A stretch of 64,000 bases of DNA from Thermoprotei archaeon (lineage in GTDB: Archaea > Thermoproteota > Thermoprotei > Thermoproteales > B15-G16), in contig QMRC01000006.1 of NCBI GenBank assembly GCA_003649205.1, positions 1-64,000 of the forward strand, read 5' to 3'. Both the position numbers and the translations under genes were made by a program. Shown one piece after another: positions 1 to 64,000 of this stretch (positions are counted from its first letter, which is position 1; every line of letters begins with the position of its first letter). A model generated the notes under the pieces. It had not been told where the DNA came from and made no database searches. It saw nothing but the letters and a program-made list of their open reading frames with translations.

Positions 1-38
1 AAGAGAGCTATTGAAGTTGGTGATGCAGTGCTCAAGCC

Positions 39-1328
39 ATGAAATGTATCCTAGCTTTCAGGTACTTCAGGGATAATGTAAACAGCATTGCATATCTCCT
101 AGCTGCAGTAGAGAAAAGTGAAGCAAGTAGGCACGTATCTACTGTGCTGATAAGTGATGTTAGCGAGGTACTCAGATTCGGCGATGCTGATGTCATTGTA
201 CTAGCGTACTCACTCATGACAACACAGGTGGTGAATTTACTAGAGGAGTTCACAAAGTTAAGAGAACTTAAGGATAGGTTAAGAGATAAGTTGCTACTTG
301 TTGCTGGTGGACCTCATGCAACAGGTGACCCAGTTGGCACCCTAGATCTGGGGTTTGACATTGTTGTTCATGGTGAGGGAGAGGAGACACTACCTGAGTT
401 ACTTAGCTGTATAGTACATGGCTTAGATATAGCAGAGGTTAGAGGCATCTGGTATAGAGATGGAAATCGAGCTGTATTCACAGGATATAGACCAAAGATA
501 GAGAACCTCGATGAGTACCCACCGTACTCGGAAACCCATGGACTTTACCCACCAATAGAAATCATGAGGGGTTGCCCTTGGGGGTGCAGGTACTGCCAAA
601 CACCTAGAATTCATGGGTTTATACCGAGGTACAGGAGTGTAGAGTACGTCGTTAAGTACTGTAGGTACTATAGATCTAAGGGATTTACTCACATCAGGTT
701 CATAGCACCCAACGGATTTGCATATGGTTCACCTGATGGTAGGAAGCCAAGGCCTGATAAGCTTGAACATCTCTTGAAGTCAGTTAGAGAAACAGGTATG
801 AAGGTCTTTCTAGGTACGTTCCCTAGTGAGGTGAGACCAGATTCAGTTACGCAGGAAGTACTTAATGTAGTTTCAAAGTATGTGTCTAATAGGAGGATTG
901 CGATTGGTGCCCAGAGTGGTAGTGATAGAGTACTGCAGCTAATTGGGAGAGGCCACACTGTTGATGACGTGTATAGAGCTGTTGATCTAGTAATCGAGTA
1001 TGGGTTTAAGCCATACGTTGATTTTCTCTTTGGATTTCCTGAGGAAACTGATGAAGATCTAGAGAAGTCAATGAATGTTATTAAGGAGCTAGTGAAGAGA
1101 GGAGTCAAGATTAGAGCACACTACTTACTACCACTACCCGGAACACCGTACTGGGGTTCAGTACCTAGAGAGTTACCTAATTGGTTCAAGCAGTTTTTAC
1201 TTAGATTGGAGAGGGGTGGTAAGTTAGATGGTTGTTGGAAGGAGCAAGAGGAGTTAGCGAGAAAAATTATTGAGTTGGAGAGGCGTAGTAGAGCAGTAGT
1301 GATGAGAGTACAGGGGTCTGAAAGGTGA
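39..1328 (+). CDS. B12-binding domain / radical SAM protein (TIGR04013-like)
   Basis: GGPHAT B12-binding motif; RGCPWGCRYC (CxxxCxxC). Confidence 0.85.
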   Translation: MKCILAFRYFRDNVNSIAYLLAAVEKSEASRHVSTVLISDVSEVLRFGDADVIVLAYSLMTTQVVNLLEEFTKLRELKDRLRDKLLLVAGGPHATGDPVGTLDLGFDIVVHGEGEETLPELLSCIVHGLDIAEVRGIWYRDGNRAVFTGYRPKIENLDEYPPYSETHGLYPPIEIMRGCPWGCRYCQTPRIHGFIPRYRSVEYVVKYCRYYRSKGFTHIRFIAPNGFAYGSPDGRKPRPDKLEHLLKSVRETGMKVFLGTFPSEVRPDSVTQEVLNVVSKYVSNRRIAIGAQSGSDRVLQLIGRGHTVDDVYRAVDLVIEYGFKPYVDFLFGFPEETDEDLEKSMNVIKELVKRGVKIRAHYLLPLPGTPYWGSVPRELPNWFKQFLLRLERGGKLDGCWKEQEELARKIIELERRSRAVVMRVQGSER

Positions 1329-1347
1329 GGAACCCCAGCTTTACTGA
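1299..1347 (+). ncRNA. Box C/D guide sRNA overlapping the 3' end of the radical SAM gene
   Basis: GTGATGA (C), 12-nt guide GAGTACAGGGGT, CTGA (D'), aag, GTGAGGA (C'), 12-nt guide ACCCCAGCTTTA, CTGA (D); canonical archaeal spacing. Confidence 0.85.
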
Positions 1348-1683
1348 TTACTCAACTAACTTAACACAAATCCAGTGATTCTGAATGAAGAAGTGAGTAT
1401 CTTCTCTCATATCCTTCCTACTTACTGAGAGACCAATTTCAGAGCTCACTTTACTCAGGATATCGTTTATGAAGTTGCTCACATTGTTGTAAGTACTACG
1501 CTCTTTAGTCTCTAAATACAGCATGAGAGGTTGCTTCTCACCTAGATCGATACTTATGGCCTTACACCTGAACTTATCCTGTACGATTTTACCCAATTCC
1601 TTGATGAATTCTCTAATGGCTCTATCTTGACGGGGAGTGGATCTCAGCTTTTCGATTAGCTGCTTAAGCTCCTCCGAATACAT
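1348..1683 (-). CDS. Hypothetical protein
   Basis: 111-aa ORF filling the gap between genes, protein-like composition. Confidence 0.6.
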   Translation of the reverse strand: MYSEELKQLIEKLRSTPRQDRAIREFIKELGKIVQDKFRCKAISIDLGEKQPLMLYLETKERSTYNNVSNFINDILSKVSSEIGLSVSRKDMREDTHFFIQNHWICVKLVE

Positions 1684-1797
1684 CGATAATACCTAGTGGG
1701 GAAACTAACAAAAGACTTTTACTCTAGGAATACTGCTCAGTTAACTAGTGAAAAGTAAAAGTAACTAGAGGACTCCCTTGATGTTATTGAAAACGAG

Positions 1798-2184
1798 TTG
1801 AGTTCTATGATACGTGAGTACTACGATGTAGAACTGCATGTGGAGAACATTGGTGTAATTGTAGCGAGATTATATCGCTTCCACTCACCACTAACACTAT
1901 CTAGATTAGTTAGCAAGTTACCCCTCTCCTCGATAATGTACAATGCGGGAAATAAGTTCCTATACATACTCTGTGACCTTGGAATTGGGAGAGAAGGAAG
2001 AATACCACATACAAAAGTTAAGGAAGGTCAACTAGCATATTGGCCACTTAGAAAGTACATAGTCATAGCTCTTCAAGAAATGACCCTCACACCTTCGTGT
2101 AATGTACTCGGTGAGATTATTGAGGGGAAAGAACTACTTAGAAATATACCGGGTAGCGTGAGAGTAACCGTAAGGTTAAGGTAG
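1798..2184 (+). CDS. Cyclophilin-like fold protein
   Basis: SPLT...LP, GQLAYWP, NVLGEI resemble archaeal cyclophilin-like family. Confidence 0.65.
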   Translation: MSSMIREYYDVELHVENIGVIVARLYRFHSPLTLSRLVSKLPLSSIMYNAGNKFLYILCDLGIGREGRIPHTKVKEGQLAYWPLRKYIVIALQEMTLTPSCNVLGEIIEGKELLRNIPGSVRVTVRLR

Positions 2185-2196
2185 TGGTGTAAAACC

Positions 2197-2568
2197 ATGA
2201 GCACAGGTAAGGATGAGAAAGTTGAGATACCACCAGTAGTCAAGATCAAGGTCAACTCACTCGAAGACCTAGCTAGATTTGCAGCAGCACTCGTAGGTCC
2301 TGGATACCTAGGACACAACGTCTACATCGTACACTACAAAGAAGGAGATAAACACATCTACGGAATCCTAACAATATACAGAGACTACTACAAGTACTAC
2401 GGAGTACCAATGTTCTACTACTACGAAACACAAGAACCAATAAATGCAAAGTACATACTAGTCAAGGTAGACGAACACGAAGTAGTAACATTTAGCGATG
2501 GCTCAAGACCTGGCTGGATCCACATACCAATAATATCACTAAGCGAAAGACCAAAATTCATAGAGTAA
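2197..2568 (+). CDS. Conserved crenarchaeal hypothetical protein
   Basis: 123-aa ORF in operon; SLEDLARF and DYYKYYGVP resemble cren-specific proteins. Confidence 0.6.
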   Translation: MSTGKDEKVEIPPVVKIKVNSLEDLARFAAALVGPGYLGHNVYIVHYKEGDKHIYGILTIYRDYYKYYGVPMFYYYETQEPINAKYILVKVDEHEVVTFSDGSRPGWIHIPIISLSERPKFIE

Positions 2569-2597
2569 TTTAAGTTAAGGTTAAGGACCGACCTAGG

Positions 2598-2611
2598 CAA
2601 AAACTTAAATA
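2598..2611 (+). promoter_or_regulatory. BRE/TATA promoter of alba
   Basis: CAAAAACTTAAATA upstream of alba; RBS AAGGAGG at 2644-2650. Confidence 0.55.
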
Positions 2612-2658
2612 AATCCCCAACCCACACCACGTGAAAGTAGTGTAAGGAGGCACCGAGT

Positions 2659-2958
2659 ATGGCTCAGCAAGCAAAACCAACTGAAGGAGTAATACTAGTA
2701 GGTCAGAAACCAACAATGAACTACGTACTAGCAACAGTAATACAGTTCAACCAAGGCTTCGATAGAGTTGTGATTAAGGCTAGAGGTAGAGCTATTTCGA
2801 AGGCAGTAGATACAGCAGAAATAGTTAGAACGAGATTCCTACCAGGTCAGGTAGAGATCAAAGACATTAAGATTGGGAGCGAAAAAGTAGGAGAACCAGG
2901 AAAGGAAAGAGTAGTCAGTACAATCGAGATAGTCCTAGAGAGAGTCAAGAAAGCATAG
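2659..2958 (+). CDS. albA: DNA/RNA-binding protein Alba
   Basis: [29 protein letters not shown]. Confidence 0.97.
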
Positions 2959-3051
2959 ATCCACGACGAACAGCGAGTTTAAAGTAAGTCAAGTCAGGTA
3001 TTTTTACTCCTTTTAACCACCCTCCTCACTCCATCATATTGGGGGAGTAGC

Positions 3052-3627
3052 ATGGTTGCTAAAGCCCTCGTCATTGGTGATTTCCACATACCAACAAGAG
3101 CAAAGTACATACCAACACCCATAAGGGAAGTCATTGAGAGGAATGGATTTGACTACGTACTATGTACTGGTGACTTTGTTGTTGAGGAAACGAGAGAGTA
3201 CGTTAGGAAAGCTGGTAGAAACTTCATAGCTGTTAGAGGTAATATGGACTACATTGAGGATTTACCAGCTAGAGCCGTAGTTGAGATAGAGGGGTTTAGA
3301 GTTGGTCTCACTCATGGATCAGAGGTGTATCCTAGAGGAGATGTGAGGAAGTTAGCGAGAATAGCTGAGGAGATGAATGTCGATATACTAATTCACGGAC
3401 ATACACACGTCCTCTCGATTCAGGAGGTAGCACTGAGTAATGGAAGGAAAGTACTGCTCGTTAATCCAGGTTCAGCAACTGGAGTCTACAGCGGAGGTGG
3501 AGGTAGCTTAATACCATCGTACGTAATTATGGAGTTTACACAAAGTGAAGTCCAAGTACATGGATACGAGCTACTTGGCGATAGAGTTACAGAGAGGAGG
3601 TACGTATTTAAGAGACTTGTAGGTTGA
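3052..3627 (+). CDS. YfcE/Vps29-family metallophosphoesterase
   Basis: GDFH, TGD, GNMD, THG, GHTH, NPGS. Confidence 0.92.
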   Translation: MVAKALVIGDFHIPTRAKYIPTPIREVIERNGFDYVLCTGDFVVEETREYVRKAGRNFIAVRGNMDYIEDLPARAVVEIEGFRVGLTHGSEVYPRGDVRKLARIAEEMNVDILIHGHTHVLSIQEVALSNGRKVLLVNPGSATGVYSGGGGSLIPSYVIMEFTQSEVQVHGYELLGDRVTERRYVFKRLVG

Positions 3628-3643
3628 GAAGTCAAGTGAGAAA

Positions 3644-3994
3644 ATGTATGGAAGAGTAACGTTCAAGGCAGTAGTTACCAGTAAGACCTTGGTAACGGAT
3701 ATCACCGGTACGAAGTACATAAGGATAGAGTTAGCAGAGGAACGTGAACTGCCCGGACCTATAATAGTTGCTGAAGATAAGGAGGCATCTAACCTAGTTA
3801 GGGAGATAGCACCAGTAGTTCGTCAAGTACTTAGAACACTACCAACACCCTTCGGTGCAGGTAAGGTAATGACACCTAGATTAACCATTTGGTTAACTGA
3901 AGATGAGTGGGAAGCGCTACCAGATAAGCCAGATATAGGTGATGAGGTTGAGGTTGTTGTTGAGGGTACGAGAATTACTGTGAGGAAAGCCTAG
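3644..3994 (+). CDS. Arcadin-1-like protein
   Basis: Strong resemblance to Pyrobaculum arcadin-1 (SKTLVTDITGTKYIRI, EERELPGP, PRLTIWLTEDE). Confidence 0.75.
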   Translation: MYGRVTFKAVVTSKTLVTDITGTKYIRIELAEERELPGPIIVAEDKEASNLVREIAPVVRQVLRTLPTPFGAGKVMTPRLTIWLTEDEWEALPDKPDIGDEVEVVVEGTRITVRKA

Positions 3995-4281
3995 GGATCA
4001 GAGAGTAGGTACTCCTTCTCTGCTTCTAGAAGCACCTTAACGGGAATATCCTGGTACCTCTTACCAACTCTCCTCCTAATGATAAATGGAACAACACCAC
4101 TCTTAACTTCGAGAGTAGCTATAGTTATTGGATCTGTTACTCCTGGAGGTACCTGAATTAGTACTGGAGCACCTAGAGCAATCTGTAGTGCTCTAGCACC
4201 AATTATCCTAGCTAGCTCGTATTTGGTTAACTTAGCTGGTCCAAGCTTAATCTTGGATACAAGTCCTCTGTTTAGTGGCAT
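3991..4281 (-). CDS. rpoK: RNA polymerase subunit K (Rpo6)
   Basis: LTKYELARIIGARALQIALGAP. Confidence 0.96.
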   Translation of the reverse strand: MPLNRGLVSKIKLGPAKLTKYELARIIGARALQIALGAPVLIQVPPGVTDPITIATLEVKSGVVPFIIRRRVGKRYQDIPVKVLLEAEKEYLLSDP

Positions 4282-4347
4282 AGCGGGTGAGGGGAGTTCA
4301 CTAAATAAAAACTTTATCTCTTTTAATTAGGAAATGGGGTTGGGAAT

Positions 4348-6003
4348 TTACTCGAATTCAGTCTTCTCCCTTTCCTCTTCCTTCTCCTCTTTCTTCCTCT
4401 CCTTTTCCTTTGGTGGTGCTGCAGCTATTACATCATCAATCCTCATCACCATTGTTGCTGCTTCAACAGCCGCCTTAAGCACTTGCTTCTTCACGATAGC
4501 TGGTTCTAACACCTTTAACTCGAACATGTTAGCTATCTTACCAGCCATGACATCTACTCCAGCCCACAGCTCGCCTTTTGCATGTCTCGCTCTTAGCTCT
4601 ACTAGTACATCAACTGGCTCCATACCTGCTGTTAGTGCTAGTACGCTTGGTATGTGTTCAAGTGCTTCAGCGAACTTCATGACTGCAAGCTGCTCCTTAC
4701 CTGGTAGTGACCTAGCAAATTCTCTCAACCTTAGAGCTAGCTCTACCTCAACTGCTCCGCCACCAGCAACAACAGCTGGTTCGCGAACGATGTCTCTAAT
4801 CACGTTGAGTGCGTCCTGTAGCGACCTCTCAGTTTCGTCTAGAATTCTATCAGAGCTACCCCTCACTAGTATGGTGACAGCTTTCGGATTCTTACAACCC
4901 TCGATGAACACCATTTTCTCCTCTCCAACTTTTCTCTCCTCAACTAACTCTGCATAACCTAGGTGCTCTGGTGCTAAGTCATGTATGCTCGTGATAATTC
5001 TTGCTCCTGTTGCTCTAGCTAGTTTCTCGATATCTGACCTCTTAACTCTCCTAACAGCTAGTATGCCTTTCTTTGCTAGGAAGTGCTGAGCTAGATCATC
5101 AATACCCTTCTGTGTAATGACTACATTTGCACCAACCTCAGCAATCTTATCAACCATTTGTTTCAGTATCTTAGCTTCCTCATCTAGGAATGCCTTCAGC
5201 TGGTCCGGGCTCGTTACCCTGATCTTAGCTGTCCATTCAGGCTTCTCTACTTCTAGTGGGCAATCTAGTAGAGCTATCTTAGCCTTCTCAACCCTCTTAG
5301 GCATCTGAGGATGAACAACCTCCTTATCTAGCACAATACCTCTAACTAGCTGTGTCTCCATTACTGACTTGCCGCGTTTCTTCTCGATCTTAATATTATC
5401 CAGGTCTAGGTATGGCTTACCACCTCTCTCCTCTAATGCGATAAGTGCTGCGTTCACAGCTAAGTTCGCTAGGAAGTCTCTATACTCAGCAACAATCTTC
5501 GTGTGCATTGCTGTTGATGCTACTTGTGTCAGTATTGCTTTATCCCTTGGATCCACCTTGACAGCTATTTCATCAATTACCTTCATTGCGAAGTCAAGTG
5601 CCTTCTTGTAACCATCGATTATTATTGTTGGGTGGACACCTTGGTCTAGGAGTTCCTGAGCGAACTCCAGTAGCTTACCAGCTAGGACTACTGATGATGT
5701 AGTACCATCACCAACCTCTGCATCTACTGCCTTAGCTACCTCAATCATTAGCTTTGCTGCTGGGTGCTGTACCTCCATCTCCTTCAGTATCGTAGCTCCA
5801 TCAGCGGTTATAGTAACGTCACCAAAAGCATCAATCAGCATCTTCTGCATTCCACGTGGACCTAGTGATGTCGATAAGATCTCTGCAACTACTCTACATG
5901 CTAGTATGTTGCTCCTTCTTGCCTCTTCACCATAGGTTCTCTGTGAACCTTCTTTCAGTATTAAGACAGGTATCGCTGTTCTAGATGGGGCTGACATACT
6001 CAA
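4348..6003 (-). CDS. Thermosome (group II chaperonin) subunit
   Basis: LGPRG, DGATIL, GDGTTS, GGGAVE. Confidence 0.97.
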
Positions 6004-6135
6004 CTCACCACGTCCGCTATGACCCTCTAGCGCTTCTATATAAACATTTCTACATACCTACTACCAGCGTAGCTAAAGTTCACTATGCACGGAGCATTGC
6101 TTATCTATAAATTACTTCCCTGTGTAGAGTTTTAG

Positions 6136-7431
6136 TTGGTAGGGAAGGTGCGTACTTCAGCTGCTGCTCGTAGTGAGGTACTTAGTAAGTTAGCGGTTAT
6201 AGTCATTGCTCTAGTTATCTTACCTACTCTAATGGCGTACAGCGCACCTCAACCGGTGAGTAAGTCTACTACGTACATCTTCCGGGATGTGATTGTTGTG
6301 GAGAATAGAGGGGGGAGAGTAGTATCGCTATCGGATATACAGTTGAATTACGTGAATGTACCTTCTGGGTTCTATGGTCAGAAGGTTAAGCTCATTAAGG
6401 TGTACGTCAATGGTAGTGAGGTAAAGTACTACTGGGGTAGGGATATTGATGGTAATCCTGTAGCATTTTTTGAGCGTGATCTCGAGTTGAGACCTGGTAC
6501 TACTGTTAACGTGACTGTGATTATGGAGATTGAGGTACCTGTAAACAAGAGTATACCAGAGGTTAACTATGATGGAGGGTTCGTGACAGAAATCCCAGAG
6601 GAGTACATGAACTACACAGTAGCGACTTCGCTCTGGAATTACAGTGACCCAATCTTTAGCAAGTACGTACTTGAAGTTAAGGAGAGAGGAGATGTCATGG
6701 AGATCATTACGTGCGTGCTCAAGTGGATTGAGAGTACGTTCTGCTACGAAACTCATATGCCACCTCTTAAACCAAGTGAAGTTGTTAAGAGAGGTGCAGG
6801 TGACTGTGATGAGTTAGCTAATGTCATGATAACAGTACTACGTAGTGCAGGAATACCAGCATTCCTCGAGGTAGGTGCTGTATACTTACCAAGTCCTAGA
6901 CCTATACGTGAGATCTTCGCTGAGGGTCACGTAGTGTTATATTTATGTAATGTGAGCTGGCATGCATGGGTTGTAGCGTATACACCAAGATGGGGATGGG
7001 TACCTATCGACCTTACGTACTTCCGTGGTAGTCATATCGAGAGTAGTGGCTCAGGTATACGCATTAGGTCTACTAACATCCTTGATCACATAAACGGTGC
7101 AGCTGTGAGGAGTAGTCACGTAATTGCCTTTACACGTGTGACAGTTACTGACTATATTGAGGAGTATCTGAAGCAAAGGAGATTTCTGATAGAGAACTCA
7201 ATCTATATAACCGAGTACCAGAGACTCACCATAAAGAAGGTAACTAGAGAACCACTACCTCAATACTACTACGTGTTAGCTATCTCTACTCTAGCCGTAT
7301 TAGCTACCTTCCTCTCTCTTAATCTGTGGAAGAGATCTCGCCCGCTCAAGAAGAATCTCACGAAAAGCTCTGTAAACAGCATCGTGAACTGCTCTGTAGA
7401 TCACATTGAGGAGGAGTGTACCCCTATCTAA
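6136..7431 (+). CDS. Membrane-anchored transglutaminase-like protein
   Basis: N-terminal signal/TM; GDCDE, HAWV, WVPID triad; C-terminal TM. Confidence 0.85.
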   Translation: MVGKVRTSAAARSEVLSKLAVIVIALVILPTLMAYSAPQPVSKSTTYIFRDVIVVENRGGRVVSLSDIQLNYVNVPSGFYGQKVKLIKVYVNGSEVKYYWGRDIDGNPVAFFERDLELRPGTTVNVTVIMEIEVPVNKSIPEVNYDGGFVTEIPEEYMNYTVATSLWNYSDPIFSKYVLEVKERGDVMEIITCVLKWIESTFCYETHMPPLKPSEVVKRGAGDCDELANVMITVLRSAGIPAFLEVGAVYLPSPRPIREIFAEGHVVLYLCNVSWHAWVVAYTPRWGWVPIDLTYFRGSHIESSGSGIRIRSTNILDHINGAAVRSSHVIAFTRVTVTDYIEEYLKQRRFLIENSIYITEYQRLTIKKVTREPLPQYYYVLAISTLAVLATFLSLNLWKRSRPLKKNLTKSSVNSIVNCSVDHIEEECTPI

Positions 7432-7587
7432 CTCAAGATCGGGATTTCTAGCTCTAAGCACTCTAATACAACTAGCAAGCTTATCCTCTAGAAAATCCCT
7501 AACAGCCCAGTAAACAGCTCTATACAGCTCCTCCTCACTAATCAGTTTCTTAAGCTCTTCACGTAATTCCTCGTACTTACCAGACAT
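7300..7587 (-). CDS. Hypothetical helical protein
   Basis: 95 aa, internal repeat YRAVYWAV/YRAVHDAV; overlaps the convergent gene by 132 bp. Confidence 0.55.
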   Translation of the reverse strand: MSGKYEELREELKKLISEEELYRAVYWAVRDFLEDKLASCIRVLRARNPDLELDRGTLLLNVIYRAVHDAVYRAFREILLERARSLPQIKREEGS

Positions 7588-7618
7588 ACGTTCATTATTT
7601 GCGTAGTCTCATGAGTAT

Positions 7619-9061
7619 TTAGCTTTTCCCCCATTTCATCAACTTAACTCTCTCACGAAATTCAGGTAGAGAGAACTTAAGGAGAACATATAGCAGTGAT
7701 ATAGTTAGGAGAAGGCAGAGAGGTACTAGAGGTAGTGCTTTGAGTATGGAAAGTGCAAGCCCTAGAGTTGAGTACGCTAGGGCTACTACCTCTAGGATGA
7801 ATTCAGTAGTTGTCACAGGGACATACCTACGACTACCTTTCGGTGTTACTTTGAACTCTAGTCTCCTCGATATCGAGTACTTGATGAGCGCTGTGAGGAG
7901 ATGAGGAGAGAGCGATATGTAGAGGAGAATTGCTCTAGCTACATCACGGATACTAGCTCCTCCATGTACTATCCTGGGTTTACTCCTCAAAGCATCTACA
8001 ATTTGTGGCGTACATACAGCAAAGAGAGTAAGAAGCGTAGTCGCCGTCAAGTTCATGGAGTTCACACCGAGGGTGAAAGCTAGTATAGCAAGGAGAGGAA
8101 ATAGCGATAACACCGTGAGAGGCAGGTATGCAATACCCTGAATGAGGAGAGCCAGCTTGGTCATTACGTTAATCCTAGCTCTGAGTAGGTCACGGATACG
8201 GTAGAGTGTAACCAGGAATCTACCTAAGAACCACCTCTCGTTCTGTATGACGAAGCTATGGTATGTATGGGGAACTTCACCCCAGCACAGTTTCTCACCG
8301 ACGTACACACCCTTCAAACCAGCTATGGCACCACGAACCATGAGATCGTAGTCTTCAGCAAGAGATCCCTCCCTCTCATTCCACCCACCGATAGCTCTAA
8401 GAACATCAGACCTAATAACTAGACCAAAACCAAAGAGAGGAACACCAAAACATGAGAGATAACGAGCAACACCAAACTTCAGATCTTCAAATGCCTCACA
8501 AGCTCGAGCAATGAGCGAGTTATCCCTAGCTCTTAACTTAGCTCCAACCTGAACGTAGTCATAGTTACCTAGCTCAAGAAATGGTATTGCCAACCTTAGG
8601 AAGTGAGGTAGAGGAGTAGTATCGACATCGAAGACCGCTACGTACTTACCACTAGCATGCTTTAGAGCTAAGTTTAGTGCTCCTGCCTTAAAACCATCCC
8701 TACTACTTCTCTTAAGAACTCTCAGCTTAAGGTATTTCGAGTAGTGATTAAACACCTTACTCAATCTAGCACTATGCTCAACCTCACTATCGTCAATAAA
8801 GACTACCTCTAGTCTATCCTTAGGCCAGTCAAGCTCCATTAATGACCTCAACATCTCCTCAACTAAATCCTCAGGCTCATTTCTAAGAGGTACCTGAATA
8901 GTAACTAACGGCTCATTACTACATAGTTCAGATATCTGTAATGATACAGCAGTAGACCTCTTCCTACCAATGTAGTACAGCACCTGATACAGCACTACAT
9001 GTACGATAATGACTAGGAGAAGGATTGACGATACTAGGTCTAGCAGTAGTGAGCAATTCAT
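7619..9061 (-). CDS. Processive GT2 glycosyltransferase (cellulose-synthase-like)
   Basis: DDS, KAGALN, DVD, ED, QNERW (QxxRW) plus multiple TMs. Confidence 0.88.
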   Translation of the reverse strand: MNCSLLLDLVSSILLLVIIVHVVLYQVLYYIGRKRSTAVSLQISELCSNEPLVTIQVPLRNEPEDLVEEMLRSLMELDWPKDRLEVVFIDDSEVEHSARLSKVFNHYSKYLKLRVLKRSSRDGFKAGALNLALKHASGKYVAVFDVDTTPLPHFLRLAIPFLELGNYDYVQVGAKLRARDNSLIARACEAFEDLKFGVARYLSCFGVPLFGFGLVIRSDVLRAIGGWNEREGSLAEDYDLMVRGAIAGLKGVYVGEKLCWGEVPHTYHSFVIQNERWFLGRFLVTLYRIRDLLRARINVMTKLALLIQGIAYLPLTVLSLFPLLAILAFTLGVNSMNLTATTLLTLFAVCTPQIVDALRSKPRIVHGGASIRDVARAILLYISLSPHLLTALIKYSISRRLEFKVTPKGSRRYVPVTTTEFILEVVALAYSTLGLALSILKALPLVPLCLLLTISLLYVLLKFSLPEFRERVKLMKWGKS

Positions 9062-9141
9062 TGGAAGATAGCCCCCAAGAACTAGACCTAATGGGCAAAA
9101 CTAACGGAATTACATATAAGAGTTTAAAAATGAATTAACAC

Positions 9142-9930
9142 GTGTCGCTACTACGCACCTTACTTAAAGTACTCGGTATCTACAAGCTATACGAGTACTG
9201 GTTGATGAAACAGATCAAAGGTAAACCACTACCACAGCACGTAGCTGTCATACTGGATGGAAATAGGAGATGGGCTAGAAAACGTGGACTACCACCTTGG
9301 CTTGGGCACGAGAAAGGTGCGCAAAAAGTTGAGGAATTCCTTAACTGGTGTCTCGAGCTGGGTATAAAGACCATAACGATATTCGCTTTCTCAACAGAGA
9401 ACTTTCAACGAGATATTAAGGAAGTTAATGAGTTATTCAAGATCTTTCACAAGTACCTAAGCAAAGCAATAAATGATGAGAGAATACACAGATACGGCGT
9501 ACATGTCAAGGCCATTGGTCGAGTACATCTACTACCTCCATACCTTCAGCAAGTAATTAAGGAGCTTGAGGAAAGAACCAAGAACTATAGCAACTACTAC
9601 CTCAACATAGCTATTGCATATGGTGGTAGAGCTGAGATAGTTGATGCTGTTAAGAAGATCTGTAGAGATGTGTTAGAGGGTAAGCTCGATGTTGATAGAA
9701 TTGATGAGGATGCCATAAAGAAGTACCTCTATACAGCACACTTACCTAATCCAGACCCTGACTTAGTGATTAGAACAAGTGGGGAGGAGCGAATAAGTAA
9801 CTTCCTACTATTCCAGATAGCATATAGTGAGTTAGTTTTTCTAGATGTTTATTGGCCAGAATTTAGAAAAATTGACTTCTTAAGAGCTATAAGGACTTAT
9901 CAGCAGAGACAGAGGAGGTTTGGTAGGTAG
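9142..9930 (+). CDS. uppS: cis-polyprenyl diphosphate synthase
   Basis: DGNRRWA, FSTENF, YGGR, RTSGEERISNFL, RRFG. Confidence 0.96.
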   Translation: MSLLRTLLKVLGIYKLYEYWLMKQIKGKPLPQHVAVILDGNRRWARKRGLPPWLGHEKGAQKVEEFLNWCLELGIKTITIFAFSTENFQRDIKEVNELFKIFHKYLSKAINDERIHRYGVHVKAIGRVHLLPPYLQQVIKELEERTKNYSNYYLNIAIAYGGRAEIVDAVKKICRDVLEGKLDVDRIDEDAIKKYLYTAHLPNPDPDLVIRTSGEERISNFLLFQIAYSELVFLDVYWPEFRKIDFLRAIRTYQQRQRRFGR

Positions 9931-10449
9931 CTACTCCTCAGCTGGTTTTGCCATTAGGTACGCATCTTCACCATCGTGGTAGTAACCCTTTATTACGTTT
10001 ATTATTTGGAAACCCAACTTCTTGTACAGTGATATTGCTGGTGTATTGCTTACTCTAACCTCAAGGTAGTATTCCTTTGCCCCATAGTACTCCTTCATGT
10101 GCTTCATAGCGTACATCATGAGATGCGTAGCTATACCCCTCCTCCTCACTTCAGGTCTAACAGCAAGCGATATTACGTGGCCTTTCCGGACGAGAGTAGC
10201 TTTCTTGAAGAAGGAGAAACCAAGCTCAACTCTACACATTATGTAACCCATTACCTCTCCACCAACTTCAGCAACGAGGAAAGCCTTGGGAAAACTTCTG
10301 TGATGTTCTATGAAGAAGTATGCTGGATAATTCTCTGGTAGACAGGTCCTGTTTATCCATATGACCCTCTCTAAATCCTCTAGTCTGAACTCTCTAATTG
10401 TGTAGGTAAAGCCATCAGGTCTCGTTATGTCCACTTTAAACATGCTCAC
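9931..10449 (-). CDS. N-terminal acetyltransferase (Ard1/RimI family)
   Basis: CLPENY, GHVISLAV, RRRGIA, LEVRVSN, YYHDGEDA. Confidence 0.92.
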   Translation of the reverse strand: MSMFKVDITRPDGFTYTIREFRLEDLERVIWINRTCLPENYPAYFFIEHHRSFPKAFLVAEVGGEVMGYIMCRVELGFSFFKKATLVRKGHVISLAVRPEVRRRGIATHLMMYAMKHMKEYYGAKEYYLEVRVSNTPAISLYKKLGFQIINVIKGYYHDGEDAYLMAKPAEE

Positions 10450-10485
10450 GTTAAGCCACCTGATAGTTAACAGGTGAGGACTTAC

Positions 10486-10992
10486 TTACAAATTACTCCG
10501 TTTAATATCGATGTCTCGTGAGCTGGTGATGGACCTAACAATGATGAGTACTAGGTAAGTCACCAGCAACATTATTATGAGGATTAAAATCCAAGGTCTA
10601 TACTGCACTAAGAGTGAAAAAGCACCTATGTACGGTACAGCAACAACGACCTTACCAACTACATTACTCATTCTTGGTGGAGGAACATCAGGAACCAAAT
10701 TCGCATCACCTTTCGTAATCACGACATCACCTTCAACAGCTAGCACCCTATGAACAATCAACGTAGTACCTCTCCTATACAGGACAAGTTCTTCAGGATT
10801 AACACTATTGATTACTGGATTTATCACGAGTAGATCACCAACCATGAGAGTAGGCTCCATAGAGTAAGATGCTACCACAGTTAGAATGGGTTTTCCAATG
10901 TGTGAACTGATCACAGAAAGTATTGTTAAGGAAAGTAGAGAAAGTAGGAGTGCGTACTGTAGCACTTTACAGAAGATTCTGCTAATAGACAT
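10486..10992 (-). CDS. Signal peptidase I (Sec11/SipW type)
   Basis: SMEPTL, IVHRV, TKGDAN. Confidence 0.9.
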   Translation of the reverse strand: MSISRIFCKVLQYALLLSLLSLTILSVISSHIGKPILTVVASYSMEPTLMVGDLLVINPVINSVNPEELVLYRRGTTLIVHRVLAVEGDVVITKGDANLVPDVPPPRMSNVVGKVVVAVPYIGAFSLLVQYRPWILILIIMLLVTYLVLIIVRSITSSRDIDIKRSNL

Positions 10993-11048
10993 CTCTATCC
11001 CAGTGACTTCCTAAGAGAATCAATATAACTATTTCACGTACATCAACA

Positions 11049-11162
11049 CTAAGCTACTTTCCTGAGTAGTATCCAGTAGTACGCTAACTCTACTGAAGAC
11101 CATACTCTTGCAGTGGGATCATGCGATGAATACACGTGGTTCACAGCACGTGGTTCTGCCAT
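11049..11162 (-). CDS. Putative 37-aa small protein (not in ORF track)
   Basis: MAEPRAVNHVYSSHDPTARVWSSVELAYYWILLRKVA; GGAGGTGG RBS and TATATAAA upstream. Confidence 0.4.
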   Translation of the reverse strand: MAEPRAVNHVYSSHDPTARVWSSVELAYYWILLRKVA

Positions 11163-11370
11163 TCTTCCCACCTCCAAGACATACTCTGTGTAGTTCTTTA
11201 TATATCTGCTATGTACAATAGTGAAGAAGTTAGGTTTATGTATACCTAGATTTACGTCACCTAAGAGCTGAGATCTACCTTACAGAGGGCTCGATACTGT
11301 TTGCTAAATAGCAAGCATATGCTAGGTTCCGGTGAGGGATTTAGAGGGAGATCTATACCTTAGTCATCTG

Positions 11371-11419
11371 TCAGCTTCTAGCCTGTTCATCAGCATTCAG
11401 AACTCATAATCTTCATCAT
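11371..11419 (-). ncRNA. Box C/D sRNA, predicted guide for Cm34 of a CAU-anticodon tRNA (tRNA-Met)
   Basis: ATGATGA, guide AGATTATGAGTT, CTGA, atgc, TGATGA, guide ACAGGCTAGAAG, CTGA; guide 1 is complementary to ACUCAUAAUCU with the N+5 base on the C of CAU. Confidence 0.88.
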
Positions 11420-11473
11420 GTACTACTTGAGTGAGGGGTTTCTGCCTCTTTATGTATCTTGCTTGGTGTGATC

Positions 11474-12580
11474 TCACGGGAGTATCTTGTTCTCTTCATA
11501 TATGCTCTCGAGAACTTCCCTATGAGGACCAATCCTGACGTTCCTACCAATGTATACGTAGTCACTTATGTACGTGTAGTCTCCAATTACAGCACCTGAC
11601 TCAATTCTAACCCACTTACCTATGTACACACCTTCACCTACAATAGCTTCGCTTATGTAGGTACCTCTTGAAATCAGTACATTACCTAGCAATATGCTTG
11701 TAGATATTCTCACGTTTTCCTCTGCCTTAACTCCACTCAGTATCACGGTGTAAGGTCCTATCTCAGAGTTCTTCCCTATGTAGACATTGCTACCTACGTA
11801 GCACGGACTTATGACTTCACCATCAACTTCACCATCTATTTTTGAATTGGGGTAGTAGTACTTTAGTGCCTCGATATTAGCTCTGAGGTAGTCCTCTGGT
11901 GTACCTATGTCGAACCAGTAGCCTCTATGTACGAAGCCATATACGTCACAGTTTTCGAGTAGTTTAGGTATTAGGTCTATCGATATCTTTAGTCGACAGG
12001 TAAGCTTCTTCGGTAGGTACTTGATAATCTCTGGTTCAAATACGTAGATACCTGCATTCACAAATCCTCTACCTACAAGACCACGTGGCTTCTCAATGAA
12101 CTTCGTAATTCTTGAGTCTGAGTTAAGTGAGGCAACGCCAAATCTAGATAGATCACCTTTAGCCTCGACTAAGACTACAGTTGCTACTCCCCCTTTCTTC
12201 CTATGGAATTCAAGTACCTTCTCCAGATCTACATTGCTAAAGACATCGCCATTTATGACGAGTATTGTTGTGTCTGTGAAGAGAGACTTCAGGTTTGCTA
12301 GTACTATAGGTCCTGCGTCACCTAGTGGTCTATCTTCTATTAGGTACGTTATCTTGTTCTCAAGGGTTCTCCAGTTCTTCTCTACGTGTGTCTTCACTAA
12401 ATCGGCCATGTACCTTAGTGAGAGAATTACGTTACTTATCGGTAGCTTAGTTATGGCTTCGAGTATGTAGTCGATTATTGGTTTATCGAGTATTGGGAGG
12501 AGGACTTTTGGTTTTGTGTAGCTTAATGGTCTCAGTCTCGTAGCGAATCCACCGGCTAGTATCATGGCGACTACGTCCAT
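11474..12580 (-). CDS. NDP-sugar synthase (mannose-1-phosphate guanylyltransferase-like)
   Basis: LAGGFATRLRPL, PK, EKP, WFDIG; C-terminal hexapeptide repeats. Confidence 0.92.
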   Translation of the reverse strand: MDVVAMILAGGFATRLRPLSYTKPKVLLPILDKPIIDYILEAITKLPISNVILSLRYMADLVKTHVEKNWRTLENKITYLIEDRPLGDAGPIVLANLKSLFTDTTILVINGDVFSNVDLEKVLEFHRKKGGVATVVLVEAKGDLSRFGVASLNSDSRITKFIEKPRGLVGRGFVNAGIYVFEPEIIKYLPKKLTCRLKISIDLIPKLLENCDVYGFVHRGYWFDIGTPEDYLRANIEALKYYYPNSKIDGEVDGEVISPCYVGSNVYIGKNSEIGPYTVILSGVKAEENVRISTSILLGNVLISRGTYISEAIVGEGVYIGKWVRIESGAVIGDYTYISDYVYIGRNVRIGPHREVLESIYEENKILP

Positions 12581-12693
12581 AGCTATCGCCTATAGCTCAT
12601 AGGTACTATATAACAGTTCTGAGCTTGCTGTGATTCTTGAGTTATTGTTTTTACTGTCTCTACGTACTTCATTCTCGAATTGGGTGTTGAGTT

Positions 12694-13107
12694 ATGGGTA
12701 CTGCTAGGATCTCCATATCGTTACCTACTGAATTGCTTAGGAGGTTGGATAAGTTCGTTAGTGAGTATGGGGTTGAAAGTAGGTCTAAGGTCATTGTTGA
12801 TGCCCTTCTATCGTACCTAGGTAGTAAGGGCTTCTTTGAAGGTACTGAGCAAGTATTTGGTACTCTACACCTTGTGTACGATCACCGAGCCTCTGTTCAA
12901 GAGCTCCTCGAAATCGAGCACAAATATCTTCACCTCATTAGGTCTACAATCCACATTCATGTTAGTGAGCACATATGTTTTGAAACTATGGTTGTTCAGG
13001 GTATTGCTAGTGAGATTAGGGAGTTGGTATCTAAGCTCAGTAAGGTTAGAGGTGTCAAAACTATTCAATGTGCTCTCTATCGTGAAAGCGATATTAGATC
13101 TCTATAA
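12694..13107 (+). CDS. nikR: Nickel-responsive regulator NikR
   Basis: N-terminal RHH (RISISLP), YDH, HIH...C; adjacent to hyp genes. Confidence 0.88.
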   Translation: MGTARISISLPTELLRRLDKFVSEYGVESRSKVIVDALLSYLGSKGFFEGTEQVFGTLHLVYDHRASVQELLEIEHKYLHLIRSTIHIHVSEHICFETMVVQGIASEIRELVSKLSKVRGVKTIQCALYRESDIRSL

Positions 13108-15438
13108 TTGTCGATTTATCGTATGGTCAAGGCGTTCAGGATAACGGTATCAGGTATTGTACAGGGTGTTGGTTTTAGACCCTTCATCCATAGACTAGCT
13201 CTATCACTGGGACTAACTGGTTACGTACGTAATTTAGGTGGTTCAGAGGTTGAGATCTGGATTGAGGGTAGTGAGGAGGCAATTAGGAAGTTTATTGAGA
13301 GGTTGAGATCTGAGAAACCACCCTCTGCAAAAATTGAGGAGTTACGTATTGAAGAGGTTGAGTGTAGGGGATTTACTGAGTTCAAGATCTTGAGGAGCAG
13401 TGAAGAGATCTCAGGTATATCCATGATCCCACCTGACATAGCTATCTGTAGGTACTGTCTTGAGGAGATTCTCAATCCATCATCTAGATGGTATCGATAT
13501 CCATTCAACTCATGTGCTTGGTGTGGACCTAGGTTCTCAATGATAGAGAGAGTACCGTACGATAGAGAAAATACGTCTATGAGGGATTTCCCGCTATGCG
13601 ATGAGTGTTTGAGAGAGTATAGTGATGTGGGTAATGTCAGGAGATACCACGCACAAGGCATATCCTGTCCCAAATGCGGTCCCAAGGTAACTCTACTCGA
13701 TAAGCATGGTGAAGTAGTTGATGTCAAGGACCCCATATCTGTAGCAGCTAGGTTAATAGATGAGGGCTACATCATTGCTGTCAAGGGCTTAGGTGGTTAC
13801 CACATAGCGTGTCTAGCGACTGATGACGATGTTGTGTTGAGATTGAGGATGAGAAAGAAGAGAACGAGGAAACCATTTGCACTAATGGTACTTGACGTGA
13901 GTGTTGGTATGAGACTTTGCTACCTAACTAGTAAACATGTTGAGTTACTAACATCACCTGAAGCACCTATAGTCATTGCACCTAGGAGAGAGGATGCACC
14001 TGTATCACCCTACGTTGCGCCCAATATGAGTACCCTAGGCATAATGCTTCCATACACCGGTCTACACTACCTACTACTTAGTGAGCTGAGAGATAAATTC
14101 GCTATCATGACTAGTGGTAACATACATGGCAAGCCAACGATAATTAGTGACGATGTTGCACTGAAGGAGCTTGGGAATGTAGTTGATTACCTCCTAGTAC
14201 ACAACCGCAGAATAGTTAATCGAGTTGATGATAGTGTTGTGAGGTTAACCGATGGTGAACCAACTATTCTGAGAAGAAGTAGAGGATATGCACCAACTTG
14301 GCTGAAACTACCCTTTAAACTACCTAGACCGGTTATTGCCTTTGGTGCTGAGTTGAGTAGTTGTGGTGCTATTGGTATTGATAGGTACGTAATACCGACA
14401 CAGTATGTTGGTGATGTGGATGAGTATGAGAACTTAGTATTTCTAGAGCAAGCACTGAGGTTCCTGATTAGGAACTATAGGGTAGATCTAGGGAGATCGG
14501 TTCTGGTATCTGACCTACATCCAAGGTATACAAGTACGTACTTAGCTAGGAAGTGGAGTGAAGAAAATAAGGTACCCTTAATGCAGGTTCAACACCATCA
14601 CTCTCACATCGTTGCTGTTTTGGTTGATCACGGTATTGATCCTGACGAGGAGGTTATAGGTATTGCAATCGATGGTTTAGGGTATGGGATAGATGGTAAC
14701 GCATGGGGTGGCGAGGTCCTTAGGGTGACATACCGTGGATTTAGGAGAGTTGGTCACCTTCGTTACCAGGTAATGCCTGGTGGTGACCTAGCGGTTAAGT
14801 ACCCAATAAGGATGTTAATCAGTATACTCGCTAGTAAGCTGGAAGAAGATGAGGTAAAGAAGTTCATTAAGGAGCTAGGCTACAGGAACTACCTTGAGTC
14901 GTTGGAGTTTGAAACTATTCTGAAGCAGGTTAAGATGGGAAGTCCAGTGACATCTAGTATGGGGAGAGTGCTCGATGCGATATCAGTAGCTCTCGGTATT
15001 TGTTGGGAGAGAACATACGAAGGTGAACCGGCTATCTTATTGGAGGAACATGCTAGGGGTGGGAAGCTACTTGATGGCATCCGCGTACCGATACATTACA
15101 TGGATGATAGCTACATCATTGATACGACAGAACTGCTCTATCAGGTCATAGAGCATGCTATTGAAGGATACGATACTAAGTCTATTGCATTAACAGCTCA
15201 GTACGAGCTAGGTAGAGCACTTGGTGATGTTGCTAAGAGGTGTAGCACAAGAGGTATAACTTACGTGGTCGTCTCCGGTGGGTGTGCTGTTAACGACTAC
15301 ATAGTTAAAGGTATTAGAGAAGCCCTCACCAGTACATCCCTCAAATTGCTCAGAGCGCGAAGGATACCACCTAATGATGGTTCCATAGCTGTGGGTCAAG
15401 TAGCTATTGTAGGTGCTGAATTGCTTAACGAGAACTAG
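13108..15438 (+). CDS. hypF: Carbamoyltransferase HypF (likely start ~13123)
   Basis: VQGVGFRPF, two CxxC zinc fingers, KGLGGYH, QHHHSH, PPNDG. Confidence 0.96.
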   Translation: MSIYRMVKAFRITVSGIVQGVGFRPFIHRLALSLGLTGYVRNLGGSEVEIWIEGSEEAIRKFIERLRSEKPPSAKIEELRIEEVECRGFTEFKILRSSEEISGISMIPPDIAICRYCLEEILNPSSRWYRYPFNSCAWCGPRFSMIERVPYDRENTSMRDFPLCDECLREYSDVGNVRRYHAQGISCPKCGPKVTLLDKHGEVVDVKDPISVAARLIDEGYIIAVKGLGGYHIACLATDDDVVLRLRMRKKRTRKPFALMVLDVSVGMRLCYLTSKHVELLTSPEAPIVIAPRREDAPVSPYVAPNMSTLGIMLPYTGLHYLLLSELRDKFAIMTSGNIHGKPTIISDDVALKELGNVVDYLLVHNRRIVNRVDDSVVRLTDGEPTILRRSRGYAPTWLKLPFKLPRPVIAFGAELSSCGAIGIDRYVIPTQYVGDVDEYENLVFLEQALRFLIRNYRVDLGRSVLVSDLHPRYTSTYLARKWSEENKVPLMQVQHHHSHIVAVLVDHGIDPDEEVIGIAIDGLGYGIDGNAWGGEVLRVTYRGFRRVGHLRYQVMPGGDLAVKYPIRMLISILASKLEEDEVKKFIKELGYRNYLESLEFETILKQVKMGSPVTSSMGRVLDAISVALGICWERTYEGEPAILLEEHARGGKLLDGIRVPIHYMDDSYIIDTTELLYQVIEHAIEGYDTKSIALTAQYELGRALGDVAKRCSTRGITYVVVSGGCAVNDYIVKGIREALTSTSLKLLRARRIPPNDGSIAVGQVAIVGAELLNEN

Positions 15439-15667
15439 TTTTAGGAACCTTAATTGAGTTAACTACCTCACTGAGCAACTTCAGCATCTCAAGAGCCTCT
15501 TCCCTACTGATCTTTGATATTGCGAAACCTGCATGAACAATTACGTAATCACCTGGTTGAACATCTGGAGTCAACACTATGGATACCTCCTTCCGTAGAC
15601 CACCGAAGTCAACTATAGCTGTATCTCCTCTAACCTCGAGGACTTTACCTGGAATACCCAGACACAT
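15425..15667 (-). CDS. hypC: Hydrogenase chaperone HypC
   Basis: MCLGIP, GDYVIVHAGFAI. Confidence 0.96.
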   Translation of the reverse strand: MCLGIPGKVLEVRGDTAIVDFGGLRKEVSIVLTPDVQPGDYVIVHAGFAISKISREEALEMLKLLSEVVNSIKVPKTSSR

Positions 15668-15671
15668 GAAA

Positions 15672-16553
15672 TTACATCACCAGTACTAAATCAGGTACAT
15701 AGCCCGGATTAAATTTAACTGCCTTTACATCAACATACTCTGATAAGGTCTCTGGCACATCACCATGGCACCTGAGGTATCTTAGTACCAATTCCGGGTC
15801 ATAGCATATAGCACTCAATTTAGCTCTACGTGAAGTCGTAGACTCGTTATGTCTTAGGGAAAGGAGACAGAGGCTACTTGCTAACTCATCCATGTCAGTG
15901 GATATGAGGAGGAATGGAGGAATAACAGGTAGAGTTAGGTACTTCCCAGCTCTCTTATCAAAATACATACCGTACTCCCTGCCAAGTACCTGTGGCGTAT
16001 TGTTGAGTATTAGGGTCGGTATACAGAGTGCGAGTAGTGCAAGTACTTCACTTAGCTCAAAGTCGTCCTTAATGACCGTAATCGGTATGTTGAGTAGTAT
16101 TAAGTGAATTGCTCTTGAGAGATCTAGGTACGTACTATAGCTCCAGAGACAGCAGAGGTACAGTACAAGAGCAAGAAGCTCGATGATGCTTTCGCACCTT
16201 ATCACAACCACTCTACTGGCTAACCTACCTAGGTCAATTGAGGGATCTTCAGTAAATAAAAAGGTAGTGAACTTACCAAGTAGTACGTGAGGTGTGTACT
16301 TCCTCAGTAATCTTCTCTTACATAGAACCTCTTCGCCAAAGTTAGTACGCTCGCAACATCTCAACATTGATATCAGGGTGTTGATGTCTATAGCATAAAC
16401 CTCGTGCTTCGCAAGCTTGCAGAAGACCTTGACACCCATGACCTTGAATTTCGCATGCTGAACAGGAGGTGCATTCTGTAGACAGTACCTAATCTCTGGC
16501 TCAACCTCGTAGTACTGTGTGTACACTGCCCTCAACACATCGTCTAAGTACAT
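15672..16553 (-). CDS. Hypothetical protein within hyp operon
   Basis: 293-aa ORF between hypD-like and hypC; no family recognised. Confidence 0.55.
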   Translation of the reverse strand: MYLDDVLRAVYTQYYEVEPEIRYCLQNAPPVQHAKFKVMGVKVFCKLAKHEVYAIDINTLISMLRCCERTNFGEEVLCKRRLLRKYTPHVLLGKFTTFLFTEDPSIDLGRLASRVVVIRCESIIELLALVLYLCCLWSYSTYLDLSRAIHLILLNIPITVIKDDFELSEVLALLALCIPTLILNNTPQVLGREYGMYFDKRAGKYLTLPVIPPFLLISTDMDELASSLCLLSLRHNESTTSRRAKLSAICYDPELVLRYLRCHGDVPETLSEYVDVKAVKFNPGYVPDLVLVM

Positions 16554-16564
16554 GAGAGCTTCCT

Positions 16565-17578
16565 CTAGCTACCCTTAAGCCACCAGTACCAGATGCTACA
16601 AGTGCCGTCTGGAATGGCCATAGGTAGCCCTAGAGGGTTATGTGGATTACATCTCACATTGAAGTGAGGACAAGATATAGGGAGCTCCCTACCCTCAATA
16701 ACACCCCTACAGTGGGTGAGATGGGGGAAATCTTCGAGATCAAGTTCATCGCGTAGATGTAGGTATTGATGAACATCATAGATTGAGAACTCATCCCTGA
16801 ATGAGAAACCACTCAGCGGTATCTCTCCTATAGCAAACCAAGGTATATCACAACGTTTAAACACCTCATTAATTACGGCATCTAGAGAACGTGGCGTGGA
16901 GGTACTAGGGGTGAGGGAACTCAATTCCTCTAATACACTTGATATAGCTAGTAACACATCAGTACAGCAAGTAAGTGAGGATATCACGTACTTACATCTA
17001 TACACGGAGATCAACCTTGAGAAGTCACTTAGATTCTCAAGAATGTTGAAAGTTCTTGGAAAAATAAGTCCTCTAATGGTGGAACCCTCACGAGCTATCA
17101 AGTACTCTAGGAATGTGATGAGAGATCTACAGGAAAGATAGAACTTCACATTGCTAGGAACTTCACCTCTCAATATCGAGTAAGCTAACTCAATTACTTC
17201 TGGTTCAAATCCGGGATAAAATATAACGACTAACTTATGACTAAATCTCTTAGCTAATTCAAGCGCTTCTGCTAGATTACTGAAGGAGACTACGTTACCG
17301 AGCTCTCTCAGGAGATTAACAGTACCTAACCTTGAGGGGTACAAAAGTACAGTGCCTGACCTACATAATGTAGCTACGTTACGTAACTCACTTATTGTGC
17401 AACACGTGTACGGTGACGTTGGCCCTGGCATTATGGTTAAATTCTGTGGTAAATATGCTCTGAGGTAATGCTTAAGGAGTTGGTACTCACAACTGCTTGA
17501 GAAGTGAAGTATCTTCACCTCACTCTCTGAATATAGACCATGTATCTTCCTGAGTAGCTCATCAACTTTACCAGCCAT
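16565..17578 (-). CDS. hypD: Highly divergent HypD-like protein
   Basis: Position between hypE and hypC; GFE motif; C-terminal CPHF...CNPHNPLG...GTCSIWY; CGxHxH and GPGCPVC degenerate. Confidence 0.75.
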   Translation of the reverse strand: MAGKVDELLRKIHGLYSESEVKILHFSSSCEYQLLKHYLRAYLPQNLTIMPGPTSPYTCCTISELRNVATLCRSGTVLLYPSRLGTVNLLRELGNVVSFSNLAEALELAKRFSHKLVVIFYPGFEPEVIELAYSILRGEVPSNVKFYLSCRSLITFLEYLIAREGSTIRGLIFPRTFNILENLSDFSRLISVYRCKYVISSLTCCTDVLLAISSVLEELSSLTPSTSTPRSLDAVINEVFKRCDIPWFAIGEIPLSGFSFRDEFSIYDVHQYLHLRDELDLEDFPHLTHCRGVIEGRELPISCPHFNVRCNPHNPLGLPMAIPDGTCSIWYWWLKGS

Positions 17579-17590
17579 GGTATAACCTAG

Positions 17591-18610
17591 CTAGCAAATT
17601 CTAGGTATAGGTGCGCCAATTGGAGGTTGAAGAATTCTGGCGCTACCAATACTTGTTCTAAGCAGTACAGTCCCTCTAGGCTCCTCCCTTACCTCACCTA
17701 TCACCGAAGCTTCACTAAATCCATATCTCTTAAGCTCCTCAATCAATTCATCAGCAAATTCCGCATCAACAGACATCACCATCTGACCTTCACATGCTAA
17801 CTCAAGGTAATCTACACCAGTTAACTCAGCTAACGAACGTACGGACTCCCTCACAGGTATATACTCCTCATAAATCACTATGCACACATTAGATTTCCTA
17901 GCAAACTCATTGAGAGCCATAGCCAAGCCACCTCTAGTAGGGTCCTTACATGCATGTACGCCACCAACTCTCTTCATAACATCAATTAGCTCATACAGTG
18001 GTCTACAGTCACTACTGATACTGACCTCACTAAGCATGTTGAGTTGATGGGCTAGTACCATAGCACCGTGATCACCAACAGGACCAGTGATAACAATCTT
18101 ATCACCTACCTTAACATTGGAGTCAGATAGAGGACCAACCTCACATACACCAAGACCAACCATAGTCACAACAACTCCATCAAGAGAGCCCTTAGGCATA
18201 ACCTTGAAGTCACCGCCGAGCAAAGCTATGTTGTACCTATTGGCTATATCCTGGATAGACTTCGCAATCCTAGCTAAATCACCTAGGGGAAACCCCTCTT
18301 CAACAACAATAGAGTCTAAAACAGCTACTGGACGAGCACCAACAGCAACTAAGTCATTTATCGTACCGGAGATAGCTAACTTACCGATATCACCACCTGG
18401 AAAGAATACTGGCTTTATGGTGTAGCTATCGACTGTGATGGCTACCTTAAACTCACCAAACTCAACCACAGCAGAGTCATCAAAGTCATCGAGACCTAGA
18501 GGACCTAGTCTCCTCTTAACAACATCACTAATAAGTGAGGTAACTAGCTTCTGAGTCTCCACACCACCAGCACCCATTACTAACGTAATGACATCACCTA
18601 ACTCACTCAT
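17591..18610 (-). CDS. hypE: Hydrogenase maturation protein HypE
   Basis: FFPGGDIGKLA, DPTRGG, C-terminal PRIC. Confidence 0.96.
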   Translation of the reverse strand: MSELGDVITLVMGAGGVETQKLVTSLISDVVKRRLGPLGLDDFDDSAVVEFGEFKVAITVDSYTIKPVFFPGGDIGKLAISGTINDLVAVGARPVAVLDSIVVEEGFPLGDLARIAKSIQDIANRYNIALLGGDFKVMPKGSLDGVVVTMVGLGVCEVGPLSDSNVKVGDKIVITGPVGDHGAMVLAHQLNMLSEVSISSDCRPLYELIDVMKRVGGVHACKDPTRGGLAMALNEFARKSNVCIVIYEEYIPVRESVRSLAELTGVDYLELACEGQMVMSVDAEFADELIEELKRYGFSEASVIGEVREEPRGTVLLRTSIGSARILQPPIGAPIPRIC

Positions 18611-18659
18611 CGCAGATCCCAGAAAATGAGAAATAACTCTTCTGAATTAAGTAATTCCC

Positions 18660-18815
18660 ATGAAGGAGCTGAAGAAGAGAGCTATATCACTCGTCATAGC
18701 ATCCATAGCACTCTCCACACTCGCACTAGCATACACACTGAGCGAACAGTACCTAGTATCAACCATTACACTTGCATTACTATTACTACTCCTCACATTG
18801 CTCCTCCTCAGGTAA
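18660..18815 (+). CDS. 51-aa two-TM small membrane protein (not in ORF track)
   Basis: MKELKKRAISLVIASIALSTLALAYTLSEQYLVSTITLALLLLLLLTLLLLR; precedes the SDH protease gene. Confidence 0.55.
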   Translation: MKELKKRAISLVIASIALSTLALAYTLSEQYLVSTITLALLLLLLTLLLLR

Positions 18816-18861
18816 CTTAATTAACGTAGTTAGGTAACTAAGAGTAATGAGGGTTTAGTAC

Positions 18862-19770
18862 ATGGATGAGATTAGTTGGTTAATCGGTTTCCTCTTTTGG
18901 TTCCTACTAATAGCTCTAGTCTTCACACCATCACTACAGCATAGAGCACTAAAAGCCGCGAGATTGAGGTTAATTAGCGAGATAGAGCGTAAGTACGGTA
19001 TTAGAGTGATAACACTAATACATAGACAGGAGAGAGTTAGCTTCTTCGGTATACCTGTCTACAGGTACATAGATATAGAGGATTCAGAGGAAATCATTAG
19101 AGCAATTAAGACAACACCACCAGACAAGACAATTGCTCTTATACTACACACACCAGGTGGCCTAGTACTAGCAGCCGCGCAAATAGCAATGGCCCTTAAA
19201 CGTCATCCAGGTAGAAAAATAGTGGTTATTCCACACTATGCAATGAGCGGTGGGACCCTAATCGCACTAGCAGCTGATGAGATATGGATGGATCCAGATG
19301 CCGTACTGGGACCCCTTGATCCACAACTAACGCTAGGTCAAGGACTAGCTGTACCAGCTCCATCAGTTATCAAGGTAGCTAAGATGAAGGGTAAAGATGC
19401 AAGTGACCAATTACTAGTGATGGCTGACATAGCTGAGAAGGCAATAAATGAAGTTAGAGAACTAATCATTAGACTACTTAGCGATAAGCTACCAAGGGAA
19501 AGAGCAGAGGAAATAGCTAGAGCACTAACAGAGGGTAAATGGACACATGACTATCCACTAACAGTTGAAGAAGCGAAGAAACTCGGGTTACCGATAAGGG
19601 AGTACATACCACCTGAAGTCTATGAATTAATGAAGTTATATCCACAAGCACAACCAAGTAGACCAGGTATCGAGTACATACCGTACCCCATGCCAACACC
19701 TCAGGTACCTAGGAGAGTAGAGAGGAGGGGAGAGACAAGTAGCGTAACAGTACTAGGTTGGGTACTCTAG
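18862..19770 (+). CDS. SDH-family Clp-fold serine protease
   Basis: LIHRQE, HTPGG, AMSGGT, LGPLDPQ, WTHDYP. Confidence 0.92.
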   Translation: MDEISWLIGFLFWFLLIALVFTPSLQHRALKAARLRLISEIERKYGIRVITLIHRQERVSFFGIPVYRYIDIEDSEEIIRAIKTTPPDKTIALILHTPGGLVLAAAQIAMALKRHPGRKIVVIPHYAMSGGTLIALAADEIWMDPDAVLGPLDPQLTLGQGLAVPAPSVIKVAKMKGKDASDQLLVMADIAEKAINEVRELIIRLLSDKLPRERAEEIARALTEGKWTHDYPLTVEEAKKLGLPIREYIPPEVYELMKLYPQAQPSRPGIEYIPYPMPTPQVPRRVERRGETSSVTVLGWVL

Positions 19771-20493
19771 AACACCCTCTATCTCAAATCCTCGATCTGT
19801 TTGTCTGTACACATACCTATCCTTCGAGTACACTGTCTTAACACACTTCTCAATCCACATAACTCTATATGCTCTACCCTTCTTCCAAAATCTCTTCAAC
19901 CTAATAACTACGTCAGGTAGCTGCCTTAGGAATACCTCAGTATTCTCATCCAAGACCCCTTCAGTATAAACTAAAAGGTAGATAGCATTGTACTTCCTAG
20001 CTTCAGCATGTAGCTTAGCCATTAGGTGGTATATTCGTTCTCTATCCATTGTAAAGAGAAGCGTAGAGAGATGCGATAGCACTAATCGACCGTAAGAACC
20101 ATCACTATAGACCTCAGCTTGAGCCAGTGATAGAGTCTCTAACAGCTCATCTACATTAAATGGATTTTCCACGACGTACTGAGCCTTACTCTCGTGACCT
20201 ACCCTAGGAGAGAAACAGTCAACAAATATCAGGTGCTCACGTTCAAAGTACTCTCTAACATTCCAACCAAATCTCTCCATACTCTCTAGAACATCTTCGG
20301 GAAACATATCAATAGTCACGTAGATACACTTCTCACCAGACATTAAACCATACCACAGTATTTGCTGTGCTAGTAAGTTCTTTCCAACACCTACATCACC
20401 ACTGATCATCACAACAGCAGGTCTAGGCAGACCACCTTCAAGAATATTGTCAAGTAAGTTAACTCCTGTAGCTGCTCTCAAGTACCTCACCAA
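19753..20493 (-). CDS. KaiC/RAD55-family ATPase
   Basis: TGVNLLD..LEGG, Walker A GDVGVGKN. Confidence 0.85.
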   Translation of the reverse strand: MVRYLRAATGVNLLDNILEGGLPRPAVVMISGDVGVGKNLLAQQILWYGLMSGEKCIYVTIDMFPEDVLESMERFGWNVREYFEREHLIFVDCFSPRVGHESKAQYVVENPFNVDELLETLSLAQAEVYSDGSYGRLVLSHLSTLLFTMDRERIYHLMAKLHAEARKYNAIYLLVYTEGVLDENTEVFLRQLPDVVIRLKRFWKKGRAYRVMWIEKCVKTVYSKDRYVYRQTDRGFEIEGVLEYPT

Positions 20494-20580
20494 TTAAATA
20501 CCTTAGGAATACAGGTAAATTAAGTTAGTAGTTTGGTGGAACTGATATACAGAATTTGTGACTAAAGCACGTGAAACATC

Positions 20581-21075
20581 ATGTTCTCAAATCTTAGCCT
20601 ACTCACGTCAATACTCACTGTGTTGCTGCTATCTCTAGTACCTAGCTTTGAAGGTAGGTACGCGCTAGTGATTGGAATTGCTATGGGATTGCACCCACTA
20701 CTATCCTTCACTATAGCTAGTCTAGGTATCGTGATTCTCTCCCTCCTCGTACCCAGGTTGATAGAGTACATAGACCAACTCATTAGGAAGCTAGGTAAGA
20801 GATCCTCACTTAAATCCATAGCGTCGATGTACTTCAACTACTTAAACCGTGTTAGGAGAAAGGTAAAACCCTATGTAGATAGGTATGGATTCATTGGACT
20901 CGTAATATTTGTTGCTTTACCTATCCCAGGTTCAGGTATTTGGACCGGGTCTATTGCTGGTTATGTACTTGGATTTGAAAAGAAGAAAGAAGTACCAGCC
21001 TTGATACTTGGTGGAATGCTATCTAATCTGATAACACTACTTACTGCACTCGGTTCTGCAGTTATCTTAGATTGA
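20581..21075 (+). CDS. COG2426 small multidrug export-family membrane protein
   Basis: PSFEGRYA, FVALPIPGSGIWTG. Confidence 0.85.
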   Translation: MFSNLSLLTSILTVLLLSLVPSFEGRYALVIGIAMGLHPLLSFTIASLGIVILSLLVPRLIEYIDQLIRKLGKRSSLKSIASMYFNYLNRVRRKVKPYVDRYGFIGLVIFVALPIPGSGIWTGSIAGYVLGFEKKKEVPALILGGMLSNLITLLTALGSAVILD

Positions 21076-21106
21076 AAGGGATTAGAGGTTGGATGAAAGC
21101 TTAATT

Positions 21107-22069
21107 TCAAGCTAGTCCAACTAGTTGCTTTGCTATCTTAAATGCCTCGTCGTAGCCATAGAAGCCTCTCTCGCCCTTTATGAGCGCTCTCACTATTAGC
21201 TCCTTTTCAACTTCATTCCTCAACTTACCTATAGCTAGTGCACCATAGACGAAGGTCCCAGGTTTCTCAGGATACTCCTTACAGTCCCAAGATGGTTTAA
21301 TACCTTCAATACCTAGTGGTGGAACTGCATTCACATCAGCTAGTACCTTACACTTCTCAGCTTTCTTCACGACGTCCTTAGGTACTAGCTGTAGTCCTGG
21401 TGGTCCTGTTGTCAATACTATATCGGCGTCCTTACAGATTTCTGCGAGCTTTTCTGGATACTCCTCGGCAACCCTCACTCTTTCAGCTCCAACCATCTTA
21501 TTTATCTCTTCAGCTCTCTTCCTAGCTACATCCTTAAGTACATCAGCTATCACCACATTGGCCCCTTCCTTAGCCAGTAACCTACATGCTACAGTACCAA
21601 CTCTACCAGCGCCACCAACCACAACAACCTTGAGACCTTCTATACCCATGTTAAACTTAGTCTTCAGACCATGCTCAACCTTAGCCACTAACGCAGCAGC
21701 TGTCGTATATGCACCAGCTGGATCAGCAATAACACTCATTACAAATGGCTCAAACATAGTCTTCTTAGCTAGTTCAAACATCTGCTCGACTAAGTCCATA
21801 TTTCTACCACCTATGAATAGTAGTGTGTGCTTAACACCTTCAGGTCCTCTGGGAAACATAGCATCGAGAATCAGTGACTTAGCCTTATTCAGCGCGTTCA
21901 CATTTCCGTAGTAGAGAACCGCGTCAACACCAATATCGTACATGAACAGTATGTCAAAGGGACTAGGGTGCTCGTCCGTACTTAGGACTATTGCTATCTT
22001 CTTAAAGCCCTTCTCACTCATATAGATCCCTAGGGTAGGTATGGAATGACACGATATATCAATTTCCAC
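21107..22069 (-). CDS. NAD(P)-dependent methylene-tetrahydromethanopterin dehydrogenase (Mtd family); likely start 22021
   Basis: HPSPFD, DAMFPRGP, FIGG, DPAGAYTTAAA, DVNAVPPLGIEG, YGALAIG. Confidence 0.88.
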   Translation of the reverse strand: MEIDISCHSIPTLGIYMSEKGFKKIAIVLSTDEHPSPFDILFMYDIGVDAVLYYGNVNALNKAKSLILDAMFPRGPEGVKHTLLFIGGRNMDLVEQMFELAKKTMFEPFVMSVIADPAGAYTTAAALVAKVEHGLKTKFNMGIEGLKVVVVGGAGRVGTVACRLLAKEGANVVIADVLKDVARKRAEEINKMVGAERVRVAEEYPEKLAEICKDADIVLTTGPPGLQLVPKDVVKKAEKCKVLADVNAVPPLGIEGIKPSWDCKEYPEKPGTFVYGALAIGKLRNEVEKELIVRALIKGERGFYGYDEAFKIAKQLVGLA

Positions 22070-22306
22070 ATAGTATTCACTTCATAGATCTTTAAACTTT
22101 GAAATTAGTGTGAGTATAATTCGTAGAGGGTCATTAAGCTCGGAAAATCATACCCATCAATTCTGCAGTAATCTCAATGCTGATATAGGTTAGTTCTCGC
22201 TTCACTTTAGTAATGTACCTTAGTTAATGCTGATTCCAACTTAATGGTGCACGAGATCTAGGTTGAGAATTTGGAATTAGAGTAAGTATAACTGATATTA
22301 GCACCT

Positions 22307-23680
22307 GTGCTTTTTTCCTTCAGTTGGTGGGTCTCCATGAGAGTTGATGTTGTGGTAGTTGGTGGTGGGCCTGGTGGTTACACAAGTGCTCTAGTGACTA
22401 AGAGACTCTATCCCGAGATGAGTGTTTTGCTGATTAGAAGGGATGAGAAAGCTATCGTTCCTTGTGGTTCACCATATATCTTCGCTACACTTGGTACTGT
22501 TGACAAGAACCTCCTACCTGATGATCCATTGAAGAAAGCTGGTGTTGAGATACTGATTGATGAGGTTACTGACATTGATAGGAGTGGCAAGAGAGTGAAG
22601 CTGAAGGGTGGACGTGAAATCGAGTATGGTAAGTTGATACTGGCTACTGGTTCAGTACCTAAGGGACTTAAGGTACCAGGTGCTGAACTCGATGGTGTAT
22701 TTTACGTGTATAAGAGCTATGATTATCTGAGGAAGTTGAGGGGGGCTATTGAGGAAGCTAGTAAAATAGTTATCATTGGTGGTGGGTTTGTCGGCGTTGA
22801 GTTTGCTGATGACATAGCTGCTATGGGTAAGGAGGTTACTATTGTTGAGTTGCTACCACATTGCCTATTGCTGAATTTCGATGAGGAATTCGCTGTATTA
22901 GCTGAGGAGGAGTTGAAGAAGCGTGGAGTAAATATCGTGACAGGTGTTAGGGTTAAGGAATTGAGAGGAGACAAGAGAGTTAAGGCTGTTGTTCTTGAGG
23001 ATGGTAGAGAGATACCCTGTGATCTCGTCATTATTTCGGTAGGTACTAGACCAAATGTCGAGCTAGCTCAGAAGTGTGGTCTTAAGATTCATGAGTTAGG
23101 TGCTATAGATGTTGACGAGTATCTGAGAACTAGTGATCCAAACATATTCGCTGTCGGTGATTGTAGCATTAAGAGAGATTTCCTCACAGGCAAGCCGATG
23201 ATAGCTATGTTAGCATCCATAGCGGCTATGGAGGGTAGAGTTGTCGCGAGTAACATACTTGGGCTAACTAAAGCTCGTAGAATGCCAGGTGTAGTCTTTG
23301 TCTGTAGTACTCAAGTTGGTGAGCTATGCCTAGGTGCTGCTGGCTACACCGAGAGGAGAGCTAAGGAGGAAGGTCTAGATTACTTAGCTGTGACATACAC
23401 TACGGTTAACAGACATCCAGGTGCTATACCTGACGCTAGGAAGATAACTATGAAGTTACTATTCCTGAAGAGAAGTGGGCAACTAATAGGTGCAGAGGTA
23501 GCAGGTGGTAAGGAGGTAGGTGAGTTGATTAACTTACTGGCGCTAGCTATACAGGACAAGGCTACTGTTGCTAACTTACTTGATCTACAGTTCGGAACAC
23601 ATCCAAAGCTCACACCATCACCAATAGCATACCACGTGGTTAACGCTGCTGAGGAAGCAATTAGGAAATTAAGAACTTAA
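22307..23680 (+). CDS. FAD-dependent pyridine nucleotide-disulfide oxidoreductase (CoADR/NADH oxidase-like)
   Basis: GGGPGG, PCG redox Cys, LATGS, GGGFVG, FAVGD. Confidence 0.9.
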   Translation: MLFSFSWWVSMRVDVVVVGGGPGGYTSALVTKRLYPEMSVLLIRRDEKAIVPCGSPYIFATLGTVDKNLLPDDPLKKAGVEILIDEVTDIDRSGKRVKLKGGREIEYGKLILATGSVPKGLKVPGAELDGVFYVYKSYDYLRKLRGAIEEASKIVIIGGGFVGVEFADDIAAMGKEVTIVELLPHCLLLNFDEEFAVLAEEELKKRGVNIVTGVRVKELRGDKRVKAVVLEDGREIPCDLVIISVGTRPNVELAQKCGLKIHELGAIDVDEYLRTSDPNIFAVGDCSIKRDFLTGKPMIAMLASIAAMEGRVVASNILGLTKARRMPGVVFVCSTQVGELCLGAAGYTERRAKEEGLDYLAVTYTTVNRHPGAIPDARKITMKLLFLKRSGQLIGAEVAGGKEVGELINLLALAIQDKATVANLLDLQFGTHPKLTPSPIAYHVVNAAEEAIRKLRT

Positions 23681-23790
23681 ACCACCCCTACCTCTATTCC
23701 ATCCCTCACTTCAATTCTAAGTTACGTAGTTTAGTGACTAATCTATAGGTTGACTTAAAACATATAACCTACTAGCTACTTATCAATTGA

Positions 23791-24090
23791 TTGAGGGAGA
23801 GGATGAGGATTAAGGTAGTTAAGAGGGATGGTCGTGAGGAAGAGTTCATACCTGAGAAAGTTGTTGTAAGCTGTCTCAAGGCCGGTGCTCCTGTTGATGT
23901 TGCTAGGAAGATAGCTAAGATTATTGAGGGTAGGTTACTTGAGTCAGGTAGAGATACCGTAACTGCAAAGGAATTAACTAAGTGGATTCTTGAGCTTTTG
24001 AGAAAGGAGAATGAGGAGTGGTATAGGAACTGGATCTTATTTGATAGAGCTGTAAAGAGGAGGAGGACTGAGGAAGAACTGAAGGAGTAG
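23791..24090 (+). CDS. Stand-alone ATP-cone domain protein
   Basis: KVVKRDGREEEF. Confidence 0.85.
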   Translation: MRERMRIKVVKRDGREEEFIPEKVVVSCLKAGAPVDVARKIAKIIEGRLLESGRDTVTAKELTKWILELLRKENEEWYRNWILFDRAVKRRRTEEELKE

Positions 24091-24093
24091 CTA

Positions 24094-25158
24094 CTAGATG
24101 TAACCTAGCTTAACCATTGCTTCAGCTATGAGGACTGCTATTCCAGCAGCACCTCTAGCCAGATTATGACCAAGTAATACGAATTTTACTCCCTTTTTAA
24201 AAGCGCTTTCCTTTCTAATTCGTCCAACGACAACTGCCATACCTTCGTAGATCCACCTGTCTAGTCTTGGTTGTGGTCTATTCACCTCGTACCTTACAAC
24301 TATGGGTTTTTCAGGAGCTGTTGGTAACTTCATCTCTTGTGGAGGTCCACGGAATTCCTCAAGTACCTTAGTTATCTCCTCAATGGAACAGTCTTTCTCG
24401 GTCTCAACAAACACTGTCTCTAGATGACCCTCAAGAACTGGAACGCGCGTACAGGTTGCTGAGATCCTTATGTTAGCCCACTCAATACCTTCACCAGTTA
24501 GCTTACCAAGTATCTTCCTACTTTCATTCTCTACCTTCTCCTCCTCATTCGGTATGTAAGGTACTACGTTGTCTATTATATCTAGACTAGATACTCCAGG
24601 GTATCCAGCACCTGAAACTGATTGCATGGTTGCAACTATGACTTTCTTAATACCGAAGTTATCTAGTATTGGTTTGAGTGCTAGGGTTAGGATTGCTGCT
24701 GTGCAGTTTGGATTCTTCACTAACTTACCTCTCCAACCTCTATTCCTCTCTTGTAGCTTCAGCAATTCTAAGTGATCGAGATTGACTTCAGGATTTATTA
24801 GTGGTACATCTGAGTCAAGTCTGTAGGGACTAGCGTTTGATACCACGGTAAATCCTCTTTTAACTAGCTCTATCTCTATGTCCTTAGCAATGTTGGGTGG
24901 TAGTGCGGAGAACACGATATCCAGTTCCTTAGGTATCTTCTCAGGAACAATCTCCTCAACTACTAGGTCACCCACCTCATCAGGTATTGGTTTTGGTACG
25001 TACTTCTCCTGTACTACTTCACGGAGTTTTTTCCCAGCTGATGCCTTCGATGCGCCTAGGTACATGACCTCAAACCATGGATGCCTAGATAGGTAGTACG
25101 TCATTAGTTGACCTACAAGACCTGTAGCACCTAGGATACCAACCTTGAGCTTACTCAT
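24094..25158 (-). CDS. asd: Aspartate-semialdehyde dehydrogenase
   Basis: GATGLVG, NPNCT, QSVSGAG, HNLARGAAG. Confidence 0.96.
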   Translation of the reverse strand: MSKLKVGILGATGLVGQLMTYYLSRHPWFEVMYLGASKASAGKKLREVVQEKYVPKPIPDEVGDLVVEEIVPEKIPKELDIVFSALPPNIAKDIEIELVKRGFTVVSNASPYRLDSDVPLINPEVNLDHLELLKLQERNRGWRGKLVKNPNCTAAILTLALKPILDNFGIKKVIVATMQSVSGAGYPGVSSLDIIDNVVPYIPNEEEKVENESRKILGKLTGEGIEWANIRISATCTRVPVLEGHLETVFVETEKDCSIEEITKVLEEFRGPPQEMKLPTAPEKPIVVRYEVNRPQPRLDRWIYEGMAVVVGRIRKESAFKKGVKFVLLGHNLARGAAGIAVLIAEAMVKLGYI

Positions 25159-26315
25159 TCAATCACCTCCTCTACAATACTGAGAACGTCCCTCACATGG
25201 GTATCATTAGTCACTAGCTTCAAGCTAAATCTGGTTATCGATACGTGGTACACCTTACCCTCATATAGTAGGTCTCGAATTCTCTCAAGAAGACTACACA
25301 CCTTACTATATGTCAGGTTACTGACAATAACTAGGGAGCAGTTCTCGATAATTCTGAGGAGCTTTGCAAGACCTCTCTCCAAAATTTCACTCACTAGCTC
25401 TCTACTTGGACTACACTTCAGCAAAGTCACCACTGACTCGTGTTCTAGGATCACATCTACAATATCTCTAGCTCCTCTCACTATCGTAGCTAGAAGTGTA
25501 CCCACATCGAGAACACCGATACAGAGTAGTAAGCTCAGGTTACTGTACGTGAGTACTCTCGGTTTCTCATGGATCTCTACGTAGCTACCTTTAAGTTCAG
25601 GTAACTTATCTGGTGATGTCACAACTAACTTCATACTAGAGGATACGTAGTCTAGAGTAGCTGGGTGTACTACCCTTGAACCATAGTTAACCATTACCTT
25701 AAGGTACTCTACAGGCACCTTCTCAAGACATGCACTACTACCTACGTTATGGACATGTATCTCACCATCCTTAGTCAGTACTAAGTACTCAGCCCCTAAT
25801 GCATACGCTATGAGCGCAGCAGTTACGTCCGATGTATTCCTCCCTAGTGTCGTTACCTTAAAGTCACTGTGGCTCACCCCAATGAACCCCGGTACTATGA
25901 CAACACTCCTCTCTAGAAGTTTGGGAACGACCTCCTTTACCCTAGATACAGTCACCTCAAGAATTGGCTTCGCTCTAAGATGCTCACCAGTAGTTACTAT
26001 AGGCCACGTACCGGTATCAGCTGGATCCAAGATCACTGCTGGCACACCTCTAGATTTGAGAGCAAGTGCAAGCAATCTAGCGCTCAATCTCTCACCAAAG
26101 CTAAGTACTTCATCGAGTAGTTCAGCATCTGGACTACCACCACTAACCTCGTGAGAGAGCTTTAGAAGTTCATCAGTACTACCCTTCATAGCTGATACCA
26201 CAACAACTAGCTTGTAACCACCTTCGTATAGCTTTTTGATTGATTCAGCAATCCTACAGTAGTCACTGGGAGATCTCAGAGGAGACCCGCCAATCTTAAC
26301 AACTAGGATGCTCAC
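25155..26315 (-). CDS. lysC: Aspartate kinase
   Basis: KIGGS, VVSAM, GERLS, TTLGR; between hom and asd. Confidence 0.85.
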   Translation of the reverse strand: MSILVVKIGGSPLRSPSDYCRIAESIKKLYEGGYKLVVVVSAMKGSTDELLKLSHEVSGGSPDAELLDEVLSFGERLSARLLALALKSRGVPAVILDPADTGTWPIVTTGEHLRAKPILEVTVSRVKEVVPKLLERSVVIVPGFIGVSHSDFKVTTLGRNTSDVTAALIAYALGAEYLVLTKDGEIHVHNVGSSACLEKVPVEYLKVMVNYGSRVVHPATLDYVSSSMKLVVTSPDKLPELKGSYVEIHEKPRVLTYSNLSLLLCIGVLDVGTLLATIVRGARDIVDVILEHESVVTLLKCSPSRELVSEILERGLAKLLRIIENCSLVIVSNLTYSKVCSLLERIRDLLYEGKVYHVSITRFSLKLVTNDTHVRDVLSIVEEVIE

Positions 26316-27406
26316 TCATCATCACCTCCAAGACAGGGGTACCAGTTCCCTAGTAGTACCTGAACAAGATCACTAAGTATGGTAGATGCGGTGGGTAAAC
26401 CACCAGCTCCAATACCCTTCAGGAAAACCCTATTCCCAATACCAGTCTCAATCAACACAGCATTGTACTCCCAATCAACACTAGCTAGTGGATCATCACA
26501 GGACACGACAGTAGGCTTAACACACAGCTCCTTAACTCCACTCTTCTCGAGTGCAGCACTTGCTAAGTACTTCACAACCTTACCTTTACTCTTAAGCTCC
26601 TCAACATCTAGCTTACTAACTTCCCTCAAACTAATCCTCTCAACATCGTGAACCCTGTAATCTGTACCGAGAAGAGTATTGACTAAGATCACTAGCTTAG
26701 CTGCAGGATCCCAACCATCTACATCAAGAGATGGATCAGCTTCTGCAAAACCCCTCTCCTGTGCAACCTTAAGAGCTTCTTCAAAGCTTCTCCTCTCAAC
26801 AAACATTGAGGTCAAGATGTAGTTAGTAGTACCATTGAGTATACCCTTAATTAGCTTGATGCCCTGAACCCACAGAGTATGACCTAGCAAATCGAGTACC
26901 GGTGTACCAGCCATGACAGTTGCTGAGTACCTGAGTAGTGCACCGTGTTTCTTAGCTAGATTAATCAAGTATCTAAACCTCAGTGCTAGAGGTGCTTTAT
27001 TTGAGGTAACTACGTGAATACCCCTAGACAGCGCAGCTTCAATATGCCTTAAACCTGGTTCACCAGTTACATAGTTTGCCGGTGTAATCTCGATAACTAC
27101 ATCGGGTTGAGTTACATCAATGACATCAAGTGTAGTTGCTCCCGGCTTACCATAGGTAGGGTATGTAGATACAGCACTTCGAGACAATTTGAGTATCTCA
27201 GAGAGTTCACTATAGGTGAATCCACTCTCTTTTATAACAGCACCTCTCGAATCAACGATACCAACGATAGATATTTCAGCACCAGTACACCTCTTAACTG
27301 TGTTAAAACCTACATCAATCAGTAACCTAATAAATGCCCTACCCACTGTACCGAAACCCGAGACTGCAACCTTCACTACCTTACCCTTGACATCAATGGT
27401 AATCAC
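26312..27406 (-). CDS. hom: Homoserine dehydrogenase
   Basis: GFGTVG, GILNGTTNYIL, AEADPSLDVDGWD. Confidence 0.95.
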   Translation of the reverse strand: MITIDVKGKVVKVAVSGFGTVGRAFIRLLIDVGFNTVKRCTGAEISIVGIVDSRGAVIKESGFTYSELSEILKLSRSAVSTYPTYGKPGATTLDVIDVTQPDVVIEITPANYVTGEPGLRHIEAALSRGIHVVTSNKAPLALRFRYLINLAKKHGALLRYSATVMAGTPVLDLLGHTLWVQGIKLIKGILNGTTNYILTSMFVERRSFEEALKVAQERGFAEADPSLDVDGWDPAAKLVILVNTLLGTDYRVHDVERISLREVSKLDVEELKSKGKVVKYLASAALEKSGVKELCVKPTVVSCDDPLASVDWEYNAVLIETGIGNRVFLKGIGAGGLPTASTILSDLVQVLLGNWYPCLGGDDE

Positions 27407-27491
27407 CTAAACACTAAGAGTGGAAACCCTATATAACCTTATTCCTACTACTCATAATTAAGCAGTTAAAGAGATGAGTCTTAGTAATCAA

Positions 27492-28472
27492 TTACTTCCT
27501 AGCATAGAGCCAGCAGGCTACGTAGTGATCACGTTCTATCTCAATGAGTGGTGGTTCCTCTCTTGCACAGAGAGAGCATGCTTGCGGGCATCTTGGGTGG
27601 AATCTACAACCAGGCGGTGGATTTATTGGACTTGGTGGTTCGCCTTTTGGTCTTAGCTTCATTCTTGACCTAGCTATCTTGGGGTCTGGTATGGGTATTG
27701 ATGAGAGAAGGACTTGAGTATAGGGGTGTAGAGGTGCTTCGAAGATCTCATCTGATGGAGCTATCTCAACAATCTTACCTAGGTACATGACAGCTATTCT
27801 GTGGCTCATGTACTTGACAACAGCTAGGTCGTGAGATATGAAGAGATATGTGAAGTTGTGTTCCTTTTGCAAGTCCTTCAGCATGTTCAGTATCTGCGCC
27901 TGTACTGAGACATCTAGTGATGATGTTGGTTCATCTAGGACTATGAACTTAGGTCTTACAGCAAGGACTCTAGCTATTGCAATCCTCTGTCTTTGACCAC
28001 CACTGAACTCATGTGGATACCTATAGAGGTGTTCTCTAGAGAGACCTACCTTCTCGAGGATAGAAGCAACGTAGTCTTCCATATCTTCAGGAATTTCCTG
28101 CTGTGTAGCCTTAATAGCTTCAGCAACTATGTCAAAGACCATCATCCTGGGGTTAAGTGAGCTATAGGGGTCTTGAAACACTATCTGCACCTTCCTTCTA
28201 AATTCCTTCAACTCCCTACCCCTTAACCTAAATACATCCTTACCCTCGAAGTACACAGTACCACTTGTCGGTTCAAGTAACCTAACAATCAACCTACCTA
28301 GAGTTGACTTACCACAACCCGATTCACCAACTAGACCAAAGGTCTCTCCCTCACGTATGATGAACGATACACCATCAACAGCTCTAACCCAACCCTTTGT
28401 GAAGAAGAGCTTCTTTATCGGGAACCACTTCCTGAGATTATCAACAACAACTATTGGATCCACATACCTCAC
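27492..28472 (-). CDS. Oligopeptide ABC transporter ATPase (OppF/DppF)
   Basis: [21 protein letters not shown]-terminal Fe-S cysteines. Confidence 0.95.
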
Positions 28473-29446
28473 CTCTTAGCATACATCCAACAAGCAACAT
28501 AGTGATTAGGTTCGACCTCAATCATTGGTGGTTCCTCCCTTGCACAGATATCCTTCGCAAATTGACACCTAGGTCTAAACCTACAACCTGGAGGTAGATT
28601 CACTGGACTAGGTATCATACCAGGTATCGAGTATAGTCGCTCTACCCTCTTTAGTGGATTAGGTATTGCCTTGAGTAGGCCCTGAGTGTAGGGATGTAGG
28701 GGTTTCTCGAATAGTGTATATACATCAGCTACCTCAACAATCTTACCTAGGTACATGACAGCAACTCTATCGCAGTACTCAGCTACTAGACCTAGGTTAT
28801 GTGTTATGAGTAGTAGCGTTGTGTTGTAGAGCTTCTTTAACTCCATTATGAGGTCCATGATCTGGGCTTGTATGGTTACGTCAAGAGCTGTTGTTGGTTC
28901 ATCAGCTATGAGTAGCTTAGGTCTATTAGCTATAGACATAGAGATTACGACTCTCTGCTTCATACCACCAGATAGCTCATGAGGGTAGTTCTTAATTCGC
29001 TTCTCCGCTTCAGGAATAGCTACTTGCTTTAATAGCTTAAGTGCGTACATCCACGCATCTCTCCACTTAACAACACCTTGGTGCGATACTATGGTCTCAG
29101 AAATCTGGTAACCACATGTGTATAGAGGATCAAGTGCACTACTCGGATCTTGACAGATATACGCTATATCAGCTCCTCTAATAGCTCTCAACTCCTTCTC
29201 AGGAAGTGACAGGAGATCTCTACCCTCGAAGAAAACTCTACCTGACACTATCCTACCTGGTGGTGGTATCAATCTGAGAACTGCTCTAGCTACCGTAGAT
29301 TTGCCACAACCAGTCTCACCAACAAGGGCAAAACTCTCACCACGATACACCTCTAGGTCAATACCATCGACAGCCTTCACTACACCAGCATAGGTGTAGA
29401 AGTAGACTCGTAGATCCTCAACTCTTAAGAGAACCTCACCACTCAC
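28469..29446 (-). CDS. Oligopeptide ABC transporter ATPase (OppD/DppD)
   Basis: [24 protein letters not shown]. Confidence 0.95.
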
Positions 29447-30378
29447 TACCTACCCCTCCTCTCTTTGAACTCTAATCTCCTCCTATAACGAGGATCAAGT
29501 ACATCACGAAGCGCATCACCAAGGAGATTCCAACCAAGTGCTGTAAGGAATATAGCTAGACCAGGGAAGAACACATACCACCACTTCTCAGGAAAGTAAG
29601 CTCTACCATCAGCAACTAACCTACCCCACTCAGGAGTTGGTGGTTGAGCACCCAAACCAATGAAGGACAGTGCTGCAGCTACCAGTATCACACTACCGAA
29701 ATCCAACGTAGCTAACACTATGACAGGAGTAAGAGCATTTGGAAGAATGTGCCTGAACATTATCTTCAGCGGATTGAGACCAAGAGCCTTAGCAGCTTCA
29801 ACGAATAGAGATTCCTTAATCTGTAGCACTTGACCACGAACAACTCTGACATAGGGTGGCCACCAGACCAATGCTATAGCAGCCATAGCGGACCAAATAC
29901 TTGCACCAAATGCAGCACTGAAGGCAATAGCCAGTATGAGTCCTGGAAATGACAGGAATACATCGGTTACCCTCATAATTACCTCATCAACTACACCACC
30001 GAAGTAACCAGCTATGAGACCCAGTACAATACCTAGGGGAATAGCTATACTCAACACAACTATAGCCACCATGAGAGATATCCTAGCACCACACAGCACT
30101 CTACTGAATAGATCTCTACCGAACTCATCTGTACCAAATGGATGCTCCCACGAAGGTGGTTGGAGTCTAAGTTCATGCATCTTCTCGAAGTCTATCTCGA
30201 TGGGGTTGTACGGTGCTATGTAGGGGCCTACGATCCCGAGTATGATAAACGACATCGAGAGCACTAGACCAGCGATAGCTGTAGGTGATCTAGTTAGTGC
30301 TGTGAACATTAGCTTATACTCACGTAATCTAGCTCTATTCCTCTTCCTCCAATTGTGAAGGATATGAAGCAGCCTCAT
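29446..30378 (-). CDS. Oligopeptide ABC permease (OppC/DppC)
   Basis: HPFGTDEFGRD, EAA loop, PEWG. Confidence 0.95.
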   Translation of the reverse strand: MRLLHILHNWRKRNRARLREYKLMFTALTRSPTAIAGLVLSMSFIILGIVGPYIAPYNPIEIDFEKMHELRLQPPSWEHPFGTDEFGRDLFSRVLCGARISLMVAIVVLSIAIPLGIVLGLIAGYFGGVVDEVIMRVTDVFLSFPGLILAIAFSAAFGASIWSAMAAIALVWWPPYVRVVRGQVLQIKESLFVEAAKALGLNPLKIMFRHILPNALTPVIVLATLDFGSVILVAAALSFIGLGAQPPTPEWGRLVADGRAYFPEKWWYVFFPGLAIFLTALGWNLLGDALRDVLDPRYRRRLEFKERRGR

Positions 30379-31379
30379 AGTCTAATCCTCGGATCGATAA
30401 TTGCGTACAGGATATCAACAATTAGATTTACCGTAACGTAAACTAGCCCAATTATCAAGGTAACACCCATTATAGCTGGGTAATCTATGTTCGATATAGC
30501 GGCGACAGTGTACGTACCTAGACCAGGCCAAGAGAATACGGTCTCAGTAATTACAGCACCACAGAGGAGTGAACCGAAGAGAAGACCAAGTATTGTTATT
30601 ATTGGTATAGATGCGTTCCTGAATACATGTCTAAATACGAAACTAGGCTTGAGACCACGTATGCGTGCGTAATCTATGAAGTCAGCTGATAACACATCGA
30701 GGACACTACTTCTGGTAATCCTAGCAACAAGACCAATACATGGATATGCAAGTGTGAATCCGGGGAGTATTATGTGCTGTAGATTACTCCGAAAAGCCTC
30801 GAAGTCACCACATAGCAAGCTATCTAGTAGGTATAGACCTGTGTAGGTTATCCTTGGTGGAATCCCTCGACCTGTAGCTGGTAGTAGACCTAGACTGTAG
30901 TAGAAGATCCACTGAAGTATTATACCGAGCCAGAATACCGGCATGGAGGCGCCGCTTATAGCTATGATCCTGACCACGTGATCAATCCAGGTATCTTTCT
31001 TAAGCGCAGATATCACACCGAGAGGTATACCAATGAAGATTGTGACAAATAGTGAGAAGAGTGCTAGTTCAGCTGTTGCAGGAAAGTACGTAGCTATATC
31101 GGCTATGACTGGTCTATGTGTTACAGGTGAGATACCCCAGTGACCAGTAAATATGTCCTTAAGGTAGTAAAAGTACTGAATGTGTGGTGGCTTATCTAGA
31201 TGGTACTTCTTAATGAGCAGCTGGACAACTTCTGGTTTCGCCTTTATACCACCAGCCCAGAGAACAGCTGGGTTAGCTGGTATGACTCTAGCTATGAGGA
31301 ATGTGAGAAGAGTAACTCCAATGATCGTGGGTATAAATGTGAGCAACCTCCTGATTAGGTAGTACTTCAATTCACCCAT
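30375..31379 (-). CDS. Oligopeptide ABC permease (OppB/DppB)
   Basis: PATAEL, PVFW, ETVFSWPGLG, DPRI. Confidence 0.95.
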   Translation of the reverse strand: MGELKYYLIRRLLTFIPTIIGVTLLTFLIARVIPANPAVLWAGGIKAKPEVVQLLIKKYHLDKPPHIQYFYYLKDIFTGHWGISPVTHRPVIADIATYFPATAELALFSLFVTIFIGIPLGVISALKKDTWIDHVVRIIAISGASMPVFWLGIILQWIFYYSLGLLPATGRGIPPRITYTGLYLLDSLLCGDFEAFRSNLQHIILPGFTLAYPCIGLVARITRSSVLDVLSADFIDYARIRGLKPSFVFRHVFRNASIPIITILGLLFGSLLCGAVITETVFSWPGLGTYTVAAISNIDYPAIMGVTLIIGLVYVTVNLIVDILYAIIDPRIRL

Positions 31380-31473
31380 GGATTATCACCAAATCCATCA
31401 TTAGCTAAACATACAATTGTGAATAGTATAAAAGAGTTTCGCAAAAATTTAATTAGTAAAGAGGTTAGGAGGG

Positions 31474-33543
31474 TTACCCTCTTGCTTCACCTACTATTAC
31501 GAGCCAATCATGGTACGTTAACTTCTTAGCCGTCTCTAGCTTTATGTACTTAGCAGCTTCCTCAAGACTCTTGACTTCGTACACCTTCACTTCAGTAAAC
31601 CGGTAACCACCATATGAGAGAGGCCCTGCGTAGTCGTCTGGATCTATGTAGTCTGGACCCCATCCTAGTAAGTTAATGTCGAAGTCTCCAGTCATTATCT
31701 TCTGGTTGAACACTGGTCTCGATAGTACCTGTATCTTCACCTTGAAACCTAGCTGTGACCATGCTGCCTGTAGTATTGTTGCCATGTCTTGGAACTCCTT
31801 ATAGCCTTCACAGATCAGTATCGTGATCGTGTACTTTGTTGGGTCTATTCCTGCCTTCTTCAGCAATTCCTTAGCCTTCTCAATATCGTACTTGTAGTCA
31901 ATGACGTCATCACACTGGAATCCAAACATACCCTTTGGTATTACTCCATATGCCTTGAATGCTAGTCCGCCATGTGCGACCTTTATGATCTGATCATATG
32001 GTGTTGCGAATGCTAGTGCTTGTCTCACCTCAAGTATGTTGATTGGTTCTCTCTCACAATTTGGTACTATGTAGTCTATGACGAGTGTTTCCTGCTCCTT
32101 AATCACTAGCTTCCATGTCTTACCACCGTACTTCAGTGTGACACCCTTGACCTTGAATAGCAGCGATGGTGGTACTGCTGCATAGTCTAGGTCACCCTTC
32201 TTCAACAACATTATTCTAGTCTCATCCTCTGGAATTAGCTTGATAATCACCTTCTTGATCTTTGGCTTGTCCTTACCCCAGTAGTATGGGTTAGCTCTGA
32301 GCTCTAGGTACTGCTTGTGTACCCACTTAACTAGGTAGTACGGTCCTGTACCCACTGGGTGCTCATACACCCATGGATTGATCTCACCAGGTTTGATACC
32401 ACCGTGAGCTTCAACAACGTCCTTACATACTATACTTGCTGGTGATGTAGCTAGTATATTGAGTATTGCTGGGTATGGTGACTTCAGTACCAACTTCACA
32501 ACACCAGCTATCTTACCTTCATAACCGAAGAACTTCAGTAACTCGTCTAGGGACTTAACGGTAGCTACCTTATCTTTGAACTCAGTTACCAAACCTTTAG
32601 CTATGATCTTCTCAAATTTCTCGAGTGGTACAACAGCACACTTATTTACATCAATGAACGTCTCTATTAACCAGCATGGATCCTGATGCATTATGACTAC
32701 TCTCCTCAGTGAGTAAACTACGTCCTCTGGTTCAAGTGGATAAGTCTTGTTCTCCCATGGATCGTAGAATACTACACCACCTCTGATAACGAAGAACCAC
32801 ACTGTAGCATTCTCTGTATGAGCCCATGCAGCAGCTAGACAGGGTACTACGTACTTCGTCTCCTCCTTCTCATAGGTCACTAACTTGTCATATATCTGGT
32901 GCATTATCCACCAGTCAAAGCCCCAGTAGCTAACTGCTGGGTCTAGGCTATGTGGTTCCTCCGTTGCACCTACTCTGAAGATACCTGGTTCTGGTGCTGT
33001 TGGGTCTTTCTCTAGGTGATTGATCCTGAATACCAGTGTTGGGTGGAAGTAAATTCCCTTAACCCACTCCCAGTACACTCTAGGTCTCTTAAGCTGTGCT
33101 ACCCATATCAGTGGTAGCTCGTAGTTCGTTACCTTCTGAATGACCTTGTAGATGACCTCTCTCCACTCAGGATTTGTCGTGTATCTACCAGCCCAAATCA
33201 ATGCATCTAGTGTTAGATTGCTGTAGAAGCTAGGTGATATCGTTGAGTATGGCACTAACTTGTCCTTGGGCAGCTTCGTAGCGTTCTTGTAAGCTATGAC
33301 GAGGATTCTCTTAGCTACGGTAGGTTTTGCTGGTGGCTTCTTTGGTGGTGTTACAGCAGGTTTTTCCTCTTCAGGCTTAGCTGCTGGCTTTTTAGCTGCA
33401 GGTGGTGCTGGTGGTGTCTTTGGTGTTAGCAGTATCAATGCTACTGCAGCAATGACTATGATCACCGCTACTGCTACAGCAATCAGTACTTTAGACAAGG
33501 CGATATTTTTCCTACTTCTCATGAATGATTTACCTCCTCTCAT
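31474..33543 (-). CDS. Family 5 ABC substrate-binding protein, circularly permuted
   Basis: N-terminal anchor and Pro/Lys linker; SLDPA, GTGPY, WGPDYIDPD; the usual C-terminal segment lies near the N-terminus. Confidence 0.9.
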   Translation of the reverse strand: MRGGKSFMRSRKNIALSKVLIAVAVAVIIVIAAVALILLTPKTPPAPPAAKKPAAKPEEEKPAVTPPKKPPAKPTVAKRILVIAYKNATKLPKDKLVPYSTISPSFYSNLTLDALIWAGRYTTNPEWREVIYKVIQKVTNYELPLIWVAQLKRPRVYWEWVKGIYFHPTLVFRINHLEKDPTAPEPGIFRVGATEEPHSLDPAVSYWGFDWWIMHQIYDKLVTYEKEETKYVVPCLAAAWAHTENATVWFFVIRGGVVFYDPWENKTYPLEPEDVVYSLRRVVIMHQDPCWLIETFIDVNKCAVVPLEKFEKIIAKGLVTEFKDKVATVKSLDELLKFFGYEGKIAGVVKLVLKSPYPAILNILATSPASIVCKDVVEAHGGIKPGEINPWVYEHPVGTGPYYLVKWVHKQYLELRANPYYWGKDKPKIKKVIIKLIPEDETRIMLLKKGDLDYAAVPPSLLFKVKGVTLKYGGKTWKLVIKEQETLVIDYIVPNCEREPINILEVRQALAFATPYDQIIKVAHGGLAFKAYGVIPKGMFGFQCDDVIDYKYDIEKAKELLKKAGIDPTKYTITILICEGYKEFQDMATILQAAWSQLGFKVKIQVLSRPVFNQKIMTGDFDINLLGWGPDYIDPDDYAGPLSYGGYRFTEVKVYEVKSLEEAAKYIKLETAKKLTYHDWLVIVGEARG

Positions 33544-33665
33544 TGACTTTTTAGTTCCATGACAAAAGGATTATATAAAAGTTCTCTAAATTACATACGT
33601 TACAGTGACATGGTACAGTAGTAAATATTAGATATAGGGATCTATGTGTTGGTGCTGGTGGTTGT

Positions 33666-34403
33666 ATGGACTTAGTTATCAGGGTTGATGAGGACTCAAT
33701 ACGTAGCTTATTTACGAGGTATGGTATTCGTGTTGTTAAGCACGTTGTGTTGCTACATAGGTTGCTTCGTGTTAAGTATGTTGTTGGGTGTGGGAATTCT
33801 GCTAGGTTCTGTGACTTGGTGTTTGATACATCTCTTCTTGAGGTGTTGAGAAATGGGTGGTATGTCCTTTTCTGTCTTCGTAGAGGGGTTGATGTTGAGG
33901 GTATTGTTTGTAAGATTGATGAGAATGTCCCGTATATTGTCTTTGGTGGTAAGTTACGGGGTGTTGATGTTCTTTCATTGATTAAGGGTCTCTATGTTGA
34001 TTTAGTTGAGGAGTTTGGGTGCTATAGGTCGAAGGTGTTTAGATTTCTTAGGTCTATATCGCTTTCCTCAATTCTTAGAATGTTCATGATACCACATCTA
34101 TCACCTGTTAGGAGGGTTGATGTTGTTCGTAAGGAGGTAGTTGATAAGCTAGGTGCTGATAAGCTTCATGCAATCTCCATCATTGAGGAGGTAGTTGGTT
34201 TCTCTAGGGATGCTCTCGAGTTTAGAGTTCTTGAAGAGAGCGAGATTAGTTACCCAATGCTCTATGCTCTAGAGCGAAGTGGGAGAATTACTGTATTTGA
34301 CTTAGTTCGAGGTATTGAGGATCGTAGGTATGTAGTAATCCTCGAGAGAGATCAAGGGTATAGGGACTTCGTAGTTAATGCACTACGTGCTCAGAGGACC
34401 TAG
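33666..34403 (+). CDS. Hypothetical protein
   Basis: 245-aa ORF, no motif recognised. Confidence 0.55.
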   Translation: MDLVIRVDEDSIRSLFTRYGIRVVKHVVLLHRLLRVKYVVGCGNSARFCDLVFDTSLLEVLRNGWYVLFCLRRGVDVEGIVCKIDENVPYIVFGGKLRGVDVLSLIKGLYVDLVEEFGCYRSKVFRFLRSISLSSILRMFMIPHLSPVRRVDVVRKEVVDKLGADKLHAISIIEEVVGFSRDALEFRVLEESEISYPMLYALERSGRITVFDLVRGIEDRRYVVILERDQGYRDFVVNALRAQRT

Positions 34404-34439
34404 CACACATCACCTATCAGCGTTGACTGCGTTCATCAC
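34391..34439 (-). ncRNA. Box C/D guide sRNA
   Basis: GTGATGA, guide ACGCAGTCAACG, CTGA, tag, GTGATGT, guide GTGCTAGGTCCT, CTGA; two 12-nt guides. Confidence 0.85.
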
Positions 34440-34536
34440 TACTATGCTGTAGTTTAGGAGAAGAGTTTTTCTCTATACCTCTATCTGACGCTATGGATAA
34501 GTACTTCCTAGTTGAGTTAGATTTTGGTGAACTGTA

Positions 34537-36324
34537 TTGAAATCTAGCTCACTACTCACTCTAGCTCTTTTATGTCTTTTCCTTGTACTTAATGTAGGTG
34601 TTGTTGAGCCGATTATCTGTAACGGGGAGGAGTCACCTGGTGCTGTAATGAGTACCTACGTCTCTAGTATTGACTTGGGTCCTGGTATTGTAGTCATGTA
34701 TAGTGCTAATGAGTACGTACTTGTGTTGATTACTGAGCAACCGCCTAGGTACTTCTCTGAACCACTCCTCTATGTGTTGATCTATCTCGTGAATGCACGT
34801 ACAGGTCGTGTAATTGAGAGTTACTCAGGAGTTCTAAATTTGAGGTCGCGTACATTTAGTTCCTTTTCAGGTAAGTTATTCTGGTACTTCTATCCTCTAG
34901 CTATACCGAAGGGATTGAATATAGGGGACACGATTGCTTTGTACAATGGGACTAGGTTTAGAGTCTATGGTGTGGTTACTAAGGTCTTGCGAATTGGTGA
35001 AGTGAGTTACCCTGTCAAGGGTATTCCGAGGATTAAGGGTAAGCGAGTGATGCTTCTTAGGTGCTTGATGTTGAGTAATGGTAGTGATGTCATGTATTTT
35101 GACGAGTTTTCAGGTATCTTCGTGGAAGGTACACTTAGACTTCATGGTAGAGTACTGAGGCTAAAGCTCATTGCGACTAATGTAAAGTGGAGAATTAGTG
35201 AGTACTCCATACTAATTGATTGGTATAGGTTGAGAGATTTCGTACTGGAGCTAGAGCGTAGGTATCGAGATTTAGTTCACGTTAACGTAATAGGTCACTC
35301 AGTTCTTGGACGTGAAATCTACGTAGTTGAGCTAAATCCTGGGGCACGTTATACGATACTGATTACTGCGTGCATTCACGGTGATGAAGTTATCACAGCA
35401 GTTACCTGTCTACACACGCTCAAGAAACTATGCTCTCTAGTTCTGAACAATACAAGCTTTCGAGAAGAATTAATTAGATGCAATGTAGCTATAGCATTCA
35501 TACCAATGCTAAATCCTGATGGTGTTGAACGTGCGAAAATTCAACCACCAAACTTCCTCTTCCTATACTCTAGATGTAATGCTAGGTACGTAGATCTCAA
35601 CAGAAACTTCCCACAGTACTGGTTAACAAAGTATACAGAGAAATGTGTATATGGTACGGTAACGTACAGAGGACCTAAACCAGCATCTGAACCCGAGACT
35701 AGAGCATTGATGAGGTATGTTGAGAGTAGAGATGTGGTGCTCCATATTGATCTCCATTCAGGTATTAAGCTTATACTAGTACCATATGAGAATAGTGTAC
35801 GTGACAAAGTACTTAAGGAATTGATTCATGAAGTAGCTTCATCACTAAGTATAAAGGTAGTGCTAACAGCTCCTTCTGGAGAAGCTATTTGGTGGACCTA
35901 CCTAGGCGTAGAACCCACTAAAAGAGCACTATCGCTAATATATGAGATCTATCATGGTGAAGGTAAGGAAGACTACTTCCAAATATACAATCCAGTATCT
36001 AAAGAGGAAATAGAGAAAGTATGCGAGGAAACTTCTCAAGTACTCATCACAATAATTAGAAAGACCTTGAGAAATCTAGATGAAATAATTAAGATCAGAA
36101 AAGAGATCTCAACAAAGACAAAATATAGAGGTACTGCATTAGAGAGCCACAAAGTAGAGGAGACGAAGCAAATAACCTACATAGCAGCTTTAACCTTAGC
36201 ACCAATCCTCACAGTGATAATAGCTGTAGTGATTATGAAGTACGTAAAATCGTCACGAAACAACAAGGTATTTAAGGAGTACCTCAGTAGTGTGGAGGGG
36301 GGCCGAGGGCTAAGGTACCCCTAA
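34537..36324 (+). CDS. Membrane-anchored M14 zinc carboxypeptidase
   Basis: HGDE, NPDG, RCN..VDLNRNF, SEPET, DLHS; signal peptide and C-terminal TM. Confidence 0.88.
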   Translation: MKSSSLLTLALLCLFLVLNVGVVEPIICNGEESPGAVMSTYVSSIDLGPGIVVMYSANEYVLVLITEQPPRYFSEPLLYVLIYLVNARTGRVIESYSGVLNLRSRTFSSFSGKLFWYFYPLAIPKGLNIGDTIALYNGTRFRVYGVVTKVLRIGEVSYPVKGIPRIKGKRVMLLRCLMLSNGSDVMYFDEFSGIFVEGTLRLHGRVLRLKLIATNVKWRISEYSILIDWYRLRDFVLELERRYRDLVHVNVIGHSVLGREIYVVELNPGARYTILITACIHGDEVITAVTCLHTLKKLCSLVLNNTSFREELIRCNVAIAFIPMLNPDGVERAKIQPPNFLFLYSRCNARYVDLNRNFPQYWLTKYTEKCVYGTVTYRGPKPASEPETRALMRYVESRDVVLHIDLHSGIKLILVPYENSVRDKVLKELIHEVASSLSIKVVLTAPSGEAIWWTYLGVEPTKRALSLIYEIYHGEGKEDYFQIYNPVSKEEIEKVCEETSQVLITIIRKTLRNLDEIIKIRKEISTKTKYRGTALESHKVEETKQITYIAALTLAPILTVIIAVVIMKYVKSSRNNKVFKEYLSSVEGGRGLRYP

Positions 36325-36355
36325 CCAGGGGGTTGCCTCTACGCCCTCGGCTCCC
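36297..36355 (+). ncRNA. GC-rich long hairpin, candidate small ncRNA or terminator
   Basis: GGGGGCCGAGGGC pairs with GCCCTCGGCTCCC; inner AGGTA/TGCCT and CCCCT/AGGGG; G-U pairs favour + strand; TATTTAAG ~25 nt upstream. Confidence 0.5.
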
Positions 36356-36377
36356 TACACAAGTTCTCACAAGTTCT

Positions 36378-36974
36378 CTATGATGAAAGTACGTAGAGTA
36401 GGTATATCAGATCTGTGAGTATTAACATGTCCCCCGCTCTTTTCCCTAGACCTAAATCCTCTACCTGTTTGACTAGGTCTTCTAGTTCTGTTTCTAGTGG
36501 TATTGACCACTTGCTAATGAATTTACAGAGTTTAATTGCTAGTTCTGATGTGTATCTACTACTTAGCTTAAGTACGTGCTCTAGCTGCCATACATAGAAC
36601 TCTAGCTTTTTGCTCTTCTCCATAATTGTTATCTTAGCTAGTGGTTTGTAGCCTCTCTGTAGTAGGATTACGAGTGATAGTAGGAGTAAGGGAGTTAGTA
36701 TGCCTGGTGTGCACAGTATATCGAGTACTGGGTTTTGCTCTATTGCTGACTTCACTATCGCTAGAACATCCGCTAGTAATTTGATGAAGCCTCTATCTAG
36801 TGAGAGTATGTGGATGCAGATCCTATGTTGTAGGGAGCTTGTGCTTAGCGTGCTCTCTGTCTTCTCTTGCTGTAGTGTTATGACTATTGTTCTCGGTAGA
36901 TGTCTCTCCTCTATCTGTTTAATTAACTTCTCTGCGTCTGCTATGTGATCGCTGACTACGAGGTATGAGAACAC
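36378..36974 (-). CDS. Hypothetical protein, possibly degenerate CARF + wHTH (Csa3-like architecture)
   Basis: Rossmann-like alternation, then a wHTH-like end (VEDLGLGKRAGDMLILTDL). Confidence 0.4.
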   Translation of the reverse strand: MFSYLVVSDHIADAEKLIKQIEERHLPRTIVITLQQEKTESTLSTSSLQHRICIHILSLDRGFIKLLADVLAIVKSAIEQNPVLDILCTPGILTPLLLLSLVILLQRGYKPLAKITIMEKSKKLEFYVWQLEHVLKLSSRYTSELAIKLCKFISKWSIPLETELEDLVKQVEDLGLGKRAGDMLILTDLIYLLYVLSS

Positions 36975-36977
36975 GTA

Positions 36978-37190
36978 CTACACCTTTTGTATTTGTTTCT
37001 CCTGTGATTGTGGTCTAAAACCTCTTATATATGGACACCAGTCTAACGTCCATGGGTGTACAGGTCTCAGCTTGATTGGTCTTCTACCGTATTTCTCCTC
37101 TATTCTCCTAATGCATTCCGAAGGTCCTATTGGACAGATCTCACATCTCTTATCTATCTTCTTTGGTCTCTTCATGGTGTTTATCACCAT
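36978..37190 (-). CDS. Small Cys-containing basic protein
   Basis: CEIC...C...C; co-oriented with the adjacent gene. Confidence 0.5.
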   Translation of the reverse strand: MVINTMKRPKKIDKRCEICPIGPSECIRRIEEKYGRRPIKLRPVHPWTLDWCPYIRGFRPQSQEKQIQKV

Positions 37191-37247
37191 TCTCTTGGCT
37201 TTACCTATATATTGAGCACTTGATTTATTTAGTTTCTCGGTGTTACT

Positions 37248-37580
37248 ATGGTTCTTGAGTTACTTAGCTCTGTACTCACCAATCCTCGTGTAGTGATTGT
37301 TGCTCTCATTCAGTTTGCTCTTGGTTTTGCTCTTGGGTACCTAATGGTTAGGGTTGCTAAGTACTTACTCGCTTTAATTGCTATTTTTGTTCTTGGTACT
37401 GTTCTCAATGTTTGGTCTCTTGGTGGTAGTGTTGAGCAGGTGTTGAAAGAGCTTGGTCTTTATGCTGTGAAGGTCAAGGATGTTGTGCTTAGGTTCCTTC
37501 ATGTATTGGGTCTCTTGGTTGTAGGTCCTCTAACTCTTGGTTTTTTAGTTGGTTTGTTAGTTGGTGTCTTGAGGAGGTAG
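37248..37580 (+). CDS. Small membrane protein (FUN14-like)
   Basis: Three hydrophobic segments; LGFALGY, GFLVGLLVG. Confidence 0.65.
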   Translation: MVLELLSSVLTNPRVVIVALIQFALGFALGYLMVRVAKYLLALIAIFVLGTVLNVWSLGGSVEQVLKELGLYAVKVKDVVLRFLHVLGLLVVGPLTLGFLVGLLVGVLRR

Positions 37581-37584
37581 TTCG

Positions 37585-38448
37585 ATGAAGTTAGTCTTGG
37601 TTGTTGTTAGTGATGTTGTTTATCTAGATCGTTCAAGGGATAGGGTTGCTGATTGTGTTCGTGAAGTGCTGAGGGATTTTCCTGATGTTGTGCTGACTGA
37701 AGTGCTCTATGTGCCTAATGATGTTGCTGAGATTAGGAGGGCTGTTGTTGAGGGTTGTCGTTTAGGTGATGTTGTTGTTGTTTGTGGTGGTACTGGTGTT
37801 GGTGTTTGGGATGTGAGTGTTGAGGCTGTTAAGCCACTCTTTGATAGGGAGTTAAGTGGTTTTGGTGAGTACTTTCGATATGTATCGCTTAGGCAGGTTG
37901 GTGCTAGGGCTGTTCTCTCTCGGGCTGTAGCTGGTGTTGTTGGTAATTCTATTGTGTACGTGATTCCAGGTAGTCCTGAAGCTGTGTCATTAGCTCTTCG
38001 TGAGATAATCATTGAGATTTCTAGACATATCCTTGATTTACTTCGTGGTGTTAAACATTGGGAGATAGGTAATTGCATTGTATTTGTTAGAGATAGGTTG
38101 AGGGTACAGGATTTGCTTGCAGTCAATAGGGTTGTCTACTCATTGACTAGAGGTTCGGGTTGTGTTGTTTCGTTTACAGGTGTTGTCAAGGAGAGAGTTG
38201 GTGAAAGGATCGTTAAGTCTCTTCGTGTGGAGATTGATGTGAAAGAATTTGAGAATTTTTGTAGAAAGTTAGCTAGTGAACGTAGGTGCTCTATTGTAGC
38301 TGCTCTCTCACTTGGTGAGTTGATGCCTGGTGACTTCATTATTCACGTTGCTGTTATAGCTGAGAGCAGGCAGGTTGGTTTTTCTGTCTTAAGGGAAATT
38401 GTCGAGTTTTATAAGTCGAAGGGTATTAAGAAGGAGATAGTGGTCTAG
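37585..38448 (+). CDS. MoaB/MogA-MoaE fusion protein
   Basis: N-terminal GGTG, GFGE.FR, LSRA, PGSP; C-terminal SFTGVV, GEL.PGD, KKE. Confidence 0.8.
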   Translation: MKLVLVVVSDVVYLDRSRDRVADCVREVLRDFPDVVLTEVLYVPNDVAEIRRAVVEGCRLGDVVVVCGGTGVGVWDVSVEAVKPLFDRELSGFGEYFRYVSLRQVGARAVLSRAVAGVVGNSIVYVIPGSPEAVSLALREIIIEISRHILDLLRGVKHWEIGNCIVFVRDRLRVQDLLAVNRVVYSLTRGSGCVVSFTGVVKERVGERIVKSLRVEIDVKEFENFCRKLASERRCSIVAALSLGELMPGDFIIHVAVIAESRQVGFSVLREIVEFYKSKGIKKEIVV

Positions 38449-38918
38449 GCCGTATTCTGTACGTTCATGAATTTCTTCTGCTTTTCCAGTACTCTGATAC
38501 TCGTGATCTCAGTATAGGGGTATTGTCCGCTCTCATCCTTCTCATACTTCTTGACCATATCCCAAATCGCTATTAACGCCATTGCTGTCGCTACAAGCGC
38601 TTCCATTTCAACACCTGTCTTAGCAATAGCCTTGACCCTACACCTAACCACTACTTCACAGGTCTCCTCTCGTATCTCAATATCGGTATCAACACTCGTT
38701 ATAGGTATTGGGTGACAGAGGGGTACTAGCTCCGAAGTCTTCTTAGCAGCGAGGATAGCTGCTATCTTTGCCACTGAGATAACGTCACCTTTCTCTACCT
38801 GTCCCTTCTTGATAAGCTCCAGTGTGCTTGGTCTAAGTCTTATCCTACCTTCTGCAATAGCTTCTCGGTAAGTAACCTCCTTAGAACTAATATCAACCAT
38901 CTTGACACACATACGCAT
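38445..38918 (-). CDS. moaC: Cyclic pyranopterin monophosphate synthase
   Basis: MVDISSK, PLCHP, TGVEMEAL, WDMVK. Confidence 0.96.
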   Translation of the reverse strand: MRMCVKMVDISSKEVTYREAIAEGRIRLRPSTLELIKKGQVEKGDVISVAKIAAILAAKKTSELVPLCHPIPITSVDTDIEIREETCEVVVRCRVKAIAKTGVEMEALVATAMALIAIWDMVKKYEKDESGQYPYTEITSIRVLEKQKKFMNVQNTA

Positions 38919-39860
38919 TCACCTCGTGAAGTATGGTCTTCTCAACTTATTAGCTACCTCTATCCTCTTCATAACCTCAAGAACCTTCTCCTCAGGAGAA
39001 AGATTTGAGTAGAGTACGGGTGCTAGATCAACTTCAGGTTCTCGAAAGAGACAAGTCTTTAGCTTAGCATCGTGAGTCACCCTTATCCTTGTACAACGTG
39101 AACAGAACTCCGGATTCCTGTAAGACATTATCAATTCAACTCTTGTCCCTGTAGGGAGTATGTATACAGGTCTATTGTGAAGTTCTCTTCTAAGGACTTT
39201 AGTAGCTACCTTCTCGAGGTAAAGTGCTAGATCTCTTAAGCTCACATAGTACCTACTGAAGACTGTAGGGTTGAGATTTAGAGGTATTAACTCTATGATA
39301 GCTACATTAATACCTCTCTCACTGAAGTAGTTAATCATATGTTTTAACTCGTTATCGTTAATCCCTCGTAAAGCAACTACATTAACCTTAACCCTCAATC
39401 CATGGTCAAGAGCTAATTCTATACCGTGGAGTACTCTATTCAAGGCATCGACACCTGTAGCAACTCTGTACTTCTCTCTACTTAGCGAGTGAATACTAAC
39501 ATTGACTCTATCTAGACCAGCATCAACTAAGCTACGAACGTAGTTAGGTAGGTAGTACCCATTTGTTACCAGCGATACCTCACCAAGACCTCTAACCTTG
39601 AAGATCCTCACAATATCTACTACATCAGGTCTAATAAGTGGTTCACCACCAGTTAACTTGAAGTACTTAATACCCAACCTCTTAGCAGCTTCAGCAAGGA
39701 TCTCAAAATCAGTAACTCTTAGTAAGTCAGTACCATAGCTCTCACCTTCTCTATGGCAGAAGAAACACCTGTAGTTGCACCTAGAGGTAATGGAGATCCT
39801 CATATGAGTTAGAGGTCTACCATATACATCGATGAGTACCATGGTGCTGTCCTCCTTCAA
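38919..39860 (-). CDS. moaA: GTP 3',8-cyclase
   Basis: CNYRCFFC, TGGEP, FCSRC.RIR...LKTCL. Confidence 0.95.
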   Translation of the reverse strand: MKEDSTMVLIDVYGRPLTHMRISITSRCNYRCFFCHREGESYGTDLLRVTDFEILAEAAKRLGIKYFKLTGGEPLIRPDVVDIVRIFKVRGLGEVSLVTNGYYLPNYVRSLVDAGLDRVNVSIHSLSREKYRVATGVDALNRVLHGIELALDHGLRVKVNVVALRGINDNELKHMINYFSERGINVAIIELIPLNLNPTVFSRYYVSLRDLALYLEKVATKVLRRELHNRPVYILPTGTRVELIMSYRNPEFCSRCTRIRVTHDAKLKTCLFREPEVDLAPVLYSNLSPEEKVLEVMKRIEVANKLRRPYFTR

Positions 39861-39914
39861 GCACTCACAACATAGACCAAGCTACAATGTAAAAAATAAG
39901 TATTAACGCAATTG

Positions 39915-41891
39915 CTAGGCTTCAAAGATCACGGTACCAGTATCCCTATGCACCTTGTAACCCGAGTACTCCCTTATTAATTCTTTAAATGCGGAACTAC
40001 CCATGAACTCTACCACATTCCTAATGTATTTCTCGCTCATAGCTGATCTACTGATGACTAAGTCAAAAACCTCATCTGCTACGTACTTGAAGCCTAGACC
40101 ATACTTCTCAGCTACGTACCTTATACCGAATCCAACATCTGCTCTACCCTGTGCTATCGCAATTGCAACAGCTTCATGAGTAGTGAACTCTACGTGGAAT
40201 CCCTTAATCCTAGAAGCTAGTTCCTTAGGCTCCATACCTAGTTCCTCAGCTTCTTTACGTAGGATCTCCTCGATCAGTACTCTAGTACCGGAACCTCGAT
40301 TCCTATTTACAAATCTCAAACCCAAATCCACTATATCTCTGAATGAGCTCACCTTACCCGCCAGATCCCTTCTAAATATGAAACCTTGCTCCCTAACGTA
40401 ACCTCTAACGACAACGACATCACGTAGACCTAACCTACGTACGTACGGTACATTGAACTCCATAGTCTCCGGATCTAGGAGATGTGAACCAGCCACATCA
40501 CAGCCACCATGGAGAAGTGCTCTAAGACCTCCTAAACTACCTACGTAAATCAGCTTTACATTAGGACCTAGGACCTTTCTAAGGATCCTCTCAGCTAACG
40601 GACAGTGACTACCGATGTACAGTACGTCACTTATGCTAAGTTGCTGATTTATGAGAATTACGTCAACCAACGTACCGCGTTTAATGACTTCAGTACTCGG
40701 TTCAGTAAGGATAAAACCATCACAAGAGAGAAAGTGAGCTATCGAGCTACTCTTGATCGGTATTGGGTACGCAAGTAATTCATTTCCACGTCTACTCACT
40801 ACTACTGGCACTACACGTCTAAAACCAATTATTCCCCTCACTTCTGTTAGTAACCTAGCTCTCACAGTAGGTCCTTCTGAAGAGAATCTCGCACCAGCAA
40901 GCTTCATGAGAACTGGCTCAACAACTAGCCTATAGGCTATGTAGCATGATACTGGGAAACCTGGTAGACCAAAAACTACCTTATCACCTACCACAGCTAC
41001 AATAGTTGGCTTACCAGGTCTAAGCTTAACACCGTGAGCTACTATGCCTGGTTCATACTGACTTAGTACTCTGTAGGTTATGTCATCTACCCCTGCTGAA
41101 GTACCAGCAATGATGAGAACTGCATCCACTTCATCAAGTACTTCGTCTAAAACTGCTTTGAGCTTACTAACCTCATCAGGGACAATACCTTTGAGTACGT
41201 AAGTGAAACACCTCCTGCTAGTGAGTAATGAAGCTAGTAGGTAAGTATCTACATCGTATATACACCAAGATTCCAGCTCTGTTCCTGGAGGTCGAATTTC
41301 CCTACCTGTTGCTATGATAGCAACACGAACGCGCTGAAATACCTTAACCTTCCTGATACCTGTTGCAGCAAATAACGCTACATGTGCTGGAGTAATAACC
41401 GTACCTCTCTCAGCAAGTAGCTGCCCTCTGACAACGTCTGAAGCGGCAAAATCAATGTTCTCACCAGGTGCCACTCTACGGCGAATGAATACAGTATCGT
41501 TACTCACTTCATCACAATACTCAACAGGTACTACAGCATCTGCTGGGTACGGTATAGGTGCACCAGTTGCTACTTCAACACATTCACCTCTACTGAAGGT
41601 AGGTGGTTGAGAAGCAACACCAATACGAGCGATAACCCTCAGAGGTACAGGTCTATCCTCCTGCGCTCTCGCAACGTCAAGAGCACACACAGCATAACCA
41701 TCAACTAAACTCCTATCGAAGGGAGGTACATCAGAAGGGGCGTAGACATCTTCAGCTAGGACCCTACCAATGGCATCCTCAATAGGTACCTCCTCAATAC
41801 CCTTTGGAGATAACCTAACATACCTCTCCACTATATCGAGTACCTCTCTGTAATCAACTAACCTGTGGAAGACCTTCCTCGACATGACCAT
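39915..41891 (-). CDS. moeA: MoeA with C-terminal periplasmic-binding-like domain
   Basis: PPFDRSLVDGYA, RPGKP, GLPGFP, GSH, NRNRGSGTR. Confidence 0.93.
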   Translation of the reverse strand: MVMSRKVFHRLVDYREVLDIVERYVRLSPKGIEEVPIEDAIGRVLAEDVYAPSDVPPFDRSLVDGYAVCALDVARAQEDRPVPLRVIARIGVASQPPTFSRGECVEVATGAPIPYPADAVVPVEYCDEVSNDTVFIRRRVAPGENIDFAASDVVRGQLLAERGTVITPAHVALFAATGIRKVKVFQRVRVAIIATGREIRPPGTELESWCIYDVDTYLLASLLTSRRCFTYVLKGIVPDEVSKLKAVLDEVLDEVDAVLIIAGTSAGVDDITYRVLSQYEPGIVAHGVKLRPGKPTIVAVVGDKVVFGLPGFPVSCYIAYRLVVEPVLMKLAGARFSSEGPTVRARLLTEVRGIIGFRRVVPVVVSRRGNELLAYPIPIKSSSIAHFLSCDGFILTEPSTEVIKRGTLVDVILINQQLSISDVLYIGSHCPLAERILRKVLGPNVKLIYVGSLGGLRALLHGGCDVAGSHLLDPETMEFNVPYVRRLGLRDVVVVRGYVREQGFIFRRDLAGKVSSFRDIVDLGLRFVNRNRGSGTRVLIEEILRKEAEELGMEPKELASRIKGFHVEFTTHEAVAIAIAQGRADVGFGIRYVAEKYGLGFKYVADEVFDLVISRSAMSEKYIRNVVEFMGSSAFKELIREYSGYKVHRDTGTVIFEA

Positions 41892-43116
41892 AGAGAGTCA
41901 CCTCAACAACATCACCAACATCATAACCCTCAACATCTTCAGGAACAACGAGGTACCCATTACCTAGGACCAAGCTACGTAGTGACCCAGAACCACCGAC
42001 CATGATGGGCTCAATAAAGTACTCACTACTAATACGACGAACAATAACGCGAACAAAGCACCTATAACCAACAACACCAGCAACCTTCTTAACCAACTTA
42101 CCACGAACAACAGCTCTAGGAGGAGCTCTAACACCTAACCACTTGATTAAGATACTCCTCAAAATAAGCTCTAGAACAGCTAACGCAGCAACAGGTAGAC
42201 CACTCATAGCAATAACCAACCTACCATCAACAGAGCTGACACAGGTAGTCCTTCCAGGTCTAATAGCTAGTCCATGCACCATGTACTCAGGTTCAAGCAA
42301 CTTAATAGCCTTAACGCTGTAGTCCTTCCTACCTAGAGCAGTACCACCCACAATCAGCACCACGGAGTAATCACGAGAAATAAACTCTTTGACCTTACTA
42401 ACAATTATACTCGTGTCATCAGGTACTACACAGGTAGTAACCTCAGTAAACCAGTTCTCACGTAGCCAACCAACGATCAGCCACATGGTGTAAGGTATTG
42501 CTAGACTTCGAACAAACTCGTCACCAGTAATGACAACACCGCACTTAAGGTCGTAGACCTCAATTGAGGAAAGACCTTGTGAGGAGAGAGCAGCTAGGTG
42601 CCAAGGCCTAATGACATCACCTACACTTACTATGGTATCCCCAGTACTAAGCTCCTCCCCAACCAGAGACACATTACCGTACTTCGGAACACTGCGGTAC
42701 ACAGCAACAGTACCATCAGCAACCTCAACATCCTCAAGCCTAACAACAGCATCTGCACCACGAGGAAGGTAACCACCAGTCTCTATCAAGACACACTCAC
42801 CTTCACGAAGCTCAAAATTAGGAAGTTCACATGCGTGAACTACCTCATTACTCCTTAACTTAAGGTAGATGGGATTCACCTCACTAGCATGAGCAACATC
42901 ACTAGACCTAACAGCAACACCATCCATAGTAGCCTTTAGGTGGGGCGGTATAGGTTTGCTACAGGTAATCGTACAGCTAGACACCTTACCCAATGCATGT
43001 AGTAGATCTAGAGTACATGAAGGAGGTAAATGTAGATACTTCACAACTTCACTAACCACCTCATCAACTCTAGCGAATCTACCTAGTACCTCCACACCAA
43101 CCCCCCTACCTAACAA
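41854..43116 (-). CDS. moeA: Molybdopterin molybdotransferase MoeA paralog
   Basis: MDGVAV, TGGYLPRGADAVV, TGDE, RPGR, SGLPV. Confidence 0.9.
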   Translation of the reverse strand: MLGRGVGVEVLGRFARVDEVVSEVVKYLHLPPSCTLDLLHALGKVSSCTITCSKPIPPHLKATMDGVAVRSSDVAHASEVNPIYLKLRSNEVVHACELPNFELREGECVLIETGGYLPRGADAVVRLEDVEVADGTVAVYRSVPKYGNVSLVGEELSTGDTIVSVGDVIRPWHLAALSSQGLSSIEVYDLKCGVVITGDEFVRSLAIPYTMWLIVGWLRENWFTEVTTCVVPDDTSIIVSKVKEFISRDYSVVLIVGGTALGRKDYSVKAIKLLEPEYMVHGLAIRPGRTTCVSSVDGRLVIAMSGLPVAALAVLELILRSILIKWLGVRAPPRAVVRGKLVKKVAGVVGYRCFVRVIVRRISSEYFIEPIMVGGSGSLRSLVLGNGYLVVPEDVEGYDVGDVVEVTLYGHVEEGLPQVS

Positions 43117-43676
43117 TCCTCAATCCTCACACTACCTACAGGTCTCAACTCTAAAGCCTTTGGATTAGCTGGACATGAACGTACACAGTGACCACAGCCA
43201 ACACAACGACTCTGATCAATTACAGGACCTGAAGAACCTTTGGAAAAAGCGTTGAGAGGACAAACCTCAACACAGACAAAGCATTCACCACCTCTAAAGG
43301 CAATACACCTCTCTGGAAACCACACAACACTACCCAACTTAACTCTCGAGCTAATCTGCTTGAGAGCACCAGTTGGGCATGCAGAAGTACAGGGATATGG
43401 AGGAGAACAAACACCAATCGATATACCACAGAAACCTCTAGCTACATCGAGTTTGGGTGTCCTCCATATTTTCAAACCATCTCGTAATGACGTGAAGGTC
43501 AGGACCCCAGTTCCATACACCTTACAGGCCTCAATGCAGTGGCCACAGCCAATACATAACTTGAGAAATTTATCCTCTACAACAGCGCCTGGAGGTCTAA
43601 TGACCGGTTTGCAGGGAAATAGCTTACCAATTGCTCGAACAATCCTGATGAGAACTCTCATAGCTATGGAAGACAT
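43110..43676 (-). CDS. NapG/MauM-like polyferredoxin
   Basis: RPPGA, multiple CxxCxxCxxxCP motifs. Confidence 0.85.
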   Translation of the reverse strand: MSSIAMRVLIRIVRAIGKLFPCKPVIRPPGAVVEDKFLKLCIGCGHCIEACKVYGTGVLTFTSLRDGLKIWRTPKLDVARGFCGISIGVCSPPYPCTSACPTGALKQISSRVKLGSVVWFPERCIAFRGGECFVCVEVCPLNAFSKGSSGPVIDQSRCVGCGHCVRSCPANPKALELRPVGSVRIEDC

Positions 43677-44602
43677 AGGTCAATTACCTCGATCTCATCT
43701 ACATTACATGTACCCACTCCTCTCTCAGCAGCATACTTAATGTGCTTAACCTCTAATGCCTTCTCTAGCGGGTTGGCACATCCCTCTAATTCGAAGAGAT
43801 ACGTAGCAGCTATCAAATCTGCCGCAACAGGATCACCAGACACAAAGATAGTATTCGCTTTGACGAGATTACCGTGCTGTGGTCCGTGACGTATCATGAC
43901 TTCAGTAGCATCAATGACGACTAGATCAGGTCTAATAGCTGTATTCAGATCTGCAATGCAGCTACTGAGACCAGCTAAGTGGAAGAGAGATTTCTCACTA
44001 TCCGGTATAGCCCCCATCATGTTCTTCAGCGATATTGTGACTGTTGCCTCGACATGTCTCTTGAGCTTTGGTACTGATATCAGTACGTCACAGTCGTAGA
44101 CCTCCTTATACACTTTAACACTCCTCAACGCACCCCCTCTCGTAGACACCTTAATTGGGTGACCAGATCTCTTCAGGTCAATTAGCTCAACACCTAACTC
44201 CTTAGCTAGCTCATGGTAACCACATAGCTTGAAACAAAGTGAAGTATCTAGACCACTTACAGCGCTCTCTGCAATGACTATATTAACATCGCTAACCTCG
44301 CTCTTTATCAACTCAATCAAAGCCCTAACAACTGCTGGATTAGTCACAGCATCCAACTTAGCGAAACCAACATTTGGTTTAATGACAACTCTATCACCAG
44401 ACCTAATTAACTTAGATAAACCACCAAGAACCTCAAAACAGGACCTCAAACCGCTTCTGATATCAGTACTACGGACCTTAGCAACTAGAACCCTTCCATC
44501 CCTAATGTAGGGATTTAACCTACCTACTCTCGGTGGAAGAACAGTAGACCCACTAACCCTAACGTAATTCAGTACCTTTCTCAGAAAGTAACCACAACAC
44601 AC
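43664..44602 (-). CDS. DUF362 family protein
   Basis: IKPN, PKLKRH, LKNMMG, D.VA.D. Confidence 0.88.
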   Translation of the reverse strand: MCCGYFLRKVLNYVRVSGSTVLPPRVGRLNPYIRDGRVLVAKVRSTDIRSGLRSCFEVLGGLSKLIRSGDRVVIKPNVGFAKLDAVTNPAVVRALIELIKSEVSDVNIVIAESAVSGLDTSLCFKLCGYHELAKELGVELIDLKRSGHPIKVSTRGGALRSVKVYKEVYDCDVLISVPKLKRHVEATVTISLKNMMGAIPDSEKSLFHLAGLSSCIADLNTAIRPDLVVIDATEVMIRHGPQHGNLVKANTIFVSGDPVAADLIAATYLFELEGCANPLEKALEVKHIKYAAERGVGTCNVDEIEVIDLCLP

Positions 44603-44749
44603 AACAAAACACCACTCAAAAATGATACAGCACTAACAACTCAATAACTTATCGACTTAGTAAATCAGTAATCAGAGCCCCATATCGAGAGTAAAACTCA
44701 ACATACTCATCGAGAGTACGGCAGAATGGCAGCAGTGGCTTCTCAACAT

Positions 44750-45170
44750 AACAGCTATTAAAGCTGTAGACGATACTTAAGGGCATCCAGATTTAGGACG
44801 CAATTCAGACTTAAGGCCGTGAATAAATCCATCAATGACCTTAACACATTCCGTATATGTAGTACATACGCCAAGGCCTTGTCACTACGTACCCAACCCT
44901 CCAATAGTCAGTACCGAAGAACAGAACCCTACCATCAACACCACGAAGCACAGTAACAACAGGAATACCCAACGTAAATTCTTCTGTAATCTTGGATGAG
45001 GTTCAAGTACTAAGAAAACAGCACAACACCACCAATGTAGGTACCTTAAGCGATTTCAGAATAGACCTTGATTAACGGCACTTACACTACGTGAAGACCA
45101 CGTAATGAGGTCTACACCAAGTTCTTTAGCAATTTTCATAGCACCTAACTCAATAAACTTTAGATACACT
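44750..45170 (-). pseudogene. Possible decayed gene remnant in an ~800 bp ORF-free gap
   Basis: Short protein-like fragments in different frames (KIAKELGVDLI; IPVVTVLRGVDGRVLFFGTD; ECVKVIDGFIHG). Confidence 0.25.
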
Positions 45171-45422
45171 CACGTGAAGTACTGATTTGACAAGTGGTGA
45201 CAAGTCTCTACTCTCTGCTAATGTGCTTGAGAATTTTGAGGAGCACTATGAGTAGGATCACTGATCATTAATGTAGTTGGTTTTAGTTTCCTCATGTACC
45301 CTCAATCCGCGAAGGTACGTACTATCGTGCCTATCCTTAGCGTTGCACCATTACCCAATATGAGCGATAACTTAATTTGTAGGATCTCTAGAGCACGTGT
45401 TTTCGTCTATTTAGGGTAGGTA

Positions 45423-46763
45423 GTGCACTTTATGAGATTTGGAGAGAAGCTAGGTGCGCTCTTAATGGTTGAAGCTGCATTTGCTGGAGCATACGTTAGC
45501 ATTACTCGTGGTTTCTTCTACTTGATGATGGTTGAACGTGGTTATAGTGTTAGGGATCTAGCTGTAGTTAGCCTAGTGGCTTCACTATCTATGGTGCTTG
45601 TGAGCTACCTACTGTACAGGAGACCTGAGCTACTTGAGAGAAGCGTCAAGGTTAAACTCCTCACCATGCACATACTCGAGAGAATTTTCTGGTGCATTCT
45701 ACCATTCATAGTGTTTAGATTTAGCTACATGTTTATCCTCCTAGCTTACTCACTAGCACAGGTCATTACTGTACCTGTGTGCGTGCTGCTGAATACTGTG
45801 TTACTCTCTCAGCTAAGTGAGGACGAGTTCAAGAGCGTTACTGGGTGGAGGAATTCCCTTGGCCTAATCTCGTCATTAAGTGCTCAGCTATTGGCGGTCC
45901 ACGTGTTAGCATCTATGAGGAGTCCAGTACGGTACTACTACCTTTACACAATTGCTCTACTCCTTGGCTTCCTCTCATGGATTCCACTTACTATTGCTAG
46001 AGTTAGGGACTATGTGAGGAAGGTTAGTGGTTACTCTAGTGAGGAGGTTGAGGTTATTGCTGGTACTACGTTCATATACTTGGTCCTTCTACTTGGATCA
46101 GCTAACATGCTCAGCATCCTCTGGGTACCATATCTGGTGAATGACCTAGGTGCACCGAGCTACCTAGTAGCTATCATGAACGCTGCTGGTACGATCTCTG
46201 GTTCCATATCGTCAGTTCTCTGGATTAGAGTTGTGTACAGGTACTATCTCTGTGGACTAGTTATTGACTCAGCTGTACCAACCTTAGTCATGACATTACC
46301 ACCAATATTCCATCCAGCTCTAGCTGGGCTCTCAGCTTTTGGCTTTACAGCAGGTAACTTCATTGGCTACTTCATGTACTCGAAGATAGCGGAGAAAAGC
46401 GACCCCATAAAGAACTCCACTAGGTTAGCTGCTGCTAATGCACTGGGTCTCCTAATATCATTGATACCAGTTGCTATCTTGAATTTGAGCGCTAGGGATG
46501 GACTAATTCTCTGTAGTTGCTTGAAGGTACTAGCTCTCGTAATTGCTCTGCTGAGTATTAAGGAAGTATCGCCACTTCCTGATCCACGTATCAGGACTTA
46601 TAGTAAGGTAATCTTCGAGACAGGTATGTTCTCATACAGGTTAACGCTCGAATTCACTACTCACTACGTACTATATACCTTGAAGATAGTAGCTGTTGTC
46701 CTTATAATGCTCTTCATGTACTTCATCTACAGGACAGTTACCATACTGATTAGTGGTGCGTAG
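45423..46763 (+). CDS. MFS-like multi-pass membrane protein
   Basis: About 12 hydrophobic segments. Confidence 0.7.
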   Translation: MHFMRFGEKLGALLMVEAAFAGAYVSITRGFFYLMMVERGYSVRDLAVVSLVASLSMVLVSYLLYRRPELLERSVKVKLLTMHILERIFWCILPFIVFRFSYMFILLAYSLAQVITVPVCVLLNTVLLSQLSEDEFKSVTGWRNSLGLISSLSAQLLAVHVLASMRSPVRYYYLYTIALLLGFLSWIPLTIARVRDYVRKVSGYSSEEVEVIAGTTFIYLVLLLGSANMLSILWVPYLVNDLGAPSYLVAIMNAAGTISGSISSVLWIRVVYRYYLCGLVIDSAVPTLVMTLPPIFHPALAGLSAFGFTAGNFIGYFMYSKIAEKSDPIKNSTRLAAANALGLLISLIPVAILNLSARDGLILCSCLKVLALVIALLSIKEVSPLPDPRIRTYSKVIFETGMFSYRLTLEFTTHYVLYTLKIVAVVLIMLFMYFIYRTVTILISGA

Positions 46764-47424
46764 TATGGAGTTATTGAACATGAGCAATGGCGAGGTAGCA
46801 TTTGAGAGAATAATTCAAGCATTTAAGTTGGCACTAAATGAATTGATAGCACTGGTACCTGTAGTACTAGCATCTGTCCTCATAGTTGCACTCATGCTAG
46901 TAATTGCTAAGTACGTAGGTTCTCTTGTCAAGAGGATACTGAAGGTAGTTGGTCTAGATAGGATACTTGAGAGGTACGTAGGTACACCACCGATATCTGT
47001 CGAGAACTTCATCGTCGTATTCATACAGCTGGGCTTCGTAATACTTGGCGTAACAATATCCGTGACAGTATTCGCACCTGAGTACCTAGCTACCTACAAC
47101 ATGTACCTATCCTATATACTGAGGTTGATGTCGGCTGTAGCACTCATAATAATAACGCTCTTCTGGATAGAGGTACTAGTGAATAAGATTCGTGGTGAGA
47201 GCAAGGTAAAGGCATTTGCCTCACTAATAGCCTTCCTCCTAATACTCACCTTCATAATCGACGTAACAGCACTATCTGAAAGCGTTAAGTCATCACTCGT
47301 ATTCGGAATATCCCTTGGACTTGGATTGACAATAGGAGTATTCTCCATATGGTACTTCATGCATGAATACCTTGAGCACTACATCAGCAGAAAGCATGGA
47401 GAGAAAGAGGTCAGACAAGGCTGA
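46753..47424 (+). CDS. Membrane protein with MscS-associated TM-helix-like region; 3' end overlaps attL
   Basis: Multiple TMs, KRILKVVGLD; its stop codon is the last 3 nt of the 17-bp repeat. Confidence 0.7.
   Translation: MVRSMELLNMSNGEVAFERIIQAFKLALNELIALVPVVLASVLIVALMLVIAKYVGSLVKRILKVVGLDRILERYVGTPPISVENFIVVFIQLGFVILGVTISVTVFAPEYLATYNMYLSYILRLMSAVALIIITLFWIEVLVNKIRGESKVKAFASLIAFLLILTFIIDVTALSESVKSSLVFGISLGLGLTIGVFSIWYFMHEYLEHYISRKHGEKEVRQG
47408..47424 (+). repeat. attL direct repeat AGGTCAGACAAGGCTGA
   Basis: Identical to 58195-58211; 10 nt upstream of the integrase ATG. Confidence 0.92.
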
Positions 47425-47434
47425 TTGAGTTCTC

Positions 47435-48598
47435 ATGGAAGAAATCACACCTGATAGCCCTATCTATCAGGTGAGAATAGGTCTCAATTCGATGGAGTTG
47501 CTGAAGCACTTTGAGAGTTGGTTAATTGCTCAGAACCTGTCCGTGGCTACGGTTAGGTCTCATGTTAGACAGGTTAGGTCTTTCCTCACGTGGTTTGGTA
47601 GGTCTATCGAGGATTTGAGTAGTTTCGATATTGCGTGTTACCTAGCTGAGTGCCGTAAGCGTGGTCTATCTGAGGCTAGTGTGAATCGCTATGCTTCTGC
47701 TCTCAAGAAATTCCTGAGGTTCCTAGCTAGTTACTTCAGAGCTAGGAGAAGGGTTGAGTTAGCTAATTACTTTGAGCAGGTGTACCGTGAGGTCAAGGTA
47801 CCTAAGTACGACCTAGTTGAGGTCAGCATTAAGCGACACATGGAGCCTGATACAGCGAGGAAAGTCATAGACTTAATTCATGACCCCTACTGGAAGTGCT
47901 TTTTCGCTGTGCTGTATGAGACAGGTCTGAGGTTGAGGGAGCTTAGACAGGTCAAGGTAAGTGATGTTCACGAGAACAAGCACGGGTTCGAGATAGTTGT
48001 CAGAGATAGCAAGACACCTGAGGGAGTTAGGAAAGTGTACGTGGTTGAGTACTATCAGCTACTGAGGTACTACCTAGAGCATGTACGTCCGAGAGATAGC
48101 GAGTGGTTGTTCCCTGCTAGGAGAGACCCAAGGCAACCAATCTCCGAGAAAGCAATCTACAGCTTTCTAAACCGCTTCAGAAAGCGGACAGGTATCGTGA
48201 TTAGTCCACACCGCTTTAGACACGCTAGAGCTACTGAGCTTTACCGCAAGGGAGTATCTGAGCAGTCGTTAATGAGGTTGTTTGGTTGGAGGACAAGGAC
48301 AATGATTGATGTCTACAGTAAGCTTTCACAGCGAGATGTGGAGTCTGAGCTACTGAGCAAGGTCTACGGGCTATCCCCTGTAGAGAGTGAGAGGTCTCAG
48401 ACTCGTAAGTGCCCGAGGTGTGGTGCTGAGGTAATACCCACAGCTAGGTACTGTCCATACTGTGGTCTAGCCCTAGATATTGCGTCAGTATTAGGCAAAG
48501 AGGAACAGGTACGGAAATACGCAGAGCTCATTGAAGCACTGCTGAGGTACCTAGAGGAACACCCAGAGTACCTGTCGAAACTATTCTCAAGGACTTAA
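47435..48598 (+). CDS. Tyrosine integrase with N-terminal SAM-like domain and C-terminal zinc ribbon
   Basis: ETGLR (R), DSKT (K), HRFRH, FGW, VYS (Y); CPRC/CPYC; not split by integration. Confidence 0.95.
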   Translation: MEEITPDSPIYQVRIGLNSMELLKHFESWLIAQNLSVATVRSHVRQVRSFLTWFGRSIEDLSSFDIACYLAECRKRGLSEASVNRYASALKKFLRFLASYFRARRRVELANYFEQVYREVKVPKYDLVEVSIKRHMEPDTARKVIDLIHDPYWKCFFAVLYETGLRLRELRQVKVSDVHENKHGFEIVVRDSKTPEGVRKVYVVEYYQLLRYYLEHVRPRDSEWLFPARRDPRQPISEKAIYSFLNRFRKRTGIVISPHRFRHARATELYRKGVSEQSLMRLFGWRTRTMIDVYSKLSQRDVESELLSKVYGLSPVESERSQTRKCPRCGAEVIPTARYCPYCGLALDIASVLGKEEQVRKYAELIEALLRYLEEHPEYLSKLFSRT

Positions 48599-48741
48599 AA
48601 GCGGACATGAAACACAGGCAGAGAACACCAAGACCCGCCCTATAGTCCAGAGGAAATGTTGCCTGAATTCAACAATAGTCTAATATGCGTATACGTGTGA
48701 GTGAACAGCGAGCGAGGTAATACACCACTTGAGGATGAATA

Positions 48742-48834
48742 GGGGCTCCTCGGGGGATGATGAAGGGCTTAGCGGAGCGACCCCGCAAGGGGGTATGGCT
48801 GGACCAGGCTAGCTGACCCCTACCCCCTCGCCCC
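48742..48834 (-). ncRNA. Provirus-encoded 93-nt structured RNA with a K-turn
   Basis: Very GC-rich; 5' GGGGC pairs 3' GCCCC; GGGGC-GA-GGGGG / CCCCC-GAG-GA-GCCCC fits the K-turn consensus; GAAACTTAAATA promoter ~25 nt upstream. Confidence 0.65.
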
Positions 48835-48870
48835 GTGATAATGGGTTATTATCACCAATATTTAAGTTTC
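48835..48870 (-). promoter_or_regulatory. TATA/BRE plus palindromic operator GTGATAAT-N5-ATTATCAC
   Basis: Perfect 8-bp inverted repeat 48835-48855 between TATA (48859-48865) and predicted TSS. Confidence 0.55.
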
Positions 48871-48942
48871 TATGCAATTACAGTGAAATTACCATGGTTA
48901 CTTTCTCGTGAGGGGGTTTAAGAACCCTTGATACGTCTTTGC

Positions 48943-49290
48943 TTAGCCTTTCTTTCTGATTAGTCCTCCTATTGCTCCTCCTATCATTGATAGGAATGCT
49001 GAGGCTAGCATCATGAATATTATTGCTAACCCTGCTAACCCACCTGCCCATGCTCCTAGGAATCCAGCTACTGAGAAGCCTAGTACTGTCAGCACTATTG
49101 CTGCTAGTATTCCTCCAATGATTCCACTGAGGAACCCTGCTGCTGCTCCTCTACCTGCTCCTCCTCCAGCTACTAGACCTGCTATGAAGCCTCCAAGTAC
49201 TGGTGCGAAGATGTGTAGTATGGGTGAGAGTACGGCTGTAGCTAACATACCTGCAAAGACACCAGCTATGAAACTCAGTACACGACCCAT
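48943..49290 (-). CDS. Gly-rich membrane protein (DUF5518-like)
   Basis: PVLGGFIAG, GAAAGFLSG, IGGAIGG. Confidence 0.75.
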   Translation of the reverse strand: MGRVLSFIAGVFAGMLATAVLSPILHIFAPVLGGFIAGLVAGGGAGRGAAAGFLSGIIGGILAAIVLTVLGFSVAGFLGAWAGGLAGLAIIFMMLASAFLSMIGGAIGGLIRKKG

Positions 49291-49560
49291 GTAGGGAAAA
49301 CCCCGAGGAAACCAGATACAGAGAGGACATAAAGCAGTTCAGAACATAGAGAGCAATGAACCTAGCAACCTCAGAGGACAGAAAACAAGAACGCTCCTCC
49401 GGTCGGTGATGAATACTTGTACTTTTCTCTCGGTGACTTTCCTCAAGGCACTAAATAAGAAATTGCTCTACTCTACAGTGGTATGGATTCTGAGGATTTT
49501 TGGATTGGTTTTCTCCTTGGTTACAGTACTGGTCTTATTCATGCGAAAAACTTAACAACT

Positions 49561-49944
49561 TCAGAACTTGTCTTCAGGCTCATTTCCTGTTCCTTCATGC
49601 TCAGTGAGTTGTTGGGTACTAGACTTAATGAGTTCTTCAGCTCTTTGGAGAAGTTCAGCGACTTCACGACCCTTCTCAGTGAGCTCAATGTACCTAAGAC
49701 CGTGCTTGGTATACGTCCTAACAAGACCGTACTGAAGACAGGTACTGAGGGCTCTGTAAGTACTGACAGGTGAGATACCGTATCTCTGAAGTTCTCTAAT
49801 GTGCATAGCTCTACCTGTTTTGTGAAGAATTAGCAGCAATTTAATTCCCGGTCTACCTAAGTCATCAGCTAGAGCTGACATTTTCCTCTGTCGTTTTCTG
49901 GTGATAAACCTAATAACGATATCTTCGAGCATTCGTAACCTCAT
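49561..49944 (-). CDS. Winged-HTH regulator (MarR/SSV1 F93-like); likely start ~49881
   Basis: STYRALSTCLQYGLV...IELTEKGREVAELL. Confidence 0.8.
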   Translation of the reverse strand: MRLRMLEDIVIRFITRKRQRKMSALADDLGRPGIKLLLILHKTGRAMHIRELQRYGISPVSTYRALSTCLQYGLVRTYTKHGLRYIELTEKGREVAELLQRAEELIKSSTQQLTEHEGTGNEPEDKF

Positions 49945-49975
49945 TCTCAGTCTATACCCGATTTAGAGGTATCAC

Positions 49976-50039
49976 GTAATAATATTACAACGCTATATCT
50001 CGAAACTGATAAATTGTTATAACGTTACAGAGTTGTAAC
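49976..50039. promoter_or_regulatory. Divergent control region with three palindromes
   Basis: GTAATAATATTAC (49976-88), GTTATAAC (50016-23), GTTACA-N4-TGTAAC (50024-39) between divergent wHTH and RHH genes. Confidence 0.55.
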
Positions 50040-50042
50040 AGG

Positions 50043-50240
50043 GTGAGAGAGGTGCCTAAGAGTAAGGTGCCTATGGTCTTGGTTACCTTCCATATCCCGA
50101 TACCACTCCTTAGAGAACTTGACAGGTTGGTGGAGGAGGGTAAGTTCCCGAGCAGGAGCGAGGCGATAAGGCACGCAATAATCCAACTCCTAGCTCGTGA
50201 GCGTCAAAGAACACAAATACACGAGGTGTTGGTAGCGTGA
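50043..50240 (+). CDS. Ribbon-helix-helix (CopG-like) regulator
   Basis: VTFHIP..LLRELDRLVEEGKFPSRSEAIRHAI. Confidence 0.9.
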   Translation: MREVPKSKVPMVLVTFHIPIPLLRELDRLVEEGKFPSRSEAIRHAIIQLLARERQRTQIHEVLVA

Positions 50241-50485
50241 CCATTGTCAACTATGTCGAGGTAATTAGGAACATCATACTCAATGCTTTGAAGGAGCATG
50301 GCTACATTAGTGACCTAGAGCTTGTTAGGGCTGTCAAAGAGGCTACGGGACTCAGCTACGTAGACTTTGCTCCCATTCTTGAGCAGGTACTGAGTGAGCT
50401 AATGAGGTCTGGCGCAATTAGACGTGTAATGTCAGCAAGCAACCCGAGAAAGGTCGAGCATGGGTGGGAGCTGTGTACACAATAA
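50237..50485 (+). CDS. Small wHTH-like proviral protein
   Basis: LEQVLSELMRSGAIRR; GTGA-coupled to the RHH gene. Confidence 0.6.
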   Translation: MTIVNYVEVIRNIILNALKEHGYISDLELVRAVKEATGLSYVDFAPILEQVLSELMRSGAIRRVMSASNPRKVEHGWELCTQ

Positions 50486-50829
50486 AGCCGAATGGATTCT
50501 ACCTCAGGTTGGTTTTGGATGCACTGAAGTACTGTGCTAGGACTGAAAGAGGCTCTATTGTGTCTATTTACCCAAAGAAAGTCGCTAAGTTAAATGGGTA
50601 CAGTGTTCGTGCATGTGGGAGGTATAGAGATGACAGTGAGGTAGAGAGGTCGCTATCCCCTGCCGAGCTATCTATCATTAGGTACTGGCTGGATTACCTC
50701 TGGGTCAATGGGCTGTGTAGCCGTGAGAAGACTAGTCGTGACAGGTGGAACTACGTATTCCCGAGGGAGAACTTGCCTAAGGCTATCAAGCTACTTGAGG
50801 AGGTGCTCAATGGTGAAGTACAAGATTGA
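50464..50829 (+). CDS. Hypothetical proviral protein
   Basis: 121 aa in coupled operon. Confidence 0.55.
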   Translation: MGAVYTIKPNGFYLRLVLDALKYCARTERGSIVSIYPKKVAKLNGYSVRACGRYRDDSEVERSLSPAELSIIRYWLDYLWVNGLCSREKTSRDRWNYVFPRENLPKAIKLLEEVLNGEVQD

Positions 50830-50950
50830 GGAGATAGTCAAGGAGTTGAAGGTTGCTCTCAGGGATAGAGAACTCAGAGAAGCATTGCTGAAGCACTTCT
50901 CCAACAACCCAAAGGCTCAAGCAATCATACTACTCCTGTCAGGTGAGTGA
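50810..50950 (+). CDS. 46-aa proviral protein (ATG at 50810)
   Basis: GAGGAGGTG RBS before ATG; MVKYKIEEIVKELK... Confidence 0.6.
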   Translation: MVKYKIEEIVKELKVALRDRELREALLKHFSNNPKAQAIILLLSGE

Positions 50951-51189
50951 GCATGATTGAGCTGAGTTTCAAGACGAAGCGGGACTTCGATAACTGGGTT
51001 AAGGCGCTGTATGACTTCGGTTCGAATCACTGTGTTGAGCCTGTCGTCATCAAGCTAGATGGTAATGACCTCTACGACAGGTACATGGTCTGCATTGTGT
51101 ACCATGCTTGGACTGAGGAAGGTGCTTACGCAGTGACCTGTCTAGCCCGCATAGTAGCGATAGTGTACAGGGAAGGTGAGCAGAAGTGA
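50947..51189 (+). CDS. Hypothetical proviral protein
   Basis: GTGA start/stop overlap, AGGTGA RBS. Confidence 0.55.
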   Translation: MSMIELSFKTKRDFDNWVKALYDFGSNHCVEPVVIKLDGNDLYDRYMVCIVYHAWTEEGAYAVTCLARIVAIVYREGEQK

Positions 51190-51368
51190 GTCGCTACCAC
51201 GGGCACAAGGTAACTATCACGATTATTGCGACAACAGGTTCTGGACTACCGACAGGTGAGCGAAAGAGCGATTTCATTAGATTCATGGTCGAGCAGGTAC
51301 TGGAACGTGAGCTTTCTAAGAGGCTCCGTGATTTCCGTGTCCTCAAAGTCATGGTGAAGGTGATGTAG
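51186..51368 (+). CDS. Hypothetical proviral protein
   Basis: GTGA overlap, AGGTGA RBS. Confidence 0.55.
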   Translation: MSRYHGHKVTITIIATTGSGLPTGERKSDFIRFMVEQVLERELSKRLRDFRVLKVMVKVM

Positions 51369-51447
51369 ATGGTTCCTGCTACTACTACCTATTCTATTTC
51401 TAGTAATTCGTTTAGACAAAATACGCGGGACATTAAACGCGGTTCAG

Positions 51448-51572
51448 ATTGGAACCAATGTTCCCTCTCAGAGGAATCATTGAAACCAATCATTGGAATC
51501 AATGTCAGTGGTATGATTGGAACCAATGATTGGAACCAATCATTCCACTCGCTTAGTCTCATTGGTTCCAAA
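51448..51572. repeat. Array of six quasi-palindromic ATTGGAACCAAT units (candidate origin or operator)
   Basis: Copies at 51448, 51479, 51492, 51516, 51529 and inverted at 51561. Confidence 0.8.
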
Positions 51573-51583
51573 AACGGAGAGAG

Positions 51584-51907
51584 GTGTTGAGTATCCCCCG
51601 AATAACTATCTACATCCATGAGAGCGATTGGGAAAAGCTGACGAAAATAGCTGAGCAGAGAGGACAATCAATGTACAGCATAGTGAAGCAAGTAGTACTT
51701 GAGTTCCTGAAGCTAAGTAACCCAATTGTTGCTCATGGTAAGCTTTCTAGGGATTTAGCTACCTGTCGGAGCATTATCAAGCGATTTGGTTGGTGTGCTC
51801 TCTGCATACATGCTGAGGTTGTTGGTGATAGGTTAGTCTGCAGAAAGACAGGCAAAGTCATAGAAAAACCCATATGGCAATGCCCACACCCCATACCCAA
51901 GGTGTAA
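51584..51907 (+). CDS. RHH protein with C-terminal Cys-rich (Zn) domain
   Basis: RITIYIHESDWEKL..IAEQRGQSMYSIVK; CALC...C...CP; GAGAGGTG RBS. Confidence 0.75.
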   Translation: MLSIPRITIYIHESDWEKLTKIAEQRGQSMYSIVKQVVLEFLKLSNPIVAHGKLSRDLATCRSIIKRFGWCALCIHAEVVGDRLVCRKTGKVIEKPIWQCPHPIPKV

Positions 51908-51983
51908 ATCATGCTTTTTACACAGCTGCAGCTGTGTAAATGATTTTTACTCACTGACAGGTGCGTAAATTTGGTGAGAATTC

Positions 51984-52352
51984 ATGTCCGAGATGGAGAA
52001 GTTAATTAGGAACCTGAACATACTGCGAAACTACTTCAGCAAGGTACCACCTGAAGTCATTGAGGCTCTCATGTACTTTGAGGATAGGTTCTTCACTGAG
52101 AAATACCATGTTGTTCGCTCTAAGACAGGTAGGGAGTATCGCTACAGGTACCTCTACATCAGGTTGAATGACTACAGGACACTAGGTTACTTCAGGATAA
52201 ATGATAGCAATGATGAATTGCTGCTACACGAAATTAGGCAGGTCAAGGCATTTTCACAAGCACTACTACAGTACATAGCAATGCTCAGACACAGCAAACT
52301 AGCAAACCTCACCAAAATTTACTCAAGGACCTTGAGTAAAAACAACCAATAA
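51984..52352 (+). CDS. Hypothetical proviral protein with a basic beta-hairpin
   Basis: HVVRSKTGREYRYRYLY; GGTGA RBS. Confidence 0.6.
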   Translation: MSEMEKLIRNLNILRNYFSKVPPEVIEALMYFEDRFFTEKYHVVRSKTGREYRYRYLYIRLNDYRTLGYFRINDSNDELLLHEIRQVKAFSQALLQYIAMLRHSKLANLTKIYSRTLSKNNQ

Positions 52353-52413
52353 CACATCAGCAATTGGGGAAATTGAATTGGGGTGATGCCCCCTGAACCT
52401 CAAGGTCTATTTC

Positions 52414-53400
52414 GTGAAGAAAACTAGGCAATACGAGGTCTATGAGGGCTCTAGGAGAATCCTCAGGACTAAGGTACATGCAAAAGCTCACGAGTACCTA
52501 TCGAAACAAATCAATTCAAGTTTTGAGTTCTACTTTGTTTGTTGCAATAGGGAGCACCTGTTAGCATGTTCACGTTTCTTTGAACTCACAGGTCGCAGGC
52601 TCAATGTGTTGATTAGTTACAACTTCATACGTGACAGGTACCTCACACAGGTGCTTCAGCAAGTTAGACCACACCTAAGCAAAGTCATGATTGATTCAGG
52701 TGCTTTCCATGTACTTATCCGCAAGGTACCCCTGGAAAAGTTCCAGAGCTACATAGGTGAGTACGTGAATTGGCTCAACAACCACACAGAGCTTTACGAC
52801 TACTGTGTCGCACCTGACGTACCCTGTGATGAACGACCCGCAGAAAAAATCCAGAAACTACCAAACAGGTACAAGATAGAGCTAACCATAGCTAACACAG
52901 TTCACTGGATAGATAGGTTGACAGACCCTCGCAAGGCTGTGGCTGTAGTTCAGGGTTATTTCGTGAATGAGTACCTGCTCTGTGCTGAGAAGCTGAAAGA
53001 ACTCGGGCTCACAACAGCAAAGACAGGTGTCGGCTCTTTATGTGTCAGGAAATACAGTAGACAACAAGCACGTGAAGTACCACAGATACTAGCTAGCATA
53101 AGACAGGTCTTACCGTCATGGGTGAAACTTCACGCATTCGGTCTTCAGCTAGATTTCTTACCGACCTGTCTCAAGTACCTACACAGCTCAGACAGTGCCT
53201 CATGGCAATTAAGTTACTCAAAGTTCAATAGGATACGAATAGCGAACCTGTCGACAGGTCAAACAGTTGAGCTTGATTTAGTTAGTCATGGCGGAGCGAG
53301 GAAAAAGAACCTAGACCAAGTCACGATATACACATACAACCTCTTAGCCTACTGGAATAGAGTTCAGCAACTAACGAGACAGGCAGCACAGACAAAATAA
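52414..53400 (+). CDS. dpdA: TGT-fold DpdA-like deazaguanine DNA transglycosylase
   Basis: IDSGAF, APDVP, VVQG, GVGS, LHAFG, SSDSASW in TGT order; no Zn-binding or PUA domain. Confidence 0.8.
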   Translation: MKKTRQYEVYEGSRRILRTKVHAKAHEYLSKQINSSFEFYFVCCNREHLLACSRFFELTGRRLNVLISYNFIRDRYLTQVLQQVRPHLSKVMIDSGAFHVLIRKVPLEKFQSYIGEYVNWLNNHTELYDYCVAPDVPCDERPAEKIQKLPNRYKIELTIANTVHWIDRLTDPRKAVAVVQGYFVNEYLLCAEKLKELGLTTAKTGVGSLCVRKYSRQQAREVPQILASIRQVLPSWVKLHAFGLQLDFLPTCLKYLHSSDSASWQLSYSKFNRIRIANLSTGQTVELDLVSHGGARKKNLDQVTIYTYNLLAYWNRVQQLTRQAAQTK

Positions 53401-53419
53401 AGTAAGTGTTGAAAACTGC

Positions 53420-54184
53420 TCAAGTCCCCATGTTCTCTATCTCATGTCCTGTAGGGTATAGGTTCAGTTTCTTTATGTACTTGTACACTGTTTGACGTGA
53501 AACACCGAGTGCTCTAGCTATATCACTTATACTGTAACCTTTCTTCAACATATCCTCAATAGTCTTCTCCCTATTAGCAGTCTGGATAGCTACCTGTAAG
53601 TCCATGAACACCTTCTCAACAAAGAGCCTCCTCATTTCCTGATACTTCACATAGATGTCGTGGTCTAGCTTAGGCACGAAGGTATCTACACCAATTTCCT
53701 TCACCACGAACTTACCCGTAGGAGTCCACGTAAACCTGTAGATGTGTGCCTCTCTCTCACCTTGCTTACTCTTCCTAATGTGTACATGTATCCAACACAT
53801 CTCACGTAGTGCTCTTAAGAGCAGGCGATAGGTAGGTACCGTGAATATGACAGCACCTGTCACAGTCCTAGCAACCTCAAGGAACTTTACAAATAGCTGA
53901 CGGTCTTCTTTAAGAAAGTCATATTTGCTTATCCACACACCAGCATCATCATAGCACAGACACTTAACACGCTTACGATACCTAAGACACTCCCTAATAA
54001 TTGGGAAAGACTGCTTAACATCGAAGAATACGTAGTTGAGAGCAGTCTCCCTACAATACAGCTCACTCAAGACCTTGATAGCGTAGGTAGTCTTACCAAC
54101 CCCTTGCTGACCCTGAATAACAATAACCTCAAATCCATTGTTCCTGAAAGCACGCTCAATTATCTTAGTTAGGACAAACGGCAT
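53420..54184 (-). CDS. P-loop ATPase with C-terminal HTH (fusellovirus B251-like)
   Basis: NNGF..IVIQGQQGVGKTTYA, YDDAGVW, IFTVP; SISDIARALGVSRQTVYKY. Confidence 0.8.
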   Translation of the reverse strand: MPFVLTKIIERAFRNNGFEVIVIQGQQGVGKTTYAIKVLSELYCRETALNYVFFDVKQSFPIIRECLRYRKRVKCLCYDDAGVWISKYDFLKEDRQLFVKFLEVARTVTGAVIFTVPTYRLLLRALREMCWIHVHIRKSKQGEREAHIYRFTWTPTGKFVVKEIGVDTFVPKLDHDIYVKYQEMRRLFVEKVFMDLQVAIQTANREKTIEDMLKKGYSISDIARALGVSRQTVYKYIKKLNLYPTGHEIENMGT

Positions 54185-54187
54185 ACC

Positions 54188-54490
54188 TCACTCCTCCTCA
54201 ATCTCCTCCTCACGACCAACAGGTATGAACCTCTTACGACCCATTACATGCGTTATAGTCCTGAAGAACTTAGCAAACGATAGCAGAGCTGAGTAACCAC
54301 GACCGCCCTCAGCTAACCTCAACTCAAGGTAAGGTATGATGAATGAGTCTCTCAAGTCCTGAAGGTTGTACCTGTCGCATATGAAGAGCAACGTAGCTAT
54401 CTTACGAGCCTCACCATACTGCAACCTAGTTAAGCGAAGTATGTTCCCCGAGGTAAGAGCCTCAATTAGTTCCTCTGACATGAGCCTCAC
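54188..54490 (-). CDS. Hypothetical proviral protein
   Basis: ~100 aa in coupled operon with ATPase; GAGGTGA RBS. Confidence 0.6.
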   Translation of the reverse strand: MRLMSEELIEALTSGNILRLTRLQYGEARKIATLLFICDRYNLQDLRDSFIIPYLELRLAEGGRGYSALLSFAKFFRTITHVMGRKRFIPVGREEEIEEE

Positions 54491-54491
54491 C

Positions 54492-54947
54492 TCACAGGTG
54501 AATGATACCGAACTTCACGAGCATGAACATGATGTACGCACCTATGATTAACCCACAAATCAGAGCAATGATGACAGGAGTAGCCCTAACAGGTACCTTC
54601 TCCGTTAGCAGAGCCCTCAGTACCTGTCCCTTGATAATCTGCGATATAGTGTCACTATCAATGTAGGGGTCTTGATATTGACCACAGAAGTACACTATCT
54701 TTCTGACAGGTGCCCACACCTTCACGTCTCTAAACACCCTAACCCTACCCCCAGCAAGCACCAGCTTCCTCTCCGGATTGAGCAATTTAGCAGGCGTAAT
54801 CTCGACATGCTTATCGTTCACGATAATAGCTATGTGCTTTGACCTGAAGATACGTCCTTCAGGTCTCGCTAGGAACATCATGATGAATGTGACAGGTATA
54901 GCTACGCAGTATATTGCGACTAGGATAGGGCTCAACATAGGGCTCAC
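54492..54947 (-). CDS. Proviral membrane protein (N- and C-terminal TM)
   Basis: Two hydrophobic segments flanking a soluble beta region. Confidence 0.65.
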   Translation of the reverse strand: MSPMLSPILVAIYCVAIPVTFIMMFLARPEGRIFRSKHIAIIVNDKHVEITPAKLLNPERKLVLAGGRVRVFRDVKVWAPVRKIVYFCGQYQDPYIDSDTISQIIKGQVLRALLTEKVPVRATPVIIALICGLIIGAYIMFMLVKFGIIHL

Positions 54948-55469
54948 CTACAGAGTCTTCTCAGCTTCAGCAATGAGCTTGTTCAGGACCTGCTCAACCC
55001 TCTCAATTCGCTTAGCTAACTCACTGAGCCTATCCTCACTATGATTTGAGCCTAGCTTACTCACGTCGATAGCGTCTAGGAATATCGAGAGCGGAACAGC
55101 AATAGCGTACTCAAACCTCTCAACCTTACCACTCTGCTCGACAGGTATCGTAACTTGCTGAGCCTCCCTCTCCCTCACCAAAATCAGAACACGGTCAGGA
55201 TTCCTAACCGCAGAGACAGGTAGCTTAGACAGGTACGGTCTCCTACCTGTCTCACTTTCGGACGTGTACGGTCTACCTCTCTGAAAGTGAAGTACTAAGC
55301 ACAGAGCACCGAGACTAGCTAGAGCAATGAAACCAACCCACTTCAGCGTAAAGACCGCTCCAGAGGATATCTTAGCAGTCAGTGGTGACAGGTATGGGTC
55401 ATACCAAATCAAGTACATGACTGCACCTGTGAGCAGTGCTGTGCTCAGGTAAAGGAAACGAGTACTCAC
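54948..55469 (-). CDS. Proviral membrane protein with C-terminal coiled coil
   Basis: Two N-terminal TMs; LSELAKRIERVEQVL. Confidence 0.65.
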   Translation of the reverse strand: MSTRFLYLSTALLTGAVMYLIWYDPYLSPLTAKISSGAVFTLKWVGFIALASLGALCLVLHFQRGRPYTSESETGRRPYLSKLPVSAVRNPDRVLILVREREAQQVTIPVEQSGKVERFEYAIAVPLSIFLDAIDVSKLGSNHSEDRLSELAKRIERVEQVLNKLIAEAEKTL

Positions 55470-55594
55470 TTACAACCCACCTCACTTATGTAAACTTTTT
55501 CACAAAAACCATAAGGTCAACTTGCGAGATATCCTGAATAATCACTGAACACGGAGCAAACCTGAGACAGGTCGAAAAGTAGGAGGTGAAGTAG

Positions 55595-55954
55595 GTGGAC
55601 ATAGACCTAGGGAACATCCTGAGAGCTGTCCTGTTTGTAGCCCTAATACCCACGCTATTCGGAGCTATAGCTGGATTCGTTGACCCTTCACTACAACCAA
55701 TGATACAGCCCCTACTCAGCCTAGTACCAATGCTCATAATCCTCAACCTAATCAAAGACCTGTTCTCAGAAGCTGGAGCAAAGGGATTCGTCAAGATATT
55801 CGATATCCTACTGCTCGTAATGATGTTACCTGTCCTAATCAACATGTTCGGAGCAGCCACAGGACAAAACGAAGCACTAGCACAAGTCTCAGGACTCCTA
55901 CAGCAACTCCTACCAATCCTACTATTCATCAAGCTCATCGAAGAGATGGTTTAG
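55595..55954 (+). CDS. Putative major capsid protein with two tandem fusellovirus VP1/VP3-like hydrophobic hairpins
   Basis: Two ~55-aa repeats, each helix(LIP/LP)-linker-helix(LLSLVPMLII / LLQQLLPILLF); strong GGAGGTGA RBS. Confidence 0.65.
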   Translation: MDIDLGNILRAVLFVALIPTLFGAIAGFVDPSLQPMIQPLLSLVPMLIILNLIKDLFSEAGAKGFVKIFDILLLVMMLPVLINMFGAATGQNEALAQVSGLLQQLLPILLFIKLIEEMV

Positions 55955-55975
55955 TTCCTTCGAGGTGATTAAGCT

Positions 55976-57730
55976 ATGAAACCCAAGCCCCTTTTTGCAA
56001 TCTTAACAGTACTCACTCTAGTGCTCATAGTGGCGGTTGTTAATGCTGGTGAGTACACGCTATACGATGTACTTCAGTACGCTCATGAGGTACATGTCTT
56101 CGGAAAGACATACAACACAGCAAGTTATGGCACCACAACTTACTCTGGGACATGGAATCTAACTGATGTTGTGTCGGGGAGGAAAGTTACATTTGGCTAC
56201 AGGCAATACCTACAAGACCCAGATAGCTCCGACACAATCGTTATTGTGTTTCAGAAGAATACAGCTATCGAGGTCGGTACTGGTAGCGGGAAGTGTGTCT
56301 ACGGTAAACCTGTCGTAATTACGTATGATACTGAAACAGGAAGGAGGACTATGTACTACATTGATGGCGGTGAACTGAAGAAAGTAGGTGAATTCACTGG
56401 TGGTACCTACGTCTACTGGAACGGTACAAAGTTATGTCAAGCACTACGTTTCAAGGACTGGTTAGATTTCCACAAGTTCTTTAACAACACATGCATGTTA
56501 ATACTCCCAGACATCACGACATACGACTACAGGATAATTGATGGGTCTTCCGAGCTATTAAAGGATAAGTGTGGTGGAAATGGTTTCCACACCCTCATTA
56601 TCTTCGGTGGTGAGTACCTAAACAAATCGATAATTGTTGAAGTTGCTGGAGCCTACGGAATCAAGAACATAACGCTCACTACAGAACTCAACACAGTCTA
56701 CACGATTGACCCAAAGCACTTGAAGTTAGCTGTGTTCACAGGTAACCTAACGGAGACGCTATCGAGGGCGAGCCAGAGCACAGAGGAAAGTACACAGGAA
56801 AGTACAACTAACACGACAAACGAGACCTCAACACCAACCACAGCACCAGAGACGAAGGTGTACAAGGTCACGATACATGTCTACGATGTGGATACCAATG
56901 AGGAAATCACATCAGCAATGGTTAAGGCGGGTTGGTTCACGAAGACAGGTTCACCTGTTACCTTTGAGTTCAAGTGGAAGGAACCACAGTGGTTACCTAT
57001 CTCAGCTAGTGCTACAGGTTACAAGTCCTTCAGCACAACTATCTGGGTCGATACCAACATGACGCTGTGGGTAGGGCTAGTCAAGGAAACCTCGAACAGC
57101 ACCGAGCAATACAGTAAATTACTGAGGCTCGGTGTCTCAATTGCGGGTGTTGGTTCAACTCCATATTGGGCTCAGGAAAACAAGACATTCACAGAGTGGG
57201 CTAATGAGGTTGAGCAGTTACTATCCTCATCACAGGCTCCTGAGGTTAAGTATGAGACTACGTGGTATGGTTTGAAGATAGTCGCTGTGAAGGTACCTTC
57301 AGGTAGACCAGCATACGGAGTAGCGACTATTGTCGCTGTTAAGAAAGGATTTCTCGGTACCCTAACATGGGAAGAAGAACTCGGTACTGTGCAAATAGTG
57401 AATGGTACGGGTTATTTCCATGTTGACTACGAGACAATCAAGAACAAGCTACAACTCAAAGAGTGGGGAGGGGAGTACTTCTACGGTTTCAAGATTGTAT
57501 GGAAGGTCGGTGACCTAGACCCAGAGGTCGAGGTTGTACCTGTCAAGAATACATGGACGCCTGTCTACATTCAGGTGAATGAGCAGACAGGAACCTACTC
57601 AGCAACAACACTACCACAGACAGCATTAACGAATGTCGGAACATCACTAACACAGATGCTCATAACCCTACTACCACTGTTCATCATATTCGCACTCATT
57701 GGAGCTATTACAGGTCGTAGAAGGCGATAG
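55976..57730 (+). CDS. Virion spike/adhesin-like glycoprotein
   Basis: Signal peptide, beta-rich domains, S/T linker, 12 N-X-S/T sequons, C-terminal TM plus RRRR. Confidence 0.7.
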   Translation: MKPKPLFAILTVLTLVLIVAVVNAGEYTLYDVLQYAHEVHVFGKTYNTASYGTTTYSGTWNLTDVVSGRKVTFGYRQYLQDPDSSDTIVIVFQKNTAIEVGTGSGKCVYGKPVVITYDTETGRRTMYYIDGGELKKVGEFTGGTYVYWNGTKLCQALRFKDWLDFHKFFNNTCMLILPDITTYDYRIIDGSSELLKDKCGGNGFHTLIIFGGEYLNKSIIVEVAGAYGIKNITLTTELNTVYTIDPKHLKLAVFTGNLTETLSRASQSTEESTQESTTNTTNETSTPTTAPETKVYKVTIHVYDVDTNEEITSAMVKAGWFTKTGSPVTFEFKWKEPQWLPISASATGYKSFSTTIWVDTNMTLWVGLVKETSNSTEQYSKLLRLGVSIAGVGSTPYWAQENKTFTEWANEVEQLLSSSQAPEVKYETTWYGLKIVAVKVPSGRPAYGVATIVAVKKGFLGTLTWEEELGTVQIVNGTGYFHVDYETIKNKLQLKEWGGEYFYGFKIVWKVGDLDPEVEVVPVKNTWTPVYIQVNEQTGTYSATTLPQTALTNVGTSLTQMLITLLPLFIIFALIGAITGRRRR

Positions 57731-57733
57731 AGC

Positions 57734-58036
57734 ATGACTAACCGCTACGTCTACCTTGGAAAGAAAGTGAAGGACATAGGCAAGAAAGGACTAGACCGAC
57801 CAAGCGAGTACCTAGCAATAGCGAGAGCTATAGCACAAGACTACAAGGCTGGTAGGATAAGTAAAAAGACTGCTCACGGACGCTTTTTACTACTTTACAG
57901 GCTCGTGGATAAGAATAGCAAGCTGAAGGTACCTAAGTCAGTTAAGGAACGTCTCAAACGCAAGATTAAGGAAATCTGGATGAAGACCATTGGAGGTGGG
58001 AAGGTGGCTCGAAAGAGGAAAAGAAAGAAAAGGTAG
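57734..58036 (+). CDS. Highly basic protein, putative virion nucleoprotein (VP2 analogue)
   Basis: K/R-rich, ends RKRKRKKR; in the structural operon. Confidence 0.65.
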   Translation: MTNRYVYLGKKVKDIGKKGLDRPSEYLAIARAIAQDYKAGRISKKTAHGRFLLLYRLVDKNSKLKVPKSVKERLKRKIKEIWMKTIGGGKVARKRKRKKR

Positions 58037-58194
58037 GCTCAAGTCACATCACCTGTATGTCGCTCTAACTACCTAATTTCTTGAGCTTGCTCTAGTCCTC
58101 AAGAATTCTTTACACATGTCTCATGTCCTGCGACCTGTCACCTAGACCTGAACTAGCTCAAGACAGAAGGTGGGTGACTTCTCTCAACTTATTT

Positions 58195-58211
58195 AGGTCA
58201 GACAAGGCTGA
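58195..58211 (+). repeat. attR direct repeat AGGTCAGACAAGGCTGA
   Basis: Identical to 47408-47424. Confidence 0.92.
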
Positions 58212-58246
58212 ATTCTTCACGGATCTGCCTCGCCTGGGCTCATCAT
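58198..58246 (-). ncRNA. Box C/D sRNA predicted to target 16S rRNA; integration target of the provirus
   Basis: ATGATGA, guide GCCCAGGCGAGG, CAGA, tcc, GTGAAGA, guide ATTCAGCCTTGT, CTGA; guides complementary to conserved archaeal 16S CGCCUGGG and GCAAGGCUGAA. Confidence 0.88.
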
Positions 58247-58290
58247 AAAGCAGCCAATTACCTACTCTCGAGACCCTCTAATAAAGATCA

Positions 58291-59049
58291 CTAATCAGCA
58301 ATCACATACCTAACCTCACCAGTGAAGCACCACTCACTCTCATCACTACGTTTGAGATCCACATCTACACACTTCTGCTGAAGATACAGTATTAGTTCTC
58401 GACTCGGGATTGCCTCACTAGGTAGTGAATCAAGAACACGTCTATACTGTACAGCTATGATTCCATCGAAGTACTTACTTAGCTCCTCAACTGACTCAAC
58501 AACCTTACTCTCTGGAATTAACTCAATACCGAAGAGGATGTAAGCAATGAAGCTAACCTCATCACCATAAACTTCACGACATTTCTCCCTAAGAGCATTC
58601 AACCTCACAATCTCACTCTGAGGAATACCCTTACACAACACAGCATTTCTCAGGTACTCATCCCAAACCTCAATACCAACCCTAATAACGAGCCTACTAG
58701 GTTTAAGCAGCTCAAGCACCTGTCTCACAGAGTCAAAACTTAGGTACTCAGGTCTAGACTCAATATCCACAATTCTACCACAGGTAAATCTAGAGAGCTT
58801 GAGCACGGTATCCAGAGGTAGCTCAAAGAATGAACCACCATTAAATACAGTAATTCTCTCAATACTAAACCTCAGGGTAGCATCTTCCAGAAGCGACAAT
58901 ATCTTGTCATTTGTCTGAATTACATCGGATAGTGAGTTACCTGCCTCAAGGAAGAAGGGACAGAAGACACATCTACCCCAACGACATCTAAATCCCTTGA
59001 GTATCACGATAGCTCTCTTCCTAGATCTCTCAATCACAACACCTAGCAC
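58291..59049 (-). CDS. Radical SAM protein, RaSEA/TIGR01210-like (archaeosine pathway), compact
   Basis: CRWGRCVFC, FNGGSFF, ESRPEY, GIE, LCKG. Confidence 0.7.
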   Translation of the reverse strand: MLGVVIERSRKRAIVILKGFRCRWGRCVFCPFFLEAGNSLSDVIQTNDKILSLLEDATLRFSIERITVFNGGSFFELPLDTVLKLSRFTCGRIVDIESRPEYLSFDSVRQVLELLKPSRLVIRVGIEVWDEYLRNAVLCKGIPQSEIVRLNALREKCREVYGDEVSFIAYILFGIELIPESKVVESVEELSKYFDGIIAVQYRRVLDSLPSEAIPSRELILYLQQKCVDVDLKRSDESEWCFTGEVRYVIAD

Positions 59050-59746
59050 TGAGAATCTCCCTCAAACCACTAATTAACTTACTCAAACTAGTTGGAGTTA
59101 TGAGTATGAGATCTGGATCATCGTAGTAACCACCTAGAGATACCTCATCAAGCTCATGAGGAGGTACCTCATTAACTCTCGCAGCTAAGTTCTTAACCTC
59201 AATACCTAGCATGGAACAAGCACGCTCTAGAGCAGCATAGCTATCTGAATCCCACCTTAGATACGACACAAAGCACTCATAATAACTCCTAAATCTACTC
59301 AGGAACAATCTCAATCTCTCACAGGTAACCTCCCTATAGAGTACCTTCACTTCACTAGTTTCATACTTAGGATTCCAGTCATACGCACAATAGGGGTAGT
59401 ACTCTTCAAGCTCTCTCGGTACGATACCGGCATTCGTTATAATGACTTGATGAATATCCTCGTAGTACCTACCTAACGACTTCAAAGCCCTAATTATGAA
59501 GTAGTGTATGTAGGATTGAGAGTACGGCTTACCGTAAGCACATGGTAGGAAGAGACAGACTCTATACCTCTTCCTTGGCTTCCACTCAGTTAGTAATCTC
59601 TTAAAACCCTCTTCAAAGAATGGGTGCTTAAGGTACCTAAGACCTACACCTCTGAGGAATTCCCTACCATCACCAGACCAGATAAGTTCGTGACCATCCC
59701 AAATAACGTACAAGCTAGATCCCTCAAGAAGTTCTCCACAAACCAA
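59030..59746 (-). CDS. Stand-alone ArcS core-like (DUF5591) protein
   Basis: LFLPCAYGKPYSQSYIH, GIVPRELE..YP..YD; no TGT-like or PUA domain. Confidence 0.75.
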   Translation of the reverse strand: MVCGELLEGSSLYVIWDGHELIWSGDGREFLRGVGLRYLKHPFFEEGFKRLLTEWKPRKRYRVCLFLPCAYGKPYSQSYIHYFIIRALKSLGRYYEDIHQVIITNAGIVPRELEEYYPYCAYDWNPKYETSEVKVLYREVTCERLRLFLSRFRSYYECFVSYLRWDSDSYAALERACSMLGIEVKNLAARVNEVPPHELDEVSLGGYYDDPDLILITPTSLSKLISGLREILSARCCD

Positions 59747-59799
59747 TACACTCTAATAATTCTTAGCAATTCTTCCCCTAAAGAATAGGTCAAGACGAG

Positions 59800-59997
59800 G
59801 TGATGTATTTGTCAACTAAGAAACGTGAAGAGAGATGGGGTACGTGCCCGAAGTGTGGTGGAGGATTGAGAAGGAGAAATCACCCAGAGATATTCCAGTG
59901 TAGGAAGTGTGGTACGTACTTCTGTGGTAGGTGTTGGAAGGCAGAATTCATGTCCTATGCAGAAGCTTTAGAGCACTTAAAGGACTGTACTGGTTAA
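59800..59997 (+). CDS. Small zinc-finger protein
   Basis: CPKC, CRKC, CGRC, H..C; GAGGTGA RBS. Confidence 0.65.
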   Translation: MMYLSTKKREERWGTCPKCGGGLRRRNHPEIFQCRKCGTYFCGRCWKAEFMSYAEALEHLKDCTG

Positions 59998-60026
59998 GGT
60001 GATGTACTCTGAATAACTTATCCTAT

Positions 60027-61778
60027 GTGCTTGGCAGTGTATTTAGGGATTCTGGTGTCCAAGTACTTGCTGTTGAGGGTAGAGCACTACAGAGTAAGAT
60101 CGTTAGTGCAATTATCCAAAGTTGTAGGGAGATGAACATCAATGTCATTGTGCTACCTAGTGGTAGAGACGTGGTCCTATCATCAGTCGCTACTTCAAGT
60201 ACTTTCCTGCGTACTCTAGCAGTGATATCTCATGAAGGTTTTGCAGAGTCTCTCGATGTACTTGAGAAAGTGAGTAGAGTAGGTTGCAGAGGTGCTTTAG
60301 TGATAACAGTTGTCGATGAATTTAGACAAGATATCCGTGTACTGGCTTCAGCCCTAAAGCTTCCAGTACTAGAGCTATCAACAGCTAGCTACATCCCGTT
60401 GATCTACAGTAATTGCTTTGAGTGGAGTGAAGCAGCAGAGCTACCATACGTAGTTAGGTTGTTATGTCCCTTAGTGTGGTCTAAGGTTGAGTACCGTGGT
60501 GAAGGTATTGAGAGGTTACCTAGAACACCTGTCTTCAACAAGCACTGGCACAGAGTGTATAGGTGGGTACCTGAGCTACATGATAGGTACTCTGTGAATC
60601 TGCAGGAGGTTGATAGGTGTCGCGATGTTGCTAGAGCTTTTGCAGAGTTGGGTACTCTATGTAGGGAGTGGGGTAGTGGTGATACCTGTGTTATTAGTAG
60701 TGGCTTTGCTAGGTTCTGTATTGAGTTAGGTGGTGTCTGTTTCCTAGATGTACCTTACGTGTATCCTTTTCCTCGGGAACTTCTTAGGAAGCAACTTCAT
60801 GAGTATCGTAGAGCTATTGTTGTTGAGATTGGTGTTGCTTCCTACCTCAGTGATTTGGTTAAGTCTATTTTACCGAGTGGAGTTGATGTAGTGACTATTA
60901 TTGGCAATGATATTGTTGATGCTGTGAATAAGTTGTCAGCTGTACTTAGGTGTACCGTGAAGGGTGTTGAGTTGATTAATGGTCTCGAGAGGTATAGTGA
61001 GGCAAGGAGTACAGTTAGTGAGGAGTGTTGTGGTTGCGGTTTAGTTGCTCTTGCTTATGCTCTGTACCGAGTACTTAGGGATAGGGGTGATGTACCTGTT
61101 ATCGTATTTGATAGGGGGTGCCTCGGTAGGCTGTTAATGAGATTTAGAGGGGATTTGAAGCCAAATTACTCAATACTTTCAACATCGTACTCGATTGATG
61201 ATGTAGGGGATATAGGGGATATTTCTCTAGCACCTAGGTCAGCAATTACGACATCTATTGGGTATGCAGTAGCTAGGTATCGTGATGGTCCTATCCTCTG
61301 TGTATCTGATGGTCTTAACTTCCTCACTCAAATCCATAGTATTAAGGTGTTGAGGAGGGTTGGTGATGTTAAGTTACTTATTGTGGTCACTAGAGGGTAC
61401 AGTGGATCTGAGCTGTTTGAGGATCTTGACGCTGTGAAGTTGCTTGAGGTCCTTGGGTATTCTCGTGAGGAGGTTCTGGTTACTGATTCAGGTAGTGTTA
61501 ATGAGCTAGTTGAGTTCTTGAGTAAGTTACTTAGTAGGCCTGAGGTTAGAGCTATGGTGTATCTAGTCAATTGTCGTAAGGGTAGAGAAGTTGTTTGTAG
61601 AGGAGTTGTCGAGTTTATTGCTGAGAACTGTGATGCTTGTGGTGAGTGCCTTAAGGTCCCTTGTCCTGCTATCGAAATTTCTGAAACAGGGACACCAGTA
61701 ATTAAGCGTGAGCTCTGTATTGGTTGTGGTATATGTTGTGAGGTCTGTACTAGAGGTGCTTTGAAACTTGCGCAGTAG
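60027..61778 (+). CDS. Divergent IorA-like 2-oxoacid:ferredoxin oxidoreductase alpha subunit
   Basis: Overall layout, DRGC, SDG in place of GDS/GDG, C-terminal 2x[4Fe-4S]. Confidence 0.65.
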   Translation: MLGSVFRDSGVQVLAVEGRALQSKIVSAIIQSCREMNINVIVLPSGRDVVLSSVATSSTFLRTLAVISHEGFAESLDVLEKVSRVGCRGALVITVVDEFRQDIRVLASALKLPVLELSTASYIPLIYSNCFEWSEAAELPYVVRLLCPLVWSKVEYRGEGIERLPRTPVFNKHWHRVYRWVPELHDRYSVNLQEVDRCRDVARAFAELGTLCREWGSGDTCVISSGFARFCIELGGVCFLDVPYVYPFPRELLRKQLHEYRRAIVVEIGVASYLSDLVKSILPSGVDVVTIIGNDIVDAVNKLSAVLRCTVKGVELINGLERYSEARSTVSEECCGCGLVALAYALYRVLRDRGDVPVIVFDRGCLGRLLMRFRGDLKPNYSILSTSYSIDDVGDIGDISLAPRSAITTSIGYAVARYRDGPILCVSDGLNFLTQIHSIKVLRRVGDVKLLIVVTRGYSGSELFEDLDAVKLLEVLGYSREEVLVTDSGSVNELVEFLSKLLSRPEVRAMVYLVNCRKGREVVCRGVVEFIAENCDACGECLKVPCPAIEISETGTPVIKRELCIGCGICCEVCTRGALKLAQ

Positions 61779-62577
61779 GTACCTGTATGGCTATCCTGTG
61801 ATTGCTGTTCTTGGCTACAAGAATTCCGGTAAGACAACCCTGATATCTCTACTAGTTAATTCACTACAGAGACGTGGGGTTAAGGTTGGTGTCATAAAGC
61901 ACATTGCTGATAAGTACTTCACTATTGATACACCCGGTACTGATACATGGAAGTTTAGGGGATGCGGTAGCAGTGTTGTTGGGTATGTTGCAGATAGTGG
62001 TGAGGCTGGTCTCTATGGTGATCTTGGTGATCTAGGTATGTTACTTAGGTTCTTCCTTGAGCTAGGTTGTGAGGTTGTTTTTCTTGAGGGGTTCAGTAGG
62101 TGGGTTAGGGATAGGGGTGATGTTGCTAAGATAGTGTGTGTAAGAGGTTATTCTGAGGTTTCAGAGCTTACTGAAGGTGTTGTGAATGTAATTGCGGTGT
62201 GTAGTCCATACGTTTCTGGTGATGGTATTGTTAAGCTACCTGAACAATTTAATGAGGTTTTAACGAGAGTTCTAAAGTACGTAGAGCTTCAACGTAAGGT
62301 ACGTGAGGTACTAACTCAGCTACCAGGTCTGGACTGTGGGAAATGCGGTTTACGATGTTGCGGTGAGTTTGCTCTTGCTGTGGTTAGGGGTTTAAGGAAG
62401 TTAGAGGAGTGTAGAGCTAGAGGCGGAAGTTTATCTAGGGTCACTGTTAGGGGTCGTGAAGTTGCTCTTAATAGGTTTGTATCTAAGCTACTTCACGATA
62501 TTGTGCTTGCTATCTTGAAGAATTTGAAAGGTGTTGAGGTAACAGGTGCTGAACACATTGAGGTGATTGTAGAGTGA
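61768..62577 (+). CDS. mobB: Molybdopterin-guanine dinucleotide biosynthesis protein MobB with Fe-S domain
   Basis: GYKNSGKTT, IKH, DTPGTDT, LEGF, LPGLDCGKCG. Confidence 0.9.
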   Translation: MRSRYLYGYPVIAVLGYKNSGKTTLISLLVNSLQRRGVKVGVIKHIADKYFTIDTPGTDTWKFRGCGSSVVGYVADSGEAGLYGDLGDLGMLLRFFLELGCEVVFLEGFSRWVRDRGDVAKIVCVRGYSEVSELTEGVVNVIAVCSPYVSGDGIVKLPEQFNEVLTRVLKYVELQRKVREVLTQLPGLDCGKCGLRCCGEFALAVVRGLRKLEECRARGGSLSRVTVRGREVALNRFVSKLLHDIVLAILKNLKGVEVTGAEHIEVIVE

Positions 62578-62582
62578 TGTAG

Positions 62583-63350
62583 TTAGAACAGTGGAGCTAG
62601 TACGTAGCATGCCGCAGAGACCACTAGTGGAAGTGTTAAGTTATCTTCTGGACTGTATGCTTCTGTCACTACGGCTATTGAAGCTACGATTACCGATACT
62701 GTTGGTTCCAGACCAAGTGCTACTAATATCACAGCGAATACGAATGCTGTTATGAACATCGCTGGTAAGCTAGTCTTCGAGTGGGGTATGGTGTACCCAT
62801 TTAGCACCCTTGTGAGTATTGGTGAGAGAGCATCCACTATAGCTAGGGATAGAATTCCGTACATGACATATTCATTAAACAGTATATAGGAGATGAGAAC
62901 TGAAAGAGAGCCAAAGGTCGCTCCAATATAACCTGTTTTCTTCTCGTAATCACGCTCTATACTCGAAATAATTGATGTAACTGTGGTCTCGAACTTAACT
63001 ATGTGCATCTCCACGTCACGAATTAACTTACTCAATTCCTTAATCGGTACTGGAGTTCTCTGAAGACTCACTTGAAGACCTTCAAAGATCTTTCTACGTG
63101 CTTCCACAATTCTCCTTCTCAATTCCTCTGTGAGTAAGGGTGCTCTTACCTGGAAACTATTTACGAAAGCACATGAGAAGCAAACTAATGAATAGATGAG
63201 GGTTGTTACCTCATGTGGTGAGGACCCATACTGCGCAAGTACTCCAGCATACAGCTTCGGAGCTATGAGTGCTACAAGTAGTAGGAGACACAATGTTGTG
63301 TGAATGCTCTTTCTAATAATTAGCGTCTTAAGCGAGTCCGACATGACCAC
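62583..63350 (-). CDS. Dolichol/phytol kinase-like (CTP transferase family) membrane protein
   Basis: RKSIH, ERDYE, VDAL, SKT, EDNLTLP. Confidence 0.75.
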   Translation of the reverse strand: MVMSDSLKTLIIRKSIHTTLCLLLLVALIAPKLYAGVLAQYGSSPHEVTTLIYSLVCFSCAFVNSFQVRAPLLTEELRRRIVEARRKIFEGLQVSLQRTPVPIKELSKLIRDVEMHIVKFETTVTSIISSIERDYEKKTGYIGATFGSLSVLISYILFNEYVMYGILSLAIVDALSPILTRVLNGYTIPHSKTSLPAMFITAFVFAVILVALGLEPTVSVIVASIAVVTEAYSPEDNLTLPLVVSAACYVLAPLF

Positions 63351-63419
63351 TAGTCAGTATCACTACAGCAAGGTACTATTAAATGTGACCTACCTTAGAC
63401 CTAGCTTTGCTGAACTGAA

Positions 63420-63471
63420 TCAGACAATAGCCCCCAGCTCCTCATCGCTCAGTGGTAGGTCTCTTCATCAC
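63420..63471 (-). ncRNA. Candidate box C/D sRNA overlapping the glycosyltransferase stop codon
   Basis: GTGATGA, guide AGAGACCTACCA, CTGA, GCGATGA, GGAGCTGGGGGCTATTGT, CTGA; second guide longer than usual. Confidence 0.6.
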
Positions 63472-64000
63472 CTACTAGAACTAACTTCCTGAGGTACTTA
63501 ATGTACATATCGCGGAGTTGCATAATAACCTCCCTAACCCGTGTAGCACTAGATCTAGCTCTCTGAACTAGTGATTCATCACTCGAGAGCACAAGTAGAA
63601 GGCTCAACAACTCACCAATATTACTCGCTACCAGTAGAGCACCATTACCCAGGAGCTTGAGGTATGGATCGGGTACTGCTCTAGCTAAAGCAACTACAGG
63701 AAGACCTAGATAGAGAGACTTAACGATCTTAGACCTAGAACCAAATAAACCCTTAACCTGAGGAATGACGACAATACTACCCCCAACAACATCCTCTAAA
63801 CTAGGAACCTCACCAACTAATTCACAGAACTTAACAAACTTAGAAACCAACCTAGTAACCCTACCAACAACTCTACATCTCAACGCAACACCAACACGCT
63901 TCAAAGCACCTACAACACGATCCAACACAAAAACAGCCTCAACATTAGGCTCAAAATCACTACCAAAGAAAACAAAAGTAGGTTCAGCAAATCTAGGACC
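63449..64000 (-). CDS. GT4-family glycosyltransferase, C-terminal part (5' end outside window)
   Basis: Frame open to window edge; FFGSDFEPN, KIVKSLYLGLPVV. Confidence 0.65.
   Translation of the reverse strand, partial: GPRFAEPTFVFFGSDFEPNVEAVFVLDRVVGALKRVGVALRCRVVGRVTRLVSKFVKFCELVGEVPSLEDVVGGSIVVIPQVKGLFGSRSKIVKSLYLGLPVVALARAVPDPYLKLLGNGALLVASNIGELLSLLLVLSSDESLVQRARSSATRVREVIMQLRDMYIKYLRKLVLVGDEETYH

Follow-up and report, generated by a model that had tools for sequence, protein, structure and literature searches.

A mobile element very likely integrated at the 3' end of a C/D box sRNA gene in a Thermoprotei archaeon

Archaeal integrases prefer the 3' ends of tRNA genes (PMC8371274), and the locus described here raises the question of whether the gene of a methylation-guide RNA can serve as the target of a mobile element as well. 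The locus lies in what we call the window, the whole 64,000-nucleotide stretch of DNA that was analysed, which belongs to a host genome available as a 31-contig metagenome assembly. A sequence-only reading had proposed a provirus integrated into a C/D box sRNA gene rather than a tRNA gene; we find the integration part of this claim supported and the "provirus" part only weakly so. In our view, the window very likely (probability about 0.85) carries a mobile element integrated at the 3' end of a host C/D box sRNA gene, with the circular form of the element and the activity of the sRNA being inferred.

Repeats, junctions and the unoccupied site

The element is bounded by an exact 17-bp direct repeat, AGGTCAGACAAGGCTGA, present on the plus strand at 47408-47424 and 58195-58211. 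The window contains exactly these two copies, with no further match at up to two mismatches (expected 0 from 100 shuffles), and the whole 2.07-Mb assembly contains the same two only; identity between them ends exactly at the 17-bp borders. Including one copy of the core, the element measures 10,787 bp (about 10.8 kb). The features at its borders are the following.

46753..47424, plus strand: host membrane-protein gene, 223 aa (Pfam MS_channel_1st_1, 23 bits, a weak match to a mechanosensitive-channel TM helix)
47408..47424, strand not applicable: attL core, 17-bp direct repeat that copies part of the sRNA 3' end on the minus strand
47425..58194, strand not applicable: body of the integrated element, delimited by the repeats, skipped in the X2 contig and absent from the G001 site
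58195..58211, strand not applicable: attR core, 17-bp direct repeat
58291..59049, minus strand: host gene upstream of the sRNA, outside the element (NCBIfam TIGR01210, 43 bits against a cut-off of 212)

The site was found without the element in two sources. In the same-genus genome G001 (90-93% identity), the membrane-protein gene, one identical copy of the core and the sRNA are contiguous, and a 1152-nt contig (depth 36) from metagenome run X2 of another study runs from 47407 directly into 58195, leaving out 10,787 bp, with 17 letters in common. Direct repeats at attL and attR combined with a single copy at the unoccupied site mark a tyrosine-integrase element, and this criterion is met. Thus, the claim of a perfect flanking 17-bp repeat held and the suggested search for an empty site was positive, while no circular (attP) junction was seen among the Logan contigs of two runs. 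This last result is weak, since Logan contigs drop rare variants. Likewise, no near-identical free copy of the element was found in metagenome or viral contigs. In run X1, possibly the source of the assembly itself, single contigs span attL and attR at a depth equal to that of the flanks, and the depth of the element as a whole in Logan contigs also equals flank depth. Because no attP junction was recovered and element and flanks are equally deep, current mobility remains unshown.

Alternatively, the repeat could be the target-site duplication of a transposition-like event, or the junctions could represent an assembly chimera. A one-copy empty site fits target duplication equally well, the assembly is a metagenomic one in 31 contigs, and attP is missing. 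Several points make either explanation very unlikely. We found no transposase, and the gene 10 nt away from the repeat is that of an intact tyrosine integrase; one sRNA family has been hit independently in three genomes, which points to site specificity; and the X1 contigs cross each junction at even depth. Moreover, 17 bp would be unusually long for a target-site duplication.

Integration was claimed to leave both host genes, the membrane-protein gene and the sRNA, intact, and this held. The last five codons and the stop of the membrane-protein ORF lie in the att core, the left repeat ending with the TGA. This ending is supplied by the right repeat as well, and the ortholog in G001 is 93% identical and ends in the same way. 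The gene survives integration intact because its last codons and stop overlap the sRNA in antisense, within the core. On the far side, the gene at 58291..59049 shows weak RaSEA-like radical-SAM similarity, and its region is 90% identical to the G001 flank, where it is contiguous with the empty site.

The small RNA at the right repeat

The nature of the target rests on a 49-nt motif that overlaps the right repeat and is built as follows.

58198..58246, minus strand: host C/D box sRNA, 49 nt (sequence, Rfam alignments, motif detector, homologs)
58246-58240, minus strand: C box, ATGATGA
58239-58228, minus strand: D' guide
58227-58224, minus strand: D' box, CAGA
58220-58214, minus strand: C' box, GTGAAGA
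58213-58202, minus strand: D guide
58201-58198, minus strand: D box, CTGA

Read on the minus strand from 58246 to 58198, the order is C box (ATGATGA), 12-nt guide (GCCCAGGCGAGG), D' box (CAGA), spacer (TCC), C' box (GTGAAGA), 12-nt guide (ATTCAGCCTTGT) and D box (CTGA). A C box (RUGAUGA) near the 5' end and a D box (CUGA) near the 3' end, together with internal D' and C' boxes (here the variants CAGA and GTGAAGA) and two guides of about 12 nt in a total of about 50 nt, satisfy the criteria for a C/D sRNA. All of box D, the final 10 of the 12 D-guide nucleotides and 3 nt past box D fall within the attR repeat, and the core forms a near-dyad, TCAG-N6-CTGA, that includes box D. The proposal that the minus-strand repeat makes up most of the D guide and the D box of a complete C/D sRNA at 58198-58246 therefore held.

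An Rfam scan at the gathering threshold returned no match for the sRNA. The suggested Infernal check showed that nine archaeal C/D families of Rfam align end to end on 58196-58255 of the minus strand, all below gathering, the best being sR5 with 20.7 bits against a gathering score of 40. The missing gathering-level match says little because the C/D families of Rfam are guide-specific. Our own motif detector, which yields 126 matches in the host's own genome and 2 in the reversed-sequence control, accepts the sRNA at 58198-58246. The sRNA is conserved in four other genomes (G001, G022, G028 and G030), and across the five homologs, from two families, the guide cores GCCCAGGCGA and TTCAGCCT are invariant and the C and D boxes are invariant or R-variant, whereas spacers and flanks vary.

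Pairing with rRNA could be assessed in relatives only, the host's own assembly being without 16S and 23S, and the claim that the guides pair with 16S rRNA held to that extent. In the rRNA operons of five of five relatives, the D guide forms at least 9 contiguous Watson-Crick pairs at one 16S site, with 0 control matches, and the D' guide forms at least 8 pairs 21 nt upstream of that site. The D' match to the relatives' 16S is limited to 8 contiguous bp, with two mismatches adjoining box D'. In such RNAs, the nucleotide that pairs with the methylation target is the fifth one counted upstream from box D or D'. No tRNA target of the guides was found among 40 tRNAs.

Conceivably, the motif could be a chance or decayed C/D-like sequence, and the element an ordinary integrant at a gene end. 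In favor of this, there are no expression data, all Rfam matches fall below gathering, and the D' guide matches the relatives' 16S over 8 bp only. It is nevertheless very unlikely, given that, over five genomes from two families, the spacers and flanks differ but the boxes and guide cores do not, that both guides match one 16S region 21 nt apart in every one of the five operons, and that the detector accepts so few sequences in its reversed control. Hence, the architecture, the Rfam alignments, the conservation and the rRNA pairing in relatives make it very likely that the motif is a real C/D box sRNA, with its expression inferred in the absence of RNA data.

The integrase, its relatives and the proposed mechanism

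The first gene inside the left repeat encodes the recombinase.

47435..48598, plus strand: tyrosine integrase, 387 aa, Xer-like (Pfam, PHROG, alignment, PDB)

The ORF begins 10 nt past the left repeat, the core ending 10 nt upstream of the ATG, and its product combines a catalytic domain with a SAM-like domain on the N-terminal side and a zinc ribbon plus helical tail on the C-terminal side. It meets the criterion of a Phage_integrase catalytic domain (PF00589, 86 bits against a cut-off of 27) and further matches PF02899 (51 bits), Zn_Ribbon_1 at residues 325-344, the phrog_1 integrase (7.9e-39) and, in the PDB, the XerA-like chain 4a8e (4.9e-17). In an alignment of 15 sequences (A1), the catalytic residues R166, H259, R262 and Y294 as well as four Cys residues are invariant, and K193 and W285 are nearly so. 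Assignment as an archaeal XerA equivalog was rejected (NCBIfam recomb_XerA_Arch, 114 bits, below the cut-off of 220), as was an SSV-type ("suicidal") integrase, the ORF being intact at 387 aa and the att core lying outside it.

Whether homologs of this integrase also sit beside C/D sRNAs had been put forward as a check, and the outcome is positive. At 16 of 30 integrase-homolog places, the integrase-proximal junction carries a C/D sRNA or a matched 3' part of one, and the sRNAs at these junctions have 10 different D guides. The other 14 places are without a clear sRNA (5 ambiguous, 9 none) and include L094 and L095, both first met in a later order-wide search. Across 20 loci (249.7 kb) the motif detector gave 6 matches, 4 of which fall within 250 nt upstream of an integrase, that is, in 4.6 kb or 1.85% of the sequence; ARAGORN found no tRNA genes in 23 integrase-homolog loci. 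Both ends could be delimited at an sRNA 3' end for the elements L046 (14-bp repeat, 9.4 kb, layout as in the window), L036 (repeat 13/16, 8.7 kb) and L034/L051 (15 bp, 17.6 kb). Furthermore, L053 carries the L036-type sRNA without an element, its right flank matching that of the occupied junction L058, and the host's own genome holds a second case, in which a complete sRNA is followed 10 nt downstream by a degraded integrase. For L033, L035, L043, L074, L086 and G000-C2 the sRNA was called by visual inspection, with one variant box, and many loci stem from few MAGs and sample series and are not independent. With 16 of the 30 places in support, we consider it very likely that this integrase family generally uses the 3' ends of C/D sRNA genes as att site, in either orientation with respect to the integrase gene and with different guides per member.

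In most relatives the complete sRNA adjoins the integrase on the same strand, whereas in the window it lies at the integrase-distal end. Two such orientation classes within one integrase family are unusual, and we cannot explain them. We also observe that L039, L046 and L033/L043 have junction sRNAs with one common D guide and different D' guides.

It may be argued that the true target is the 3' end of the membrane-protein gene or a short dyad motif, and that the overlap with an sRNA is coincidental in a gene-dense genome with frequent overlap between C/D sRNAs and ORF ends. The last codons and stop of the ORF do fall within the core, which is a TCAG-N6-CTGA dyad in its own right, and antisense overlap of sRNA 3' ends with ORFs is common in Pyrobaculum (PMC6009581). 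We think this unlikely, since the feature common to the relatives is the C/D sRNA and not the membrane protein, ten D guides occur at integrase junctions, and the detector matches are concentrated (4 of 6) in so small a part of the sequence. In addition, the sRNA homologs of G022, G028 and G030 are on other contigs than the membrane-gene homolog, or far from it.

The preferred reading, with the sRNA gene as target, suggests a mechanism that is inferred. The circle would carry an attP of 17 bp that repeats the sRNA's final 10 D-guide nucleotides, its box D and 3 more nt, and this would recombine with the identical chromosomal attB through conservative site-specific recombination by the Xer-like tyrosine recombinase. 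The core would be duplicated on integration, the position of the crossover being inferred as well; the junction distal to the integrase would regain the complete sRNA with its own upstream region, and the integrase would be left with a 17-bp stub at its side. The box-D dyad TCAG-N6-CTGA may be the kind of site that a tyrosine recombinase dimer could bind. What is shown directly are the repeats, the empty site, the conservation of the sRNA, the rRNA complementarity in relatives and the family-wide association.

Other genes of the element and comparison with known systems

The remaining genes bear on whether the element is a provirus.

48943..49290, minus strand: small Gly-rich membrane protein (Pfam DUF5518, 40 bits)
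49561..49944, minus strand: putative winged-helix transcription regulator (phrog_12817 transcriptional regulator, 1.5e-6)
50043..50240, plus strand: ribbon-helix-helix (CopG-type) DNA-binding protein (Pfam RHH_1, 36.5 bits)
51584..51907, plus strand: second RHH-like protein, weak (Pfam RHH_1, 19.8 bits, just below the cut-off of 20.5)
52414..53400, plus strand: DpdA / tRNA-guanine-transglycosylase-like protein (Pfam DpdA, 27 bits, equal to the cut-off; phrog_1279, 4.1e-11)
53420..54184, minus strand: DnaA-like AAA ATPase with a C-terminal HTH (phrog_5484, 5e-41; tblastn)
55595..55954, plus strand: small hydrophobic protein, encoded immediately before the large surface protein (translation)
55976..57730, plus strand: large surface protein, 584 aa, ORFan (translation)

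Homologs of the first ribbon-helix-helix protein occur in the integrase loci L021, L022, L023 and L027. The DpdA-like product might act in 7-deazaguanine modification of DNA, which is no more than a possibility, its score against NCBIfam DpdA (31 bits) being far under the cut-off of 200. The DnaA-like ATPase matches 72 viral records in tblastn, mostly Sulfolobus spindle-shaped viruses together with GaPV1 and ThalV2 (best match 34.9% identity, 2e-31); it meets the criterion of a fusellovirus/pleolipovirus-type DnaA-like ATPase and is the sole virus-hallmark-like gene of the element. The 584-aa protein shows a signal-like segment at its N-terminus, a membrane anchor at its C-terminus and a Thr/Ser-rich linker; it has no Pfam, PHROG or viral tblastn match and finds only itself among 5.8 billion clusters. 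No capsid or spike protein (VP1/VP3 or VP3/VP4) was recognised among the candidate structural genes, which match nothing in PHROG or Pfam, by sequence, folds not having been compared, and no rolling-circle Rep was found in the element. A viral nature is thus possible, weakly supported by the ATPase only.

Among viruses, the integrase is most similar to those of the thalassapleoviruses GaPV1 and ThalV2 of Archaeoglobi, with 25.9% identity across 95% of its length. Both resemble the element in having a homolog of the DnaA-like ATPase; unlike in these viruses, the structural candidates of the element show no similarity to VP3-like or VP4-like proteins, neither the small hydrophobic protein to the VP3-like nor the 584-aa protein to the VP4-like protein of GaPV1. 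Archaeal XerA is the closest sequence family and solved structure, from which the window integrase differs in being encoded inside a mobile element beside its own att site and in carrying the extra zinc ribbon and tail.

As in archaeal elements that target tRNA genes, an intact integrase gene adjoins one att site, and the repeat matches the 3' portion of a gene for a small stable RNA, a gene that is rebuilt after integration; in AvPV1, for example, one 27-nt repeat lies in tRNA-Gly and the other next to the integrase (PMC10919331). Unlike in those elements, the target is a C/D box methylation-guide sRNA and the integrase ends in a zinc ribbon. The archaeal targets on record in a review are tRNA genes, intergenic sites and protein-coding genes only, and sRNAs or snoRNAs are not mentioned there (PMC8371274). 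In enterobacteria, prophages integrate site-specifically at the small non-tRNA RNA genes ryeB, ryeE and ssrA (PMC3603311). These differ in belonging to another domain of life and in targeting regulatory sRNAs or tmRNA with hairpins, compared with an RNP guide RNA held constant by rRNA pairing. Integration at small stable RNA genes has long been known for mobile elements. For the C/D sRNA target, the sequence-only reading was not aware of a described case, and we found no published one in the literature searched.

A bolder reading, which we consider about as likely as not, is that a clade of Xer-like zinc-ribbon integrases of Thermoproteota elements has specialised on C/D sRNA 3' ends as attB. 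C/D sRNA genes have the traits proposed to make tRNA genes suitable targets, being short, numerous, constrained by rRNA pairing and endowed with a fixed motif (box D), and in the host genome methylation-guide genes are about three times as numerous as tRNA genes. If the bolder reading is true, they would do locally what tRNA genes do elsewhere and act as landing pads for mobile elements. Already if one integrase family uses C/D sRNA genes, their 3' ends would offer a practical border marker for integrated elements in thermophilic archaea, and the integrase with its 17-bp core would be a testable system for a tyrosine recombinase evolving RNA-gene targets across at least 10 guides. Provirus borders are hard to find in thermophilic archaea.

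A close parallel for the target itself is Pyrobaculum, where dual-guide sRNAs of about 50 nt have a D guide overlapping the stop region of a convergent ORF and both guides target rRNA sites within 100 nt (PMC6009581). The antisense layout of sRNA and ORF 3' ends described there is that of the window sRNA. The mobility of the Pyrobaculum sRNAs was ascribed to duplication, rearrangement and MITE-like elements, not to integrases, and the terms "integrat", "viral" and "virus" do not occur in that paper. Should the bolder reading hold, partial or hybrid sRNA copies at junctions could be among the sources of the duplicated, "composite" and "transposed" guide RNAs of Pyrobaculum. Use of such genes by an integrase family would also give a specific mechanism by which guide RNA genes can move and be shuffled.

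The attachment core and the two genes it touches

The repeat AGGTCAGACAAGGCTGA is a 17-mer present exactly twice in the window, both times on the plus strand, and it bounds an element of 10,787 bp. No other copy was found in the window with up to two mismatches allowed, and shuffles predict none; across the 2.07-Mb, 31-contig assembly the 17-mer is limited to these two copies, and the likeness of their flanks ends at 17 bp. The features concerned are the following.

46753-47424, plus strand: membrane-protein gene, 223 aa, with a weak match to a mechanosensitive-channel helix
47408-47424, plus strand: left repeat (attL)
47435-48598: tyrosine integrase gene, 387 aa, intact
58195-58211, plus strand: right repeat (attR)
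58246-58198, minus strand: C/D box sRNA, 49 nt, two 12-nt guides in the textbook archaeal layout

The open reading frame at 46753-47424 (+) has its TGA stop on the final three bases of the left repeat, and the integrase starts 10 nt past this repeat. The right repeat spans 10 of the 12 D-guide nucleotides, box D, and 3 nt further of an sRNA that reads, on the minus strand from 58246 to 58198, ATGATGA-GCCCAGGCGAGG-CAGA-TCC-GTGAAGA-ATTCAGCCTTGT-CTGA. The repeats, the sRNA, the end of the membrane-protein gene, and the integrase had all been noticed in the sequence-only reading; that observation held, and its description of repeat and sRNA is correct to the base. ARAGORN finds no tRNA gene in the window, and therefore no tRNA-type attachment site is concealed there.

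Searched at the Rfam gathering thresholds, the entire window gave no match. With permissive settings applied to 58000-58500, nine archaeal C/D families (sR5, sR9, sR2, sR12, sR48, sR28, sR19, sR14, and sR1) align end to end at 58191-58255 on the minus strand, the top score being that of sR5 (20.7 bits; its gathering score is 40). Since Rfam C/D families are guide specific, these subthreshold alignments show a common architecture only. Sequence conservation is the better support for a real sRNA, for which there are no expression data. When the host genome and 40 relatives (41 genomes in all) were searched at the DNA level, the 49-nt stretch recurred in G022, G028, and G030, which belong to another family, at 84 to 86% identity, and also in G001, a genome of the same genus. 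All four boxes (C, D', C', and D) are invariant in the five-way alignment, as are 10 nt of the D' guide and 8 nt of the D guide, and the spacers and both flanks vary. A motif scan also showed another C/D box sRNA candidate of canonical form in the window (1299-1347, plus strand, GTGATGA…CTGA, 49 nt), with which no integrase is associated.

The sequence-only reading had proposed looking for an empty site and for a circular junction, and the first of these checks was passed twice with a single core. In G001, the membrane-protein gene (93% identical) abuts the sRNA flank (90% over 706 nt), with one identical 17-bp core between them. Likewise, a 1152-nt contig (depth, 36) of X2, a sequencing run from another study, is about 92% identical to the host flanks and joins 47407 straight to 58195, omitting 10,787 bp; the 17 letters fit both sides. 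In X1, the run that is likely the source of the assembly, each junction is spanned by single contigs. No circle junction was found among the contigs of these two runs. Given this absence and an X1 depth that is the same in the element (18.5 to 20.4) as in the flanks (18.5 to 20.2), the element is integrated in essentially the entire sampled population, and present-day excision is not shown. An integrase scan of metagenome contigs found no second copy of the element, only relatives at 30 to 55% identity. X2 also contains diverged fragments matching parts of the element (window 47353-58176) at a depth of 0 to 16, compared with 36 to 73 for the host flanks. This run holds related elements, but the dominant population there is without one at this site.

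Predicted rRNA targets of the guides

The host's own assembly lacks 16S and 23S rRNA, and guide pairing was therefore assessed with five operons of same-order relatives. An initial scan permitting G-U pairs and 10/12 matches was set aside as too noisy. In all five operons, a single 16S site (…GCAAGGCUGAAA…) can pair with the D guide through an unbroken run of 9 or more Watson-Crick pairs, and the reversed-guide control gave no match. For the D' guide, the run is 8 or more pairs (CGCCUGGG), located 21 nt upstream of the D-guide site and again present in 5/5 operons; this pairing has two mismatches adjoining box D', and the control gave two matches at that looser level. Pairing with 16S rRNA, as the sequence-only reading had inferred, is seen in the relatives' operons only, the own 16S rRNA being missing from the assembly. 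The target Gs would lie in CAAGGCUGAA and CGCCUGGG, which we take to be near E. coli positions 902 and 881, and the one predicted in CAAGGCUGAA is the G that pairs with the fifth guide nucleotide; methylation is inferred from sequence alone. Neighboring rRNA sites as targets of both guides are usual for dual-guide sRNAs (PMC6009581). No tRNA target was found for the guides among the 40 tRNAs that ARAGORN finds in the genome.

Comparable pairing is seen for sRNAs beside related integrases. Both guides of the L035 sRNA match 23S rRNA in 5/5 relatives' operons, 25 nt apart in four of them, and the L036 sRNA matches with its D' guide in 4/5 operons and its D guide in 2/5. Several integrase-adjoining sRNAs may thus have dual rRNA targets in relatives, an inference that rests on sequence only.

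An integrase family beside C/D box sRNAs

The integrase is Xer-like (PDB 4a8e at 4.9e-17; NCBIfam XerA, 114 bits against a cutoff of 220) and keeps all catalytic residues as well as an invariant four-Cys zinc ribbon. An SSV-type integrase was ruled out because the gene is intact and the attachment core lies outside it. All relatives are distant (at most 36% identity), about 16 of them with the zinc ribbon; among viruses, the best matches are in GaPV1 and ThalV2, two hyperthermophilic pleomorphic viruses (25.9% identity, with 95% of the integrase covered).

Homologs were gathered with an alignment of integrase relatives from genome, viral, and metagenome contigs, the own genome, and 61 other same-order genomes. 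We examined the 30 places where the integrase start and upstream DNA were available. Left out were fragments without an integrase start (L038, L040, and L049), bacterial or Nanoarchaeota records or short matches (L041, L042, L044, L045, L047, and L048), a locus with only 79 nt upstream (L085), L087 (length and match coordinates as for L029, hence taken as the same contig), C-terminal fragments (L088 to L091), matches of 21 to 22% identity (L092 and L093), and weak or partial matches (L072, L073, L077, and L078).

A C/D motif detector, which gave 126 matches in the own genome and 2 in its reversed sequence, found six matches over 20 loci (249.7 kb; reversed control, 0). Four of the six (L026, L028, L036, and L039) lie within 250 nt upstream of an integrase, regions that total 4.6 kb; by binomial arithmetic, at least 4/6 matches would land by chance in this 1.85% of the sequence with a probability of about 2e-6. 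Inspection by eye added six further integrases with a complete sRNA 10 to 130 nt upstream.

L033, L035, L043, L074, L086, and own-genome contig C2: sRNA on the integrase strand, one variant box each

L029 has the 3' half of an sRNA, truncated by the contig end, and partial copies of the L036 sRNA are present at L037 and L032. The C2 junction (…CTGA-ttaagttctc-start) parallels that of the window (…CTGA-ttgagttctc-ATG).

In three elements, both boundaries fall at the 3' end of an sRNA. L046 has 14-bp repeats 9.4 kb apart, with the complete sRNA distal to the integrase and on the opposite strand, exactly the layout of the window; in L036, the complete sRNA adjoins the integrase, and a 13-of-16 copy lies 8.7 kb downstream; L034/L051 has 15-bp repeats 17.6 kb apart. 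The L036-type sRNA also occurs unoccupied, at L053, where the right flank corresponds to the host flank at L058, an occupied junction.

Whether integrase homologs adjoin C/D sRNAs was among the checks proposed from the window, and the answer is yes: the association is clear at 16 of the 30 places, with 10 different D guides. Five places are ambiguous (L021, L022, L030, L075, and L095), and nine show no sign of an sRNA (L023, L024, L025, L027, L031, L067, L076, L094, and the C9 locus of the own genome). A later order-wide search added two places, and both are among these: L094 (nothing) and L095 (ambiguous). The count may be too low, since a window-type junction shows only about 14 to 17 sRNA nt beside the integrase and can be recognized only when its contig also includes the far end. 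The viral contig scan gave one locus, L067, with no recognizable sRNA upstream of its integrase. Within the available DNA, no repeat partner was found for L026, L028, L033, L035, L039, L043, or L086, nor for L075 in genome G020 or L095 in G045. Chance accounts for the 11-mer repeats seen in L023 and L027. ARAGORN found no tRNA gene in 23 integrase loci.

Several observations lie beside this survey. The C2 integrase is degraded, with internal stops (own assembly C2:54000-54833, minus strand, outside the window), and a complete C/D sRNA (C2:54782-54833) lies 10 nt upstream of it; no repeat partner was found on C2. A second, more distant integrase type is conserved between C9:66170-67483 (minus strand) of the own assembly and C46:1290-1988 of G001. 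It matches the family profile at an E value of 1e-36 in the N-terminal two thirds only, its upstream DNA is similar in both genomes, and no sRNA was recognized nearby. Single metagenome-assembled genomes (MAGs) bear three to five copies of the family (L024, L029, L032, L038, and L040 in one; L027, L034, and L037 in another), and L037 shares a 35-bp repeat with another integrase-upstream region at a distance of 4.5 kb, which hints at tandem elements. Four junction sRNAs (L039, L046, L033, and L043; integrase proximal or distal) have the D guide core TCTTGAGT in common, read as GGTCTTGAGTG in L039 and L046, and bear three different D' guides. They resemble the "composite" sRNAs of Pyrobaculum and could conceivably reflect recombination at the common 3' half.

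Element content, mechanism, and known systems

Besides the integrase, the element encodes a DUF5518 membrane protein, a winged-helix regulator, a DpdA/TGT-like protein, one clear and one weak ribbon-helix-helix protein, small hydrophobic proteins, a DnaA-like ATPase with a helix-turn-helix, and a 584-aa protein with a signal-like N terminus, a Thr/Ser-rich linker, and a C-terminal anchor. For the ATPase, similarity was found to phrog_5484 (5e-41) and to 72 viral records, mostly Sulfolobus spindle-shaped viruses (best identity, 34.9%) and also GaPV1 and ThalV2. The 584-aa protein has no likeness to the VP4-like protein of GaPV1, no viral tblastn match, and no homolog in the protein clusters; its Atlas model has a mean pLDDT of 0.53, and all leads were below threshold. 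No recognizable structural protein was found in the element. The term "provirus" in the sequence-only reading is therefore plausible, resting on the ATPase alone, and it is safer to speak of a "virus-like integrated element." The ends of the GaPV1 record show no C/D-like motif. Apart from a ribbon-helix-helix protein in four loci, the remaining genes are not common to the other integrase loci, and hence the integrase family rides on diverse elements. The DpdA/TGT-like gene lies at 52414-53400 (plus strand), and host genes just beyond attR (58291-59746, minus strand) have weak RaSEA-like and ArcS-like (archaeosine pathway) matches, though they are far shorter than their family models. This proximity may be a coincidence or may hint at a 7-deazaguanine link.

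Most likely, a copy of the sRNA 3' end borne by the element recombines with the chromosomal sRNA gene in a conservative, site-specific manner. The core always lies just upstream of the integrase gene, in either orientation, so that two layouts result: a complete sRNA adjoining the integrase on the same strand, or a complete sRNA on the opposite strand at the integrase-distal end. Dyads with box D as one arm are seen in the window (TCAG-N6-CTGA), at the L046 attL (GCACTCA-N4-TGAGTGC), and in L036 (GTCGCTGA-N7-TCAGCGAC). Box D and its surroundings may serve as recombinase-binding arms, an inference without binding data; recognition of a box-D arm, the crossover position, and a role of the zinc ribbon are inferred only. 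In L036-type elements (L052/L055/L056/L058; G041 to G043), CGTCGCTGA…TCAGCGACG also recurs in inverted orientation on the inner side of each end, adjoining the sRNA-derived repeat; conceivably, these copies are integrase-binding arms, again without binding data.

The reading that the integrase targets a guide-RNA gene is supported, without biochemical proof of target recognition or sRNA expression data, and it widens from one locus to an integrase family; this family-wide pattern is new here. We consider it likely that the family is associated with C/D sRNA 3' ends, while a circular form, pairing with the host's own rRNA, and biochemical recognition are lacking. The sequence-only reading knew of no described case, and none was found in the open-access literature searched, which excludes subscription journals and supplements (including the att tables of PMC10919331). 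In a review of archaeal tyrosine recombinases, the attB sites named are tRNA genes, intergenic regions, and protein-coding genes, and neither sRNA nor snoRNA occurs in its text (PMC8371274); a 2026 survey of archaeal proviruses does not mention them either (PMC13573593). A comparative study of 526 Pyrobaculum C/D sRNAs reports 3' antisense overlap with open reading frames and sRNAs that are duplicated, composite, or transposed, as well as MITE-like copies; "integrat," "viral," and "virus" are absent from its text, its sRNA tables being in a supplement outside the search (PMC6009581).

The proposed mode is that of tRNA-targeting integrases, which likewise recombine with an element-borne copy of an RNA gene end. 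The closest precedent is bacterial: prophages at the sRNA genes ryeB and ryeE and at tmRNA (PMC3603311) also integrate at non-tRNA small RNA genes, but in bacteria. Integration at small RNA genes is thus already known, and, as far as a search without subscription journals and supplements can tell, the C/D sRNA target is likely an unreported variant of it.

Follow-up and report, generated by a model that had tools for sequence, protein, structure and literature searches.

A 10,787-bp integrated element of an uncultured Thermoproteales archaeon is probably the provirus of an undescribed lineage of archaeal viruses

What kind of genetic element interrupts the chromosome in a 64,000-nt stretch of a Thermoprotei archaeon assembly (GCA_003649205.1, QMRC01000006.1:1-64000; hereafter the window)? 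A previous interpretation, hereafter the sequence-only reading, took it for a compact spindle-virus-like provirus, possibly of a new lineage. Our analysis identifies a discrete mobile element and assigns a probability of about 0.6 to its being a temperate provirus whose virus, of a lineage not yet described, would be a small, non-lytic archaeal dsDNA virus with a membrane, since two genes link it to known archaeal viruses and its presumed particle proteins resemble nothing recorded.

The element is framed by an exact 17-bp direct repeat, AGGTCAGACAAGGCTGA, whose two copies are spaced by 10,787 bp and are the only ones in the entire 2.07-Mb assembly. This repeat is beyond chance: when 400-bp stretches of the window were paired at random (189 pairs), the longest word in common had 13 nt. 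The size of 10,787 bp proposed for the circularised form corresponds to this spacing, but the limits first given (47435-58036) were slightly too narrow; those set by the repeat are 47408-58211. In a genome of the same genus (G001), both flanking genes (93% and 88% amino-acid identity) lie only 88 bp apart, and this empty site has a single core copy with flanks matching the left side of attL and the right side of attR. Moreover, in an independent metagenome from a different study (run X2), one contig joins position 47407 to 58195 without the 10,787 bases, the 17 letters being common to both sides of the junction. Because the uninterrupted site is found in both, and the element has direct att repeats and its own integrase, we conclude that it is a discrete mobile element, precisely and site-specifically integrated at the 17-bp core.

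Two host features have their 3′ ends formed by the att core: a membrane-protein gene and, on the opposite strand, a candidate C/D box sRNA. The Rfam sR5 match covers the full model (1-53) at 20.7 bits, against a gathering score of 40 (E 0.21-0.31), and the same match is present in the same-genus genome (18.6 bits). As the element brings its own core copy, both the membrane-protein gene and the candidate sRNA stay whole. In line with the thermoproteotan host proposed earlier, the closest relative of the host is an uncultured Thermoproteales archaeon, and the host is one itself, living in a hot environment.

Table 1. Features of the element and of its insertion site (positions in the window)
Feature	Position	Strand	Evidence or remark
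Host membrane-protein gene, 223 aa	46753..47424		3′ end in att core
attL core, 17-bp direct repeat	47408..47424		Doubles as final 17 nt (with TGA stop) of the host 223-aa membrane-protein gene
Tyrosine integrase, 387 aa, intact	47435..48598	+	XerA-like core, N-terminal SAM-like domain, C-terminal CxxC...CxxC zinc ribbon, helical tail
Gly-rich membrane protein, DUF5518, 115 aa	48943..49290	-	PF17647 3.7e-10; 3 hydrophobic segments
wHTH regulator, 127 aa, divergent from RHH gene	49561..49944	-	phrog_12817 1.5e-6; weak Pfam HTH matches
RHH (CopG-like) regulator, 65 aa, opens rightward operon	50043..50240	+	PF01402 4.1e-9; phrog_4738 2e-5
Five small overlapping ORFs (82, 121, 80 or shorter, 80, 60 aa)	50237..51368	+	No family; matches none or marginal
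About six copies of palindrome ATTGGAACCAAT and variants	51447..51577		In 215-bp non-coding gap
Second RHH-domain protein, 107 aa	51584..51907	+	PF01402 7.5e-4, 19.8 bits vs cutoff 20.5; Cys-rich C-terminal half
122-aa ORF	51984..52352	+	No relatives found (Pfam, PHROG)
Distant DpdA-like/TGT-fold transglycosylase, 328 aa	52414..53400	+	PF23859, phrog_1279
AAA+ ATPase, fusellovirus B251 ("DnaA-like") type, 254 aa	53420..54184	-	phrog_5484 5e-41; C-terminal HTH_7 4e-10
100-aa ORF, acidic tail, directly upstream of ATPase	54188..54490	-	No relatives found
Membrane protein, 151 aa	54492..54947	-	2 TM
Membrane protein, 173 aa	54948..55469	-	At least 1 TM
Acidic four-helix integral membrane protein, 119 aa; candidate major virion/membrane protein	55595..55954	+	Two helical hairpins
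Type-I membrane protein, 584 aa; candidate spike	55976..57730	+	Orphan
Basic protein, 100 aa; candidate DNA-binding protein	57734..58036	+	pI 11
attR core, second copy of 17-bp repeat	58195..58211
Candidate C/D box sRNA, host side	58197..58249	-	Rfam sR5; 3′ end (D guide and D box) within att core

All ORFs listed in the sequence-only reading were found where it had placed them, every reading frame is intact, and relatives could be found for seven of the 19: the integrase, the ATPase, the DpdA-like protein, two RHH proteins, one wHTH and one DUF5518 protein. Pfam and PHROG matches bear out the divergent wHTH/RHH gene pair, and the coupling of the small ORFs is visible in overlaps of 4-22 nt between starts and stops. 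The reported lack of a polymerase, Rep or primase also holds, as no such family was matched in Pfam, PHROGs or NCBIfam; the nearest to a replication family is a weak DnaB_2 match (E 0.008) on the 121-aa ORF. Nor did these three collections match any conjugation, pilin, plasmid-replicase or partition family.

The integrase is recognised by Pfam (PF00589, 3.4e-24, with a SAM-like N-domain and Zn_Ribbon_1, 1e-7, at residues 325-344) and, below cutoff, by NCBIfam XerA (7e-33). It is indeed intact: its gene starts 10 bp downstream of the att core, which is outside the gene, unlike in the split SSV type, and blastp against SSV1 D-335 gave an E of 0.17 only. The integrase of Geoglobus acetivorans pleomorphic virus 1 (GacPV1) aligns at 26% identity over residues 25-385, ribbon included, and ThalV2 yields a similar full-length blastp match. 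Of 120 genomes from the class of the host, 19 contain relatives at E ≤ 1e-25, the present genome being one of the 19. Given this alignment and this distribution, a zinc-ribbon integrase is no special mark of this element, contrary to what had been suggested. The neighbourhoods of 14 of these matches have, beyond the integrase, only an RHH gene in common with the element.

The ATPase-HTH described earlier with two membrane proteins matches both phrog_5484 and HTH_7, and the two membrane proteins precede it together with a 100-aa ORF. Its B251 type is further supported by identities of 35% to the ATPase of Sulfolobales Mexican fusellovirus 1 (SMF1; E 5e-38) and 33% to that of SSV1. The NTPases of GacPV1 and ThalV2 are more distant (26-28%, E 1e-13 to 2e-17). 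This one protein thus corresponds both to the B251-type ATPase of the fusellovirus absolute core and, more distantly, to the conserved NTPase of the thalassapleovirus/pleolipovirus morphogenetic block. In a quick tree, it branches basally in the fusellovirus-type clade (SH-aLRT 95). Among its 72 matching records in the phage collection, all but one are archaeal viruses, the exception being a short, HTH-only match in a Vibrio phage. Such an ATPase alone is no proof of an autonomous virus, because the satellite pSSVx also has B251, along with A154 (PMC9608457). Contig C29 of the bin encodes a second, distant B251-type ATPase.

The three genes at the right end were proposed as a structural operon of hydrophobic MCP, glycosylated spike and basic protein. 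The underlying features stand: four hydrophobic segments in the 119-aa protein, a pI of 11 in the 100-aa protein and, in the 584-aa protein, an N-terminal hydrophobic segment, 12 N-x-S/T sequons, a Ser/Thr-rich linker and a C-terminal TM with RRRR directly behind it. The terms "glycosylated", "MCP" and "spike" are deductions from these features. Relatives of the three proteins were undetectable, the search with the candidate spike being exhaustive over 1.84 billion proteins. In particular, the 119-aa and 584-aa proteins gave no pilin or T4SS match; it is such a match that the sequence-only reading had named as grounds for a non-viral element.

A fusellovirus-type capsid identity of the 119-aa protein finds a weak profile signal only. 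Against four VP1/VP3 sequences, hhalign gave a probability of 10.7% (E 0.003) over residues 3-53, on the hairpin; against 15 such sequences, the score was 21.2, with decoy maxima of 20.1 (201 small membrane ORFs of the host) and 19.8 (100 shuffles). In this profile comparison, the 119-aa protein ranks above all decoys, but only marginally. Neither PHROG nor tblastn gave a VP1-type capsid match, Foldseek with a model of the protein gave no significant match (lowest E: 0.89 in BFVD, 3.4 in PDB), and hhalign gave a probability of 0.1% for VP3-like proteins, the likeness to which lies in size and the four hydrophobic segments only. A VP4-like membrane fusion protein is a hallmark of the Thalassapleoviridae/Pleolipoviridae (PMC10919331). 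The 584-aa protein gave no such match by BLASTP (E > 8) or by hhalign against a five-sequence VP4-like alignment (0.3%), so that neither a VP4-like fusogen nor a VP3-like protein was found by sequence and profile comparison. The AlphaFold model of the candidate spike was unusable (pLDDT 35).

The DpdA-like protein resembles the DpdA family only distantly. It matches PF23859 at 27.0 bits, equal to the cutoff, phrog_1279 at 4e-11 and NCBIfam DpdA at 9.6e-8 (31 bits vs a cutoff of 200), has no sequence match in PDB, and shares 30.5% identity (E 5e-15) with a gene of a Methanofastidiosa head-tailed virus. The heptamer GACAGGT occurs 38 times in the 10.8 kb, an approximately 20-fold enrichment in the element.

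In the likely source run, depth was equal in the element (18.5-20.4 in most bins) and in its flanks (18.5-20.2), and the contigs of that run, which drop rare forms, contained no circular junction. The genome itself has three CRISPR arrays with 186 spacers, not one of which matches the element, and no spacer-like match to it was found in 120 genomes of the class (two candidates scored per genome). The genome's own spacers do match the bin contigs C8, C17, C20, C26 and C27, indicating that other mobile elements co-occur.

The viral affinity of the element comes from the family of its ATPase, the similarity of its integrase, its gene architecture and the virus homologs of its DpdA-like gene. Could it nonetheless be non-viral, that is, a cryptic integrated plasmid whose membrane and surface proteins are envelope-altering cargo and whose ATPase-HTH serves replication or partition only? 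Structural proteins without viral homolog would fit, as would the missing depth excess, circular junction and spacer matches and the frequency of such integrases in the class, with neighbourhoods that share little else. However, plasmid replicase, partition and conjugation families are unmatched, archaeal viruses are the source of the ATPase family in the phage collection, and a compact operon of a small membrane, a large glycoprotein-like and a basic protein beside a membrane-protein/ATPase block is a known layout of small archaeal viruses. A non-viral nature is, in our opinion, unlikely. A satellite or defective provirus similar to pSSVx, keeping the ATPase block for packaging and taking its shell from a helper virus, would account for the small genome, and the B251 and A154 genes of pSSVx (PMC9608457), the co-occurring mobile elements and the second ATPase on C29 point the same way. 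Yet the element has its own candidate envelope/structural operon with all frames intact, and hhalign against the A154 and B277 families reached 20.8% at most, on a TM segment only, with no A154 homolog detected. Furthermore, pSSVx has a pRN-type prim-pol plasmid replicase, and none was matched here in Pfam, PHROGs or NCBIfam. We consider this explanation quite improbable.

It is less probable still that the element is an ordinary but strongly diverged fusellovirus or thalassapleovirus/pleolipovirus. The fusellovirus-type clade of its ATPase, the Geoglobus thalassapleovirus type of its integrase, the similar gene layout and the weak VP1-like signal agree with such an origin. On the other hand, PMC9608457 gives nine absolute-core fusellovirus genes, B251 among them, and B251 is the only one of these nine found in the element, whose integrase is neither split nor of SSV type. 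No other ORF gave a PHROG match at E ≤ 0.1 to VP4, A82, A92, A154, C166 or B115, and with the six-frame ORFs of SSV1 and SMF1 neither blastp nor phmmer matched these six; for C166, B115, A82 and A92, PHROGs, blastp and phmmer were the only comparisons. The VP4-like fusogen and VP3-like protein are likewise undetectable by profile comparison, and 47 metagenome loci and all reference viruses have only the ATPase, or ATPase and integrase, plus weak RHH/wHTH matches in common with the element. By its detectable gene content, it fits neither Fuselloviridae nor Thalassapleoviridae/Pleolipoviridae. The family-level novelty proposed earlier is plausible, the argument for it being missing homology.

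If the element is a provirus of an undescribed lineage, its cycle may be pictured, partly from homology and partly from features, as follows. Its own XerA-like zinc-ribbon recombinase would catalyse integration and excision, and the divergent wHTH/RHH pair would set the lysogeny switch. Since the element has no replicase, the host replisome presumably copies the genome, and an origin or operator would best be sought in the palindrome cluster. The ATPase-HTH may act in replication initiation and/or genome loading into particles, as proposed for fuselloviruses. From their features, the three proteins encoded upstream of the ATPase (two membrane proteins and one of 100 aa) might assist assembly, and the particle could be built from the four-helix 119-aa membrane protein, the glycoprotein-like type-I membrane protein of 584 aa and the basic protein of 100 aa. 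The DpdA-like enzyme may replace guanine of the element by a 7-deazaguanine base derived from host preQ0, which would shield the DNA from restriction. A bolder proposal, which we hold to be rather unlikely, is that the element is the first member of a new family of temperate Thermoproteales viruses with a membrane, linking the fusellovirus world (through its ATPase) and the pleolipovirus-like world (through its integrase and layout). GACAGGT would then be a dense "self" mark by which the ATPase-HTH or the basic protein selects this DNA for packaging, or else the 7-deazaguanine site of the DpdA-like enzyme.

Among known systems, the element resembles the Fuselloviridae (SSV1, SMF1) by its B251-type ATPase (33-35% identity), its small circular size (the smallest SSV among the records listed has 11.4 kb), a temperate nature with a tyrosine integrase and without a replicase, an ATPase preceded by TM proteins and by a small soluble one, and RHH and wHTH regulators. 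The basic protein also ends the structural operon, the position of VP2 in SSV1. The element differs in its XerA-like, intact integrase, whereas those of SSVs are split upon integration (annotation of the SSV1 record), in lacking detectable relatives of A82, A92, A154, C166, B115 and VP4, in its candidate capsid protein with four helices instead of the two in the VP1/VP3 sequences compared and a marginal profile signal, in the HTH_7 domain of its ATPase and in its host order (Thermoproteales vs Sulfolobales).

With the Thalassapleoviridae/Pleolipoviridae (AvPV1, GacPV1, ThalV2), the element shares the integrase type, zinc ribbon included (26% identity, full length), a related NTPase (26-28%) and a provirus state with short att repeats (13-18 kb in these viruses; PMC10919331). 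Unlike them, it has no detectable VP4-like fusogen or VP3-like protein and no HUH Rep, possesses a basic protein, carries its ATPase block inverted relative to the structural genes, is integrated at a site other than a tRNA gene and has a host in Thermoproteota instead of Archaeoglobi. Gene order is again similar: an edge integrase, a protein of about 130 aa with four TM and, directly after it, a protein of about 500 aa that, like the element's, has an N-terminal hydrophobic segment, a C-terminal TM, a basic tail and many N-glycosylation sequons; membrane protein(s), a protein of about 110 aa and the NTPase come next.

A metagenome contig of similar size (L033, 10,806 bp) encodes the other deep branch beside the element in the ATPase tree (38% identity). 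It is AT-rich, its proteins other than the ATPase show no similarity to those of the element, and its ORF list contains no recognised integrase. It has several glycoprotein-like proteins of type I, with a TM at the C terminus plus a basic tail, and membrane proteins followed by a 115-aa acidic-tailed protein directly ahead of the ATPase. Altogether, the succession of a four-TM protein of about 120-130 aa and an N-hydrophobic/C-TM protein of about 500-580 aa recurs in thalassapleoviruses, and that of TM proteins, a soluble protein of about 100-150 aa and the ATPase recurs in both thalassapleoviruses and fuselloviruses.

We showed that the 10.8-kb stretch is a mobile element integrated in a site-specific manner, since it is bounded by a core repeat and its empty site was found in two independent sources. 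The circular length of 10,787 bp given by the sequence-only reading corresponds to the spacing of an exact 17-bp direct repeat, AGGTCAGACAAGGCTGA, which is present in only two copies in the whole assembly (2.07 Mb, 31 contigs); as a chance control, the longest word common to any of 189 random pairs of 400-bp stretches of the window was 13 nt. The left copy of this att core (attL) forms the 3′ end, with the TGA stop, of a host gene encoding an MscS-like membrane protein of 223 aa, and the integrase gene starts 10 bp beyond it. In G001, the sole other genome in this genus (71% complete), the homologs of the left and right flanking genes (93% and 88% amino acid identity, respectively) lie 88 bp apart, around a single core copy whose flanks are those found left of attL and right of attR. 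In X2, a metagenome run from another study, one contig with a depth of 36 joins 47407 to 58195 and leaves out precisely 10,787 bases, its left and right sides sharing 17 letters. The limits of the element are 47408-58211.

No tRNA was detected in the window by ARAGORN and no Rfam family reached its gathering score. Below that score, a candidate C/D box sRNA is placed between the host membrane-protein gene and a RaSEA-like gene, and it is also found at the empty site of G001. Its C, D′, C′ and D boxes are recognisable and kept in both genomes. The att core overlaps the 3′ end of this candidate (D box and last guide), so that the element may target an sRNA gene and not a protein gene. If true, this would widen the range of known archaeal att sites. 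The two host genes right of attR have weak matches, one to RaSEA (2.7e-11) and one to part of ArcS (1.1e-14). They adjoin an element with a DpdA-like gene, which would draw on the same preQ0 pool; in G001, the RaSEA-like gene adjoins the empty site, the element being absent, as would be expected if this proximity were accidental.

Coordinates of the features discussed (window positions unless a contig or a fetched stretch, L, is named; C contigs belong to the host assembly)
Feature	Position	Strand	Remark
attL core copy	47408-47424		
Integrase (387 aa)	47435-48598	+	
GC-rich spacer	48700-48850		
Palindrome ATTGGAACCAAT	51447-51577		about six clustered copies
DpdA-like ORF (328 aa)	52414-53400	+	
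GACAGGT pair	53246/53253		perfect inverted pair
B251-type ATPase (254 aa)	53420-54184	-	
GACAGGT group	55215-55251		three copies inside 40 bp
attR core copy	58195-58211		
Candidate C/D box sRNA	58197-58249	-	Rfam sR5, full model length, 20.7 bits (gathering score 40), E 0.21-0.31
Candidate C/D box sRNA, G001 empty site	L008 1460-1512		full-length sR5 match, 18.6 bits
Two host genes right of attR	58291-59746	-	
Decayed integrase copy	C2 53505-54756		L002, L117
Second B251-type ATPase	C29 (L006 925-1980)		
CRISPR array	C1 269.6-284.1 kb		
CRISPR array	C4 116.6-121.1 kb		
CRISPR array	C11 39.7-43.5 kb		

Within the element, 19 ORFs are arranged as four tightly packed blocks. Seven have relatives (the integrase, the ATPase, the 328-aa ORF, two RHH proteins, one wHTH protein and a DUF5518 membrane protein), and 12 are without credible match in Pfam, PHROGs and NCBIfam: the 119-, 584- and 100-aa ORFs, two membrane proteins, another ORF of 100 aa that precedes the ATPase gene, and six small ORFs. 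The zinc ribbon previously proposed for the integrase was recovered at residues 325-344, together with Phage_integrase and SAM-like domains. The protein is XerA-like, yet its score lies far under the equivalog cutoff; its identification as the host XerA was rejected, the host having its own, more distant copy on contig C9. The alignment with the integrase of GacPV1 (Geoglobus acetivorans pleomorphic virus 1) covers residues 25-385, ribbon included, with 26% identity (E 2e-28), and blastp gave a comparable result for the integrase of ThalV2, also a thalassapleovirus. Among 120 genomes from the class of the host, 19 (this one counted) have a related integrase at E <= 1e-25. Apart from the integrase, the neighbourhoods around 14 of these matches have only an RHH gene in common with the element, and a DNA search of the 120 genomes, with few candidates scored in each, returned pieces of the integrase and RHH genes only and no spacer-like match.

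The host assembly also carries a decayed copy of the integrase gene (70-89% identity) on contig C2, with three stop codons and an internal deletion of about 120 codons. Also kept, at 80% identity, are about 240 bp of the spacer that follows the gene. The neighbours look like host genes, and the copy is a relic of an earlier related insertion. The GC-rich spacer of the element folds no better than its shuffles (z -0.6 and -0.5).

The ATPase matches PHROG 5484 ('DnaA-like replication initiation protein', 5e-41) and has a C-terminal HTH_7 domain. By tblastn against the phage collection, it matched 72 records, namely fuselloviruses, Aeropyrum spindle-shaped virus 1, a bicaudavirus, five Archaeoglobi pleomorphic viruses and a Vibrio phage, the latter through the HTH only. 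Its identity is 35% with SMF1 and 33% with SSV1, both fuselloviruses, and 26-28% with GacPV1 and ThalV2. In a quick maximum-likelihood search on 45 sequences, where placement is unsure given the long branches, the long branch of the ATPase falls within the fusellovirus-type clade (SH-aLRT 95) but not within the 30-row group that contains SSV1 and SMF1 (SH-aLRT 89), with a 10.8-kb metagenome contig as neighbour; the thalassapleovirus NTPases form a separate clade. An IMG/VR scan gave no relative, a word-indexed search of 5.8 billion proteins at E <= 1e-10 gave the self-match only, and a search of genome contigs with the ATPase alone gave nothing; a three-sequence alignment found one Metallosphaera provirus in these contigs. 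Across 47 metagenome loci with B251-type ATPases, only the ATPase is in common with the element, save two marginal short matches (a zinc-ribbon stretch, E 0.008, and a wHTH, E 0.002). In related genomes, loci with B251-type ATPase or DpdA-like matches have only RHH or DpdA fragments in common with it.

The closest ATPase (38% identity) is encoded by L033, a virus-like metagenome contig of near-equal size (10,806 bp), together with three type-I glycoprotein-like proteins, several multi-TM proteins and a Lys-rich 311-aa protein; the ATPase aside, L033 has no similarity to the element. In the host assembly, contig C29 (2,991 bp) carries a second, very distant B251-type ATPase (phrog_5484, 1.3e-25; 24% identity to that of the element), and contig C28 an RHH protein 63% identical to the 65-aa RHH regulator of the element. 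Both are small contigs of higher G+C (0.46-0.47).

The candidate structural proteins largely have the properties first ascribed to them. The 119-aa protein is hydrophobic and acidic (four hydrophobic segments, pI 4.4), and the 100-aa protein is basic (pI 11). In the 584-aa protein, we noted a hydrophobic segment at the N-terminal end, a linker rich in Ser and Thr, and a TM segment at the C-terminal end with RRRR after it; its 12 N-x-S/T sequons make it a putative glycoprotein, and it is a candidate spike for which no relatives were found. This protein retrieved itself alone in an exhaustive phmmer search of 1.84 billion representatives and in the word-indexed 5.8 billion proteins; the 119-aa protein had zero matches in the latter, where its self-match was missed too. 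Neither protein had a relative in IMG/VR scans, and the orphan ORFs had nothing in common with the 47 ATPase-bearing metagenome loci or any of the reference viruses. In the ESM Atlas, the 119-aa protein had no usable match and the 584-aa protein stayed under any bar (feature score 0.77, TM <= 0.29). With hhalign, the probability was 0.3% for the candidate spike against five VP4-like fusogens, 0.1% for the 119-aa protein against five VP3-like proteins, and at most 20.8%, over a TM segment only, for the ORFs upstream of the ATPase against the A154, B277 and thalassapleovirus gp06 families.

Against SSV VP1/VP3, the 119-aa protein aligned colinearly across the two-helix hairpin (probability 10.7%, E 0.003). 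On a VP1/VP3 profile it scored 21.2, with decoy maxima of 20.1 (201 host small membrane ORFs) and 19.8 (100 shuffles), a narrow margin that gives a hint of a possible VP1/VP3 likeness. AlphaFold2 without alignment modelled it as four helices (5-29, 31-59, 63-89 and 92-118; pLDDT 74), and the Foldseek comparison proposed earlier returned no match for this model at E <= 0.001 in BFVD and PDB; the model of the 584-aa protein (pLDDT 35) is unusable for fold comparison. The structural proteins are true orphans and could therefore contain a novel fold of an envelope or fusion protein.

A further property of the element is its enrichment in the heptamer GACAGGT/ACCTGTC. We counted 38 copies in 10.8 kb for 1.9 expected from the genome frequency (363 copies in 2.07 Mb), a 20-fold enrichment; elsewhere in the genome, any 5-kb stretch has at most four copies, and eight reference viruses and the host flanks showed nothing comparable. 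Since copies occur on either strand, in every frame and also outside coding sequence, a codon or Shine-Dalgarno artefact was rejected. The heptamer might be bound by the ATPase-HTH or by the basic protein, or else be targeted by the DpdA-like enzyme, but these are guesses. The 328-aa ORF is distantly DpdA/TGT-like (Pfam at cutoff, phrog_1279 at 4e-11, NCBIfam DpdA far under cutoff), with a Methanofastidiosa head-tailed virus as best viral match (30.5% identity, E 5e-15). With the heptamer and this gene, a small archaeal element becomes a concrete case in which the marking of DNA by sequence, or its base modification, can be tested.

We compared the element with all 186 spacers of the three CRISPR arrays in this genome and obtained no match. 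Ten of these spacers match other contigs of the same assembly at 88-100% identity (three on C8, four on C17, one each on C20, C26 and C27), which probably carry other mobile elements or viruses. In X2, an independent vent metagenome, low-depth pieces (about 1-17, host flanks 50-70) cover 47.5-53.5 kb with 85-95% likeness to the left half of the element, one contig joins 51470 to 54219, and there is almost nothing across 53.5-58.0 kb; X2 may contain a related element that differs in its right half.

Altogether, we consider the element to be a provirus of a new lineage, kin to fuselloviruses by its ATPase and to thalassapleoviruses by its integrase and layout, with a probability of about 0.6. 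A non-viral integrative element, which the orphan status of the candidate structural proteins favours and the ATPase and layout speak against, is unlikely. The signs of activity that the sequence-only reading proposed as checks did not appear: in the likely source run, the depth of the element (18.5-20.4 in most bins) equals that of its flanks (18.5-20.2), and no contig has a circular junction, a result to be read knowing that contigs cannot reveal rare forms. No RNA sequencing run is listed as containing the element. Less likely again than a non-viral element is a satellite or defective provirus. Least probable is a hidden member of a known family, which the ATPase and integrase matches might evoke; by gene content, the element fits neither Fuselloviridae nor the thalassapleovirus/pleolipovirus family. 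According to PMC9608457, fuselloviruses have nine absolute-core genes, of which the element has B251 only (1/9), and the pleolipovirus hallmark VP4 has no detectable counterpart in it.

The provirus reading also bears on host range. In the literature searched, we found no fusellovirus- or pleolipovirus-like virus of a Thermoproteales host, and all 72 phage-collection records matched by the ATPase have hosts from other groups; if true, this virus supergroup would reach a new host order. The layout of the element is that of small membrane-containing archaeal viruses, because its gene order parallels those of thalassapleoviruses and fuselloviruses, the sequences not being alike. In thalassapleoviruses, the order is integrase, small ORF, VP3-like protein (about 130 aa, four hydrophobic segments), VP4-like protein (about 505 aa, hydrophobic segments at its termini), membrane protein (about 470 aa, five TM), a protein of about 110 aa and NTPase (PMC10919331 and records). 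Similarly, in the element the four-segment 119-aa protein is followed by the 584-aa protein, and the opposite strand carries membrane proteins of 173 and 151 aa, a 100-aa protein and the ATPase. In fusellovirus records, A82, A92 and B277, all with TM segments, and A154 precede B251. Having an ATPase of the fusellovirus type together with the integrase type and layout of thalassapleoviruses, the element bears on the kinship of the morphogenetic blocks of these families.

What the first reader, a model, noticed from the sequence alone, without database searches (positions are those of the whole stretch)
47535..58139. Heptamer GACAGGT is strongly over-represented inside the provirus
Seen (manual count): 38 copies of GACAGGT/ACCTGTC between the att sites, e.g. 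47535, 47568, 47920, 47946, 48187, 49737, 49765, 50121, 53246 and 53253 (back-to-back), 55140, 55215, 55228, 55245, 55387, 58133. A uniform model predicts about 1.3. I noticed only about a dozen in the 53 kb of host DNA. Copies fall on both strands, in several reading frames (ACA-GGT, GAC-AGG, CAG-GT, CCT-GTC, ACC-TGT) and in intergenic DNA, so codon bias does not explain them. Inference: a selected self-marking site about every 280 bp, such as the DpdA target, a nucleoprotein or packaging-ATPase binding site, or a Chi/uptake-like signal.
Basis: partly seen in the sequence, partly recalled or inferred. Interest (0 to 1): 0.88.

Follow-up and report, generated by a model that had tools for sequence, protein, structure and literature searches.

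The report
Private heptamer tag saturating an archaeal provirus
A 10.8-kb virus integrated in a hot-vent archaeon carries the 7-base word GACAGGT about twenty times more often than its host does, on both strands and in every reading frame, which suggests a selected "this DNA is mine" mark whose reader is not yet known.

Summary
GACAGGT/ACCTGTC occurs 50 times in the window. 38 copies lie between the 17-bp att repeats (47408-47424 and 58195-58211) and 12 lie outside. The host genome carries 0.18 copies/kb and the provirus 3.5/kb. No other 5-kb stretch of the 2.07-Mb assembly holds 6 or more.

Synonymous-codon and codon-order shuffles never reach 38 (highest 18, 0 of 1500). All seven positions matter. 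All six frames are used. Strand choice is random. Motif-permissive tripeptides are 2.75 times commoner than in host proteins, and 51% are realised against 7%. So selection acts on double-stranded DNA.

The only other motif cluster in the genome is a decayed copy of the same element. None of the 28 other loci tested shows anything like it. These carry the DpdA-like gene, the fusellovirus-type "DnaA-like" ATPase, or (PAV1) a relative of the basic 100-aa protein.

Best reading (0.4): a private genome tag read by an element protein, most plausibly the ATPase with its extra C-terminal HTH. Main rival (0.25): the target site of the DpdA-like transglycosylase. Neither protein's binding or activity at the motif was tested.

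The parts
47408..47424 (.). attL: 17-bp direct repeat, the last 17 bases (stop codon included) of host ORF 46753-47424
   Evidence: exact 17-bp repeat; a contig of run X2 joins 47407 to 58195 with 17 shared letters, which is the empty site.
58195..58211 (.). attR: second copy of the 17-bp repeat
47425..58194 (.). Body of the integrated element (10,770 bp between the repeats; 10,787 bp are skipped in the empty site). Holds all 38 clustered motif copies.
47435..48598 (+). Tyrosine integrase (387 aa) with N-terminal SAM-like domain and C-terminal zinc ribbon; intact in the integrated state; 6 motif copies
   Evidence: PF00589 3.4e-24, PF02899; XerA-like 7e-33
49561..49944 (-). 127-aa winged-HTH-type regulator; 2 motif copies
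   Evidence: (phrog_12817 1.5e-6)
50043..50240 (+). 65-aa CopG/RHH-like repressor candidate
   Evidence: phrog_4738 2e-5
51584..51907 (+). 107-aa RHH protein with Cys-rich tail
   Evidence: (PF01402 7.5e-4, just under cut-off)
52414..53400 (+). DpdA-like transglycosylase of the TGT superfamily (328 aa); 6 motif copies (6.1/kb), including the abutting inverted pair at 53246-53259
   Evidence: (PF23859 27.0 bits against cut-off 27), (pLDDT 83; top folds TGT, DpdA 7ui4, ArcTGT 1iq8; invariant D94, F98, D129, D135, D260)
53420..54184 (-). AAA+ ATPase of the fusellovirus B251 ('DnaA-like') family (residues 4-208) fused to a C-terminal HTH_7-type domain (205-241); 1 motif copy
   Evidence: phrog_5484 5e-41; HTH_7 4.3e-10
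54188..55469 (-). Three ORFs of unknown function (100, 151, 173 aa) upstream of the ATPase on the same strand; 9 motif copies
55595..55954 (+). 119-aa hydrophobic membrane protein candidate
   Evidence: sequence read directly; no family
55976..57730 (+). 584-aa protein with hydrophobic N-terminus and a C-terminal hydrophobic stretch followed by RRRR; envelope or spike candidate; 3 motif copies
   Evidence: read directly; no relatives found
57734..58036 (+). Basic 100-aa protein; relatives in PAV1 (ORF89) and APSV1 (orf31); no motif copy
47535..47541 (-). Motif copy (integrase, antisense)
47568..47574 (+). Motif copy (integrase, sense)
47920..47926 (+). Motif copy (integrase); kept in the C2 relic
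47946..47952 (+). Motif copy (integrase); kept in the C2 relic
48187..48193 (+). Motif copy (integrase)
48570..48576 (-). Motif copy (integrase); kept in the C2 relic
49737..49743 (+). Motif copy (127-aa regulator, antisense); start of the 20-nt exact repeat
49765..49771 (+). Motif copy (127-aa regulator, antisense)
50121..50127 (+). Motif copy (65-aa ORF)
50740..50746 (+). Motif copy (121-aa ORF)
51076..51082 (+). Motif copy (80-aa ORF)
51136..51142 (-). Motif copy (80-aa ORF, antisense)
51251..51257 (+). Motif copy (60-aa ORF)
51761..51767 (-). Motif copy (RHH ORF, antisense)
51956..51962 (+). Motif copy (intergenic, 16 bp after the 24-nt palindrome)
52124..52130 (+). Motif copy (122-aa ORF)
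52633..52639 (+). Motif copy (DpdA-like gene)
53022..53028 (+). Motif copy (DpdA-like gene; codons K-T-G where 8 of 10 relatives have V at the T)
53102..53108 (+). Motif copy (DpdA-like gene; R-Q-V where 6 of 10 relatives have R-Q-H)
53164..53170 (-). Motif copy (DpdA-like gene, antisense)
53246..53252 (-). Motif copy; left half of the 14-bp palindrome formed with the next copy
53253..53259 (+). Motif copy; right half of the 14-bp palindrome
53855..53861 (-). Motif copy (ATPase gene, sense)
54370..54376 (-). Motif copy (100-aa ORF)
54622..54628 (-). Motif copy (151-aa ORF); start of the inverted copy of the 20-nt repeat (54609-54628)
54705..54711 (+). Motif copy (151-aa ORF, antisense)
54891..54897 (+). 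Motif copy (151-aa ORF, antisense)
55140..55146 (+). Motif copy (173-aa ORF, antisense)
55215..55221 (+). Motif copy (173-aa ORF, antisense)
55228..55234 (+). Motif copy (173-aa ORF, antisense)
55245..55251 (-). Motif copy (173-aa ORF, sense)
55387..55393 (+). Motif copy (173-aa ORF, antisense)
55566..55572 (+). Motif copy (intergenic, divergent region)
55828..55834 (-). Motif copy (119-aa ORF, antisense)
56308..56314 (-). Motif copy (584-aa ORF, antisense)
56944..56950 (+). Motif copy (584-aa ORF, sense)
57538..57544 (-). Motif copy (584-aa ORF, antisense)
58133..58139 (-). Motif copy (intergenic, 56 bp before attR)

Best explanation
GACAGGT is a selection-maintained recognition site on double-stranded DNA that is private to this provirus lineage. 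It marks the element's DNA about every 280 bp and is read by a protein the element itself encodes.

The most likely reader is the B251-family ('DnaA-like') AAA+ ATPase. Here, unlike in the fuselloviruses compared, it carries an extra C-terminal resolvase/terminase-small-subunit-type HTH. A single HTH would dock on the asymmetric 7-bp word in either orientation and nucleate ATPase assembly on viral DNA. Many sites per genome would then give high avidity for the viral genome over host DNA. The use would be capture of the genome for packaging into the budding particle, or titration and loading of the initiator for copy-number control.

Shown: the enrichment, its DNA-level nature, its restriction to this lineage, and the domain make-up of the ATPase.

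For: 1. Enrichment. 38 copies against 1.7 expected from the host's frequency of the word. z = 19.5 against a null maximum of 9.0 in 40 order-3 Markov simulations. 0 of 1500 codon-aware shuffles reach 38.

2. It is a dsDNA signal. All six frames plus 3 intergenic copies are used, 18 sense and 17 antisense. There is no polarity. Spacing is about Poisson, CV 0.87.

3. Sharp specificity. Every single-base variant drops to background. The exceptions are AACAGGT (9 against 2.1) and GACAGGC (4 against 0.1). There is no clear extension beyond 7 bp.

4. Selection per site at two levels. There are 68 permissive tripeptides (21.2 per 1000 aa) against 7.7 per 1000 aa in 1307 host ORFs. 35 of 68 are realised against 258 of 3773. 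Motif-creating residues sit at otherwise conserved columns of the DpdA-like family.

5. The host neither enriches nor avoids the word. Its 0.176/kb is about the dinucleotide expectation of 11.73 per 64 kb.

6. Lineage link. The only other place in 2.07 Mb with 3 or more copies in 600 bp is the decayed second copy of this element on contig C2, with 4 copies in about 1.4 kb.

7. The ATPase. phrog_5484 'DnaA-like' matches at 5e-41 over residues 4-208, and HTH_7 at 4.3e-10 over 205-239. The HTH also matches DNA invertase and terminase small-subunit families. Pfam found no HTH in SMF1_0008, GacPV1 gp07 or the two G225 copies, and none of the loci that carry them shows a dispersed motif.

8. Literature. 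[quoted passage not shown]
Against: No binding was tested, and no tool here can test it.

The link between the HTH and the motif rests on one element. ATPase-HTH relatives exist (P0021, P0027, P0093), but their DNA context could not be fetched. It is therefore unknown whether they carry private motifs.

The ATPase gene itself holds only 1 copy (1.3/kb).

The element has four other DNA-binding candidates: the 127-aa wHTH, two RHH proteins and the basic 100-aa protein. It also has a DpdA-like enzyme, and that gene is among the motif-richest (6.1/kb).

The function of the B251 family is itself unproven. One review table lists its predicted role as Lon protease (PMC4124505, passage).

The single-sequence model of the ATPase was too poor to use (pLDDT 51).
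Confidence: 0.4

Rival explanations
1. GACAGGT is the target sequence of the element's DpdA-like transglycosylase, which swaps one guanine of the word for a 7-deazaguanine (preQ0 or a derivative). Because the enzyme's specificity is narrow, the genome has accumulated target sites until the mark is dense enough to be useful. The use could be a road-block to translocating host nucleases, or a chemical self-mark that another viral protein reads.
For: The 328-aa protein is a TGT-fold enzyme. Pfam DpdA scores 27.0 bits, at the cut-off of 27. NCBIfam DpdA gives 9.6e-8. The model has pLDDT 83, and its best PDB folds are TGTs, DpdA 7ui4 and ArcTGT 1iq8 at probability 1.0.

Its family keeps D94-S-G-A-F98, D129, D135 and D260 invariant. 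This matches in spacing the catalytic D95, F99, D130 and D256 of Salmonella DpdA (PMC10164549, section 30 read whole).

Low-rate DpdAs exist, which implies long target sites. bDpdA and DpdA2 modify under 0.1% of G, and bDpdA needs at least a CxGCxG-like context (PMC10516641 and PMC10164549, passages).

The gene is fully adapted to the motif (6 copies, 6.1/kb). The host has TGT-family genes and ArcS-like and RaSEA-like genes next to attR, so deazaguanine metabolism is plausible in this cell.
Against: Known phage DpdA motifs are 2-3 bases: GA and GGC in CAjan (title) and GA in iggy (abstract start). No 7-bp DpdA specificity was seen in the papers read.

Modification enzymes do not usually drive enrichment of their own sites.

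9 of 9 other loci of 3 kb or more fetched through this gene show no enriched 7-mer beyond the null and 0-6 copies of GACAGGT. These include a 20.9-kb stretch with a 42% identical gene (L003) and a contig that also has a B251-like ATPase (L015).

The protein has no recognisable extra DNA-reading domain. The CXCX2CX22H zinc site of bacterial DpdA is not among its invariant residues.

A clear QueC was not found in the 94%-complete host assembly, only partial PP-loop matches, so the preQ0 supply is unverified.
Confidence: 0.25
2. The word is a binding or control site for a host protein that the virus exploits. It would act as a sponge or recruiter for a host chromatin protein, transcription factor or repair nuclease, in the way some lambdoid phages load up on the host's Chi.
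For: There is a precedent for motif over-representation in viral genomes: lambdoid phages lacking their own recombinases strongly over-represent Chi (PMC3784561, abstract). Density-dependent benefit would fit the per-site selection seen.
Against: The host genome is at expectation for the word, unlike Chi, uptake sequences or KOPS in their hosts. There is no polarity. No host site cluster exists apart from the relic of the same element. No candidate host protein was identified.
Confidence: 0.1
3. The enrichment is not adaptive. It would be a by-product of a sequence-specific mutation or repair bias acting only on this element, or a fossil signature from an earlier host.
For: Sequence-specific repair can inflate words without selection for function (very-short-patch repair in E. 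coli; recalled, no call). The element's overall composition differs slightly from the host's (GC about 0.46 against 0.43).
Against: A 22-fold excess of one exact 7-mer with all single-base neighbours at background is far beyond a genome signature. The top 7-mers of 60 host segments and all other loci stay near z 6-8, apart from CRISPR arrays, paired operator repeats and one 12-copy word (CTGCAGC) in L061.

Amino-acid composition is bent towards permissive tripeptides in all six frames. No enzyme for such a bias is evident. A host-encoded one would mark the host genome too.
Confidence: 0.07

Closest known systems
DNA uptake sequences (Neisseria DUS, Haemophilus USS) as dispersed self-tags (recalled, no call)
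   Same: A short exact word, hugely over-represented, on both strands, inside genes in all frames, spread evenly. The benefit scales with the number of copies, and the word is read by one dedicated DNA-binding protein to tell own DNA from foreign.
   Different: Those tag whole cellular genomes and are read by the competence machinery.
Chi over-representation in lambdoid phages without recombinases (Bobay, Touchon and Rocha 2013, PMC3784561; abstract read)
   Same: A viral genome strongly enriched for one short word, interpreted as selection on the virus to engage a DNA-processing machine.
   Different: Chi is the host's word, it is abundant in the host genome, and it is concentrated between the origin and the packaging site. 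GACAGGT is not enriched in the host, is spread over the whole element and shows no polarity.
GCCCA-linked single-strand discontinuities in the pleolipovirus HRPV-3 (Sencilo et al. 2012, PMC3384331; passages read)
   Same: A small membrane-enveloped archaeal virus genome (HRPV-3 has 27 GCCCA sites) with a short asymmetric word recurring throughout and tied to a physical property of the DNA.
   Different: GCCCA is a 5-mer, and the passages read make no claim of enrichment. Its sites follow the direction of transcription, whereas here sense and antisense are 18:17. Whether this element's DNA is interrupted at the motif could not be tested, because only contigs and no raw reads were available.
DpdA / 7-deazaguanine DNA modification systems (PMC10164549, PMC10516641, PMC7544227, PMC10484667)
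   Same: The element encodes a TGT-fold, DpdA-family protein with the catalytic aspartates conserved. Such enzymes modify guanines in defined sequence contexts.
   Different: Known phage motifs are 2-3 bases, and no enrichment of target sites is described in the parts read. No DpdB or DpdC, and no preQ0 synthesis genes, are seen in the element. Relatives of the gene sit in loci without enriched words.
Operator or iteron repeats of archaeal viruses, such as the SSV1 T5/T6 promoter repeats and the APSV1 paired repeats seen here
   Same: These are over-represented short words in related viruses: AGATAGAG x12 in SSV1 and GTTAGAGA x29 in APSV1.
   Different: Those are clustered at promoters (SSV1 4973-5779) or come as 13 convergent pairs about 35 bp apart (APSV1). 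GACAGGT copies are single, randomly spaced, and 35 of 38 lie inside ORFs.

Membership tests
Host-wide polar or self-recognition motifs (Chi, KOPS, uptake sequences) | Over-represented throughout the host chromosome | tested here: not met
   Outside the island there are 325 copies in about 2.06 Mb. The whole-genome rate is 0.176/kb, equal to the dinucleotide expectation.
Host-wide polar or self-recognition motifs (Chi, KOPS, uptake sequences) | Strand polarity relative to replication or packaging (Chi, KOPS) | tested here: not met
   24+/14-, binomial p = 0.14; best two-arc contrast p = 0.50 in 2000 permutations.
Host-wide polar or self-recognition motifs (Chi, KOPS, uptake sequences) | Even spread on both strands and in all frames (uptake sequences) | tested here: met
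   This holds within the provirus only.
DpdA / TGT superfamily (the 328-aa protein) | TIM-barrel TGT fold | tested here: met
   Model pLDDT 83, pTM 0.86. The top Foldseek PDB matches are TGT, DpdA 7ui4 and ArcTGT 1iq8, probability 1.0, TM 0.5-0.6.
DpdA / TGT superfamily (the 328-aa protein) | Family profile match at the curated cut-off | tested here: inconclusive
   PF23859 scores 27.0 bits against cut-off 27. NCBIfam DpdA scores 31 bits against cut-off 200. A profile of A1 finds no PDB chain by sequence at E <= 0.1.
DpdA / TGT superfamily (the 328-aa protein) | Three active-site aspartates and the stacking Phe (D95, F99, D130, D256 in Salmonella DpdA) | tested here: met
   Invariant D94, F98, D129, D135, D260 in 11 of 11 family members, compared by spacing with section 30 of PMC10164549. 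This is not a residue-by-residue superposition.
DpdA / TGT superfamily (the 328-aa protein) | Structural zinc site CXCX2CX22H (bacterial DpdA) | tested here: not met
   The invariant Cys are C138, C190 and C210 only. No such pattern is in alignment A1. The feature is taken from a PMC10164549 passage.
DpdA / TGT superfamily (the 328-aa protein) | Inserts a 7-deazaguanine into DNA at a defined sequence | not testable with these tools
   Needs LC-MS or native sequencing. Only contigs were available.
B251 / 'DnaA-like' AAA+ ATPase family of spindle-shaped and pleomorphic archaeal viruses | Profile and pairwise similarity over the whole ATPase | tested here: met
   phrog_5484 at 5e-41 over residues 4-208 of the protein and 14-237 of 239 profile positions. 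tblastn hit 72 virus records: SMF1 35% at 2e-31, SSV1 32%, APSV1 28%, GacPV1 28%. A Walker A motif (GQQGVGKT) is seen directly.
Fuselloviridae (the element as a whole) | Absolute-core genes VP1, VP4, SSV-type integrase, A82, A92, B251, C166, A154, B115 (list from PMC9608457) | tested here: not met
   Of 20 island ORFs searched by tblastn against SMF1 and SSV1, only the ATPase matched. The equal-length ORFs (82, 121, 151 aa) show no similarity. The integrase is intact when integrated, unlike the SSV type, whose attachment site lies inside the gene (annotation).
Pleolipoviridae (the element as a whole) | VP3-like membrane protein, VP4-like fusion protein and ATPase as a conserved block | tested here: inconclusive
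   The ATPase is 25-28% identical and the integrase 26% identical to the Archaeoglobi pleomorphic (pro)viruses. The 119-aa and 584-aa proteins show no sequence match and have only a similar order and topology.
Operator or iteron-type regulatory repeats | Clustered in intergenic control regions, often paired at fixed spacing | tested here: not met
   35 of 38 copies lie inside ORFs. Gaps have CV 0.87. 6 gaps are <= 33 bp, against about 4 expected from my own exponential estimate.

The most novel reading that the evidence does not exclude
The heptamer is a two-step epigenetic packaging signal. The DpdA-like enzyme would write a 7-deazaguanine into each GACAGGT, and the neighbouring ATPase-HTH would read the modified word to pick the viral genome out of the cell's DNA for loading into a capsid-less, membrane-bounded particle. 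That would make it a virus-private chemical address label, and the first known positive, non-defensive use of deazaguanine in DNA.
Probability: 0.08. Interest if true: 0.95.

Novelty: new variant of a known kind. Interest (0 to 1): 0.78.

Why it matters
Dispersed self-marking words are known for cellular genomes (uptake sequences, Chi, KOPS) and, through the host's Chi, for some phages. A word that is private to a small virus would be different. Here it is selected hard enough to reshape protein sequences in all six frames, and the host ignores it.

How spindle-shaped and pleomorphic archaeal viruses choose their genome for packaging is an open question. They have no terminase or portal, and the role of the universally conserved B251-type ATPase is unproven. 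38 identical sites and a short list of candidate readers make the question testable with ordinary binding assays.

If the DpdA-like enzyme is the user instead, this would be the longest DpdA specificity known. It would also be the first case of a genome evolving towards, rather than away from, a modification site.

The same k-mer screen could be run across viral databases to see how common private tags are.

Tried and rejected
**CRISPR anti-tag mimicry.** The host's three arrays (C1:269683-284071, C4:116611-121095, C11:39659-43523) have repeats ending in ATTGAAAG or its complement. These are unrelated to the motif. None of the 150 spacers I parsed matches the island (longest match 17 of 34 nt). 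My parse of the C1 array was incomplete (27 spacers, although one 18-mer of the repeat occurs 54 times there).

**Longer repeat or mobile mini-element.** Flanks are not conserved. Only weak preferences exist: A at -6 in 18 of 38, T at -3 in 18 of 38, A at +1 in 17 of 38.

**Second motif.** GAGCCT occurs 20 times against 3.25 expected. About 16 of 20 copies lie with AGGCTC on the coding strand, so I read it as a codon-level effect and not the same kind of signal.

**Structured RNA.** Rfam found nothing under E 0.3 in 47300-58400. The GC-rich stretch 48700-48900 folds no better than shuffles (z = -0.41).

**Close relatives of the element.**
- The ATPase had no match in 60 related genomes and only itself in the word-indexed protein search.
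- The island DNA had no match in 20 related genomes apart from the host's own relic.
- The 584-aa protein had no match in IMG/VR, in phage records or in the Atlas.
- The 20-mer repeat is absent from IMG/VR.
- Contexts of HTH-bearing ATPase relatives could not be reached.
- A second phylum sampled through G426 gave 3 of 38 genomes with distant ATPases, which I did not analyse further.

**Fusellovirus synteny by ORF length.** Rejected.

**Polarity and clustering.** Not significant. The two 5-copy clusters, 53022-53259 and 55140-55393, are within chance by my own Poisson estimate.

**Complex prediction.** The DpdA-like protein with the ATPase-HTH returned 'no answer' (score 0.00). This is no evidence either way.

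**ATPase structure.** The single-sequence model was too poor (pLDDT 51) and was not searched.

**Read-level test for nicks or modification.** Both runs are stored as contigs only, so starts, ends and base-calling anomalies at the motif could not be examined. Run X2 holds only 0.12 of the sampled words. Its low-depth pieces of a related element, including a contig that skips 51470-54219, could not be retrieved as sequence and are not used as evidence.

**Other limits.** Supplementary files of the DpdA papers, which may list target motifs and archaeal DpdA4 members, were not seen.

**Literature.** Searches returned no description of a virus-private dispersed heptamer in an archaeal virus. These were few keyword searches of an open-access library, so they do not prove absence.

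**Recalled, not from any call.** USS/DUS, KOPS, very-short-patch repair.

Full report
**Observation**

GACAGGT and its complement occur 50 times in the 64-kb window. 100 dinucleotide-preserving shuffles give 11.7 ± 3.8 copies, at most 22.

The whole assembly is 2,066,741 bp in 31 contigs, and the window is contig C6:1-64000. It holds 363 copies, or 0.176 per kb. The only 5-kb windows with six or more copies are those overlapping this region. The local density is 3.5 per kb, about twenty times that of the host.

**What the region is**

A 17-bp direct repeat lies at 47408-47424 and again at 58195-58211. The first copy forms the last bases of a host membrane-protein gene. In a second public metagenome (run X2), which carries a related host strain, one contig joins 47407 directly to 58195 and skips 10,787 bp, with 17 letters shared by both sides. 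This is the empty attachment site. The element's limits are therefore established independently of the motif, and all 38 clustered copies lie inside them.

The element encodes:
- an intact tyrosine integrase (47435-48598);
- small wHTH and RHH regulators;
- a DpdA-like protein (52414-53400);
- convergent to it, an ATPase with a C-terminal HTH (53420-54184);
- three unknown ORFs upstream of the ATPase;
- a small hydrophobic protein;
- a 584-aa protein with hydrophobic N- and C-termini (55976-57730);
- a basic 100-aa protein (57734-58036).

**Is it more than codon usage?**

Synonymous codons were permuted within each gene, keeping every protein sequence and each gene's codon usage. This gave 10.2 ± 2.5 copies (maximum 18). 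Permuting across all island genes gave 8.6 (maximum 15). Permuting codon order gave 4.7 (maximum 9). None of the 500 shuffles of each kind reached 38. These controls are conservative, because they re-use codons whose frequency the motif itself raised.

The copies use sense phases 0/1/2 five, four and nine times and antisense phases four, five and eight times. Three copies are intergenic.

I then counted tripeptides that could encode the word by synonymous choice. Island proteins offer 68 such places (21.2 per 1000 aa) and realise 35 of them (51.5%). By comparison, 1307 host ORFs of 200 aa or more offer 7.7 per 1000 aa and realise 258 of 3773 (6.8%). Both ratios are raised in each of the six frames. 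Selection has therefore acted on codon choice and also on the amino-acid sequences.

The DpdA-like gene shows this directly. The word at 53022 is spelled by K-T-G, where eight of ten relatives have V in place of T, next to the invariant GVGS. The word at 53102 is spelled by R-Q-V, where six of ten relatives have R-Q-H.

**Anatomy of the signal**

- *Specificity.* Among all 7-mers the word is the clear outlier: 38 against 1.7 expected from host frequency. Its z-score is 19.5 on an order-2 expectation, against a maximum of 9.0 in 40 order-3 simulations.
- *Every position counts.* The 21 single-base variants sit at background. The exceptions are AACAGGT (9 against 2.1) and GACAGGC (4 against 0.1).
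- *No clear extension.* The four 8-mers on either side share the copies, and flank preferences are weak.
- *Spacing.* Gaps between copies have a coefficient of variation of 0.87, which is about Poisson, and every kilobase holds at least one copy.
- *Orientation.* It is random: 24 plus and 14 minus (p = 0.14), 18 sense and 17 antisense, and no two-arc polarity (p = 0.50).
- *Density per gene.* It ranges from 9.6 per kb (173-aa ORF) and 6.1 (DpdA-like) to 1.7 (584-aa ORF), 1.3 (ATPase) and 0 (basic protein and 48599-49560). By my own estimate this is within Poisson scatter.

The signal is thus a short, exact, asymmetric word read on duplex DNA in either orientation, with fitness rising per copy.

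**Lineage restriction**

The host is neither enriched nor depleted. The only other place in the genome with three copies within 600 bp is C2:54013-54564. This is a decayed second copy of the same element: integrase fragments and downstream DNA at 72-89% identity. It keeps three of the four homologous sites and has one more.

No comparable word was found in any of the following:
- nine other loci of 3 kb or more fetched through the DpdA-like gene, of which L003 was also checked against its own simulations;
- SMF1, SSV1, APSV1 and two Archaeoglobi pleomorphic (pro)viruses, which share the ATPase, and PAV1, which shares only a relative of the basic 100-aa protein;
- 13 regions around ATPase homologues from 11 other genomes of the same phylum;
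- the small contigs of the same assembly.

The enriched words that do exist in relatives are different in kind. SSV1's AGATAGAG is clustered at the known early promoter region. APSV1's GTTAGAGA forms 13 convergent pairs about 35 bp apart.

**Candidate users**

*The ATPase-HTH.* The ATPase belongs to the family annotated 'DnaA-like' in fuselloviruses (SSV1 B251). It matches phrog_5484 at 5e-41 over residues 4-208. It is 35% identical to the SMF1 protein, and 72 virus records match.

Residues 205-241 are an additional HTH that matches resolvase/invertase and terminase small-subunit HTH families. Pfam finds no HTH in the SMF1, GacPV1 or G225 homologues. It does find one in some metagenomic relatives (P0021, P0027, P0093), but their contexts could not be obtained.

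*The DpdA-like protein.* It is a genuine TGT-fold protein. It has the three aspartates and the phenylalanine of the DpdA active site conserved in spacing. It lacks the bacterial zinc motif and any extra DNA-reading domain.

Bacterial DpdA needs the ATPase DpdB (PMC10164549, abstract). A complex prediction of the DpdA-like protein with the ATPase-HTH gave no answer.

A distant DpdA-like gene and a B251-like ATPase also share one contig of a Hydrothermarchaeota genome, which has no enriched word (L015).

**Interpretation**

The host ignores the word, the benefit is per copy, and the orientation is free. I therefore think an element-encoded reader that gains avidity from many sites is the most likely explanation. 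The ATPase with its lineage-specific HTH is the best candidate (0.4). A monomeric HTH fits an asymmetric 7-bp site. The family is the one gene shared by spindle-shaped and pleomorphic archaeal viruses that package DNA without a terminase. The HTH is the feature that sets this ATPase apart from those of its motif-free relatives.

The use could be capture for packaging, or initiator titration for copy control. Both are inference.

The DpdA-target reading (0.25) remains open and is not exclusive of the first. The evidence against it is the short specificities of known phage DpdAs and the absence of enrichment around the gene's relatives.

A host-factor reading (0.1) and a non-adaptive reading (0.07) fit the data poorly.

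**Comparison with known systems**

In behaviour the closest systems are uptake sequences, as self-tags (recalled), and Chi loading of lambdoid phages (PMC3784561, abstract). The word fails the membership tests for both, because there is no host-wide enrichment and no polarity.

It resembles the GCCCA sites of HRPV-3 (PMC3384331, passages) in its setting, but not in polarity. Physical discontinuities could not be tested.

The element is not a fusellovirus by core-gene content: one of nine core genes was found. Its relation to pleolipoviruses is undecided.

**Limits**

- Everything about function is inference from one element and its relic.
- No raw reads were available.
- The supplements of the DpdA papers were not seen.
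- The literature searches were few.

Noticed in passing
window 47407/58195; run X2: A related strain in a second metagenome has the empty attachment site (contig joining 47407 to 58195). The element is therefore a recent, strain-variable insertion at the 3' end of an MscS-like membrane-protein gene (46753-47424; PF05552 hit).
   Followed up: yes
G000:C2:53505-54715 (L017-L020): A decayed second copy of the element's integrase end lies here (72-89% identity, internal deletion matching island 48002-48397, frame breaks). It has four GACAGGT copies in about 1.4 kb. The 240 bp downstream of the integrase stop are nearly identical in both copies.
   Followed up: partly
window 49737-49756 (+) and 54609-54628 (-): A 20-nt exact inverted repeat beginning with the motif lies 4.9 kb apart inside two unrelated ORFs. 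This is too long for chance in 10.8 kb, and its function is unknown.
   Followed up: partly
window 51917-51940: A 24-nt perfect palindrome sits in the gap between the RHH gene and the 122-aa ORF, 16 bp before an intergenic motif copy. It looks like an operator or terminator.
   Followed up: no
window 47843-58040 (20 sites): The hexamer GAGCCT/AGGCTC is 6-fold enriched (20 against 3.25). About 16 of 20 copies have AGGCTC on the coding strand, so it is probably a codon or dipeptide effect.
   Followed up: partly
window 58291-59746 (-): Immediately outside attR lie a short RaSEA-like radical-SAM gene (TIGR01210, 43 bits, far below cut-off) and a short ArcS-like DUF5591 gene. They are divergent archaeosine-pathway paralogues next to a provirus that carries a DpdA-like gene. 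They are host genes, since contigs of run X2 cover them at host-like depth.
   Followed up: partly
L025 (APSV1, HE580238.1) 317-26324: Thirteen convergent pairs of GTTAGAGA(A), about 35 bp apart, are scattered over the first 26 kb of APSV1. They look like binding sites for a dimeric regulator. The same word is enriched in L058 (G187).
   Followed up: partly
L015 4043-4639 and 10001-10609: A Hydrothermarchaeota MAG contig carries both a B251-like ATPase and a distant DpdA-like gene 5.4 kb apart. The pairing therefore recurs outside this lineage, without any enriched word.
   Followed up: partly
G000 contigs C1:269683-284071, C4:116611-121095, C11:39659-43523: Three CRISPR arrays with two repeat types. 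None of the 150 parsed spacers targets the provirus.
   Followed up: partly
window 57734-58036; L027 (PAV1) 11331-11510; L025 22665-22799: The basic 100-aa protein has relatives in Pyrococcus abyssi virus 1 (ORF89, 57% over 60 aa) and APSV1 (orf31, 51% over 45 aa). It is a small basic protein shared by spindle-shaped viruses of three archaeal orders.
   Followed up: partly
G000 whole genome: The QueC family search gave only partial N-terminal PP-loop matches (positions 3-66 of 210) in the 94%-complete assembly. Two TGT-family genes are present (C4:52261-53241, C11:46189-47205). The source of preQ0 in this host is unclear.
   Followed up: no
window 51470/54219; run X2: One low-depth X2 contig skips 51470-54219 (RHH, 122-aa ORF, DpdA-like and ATPase genes) with 20 other letters in between. 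It may be a related element with a different middle module, but its shorter side is short (45 nt) and the likeness threshold was 80%.
   Followed up: no
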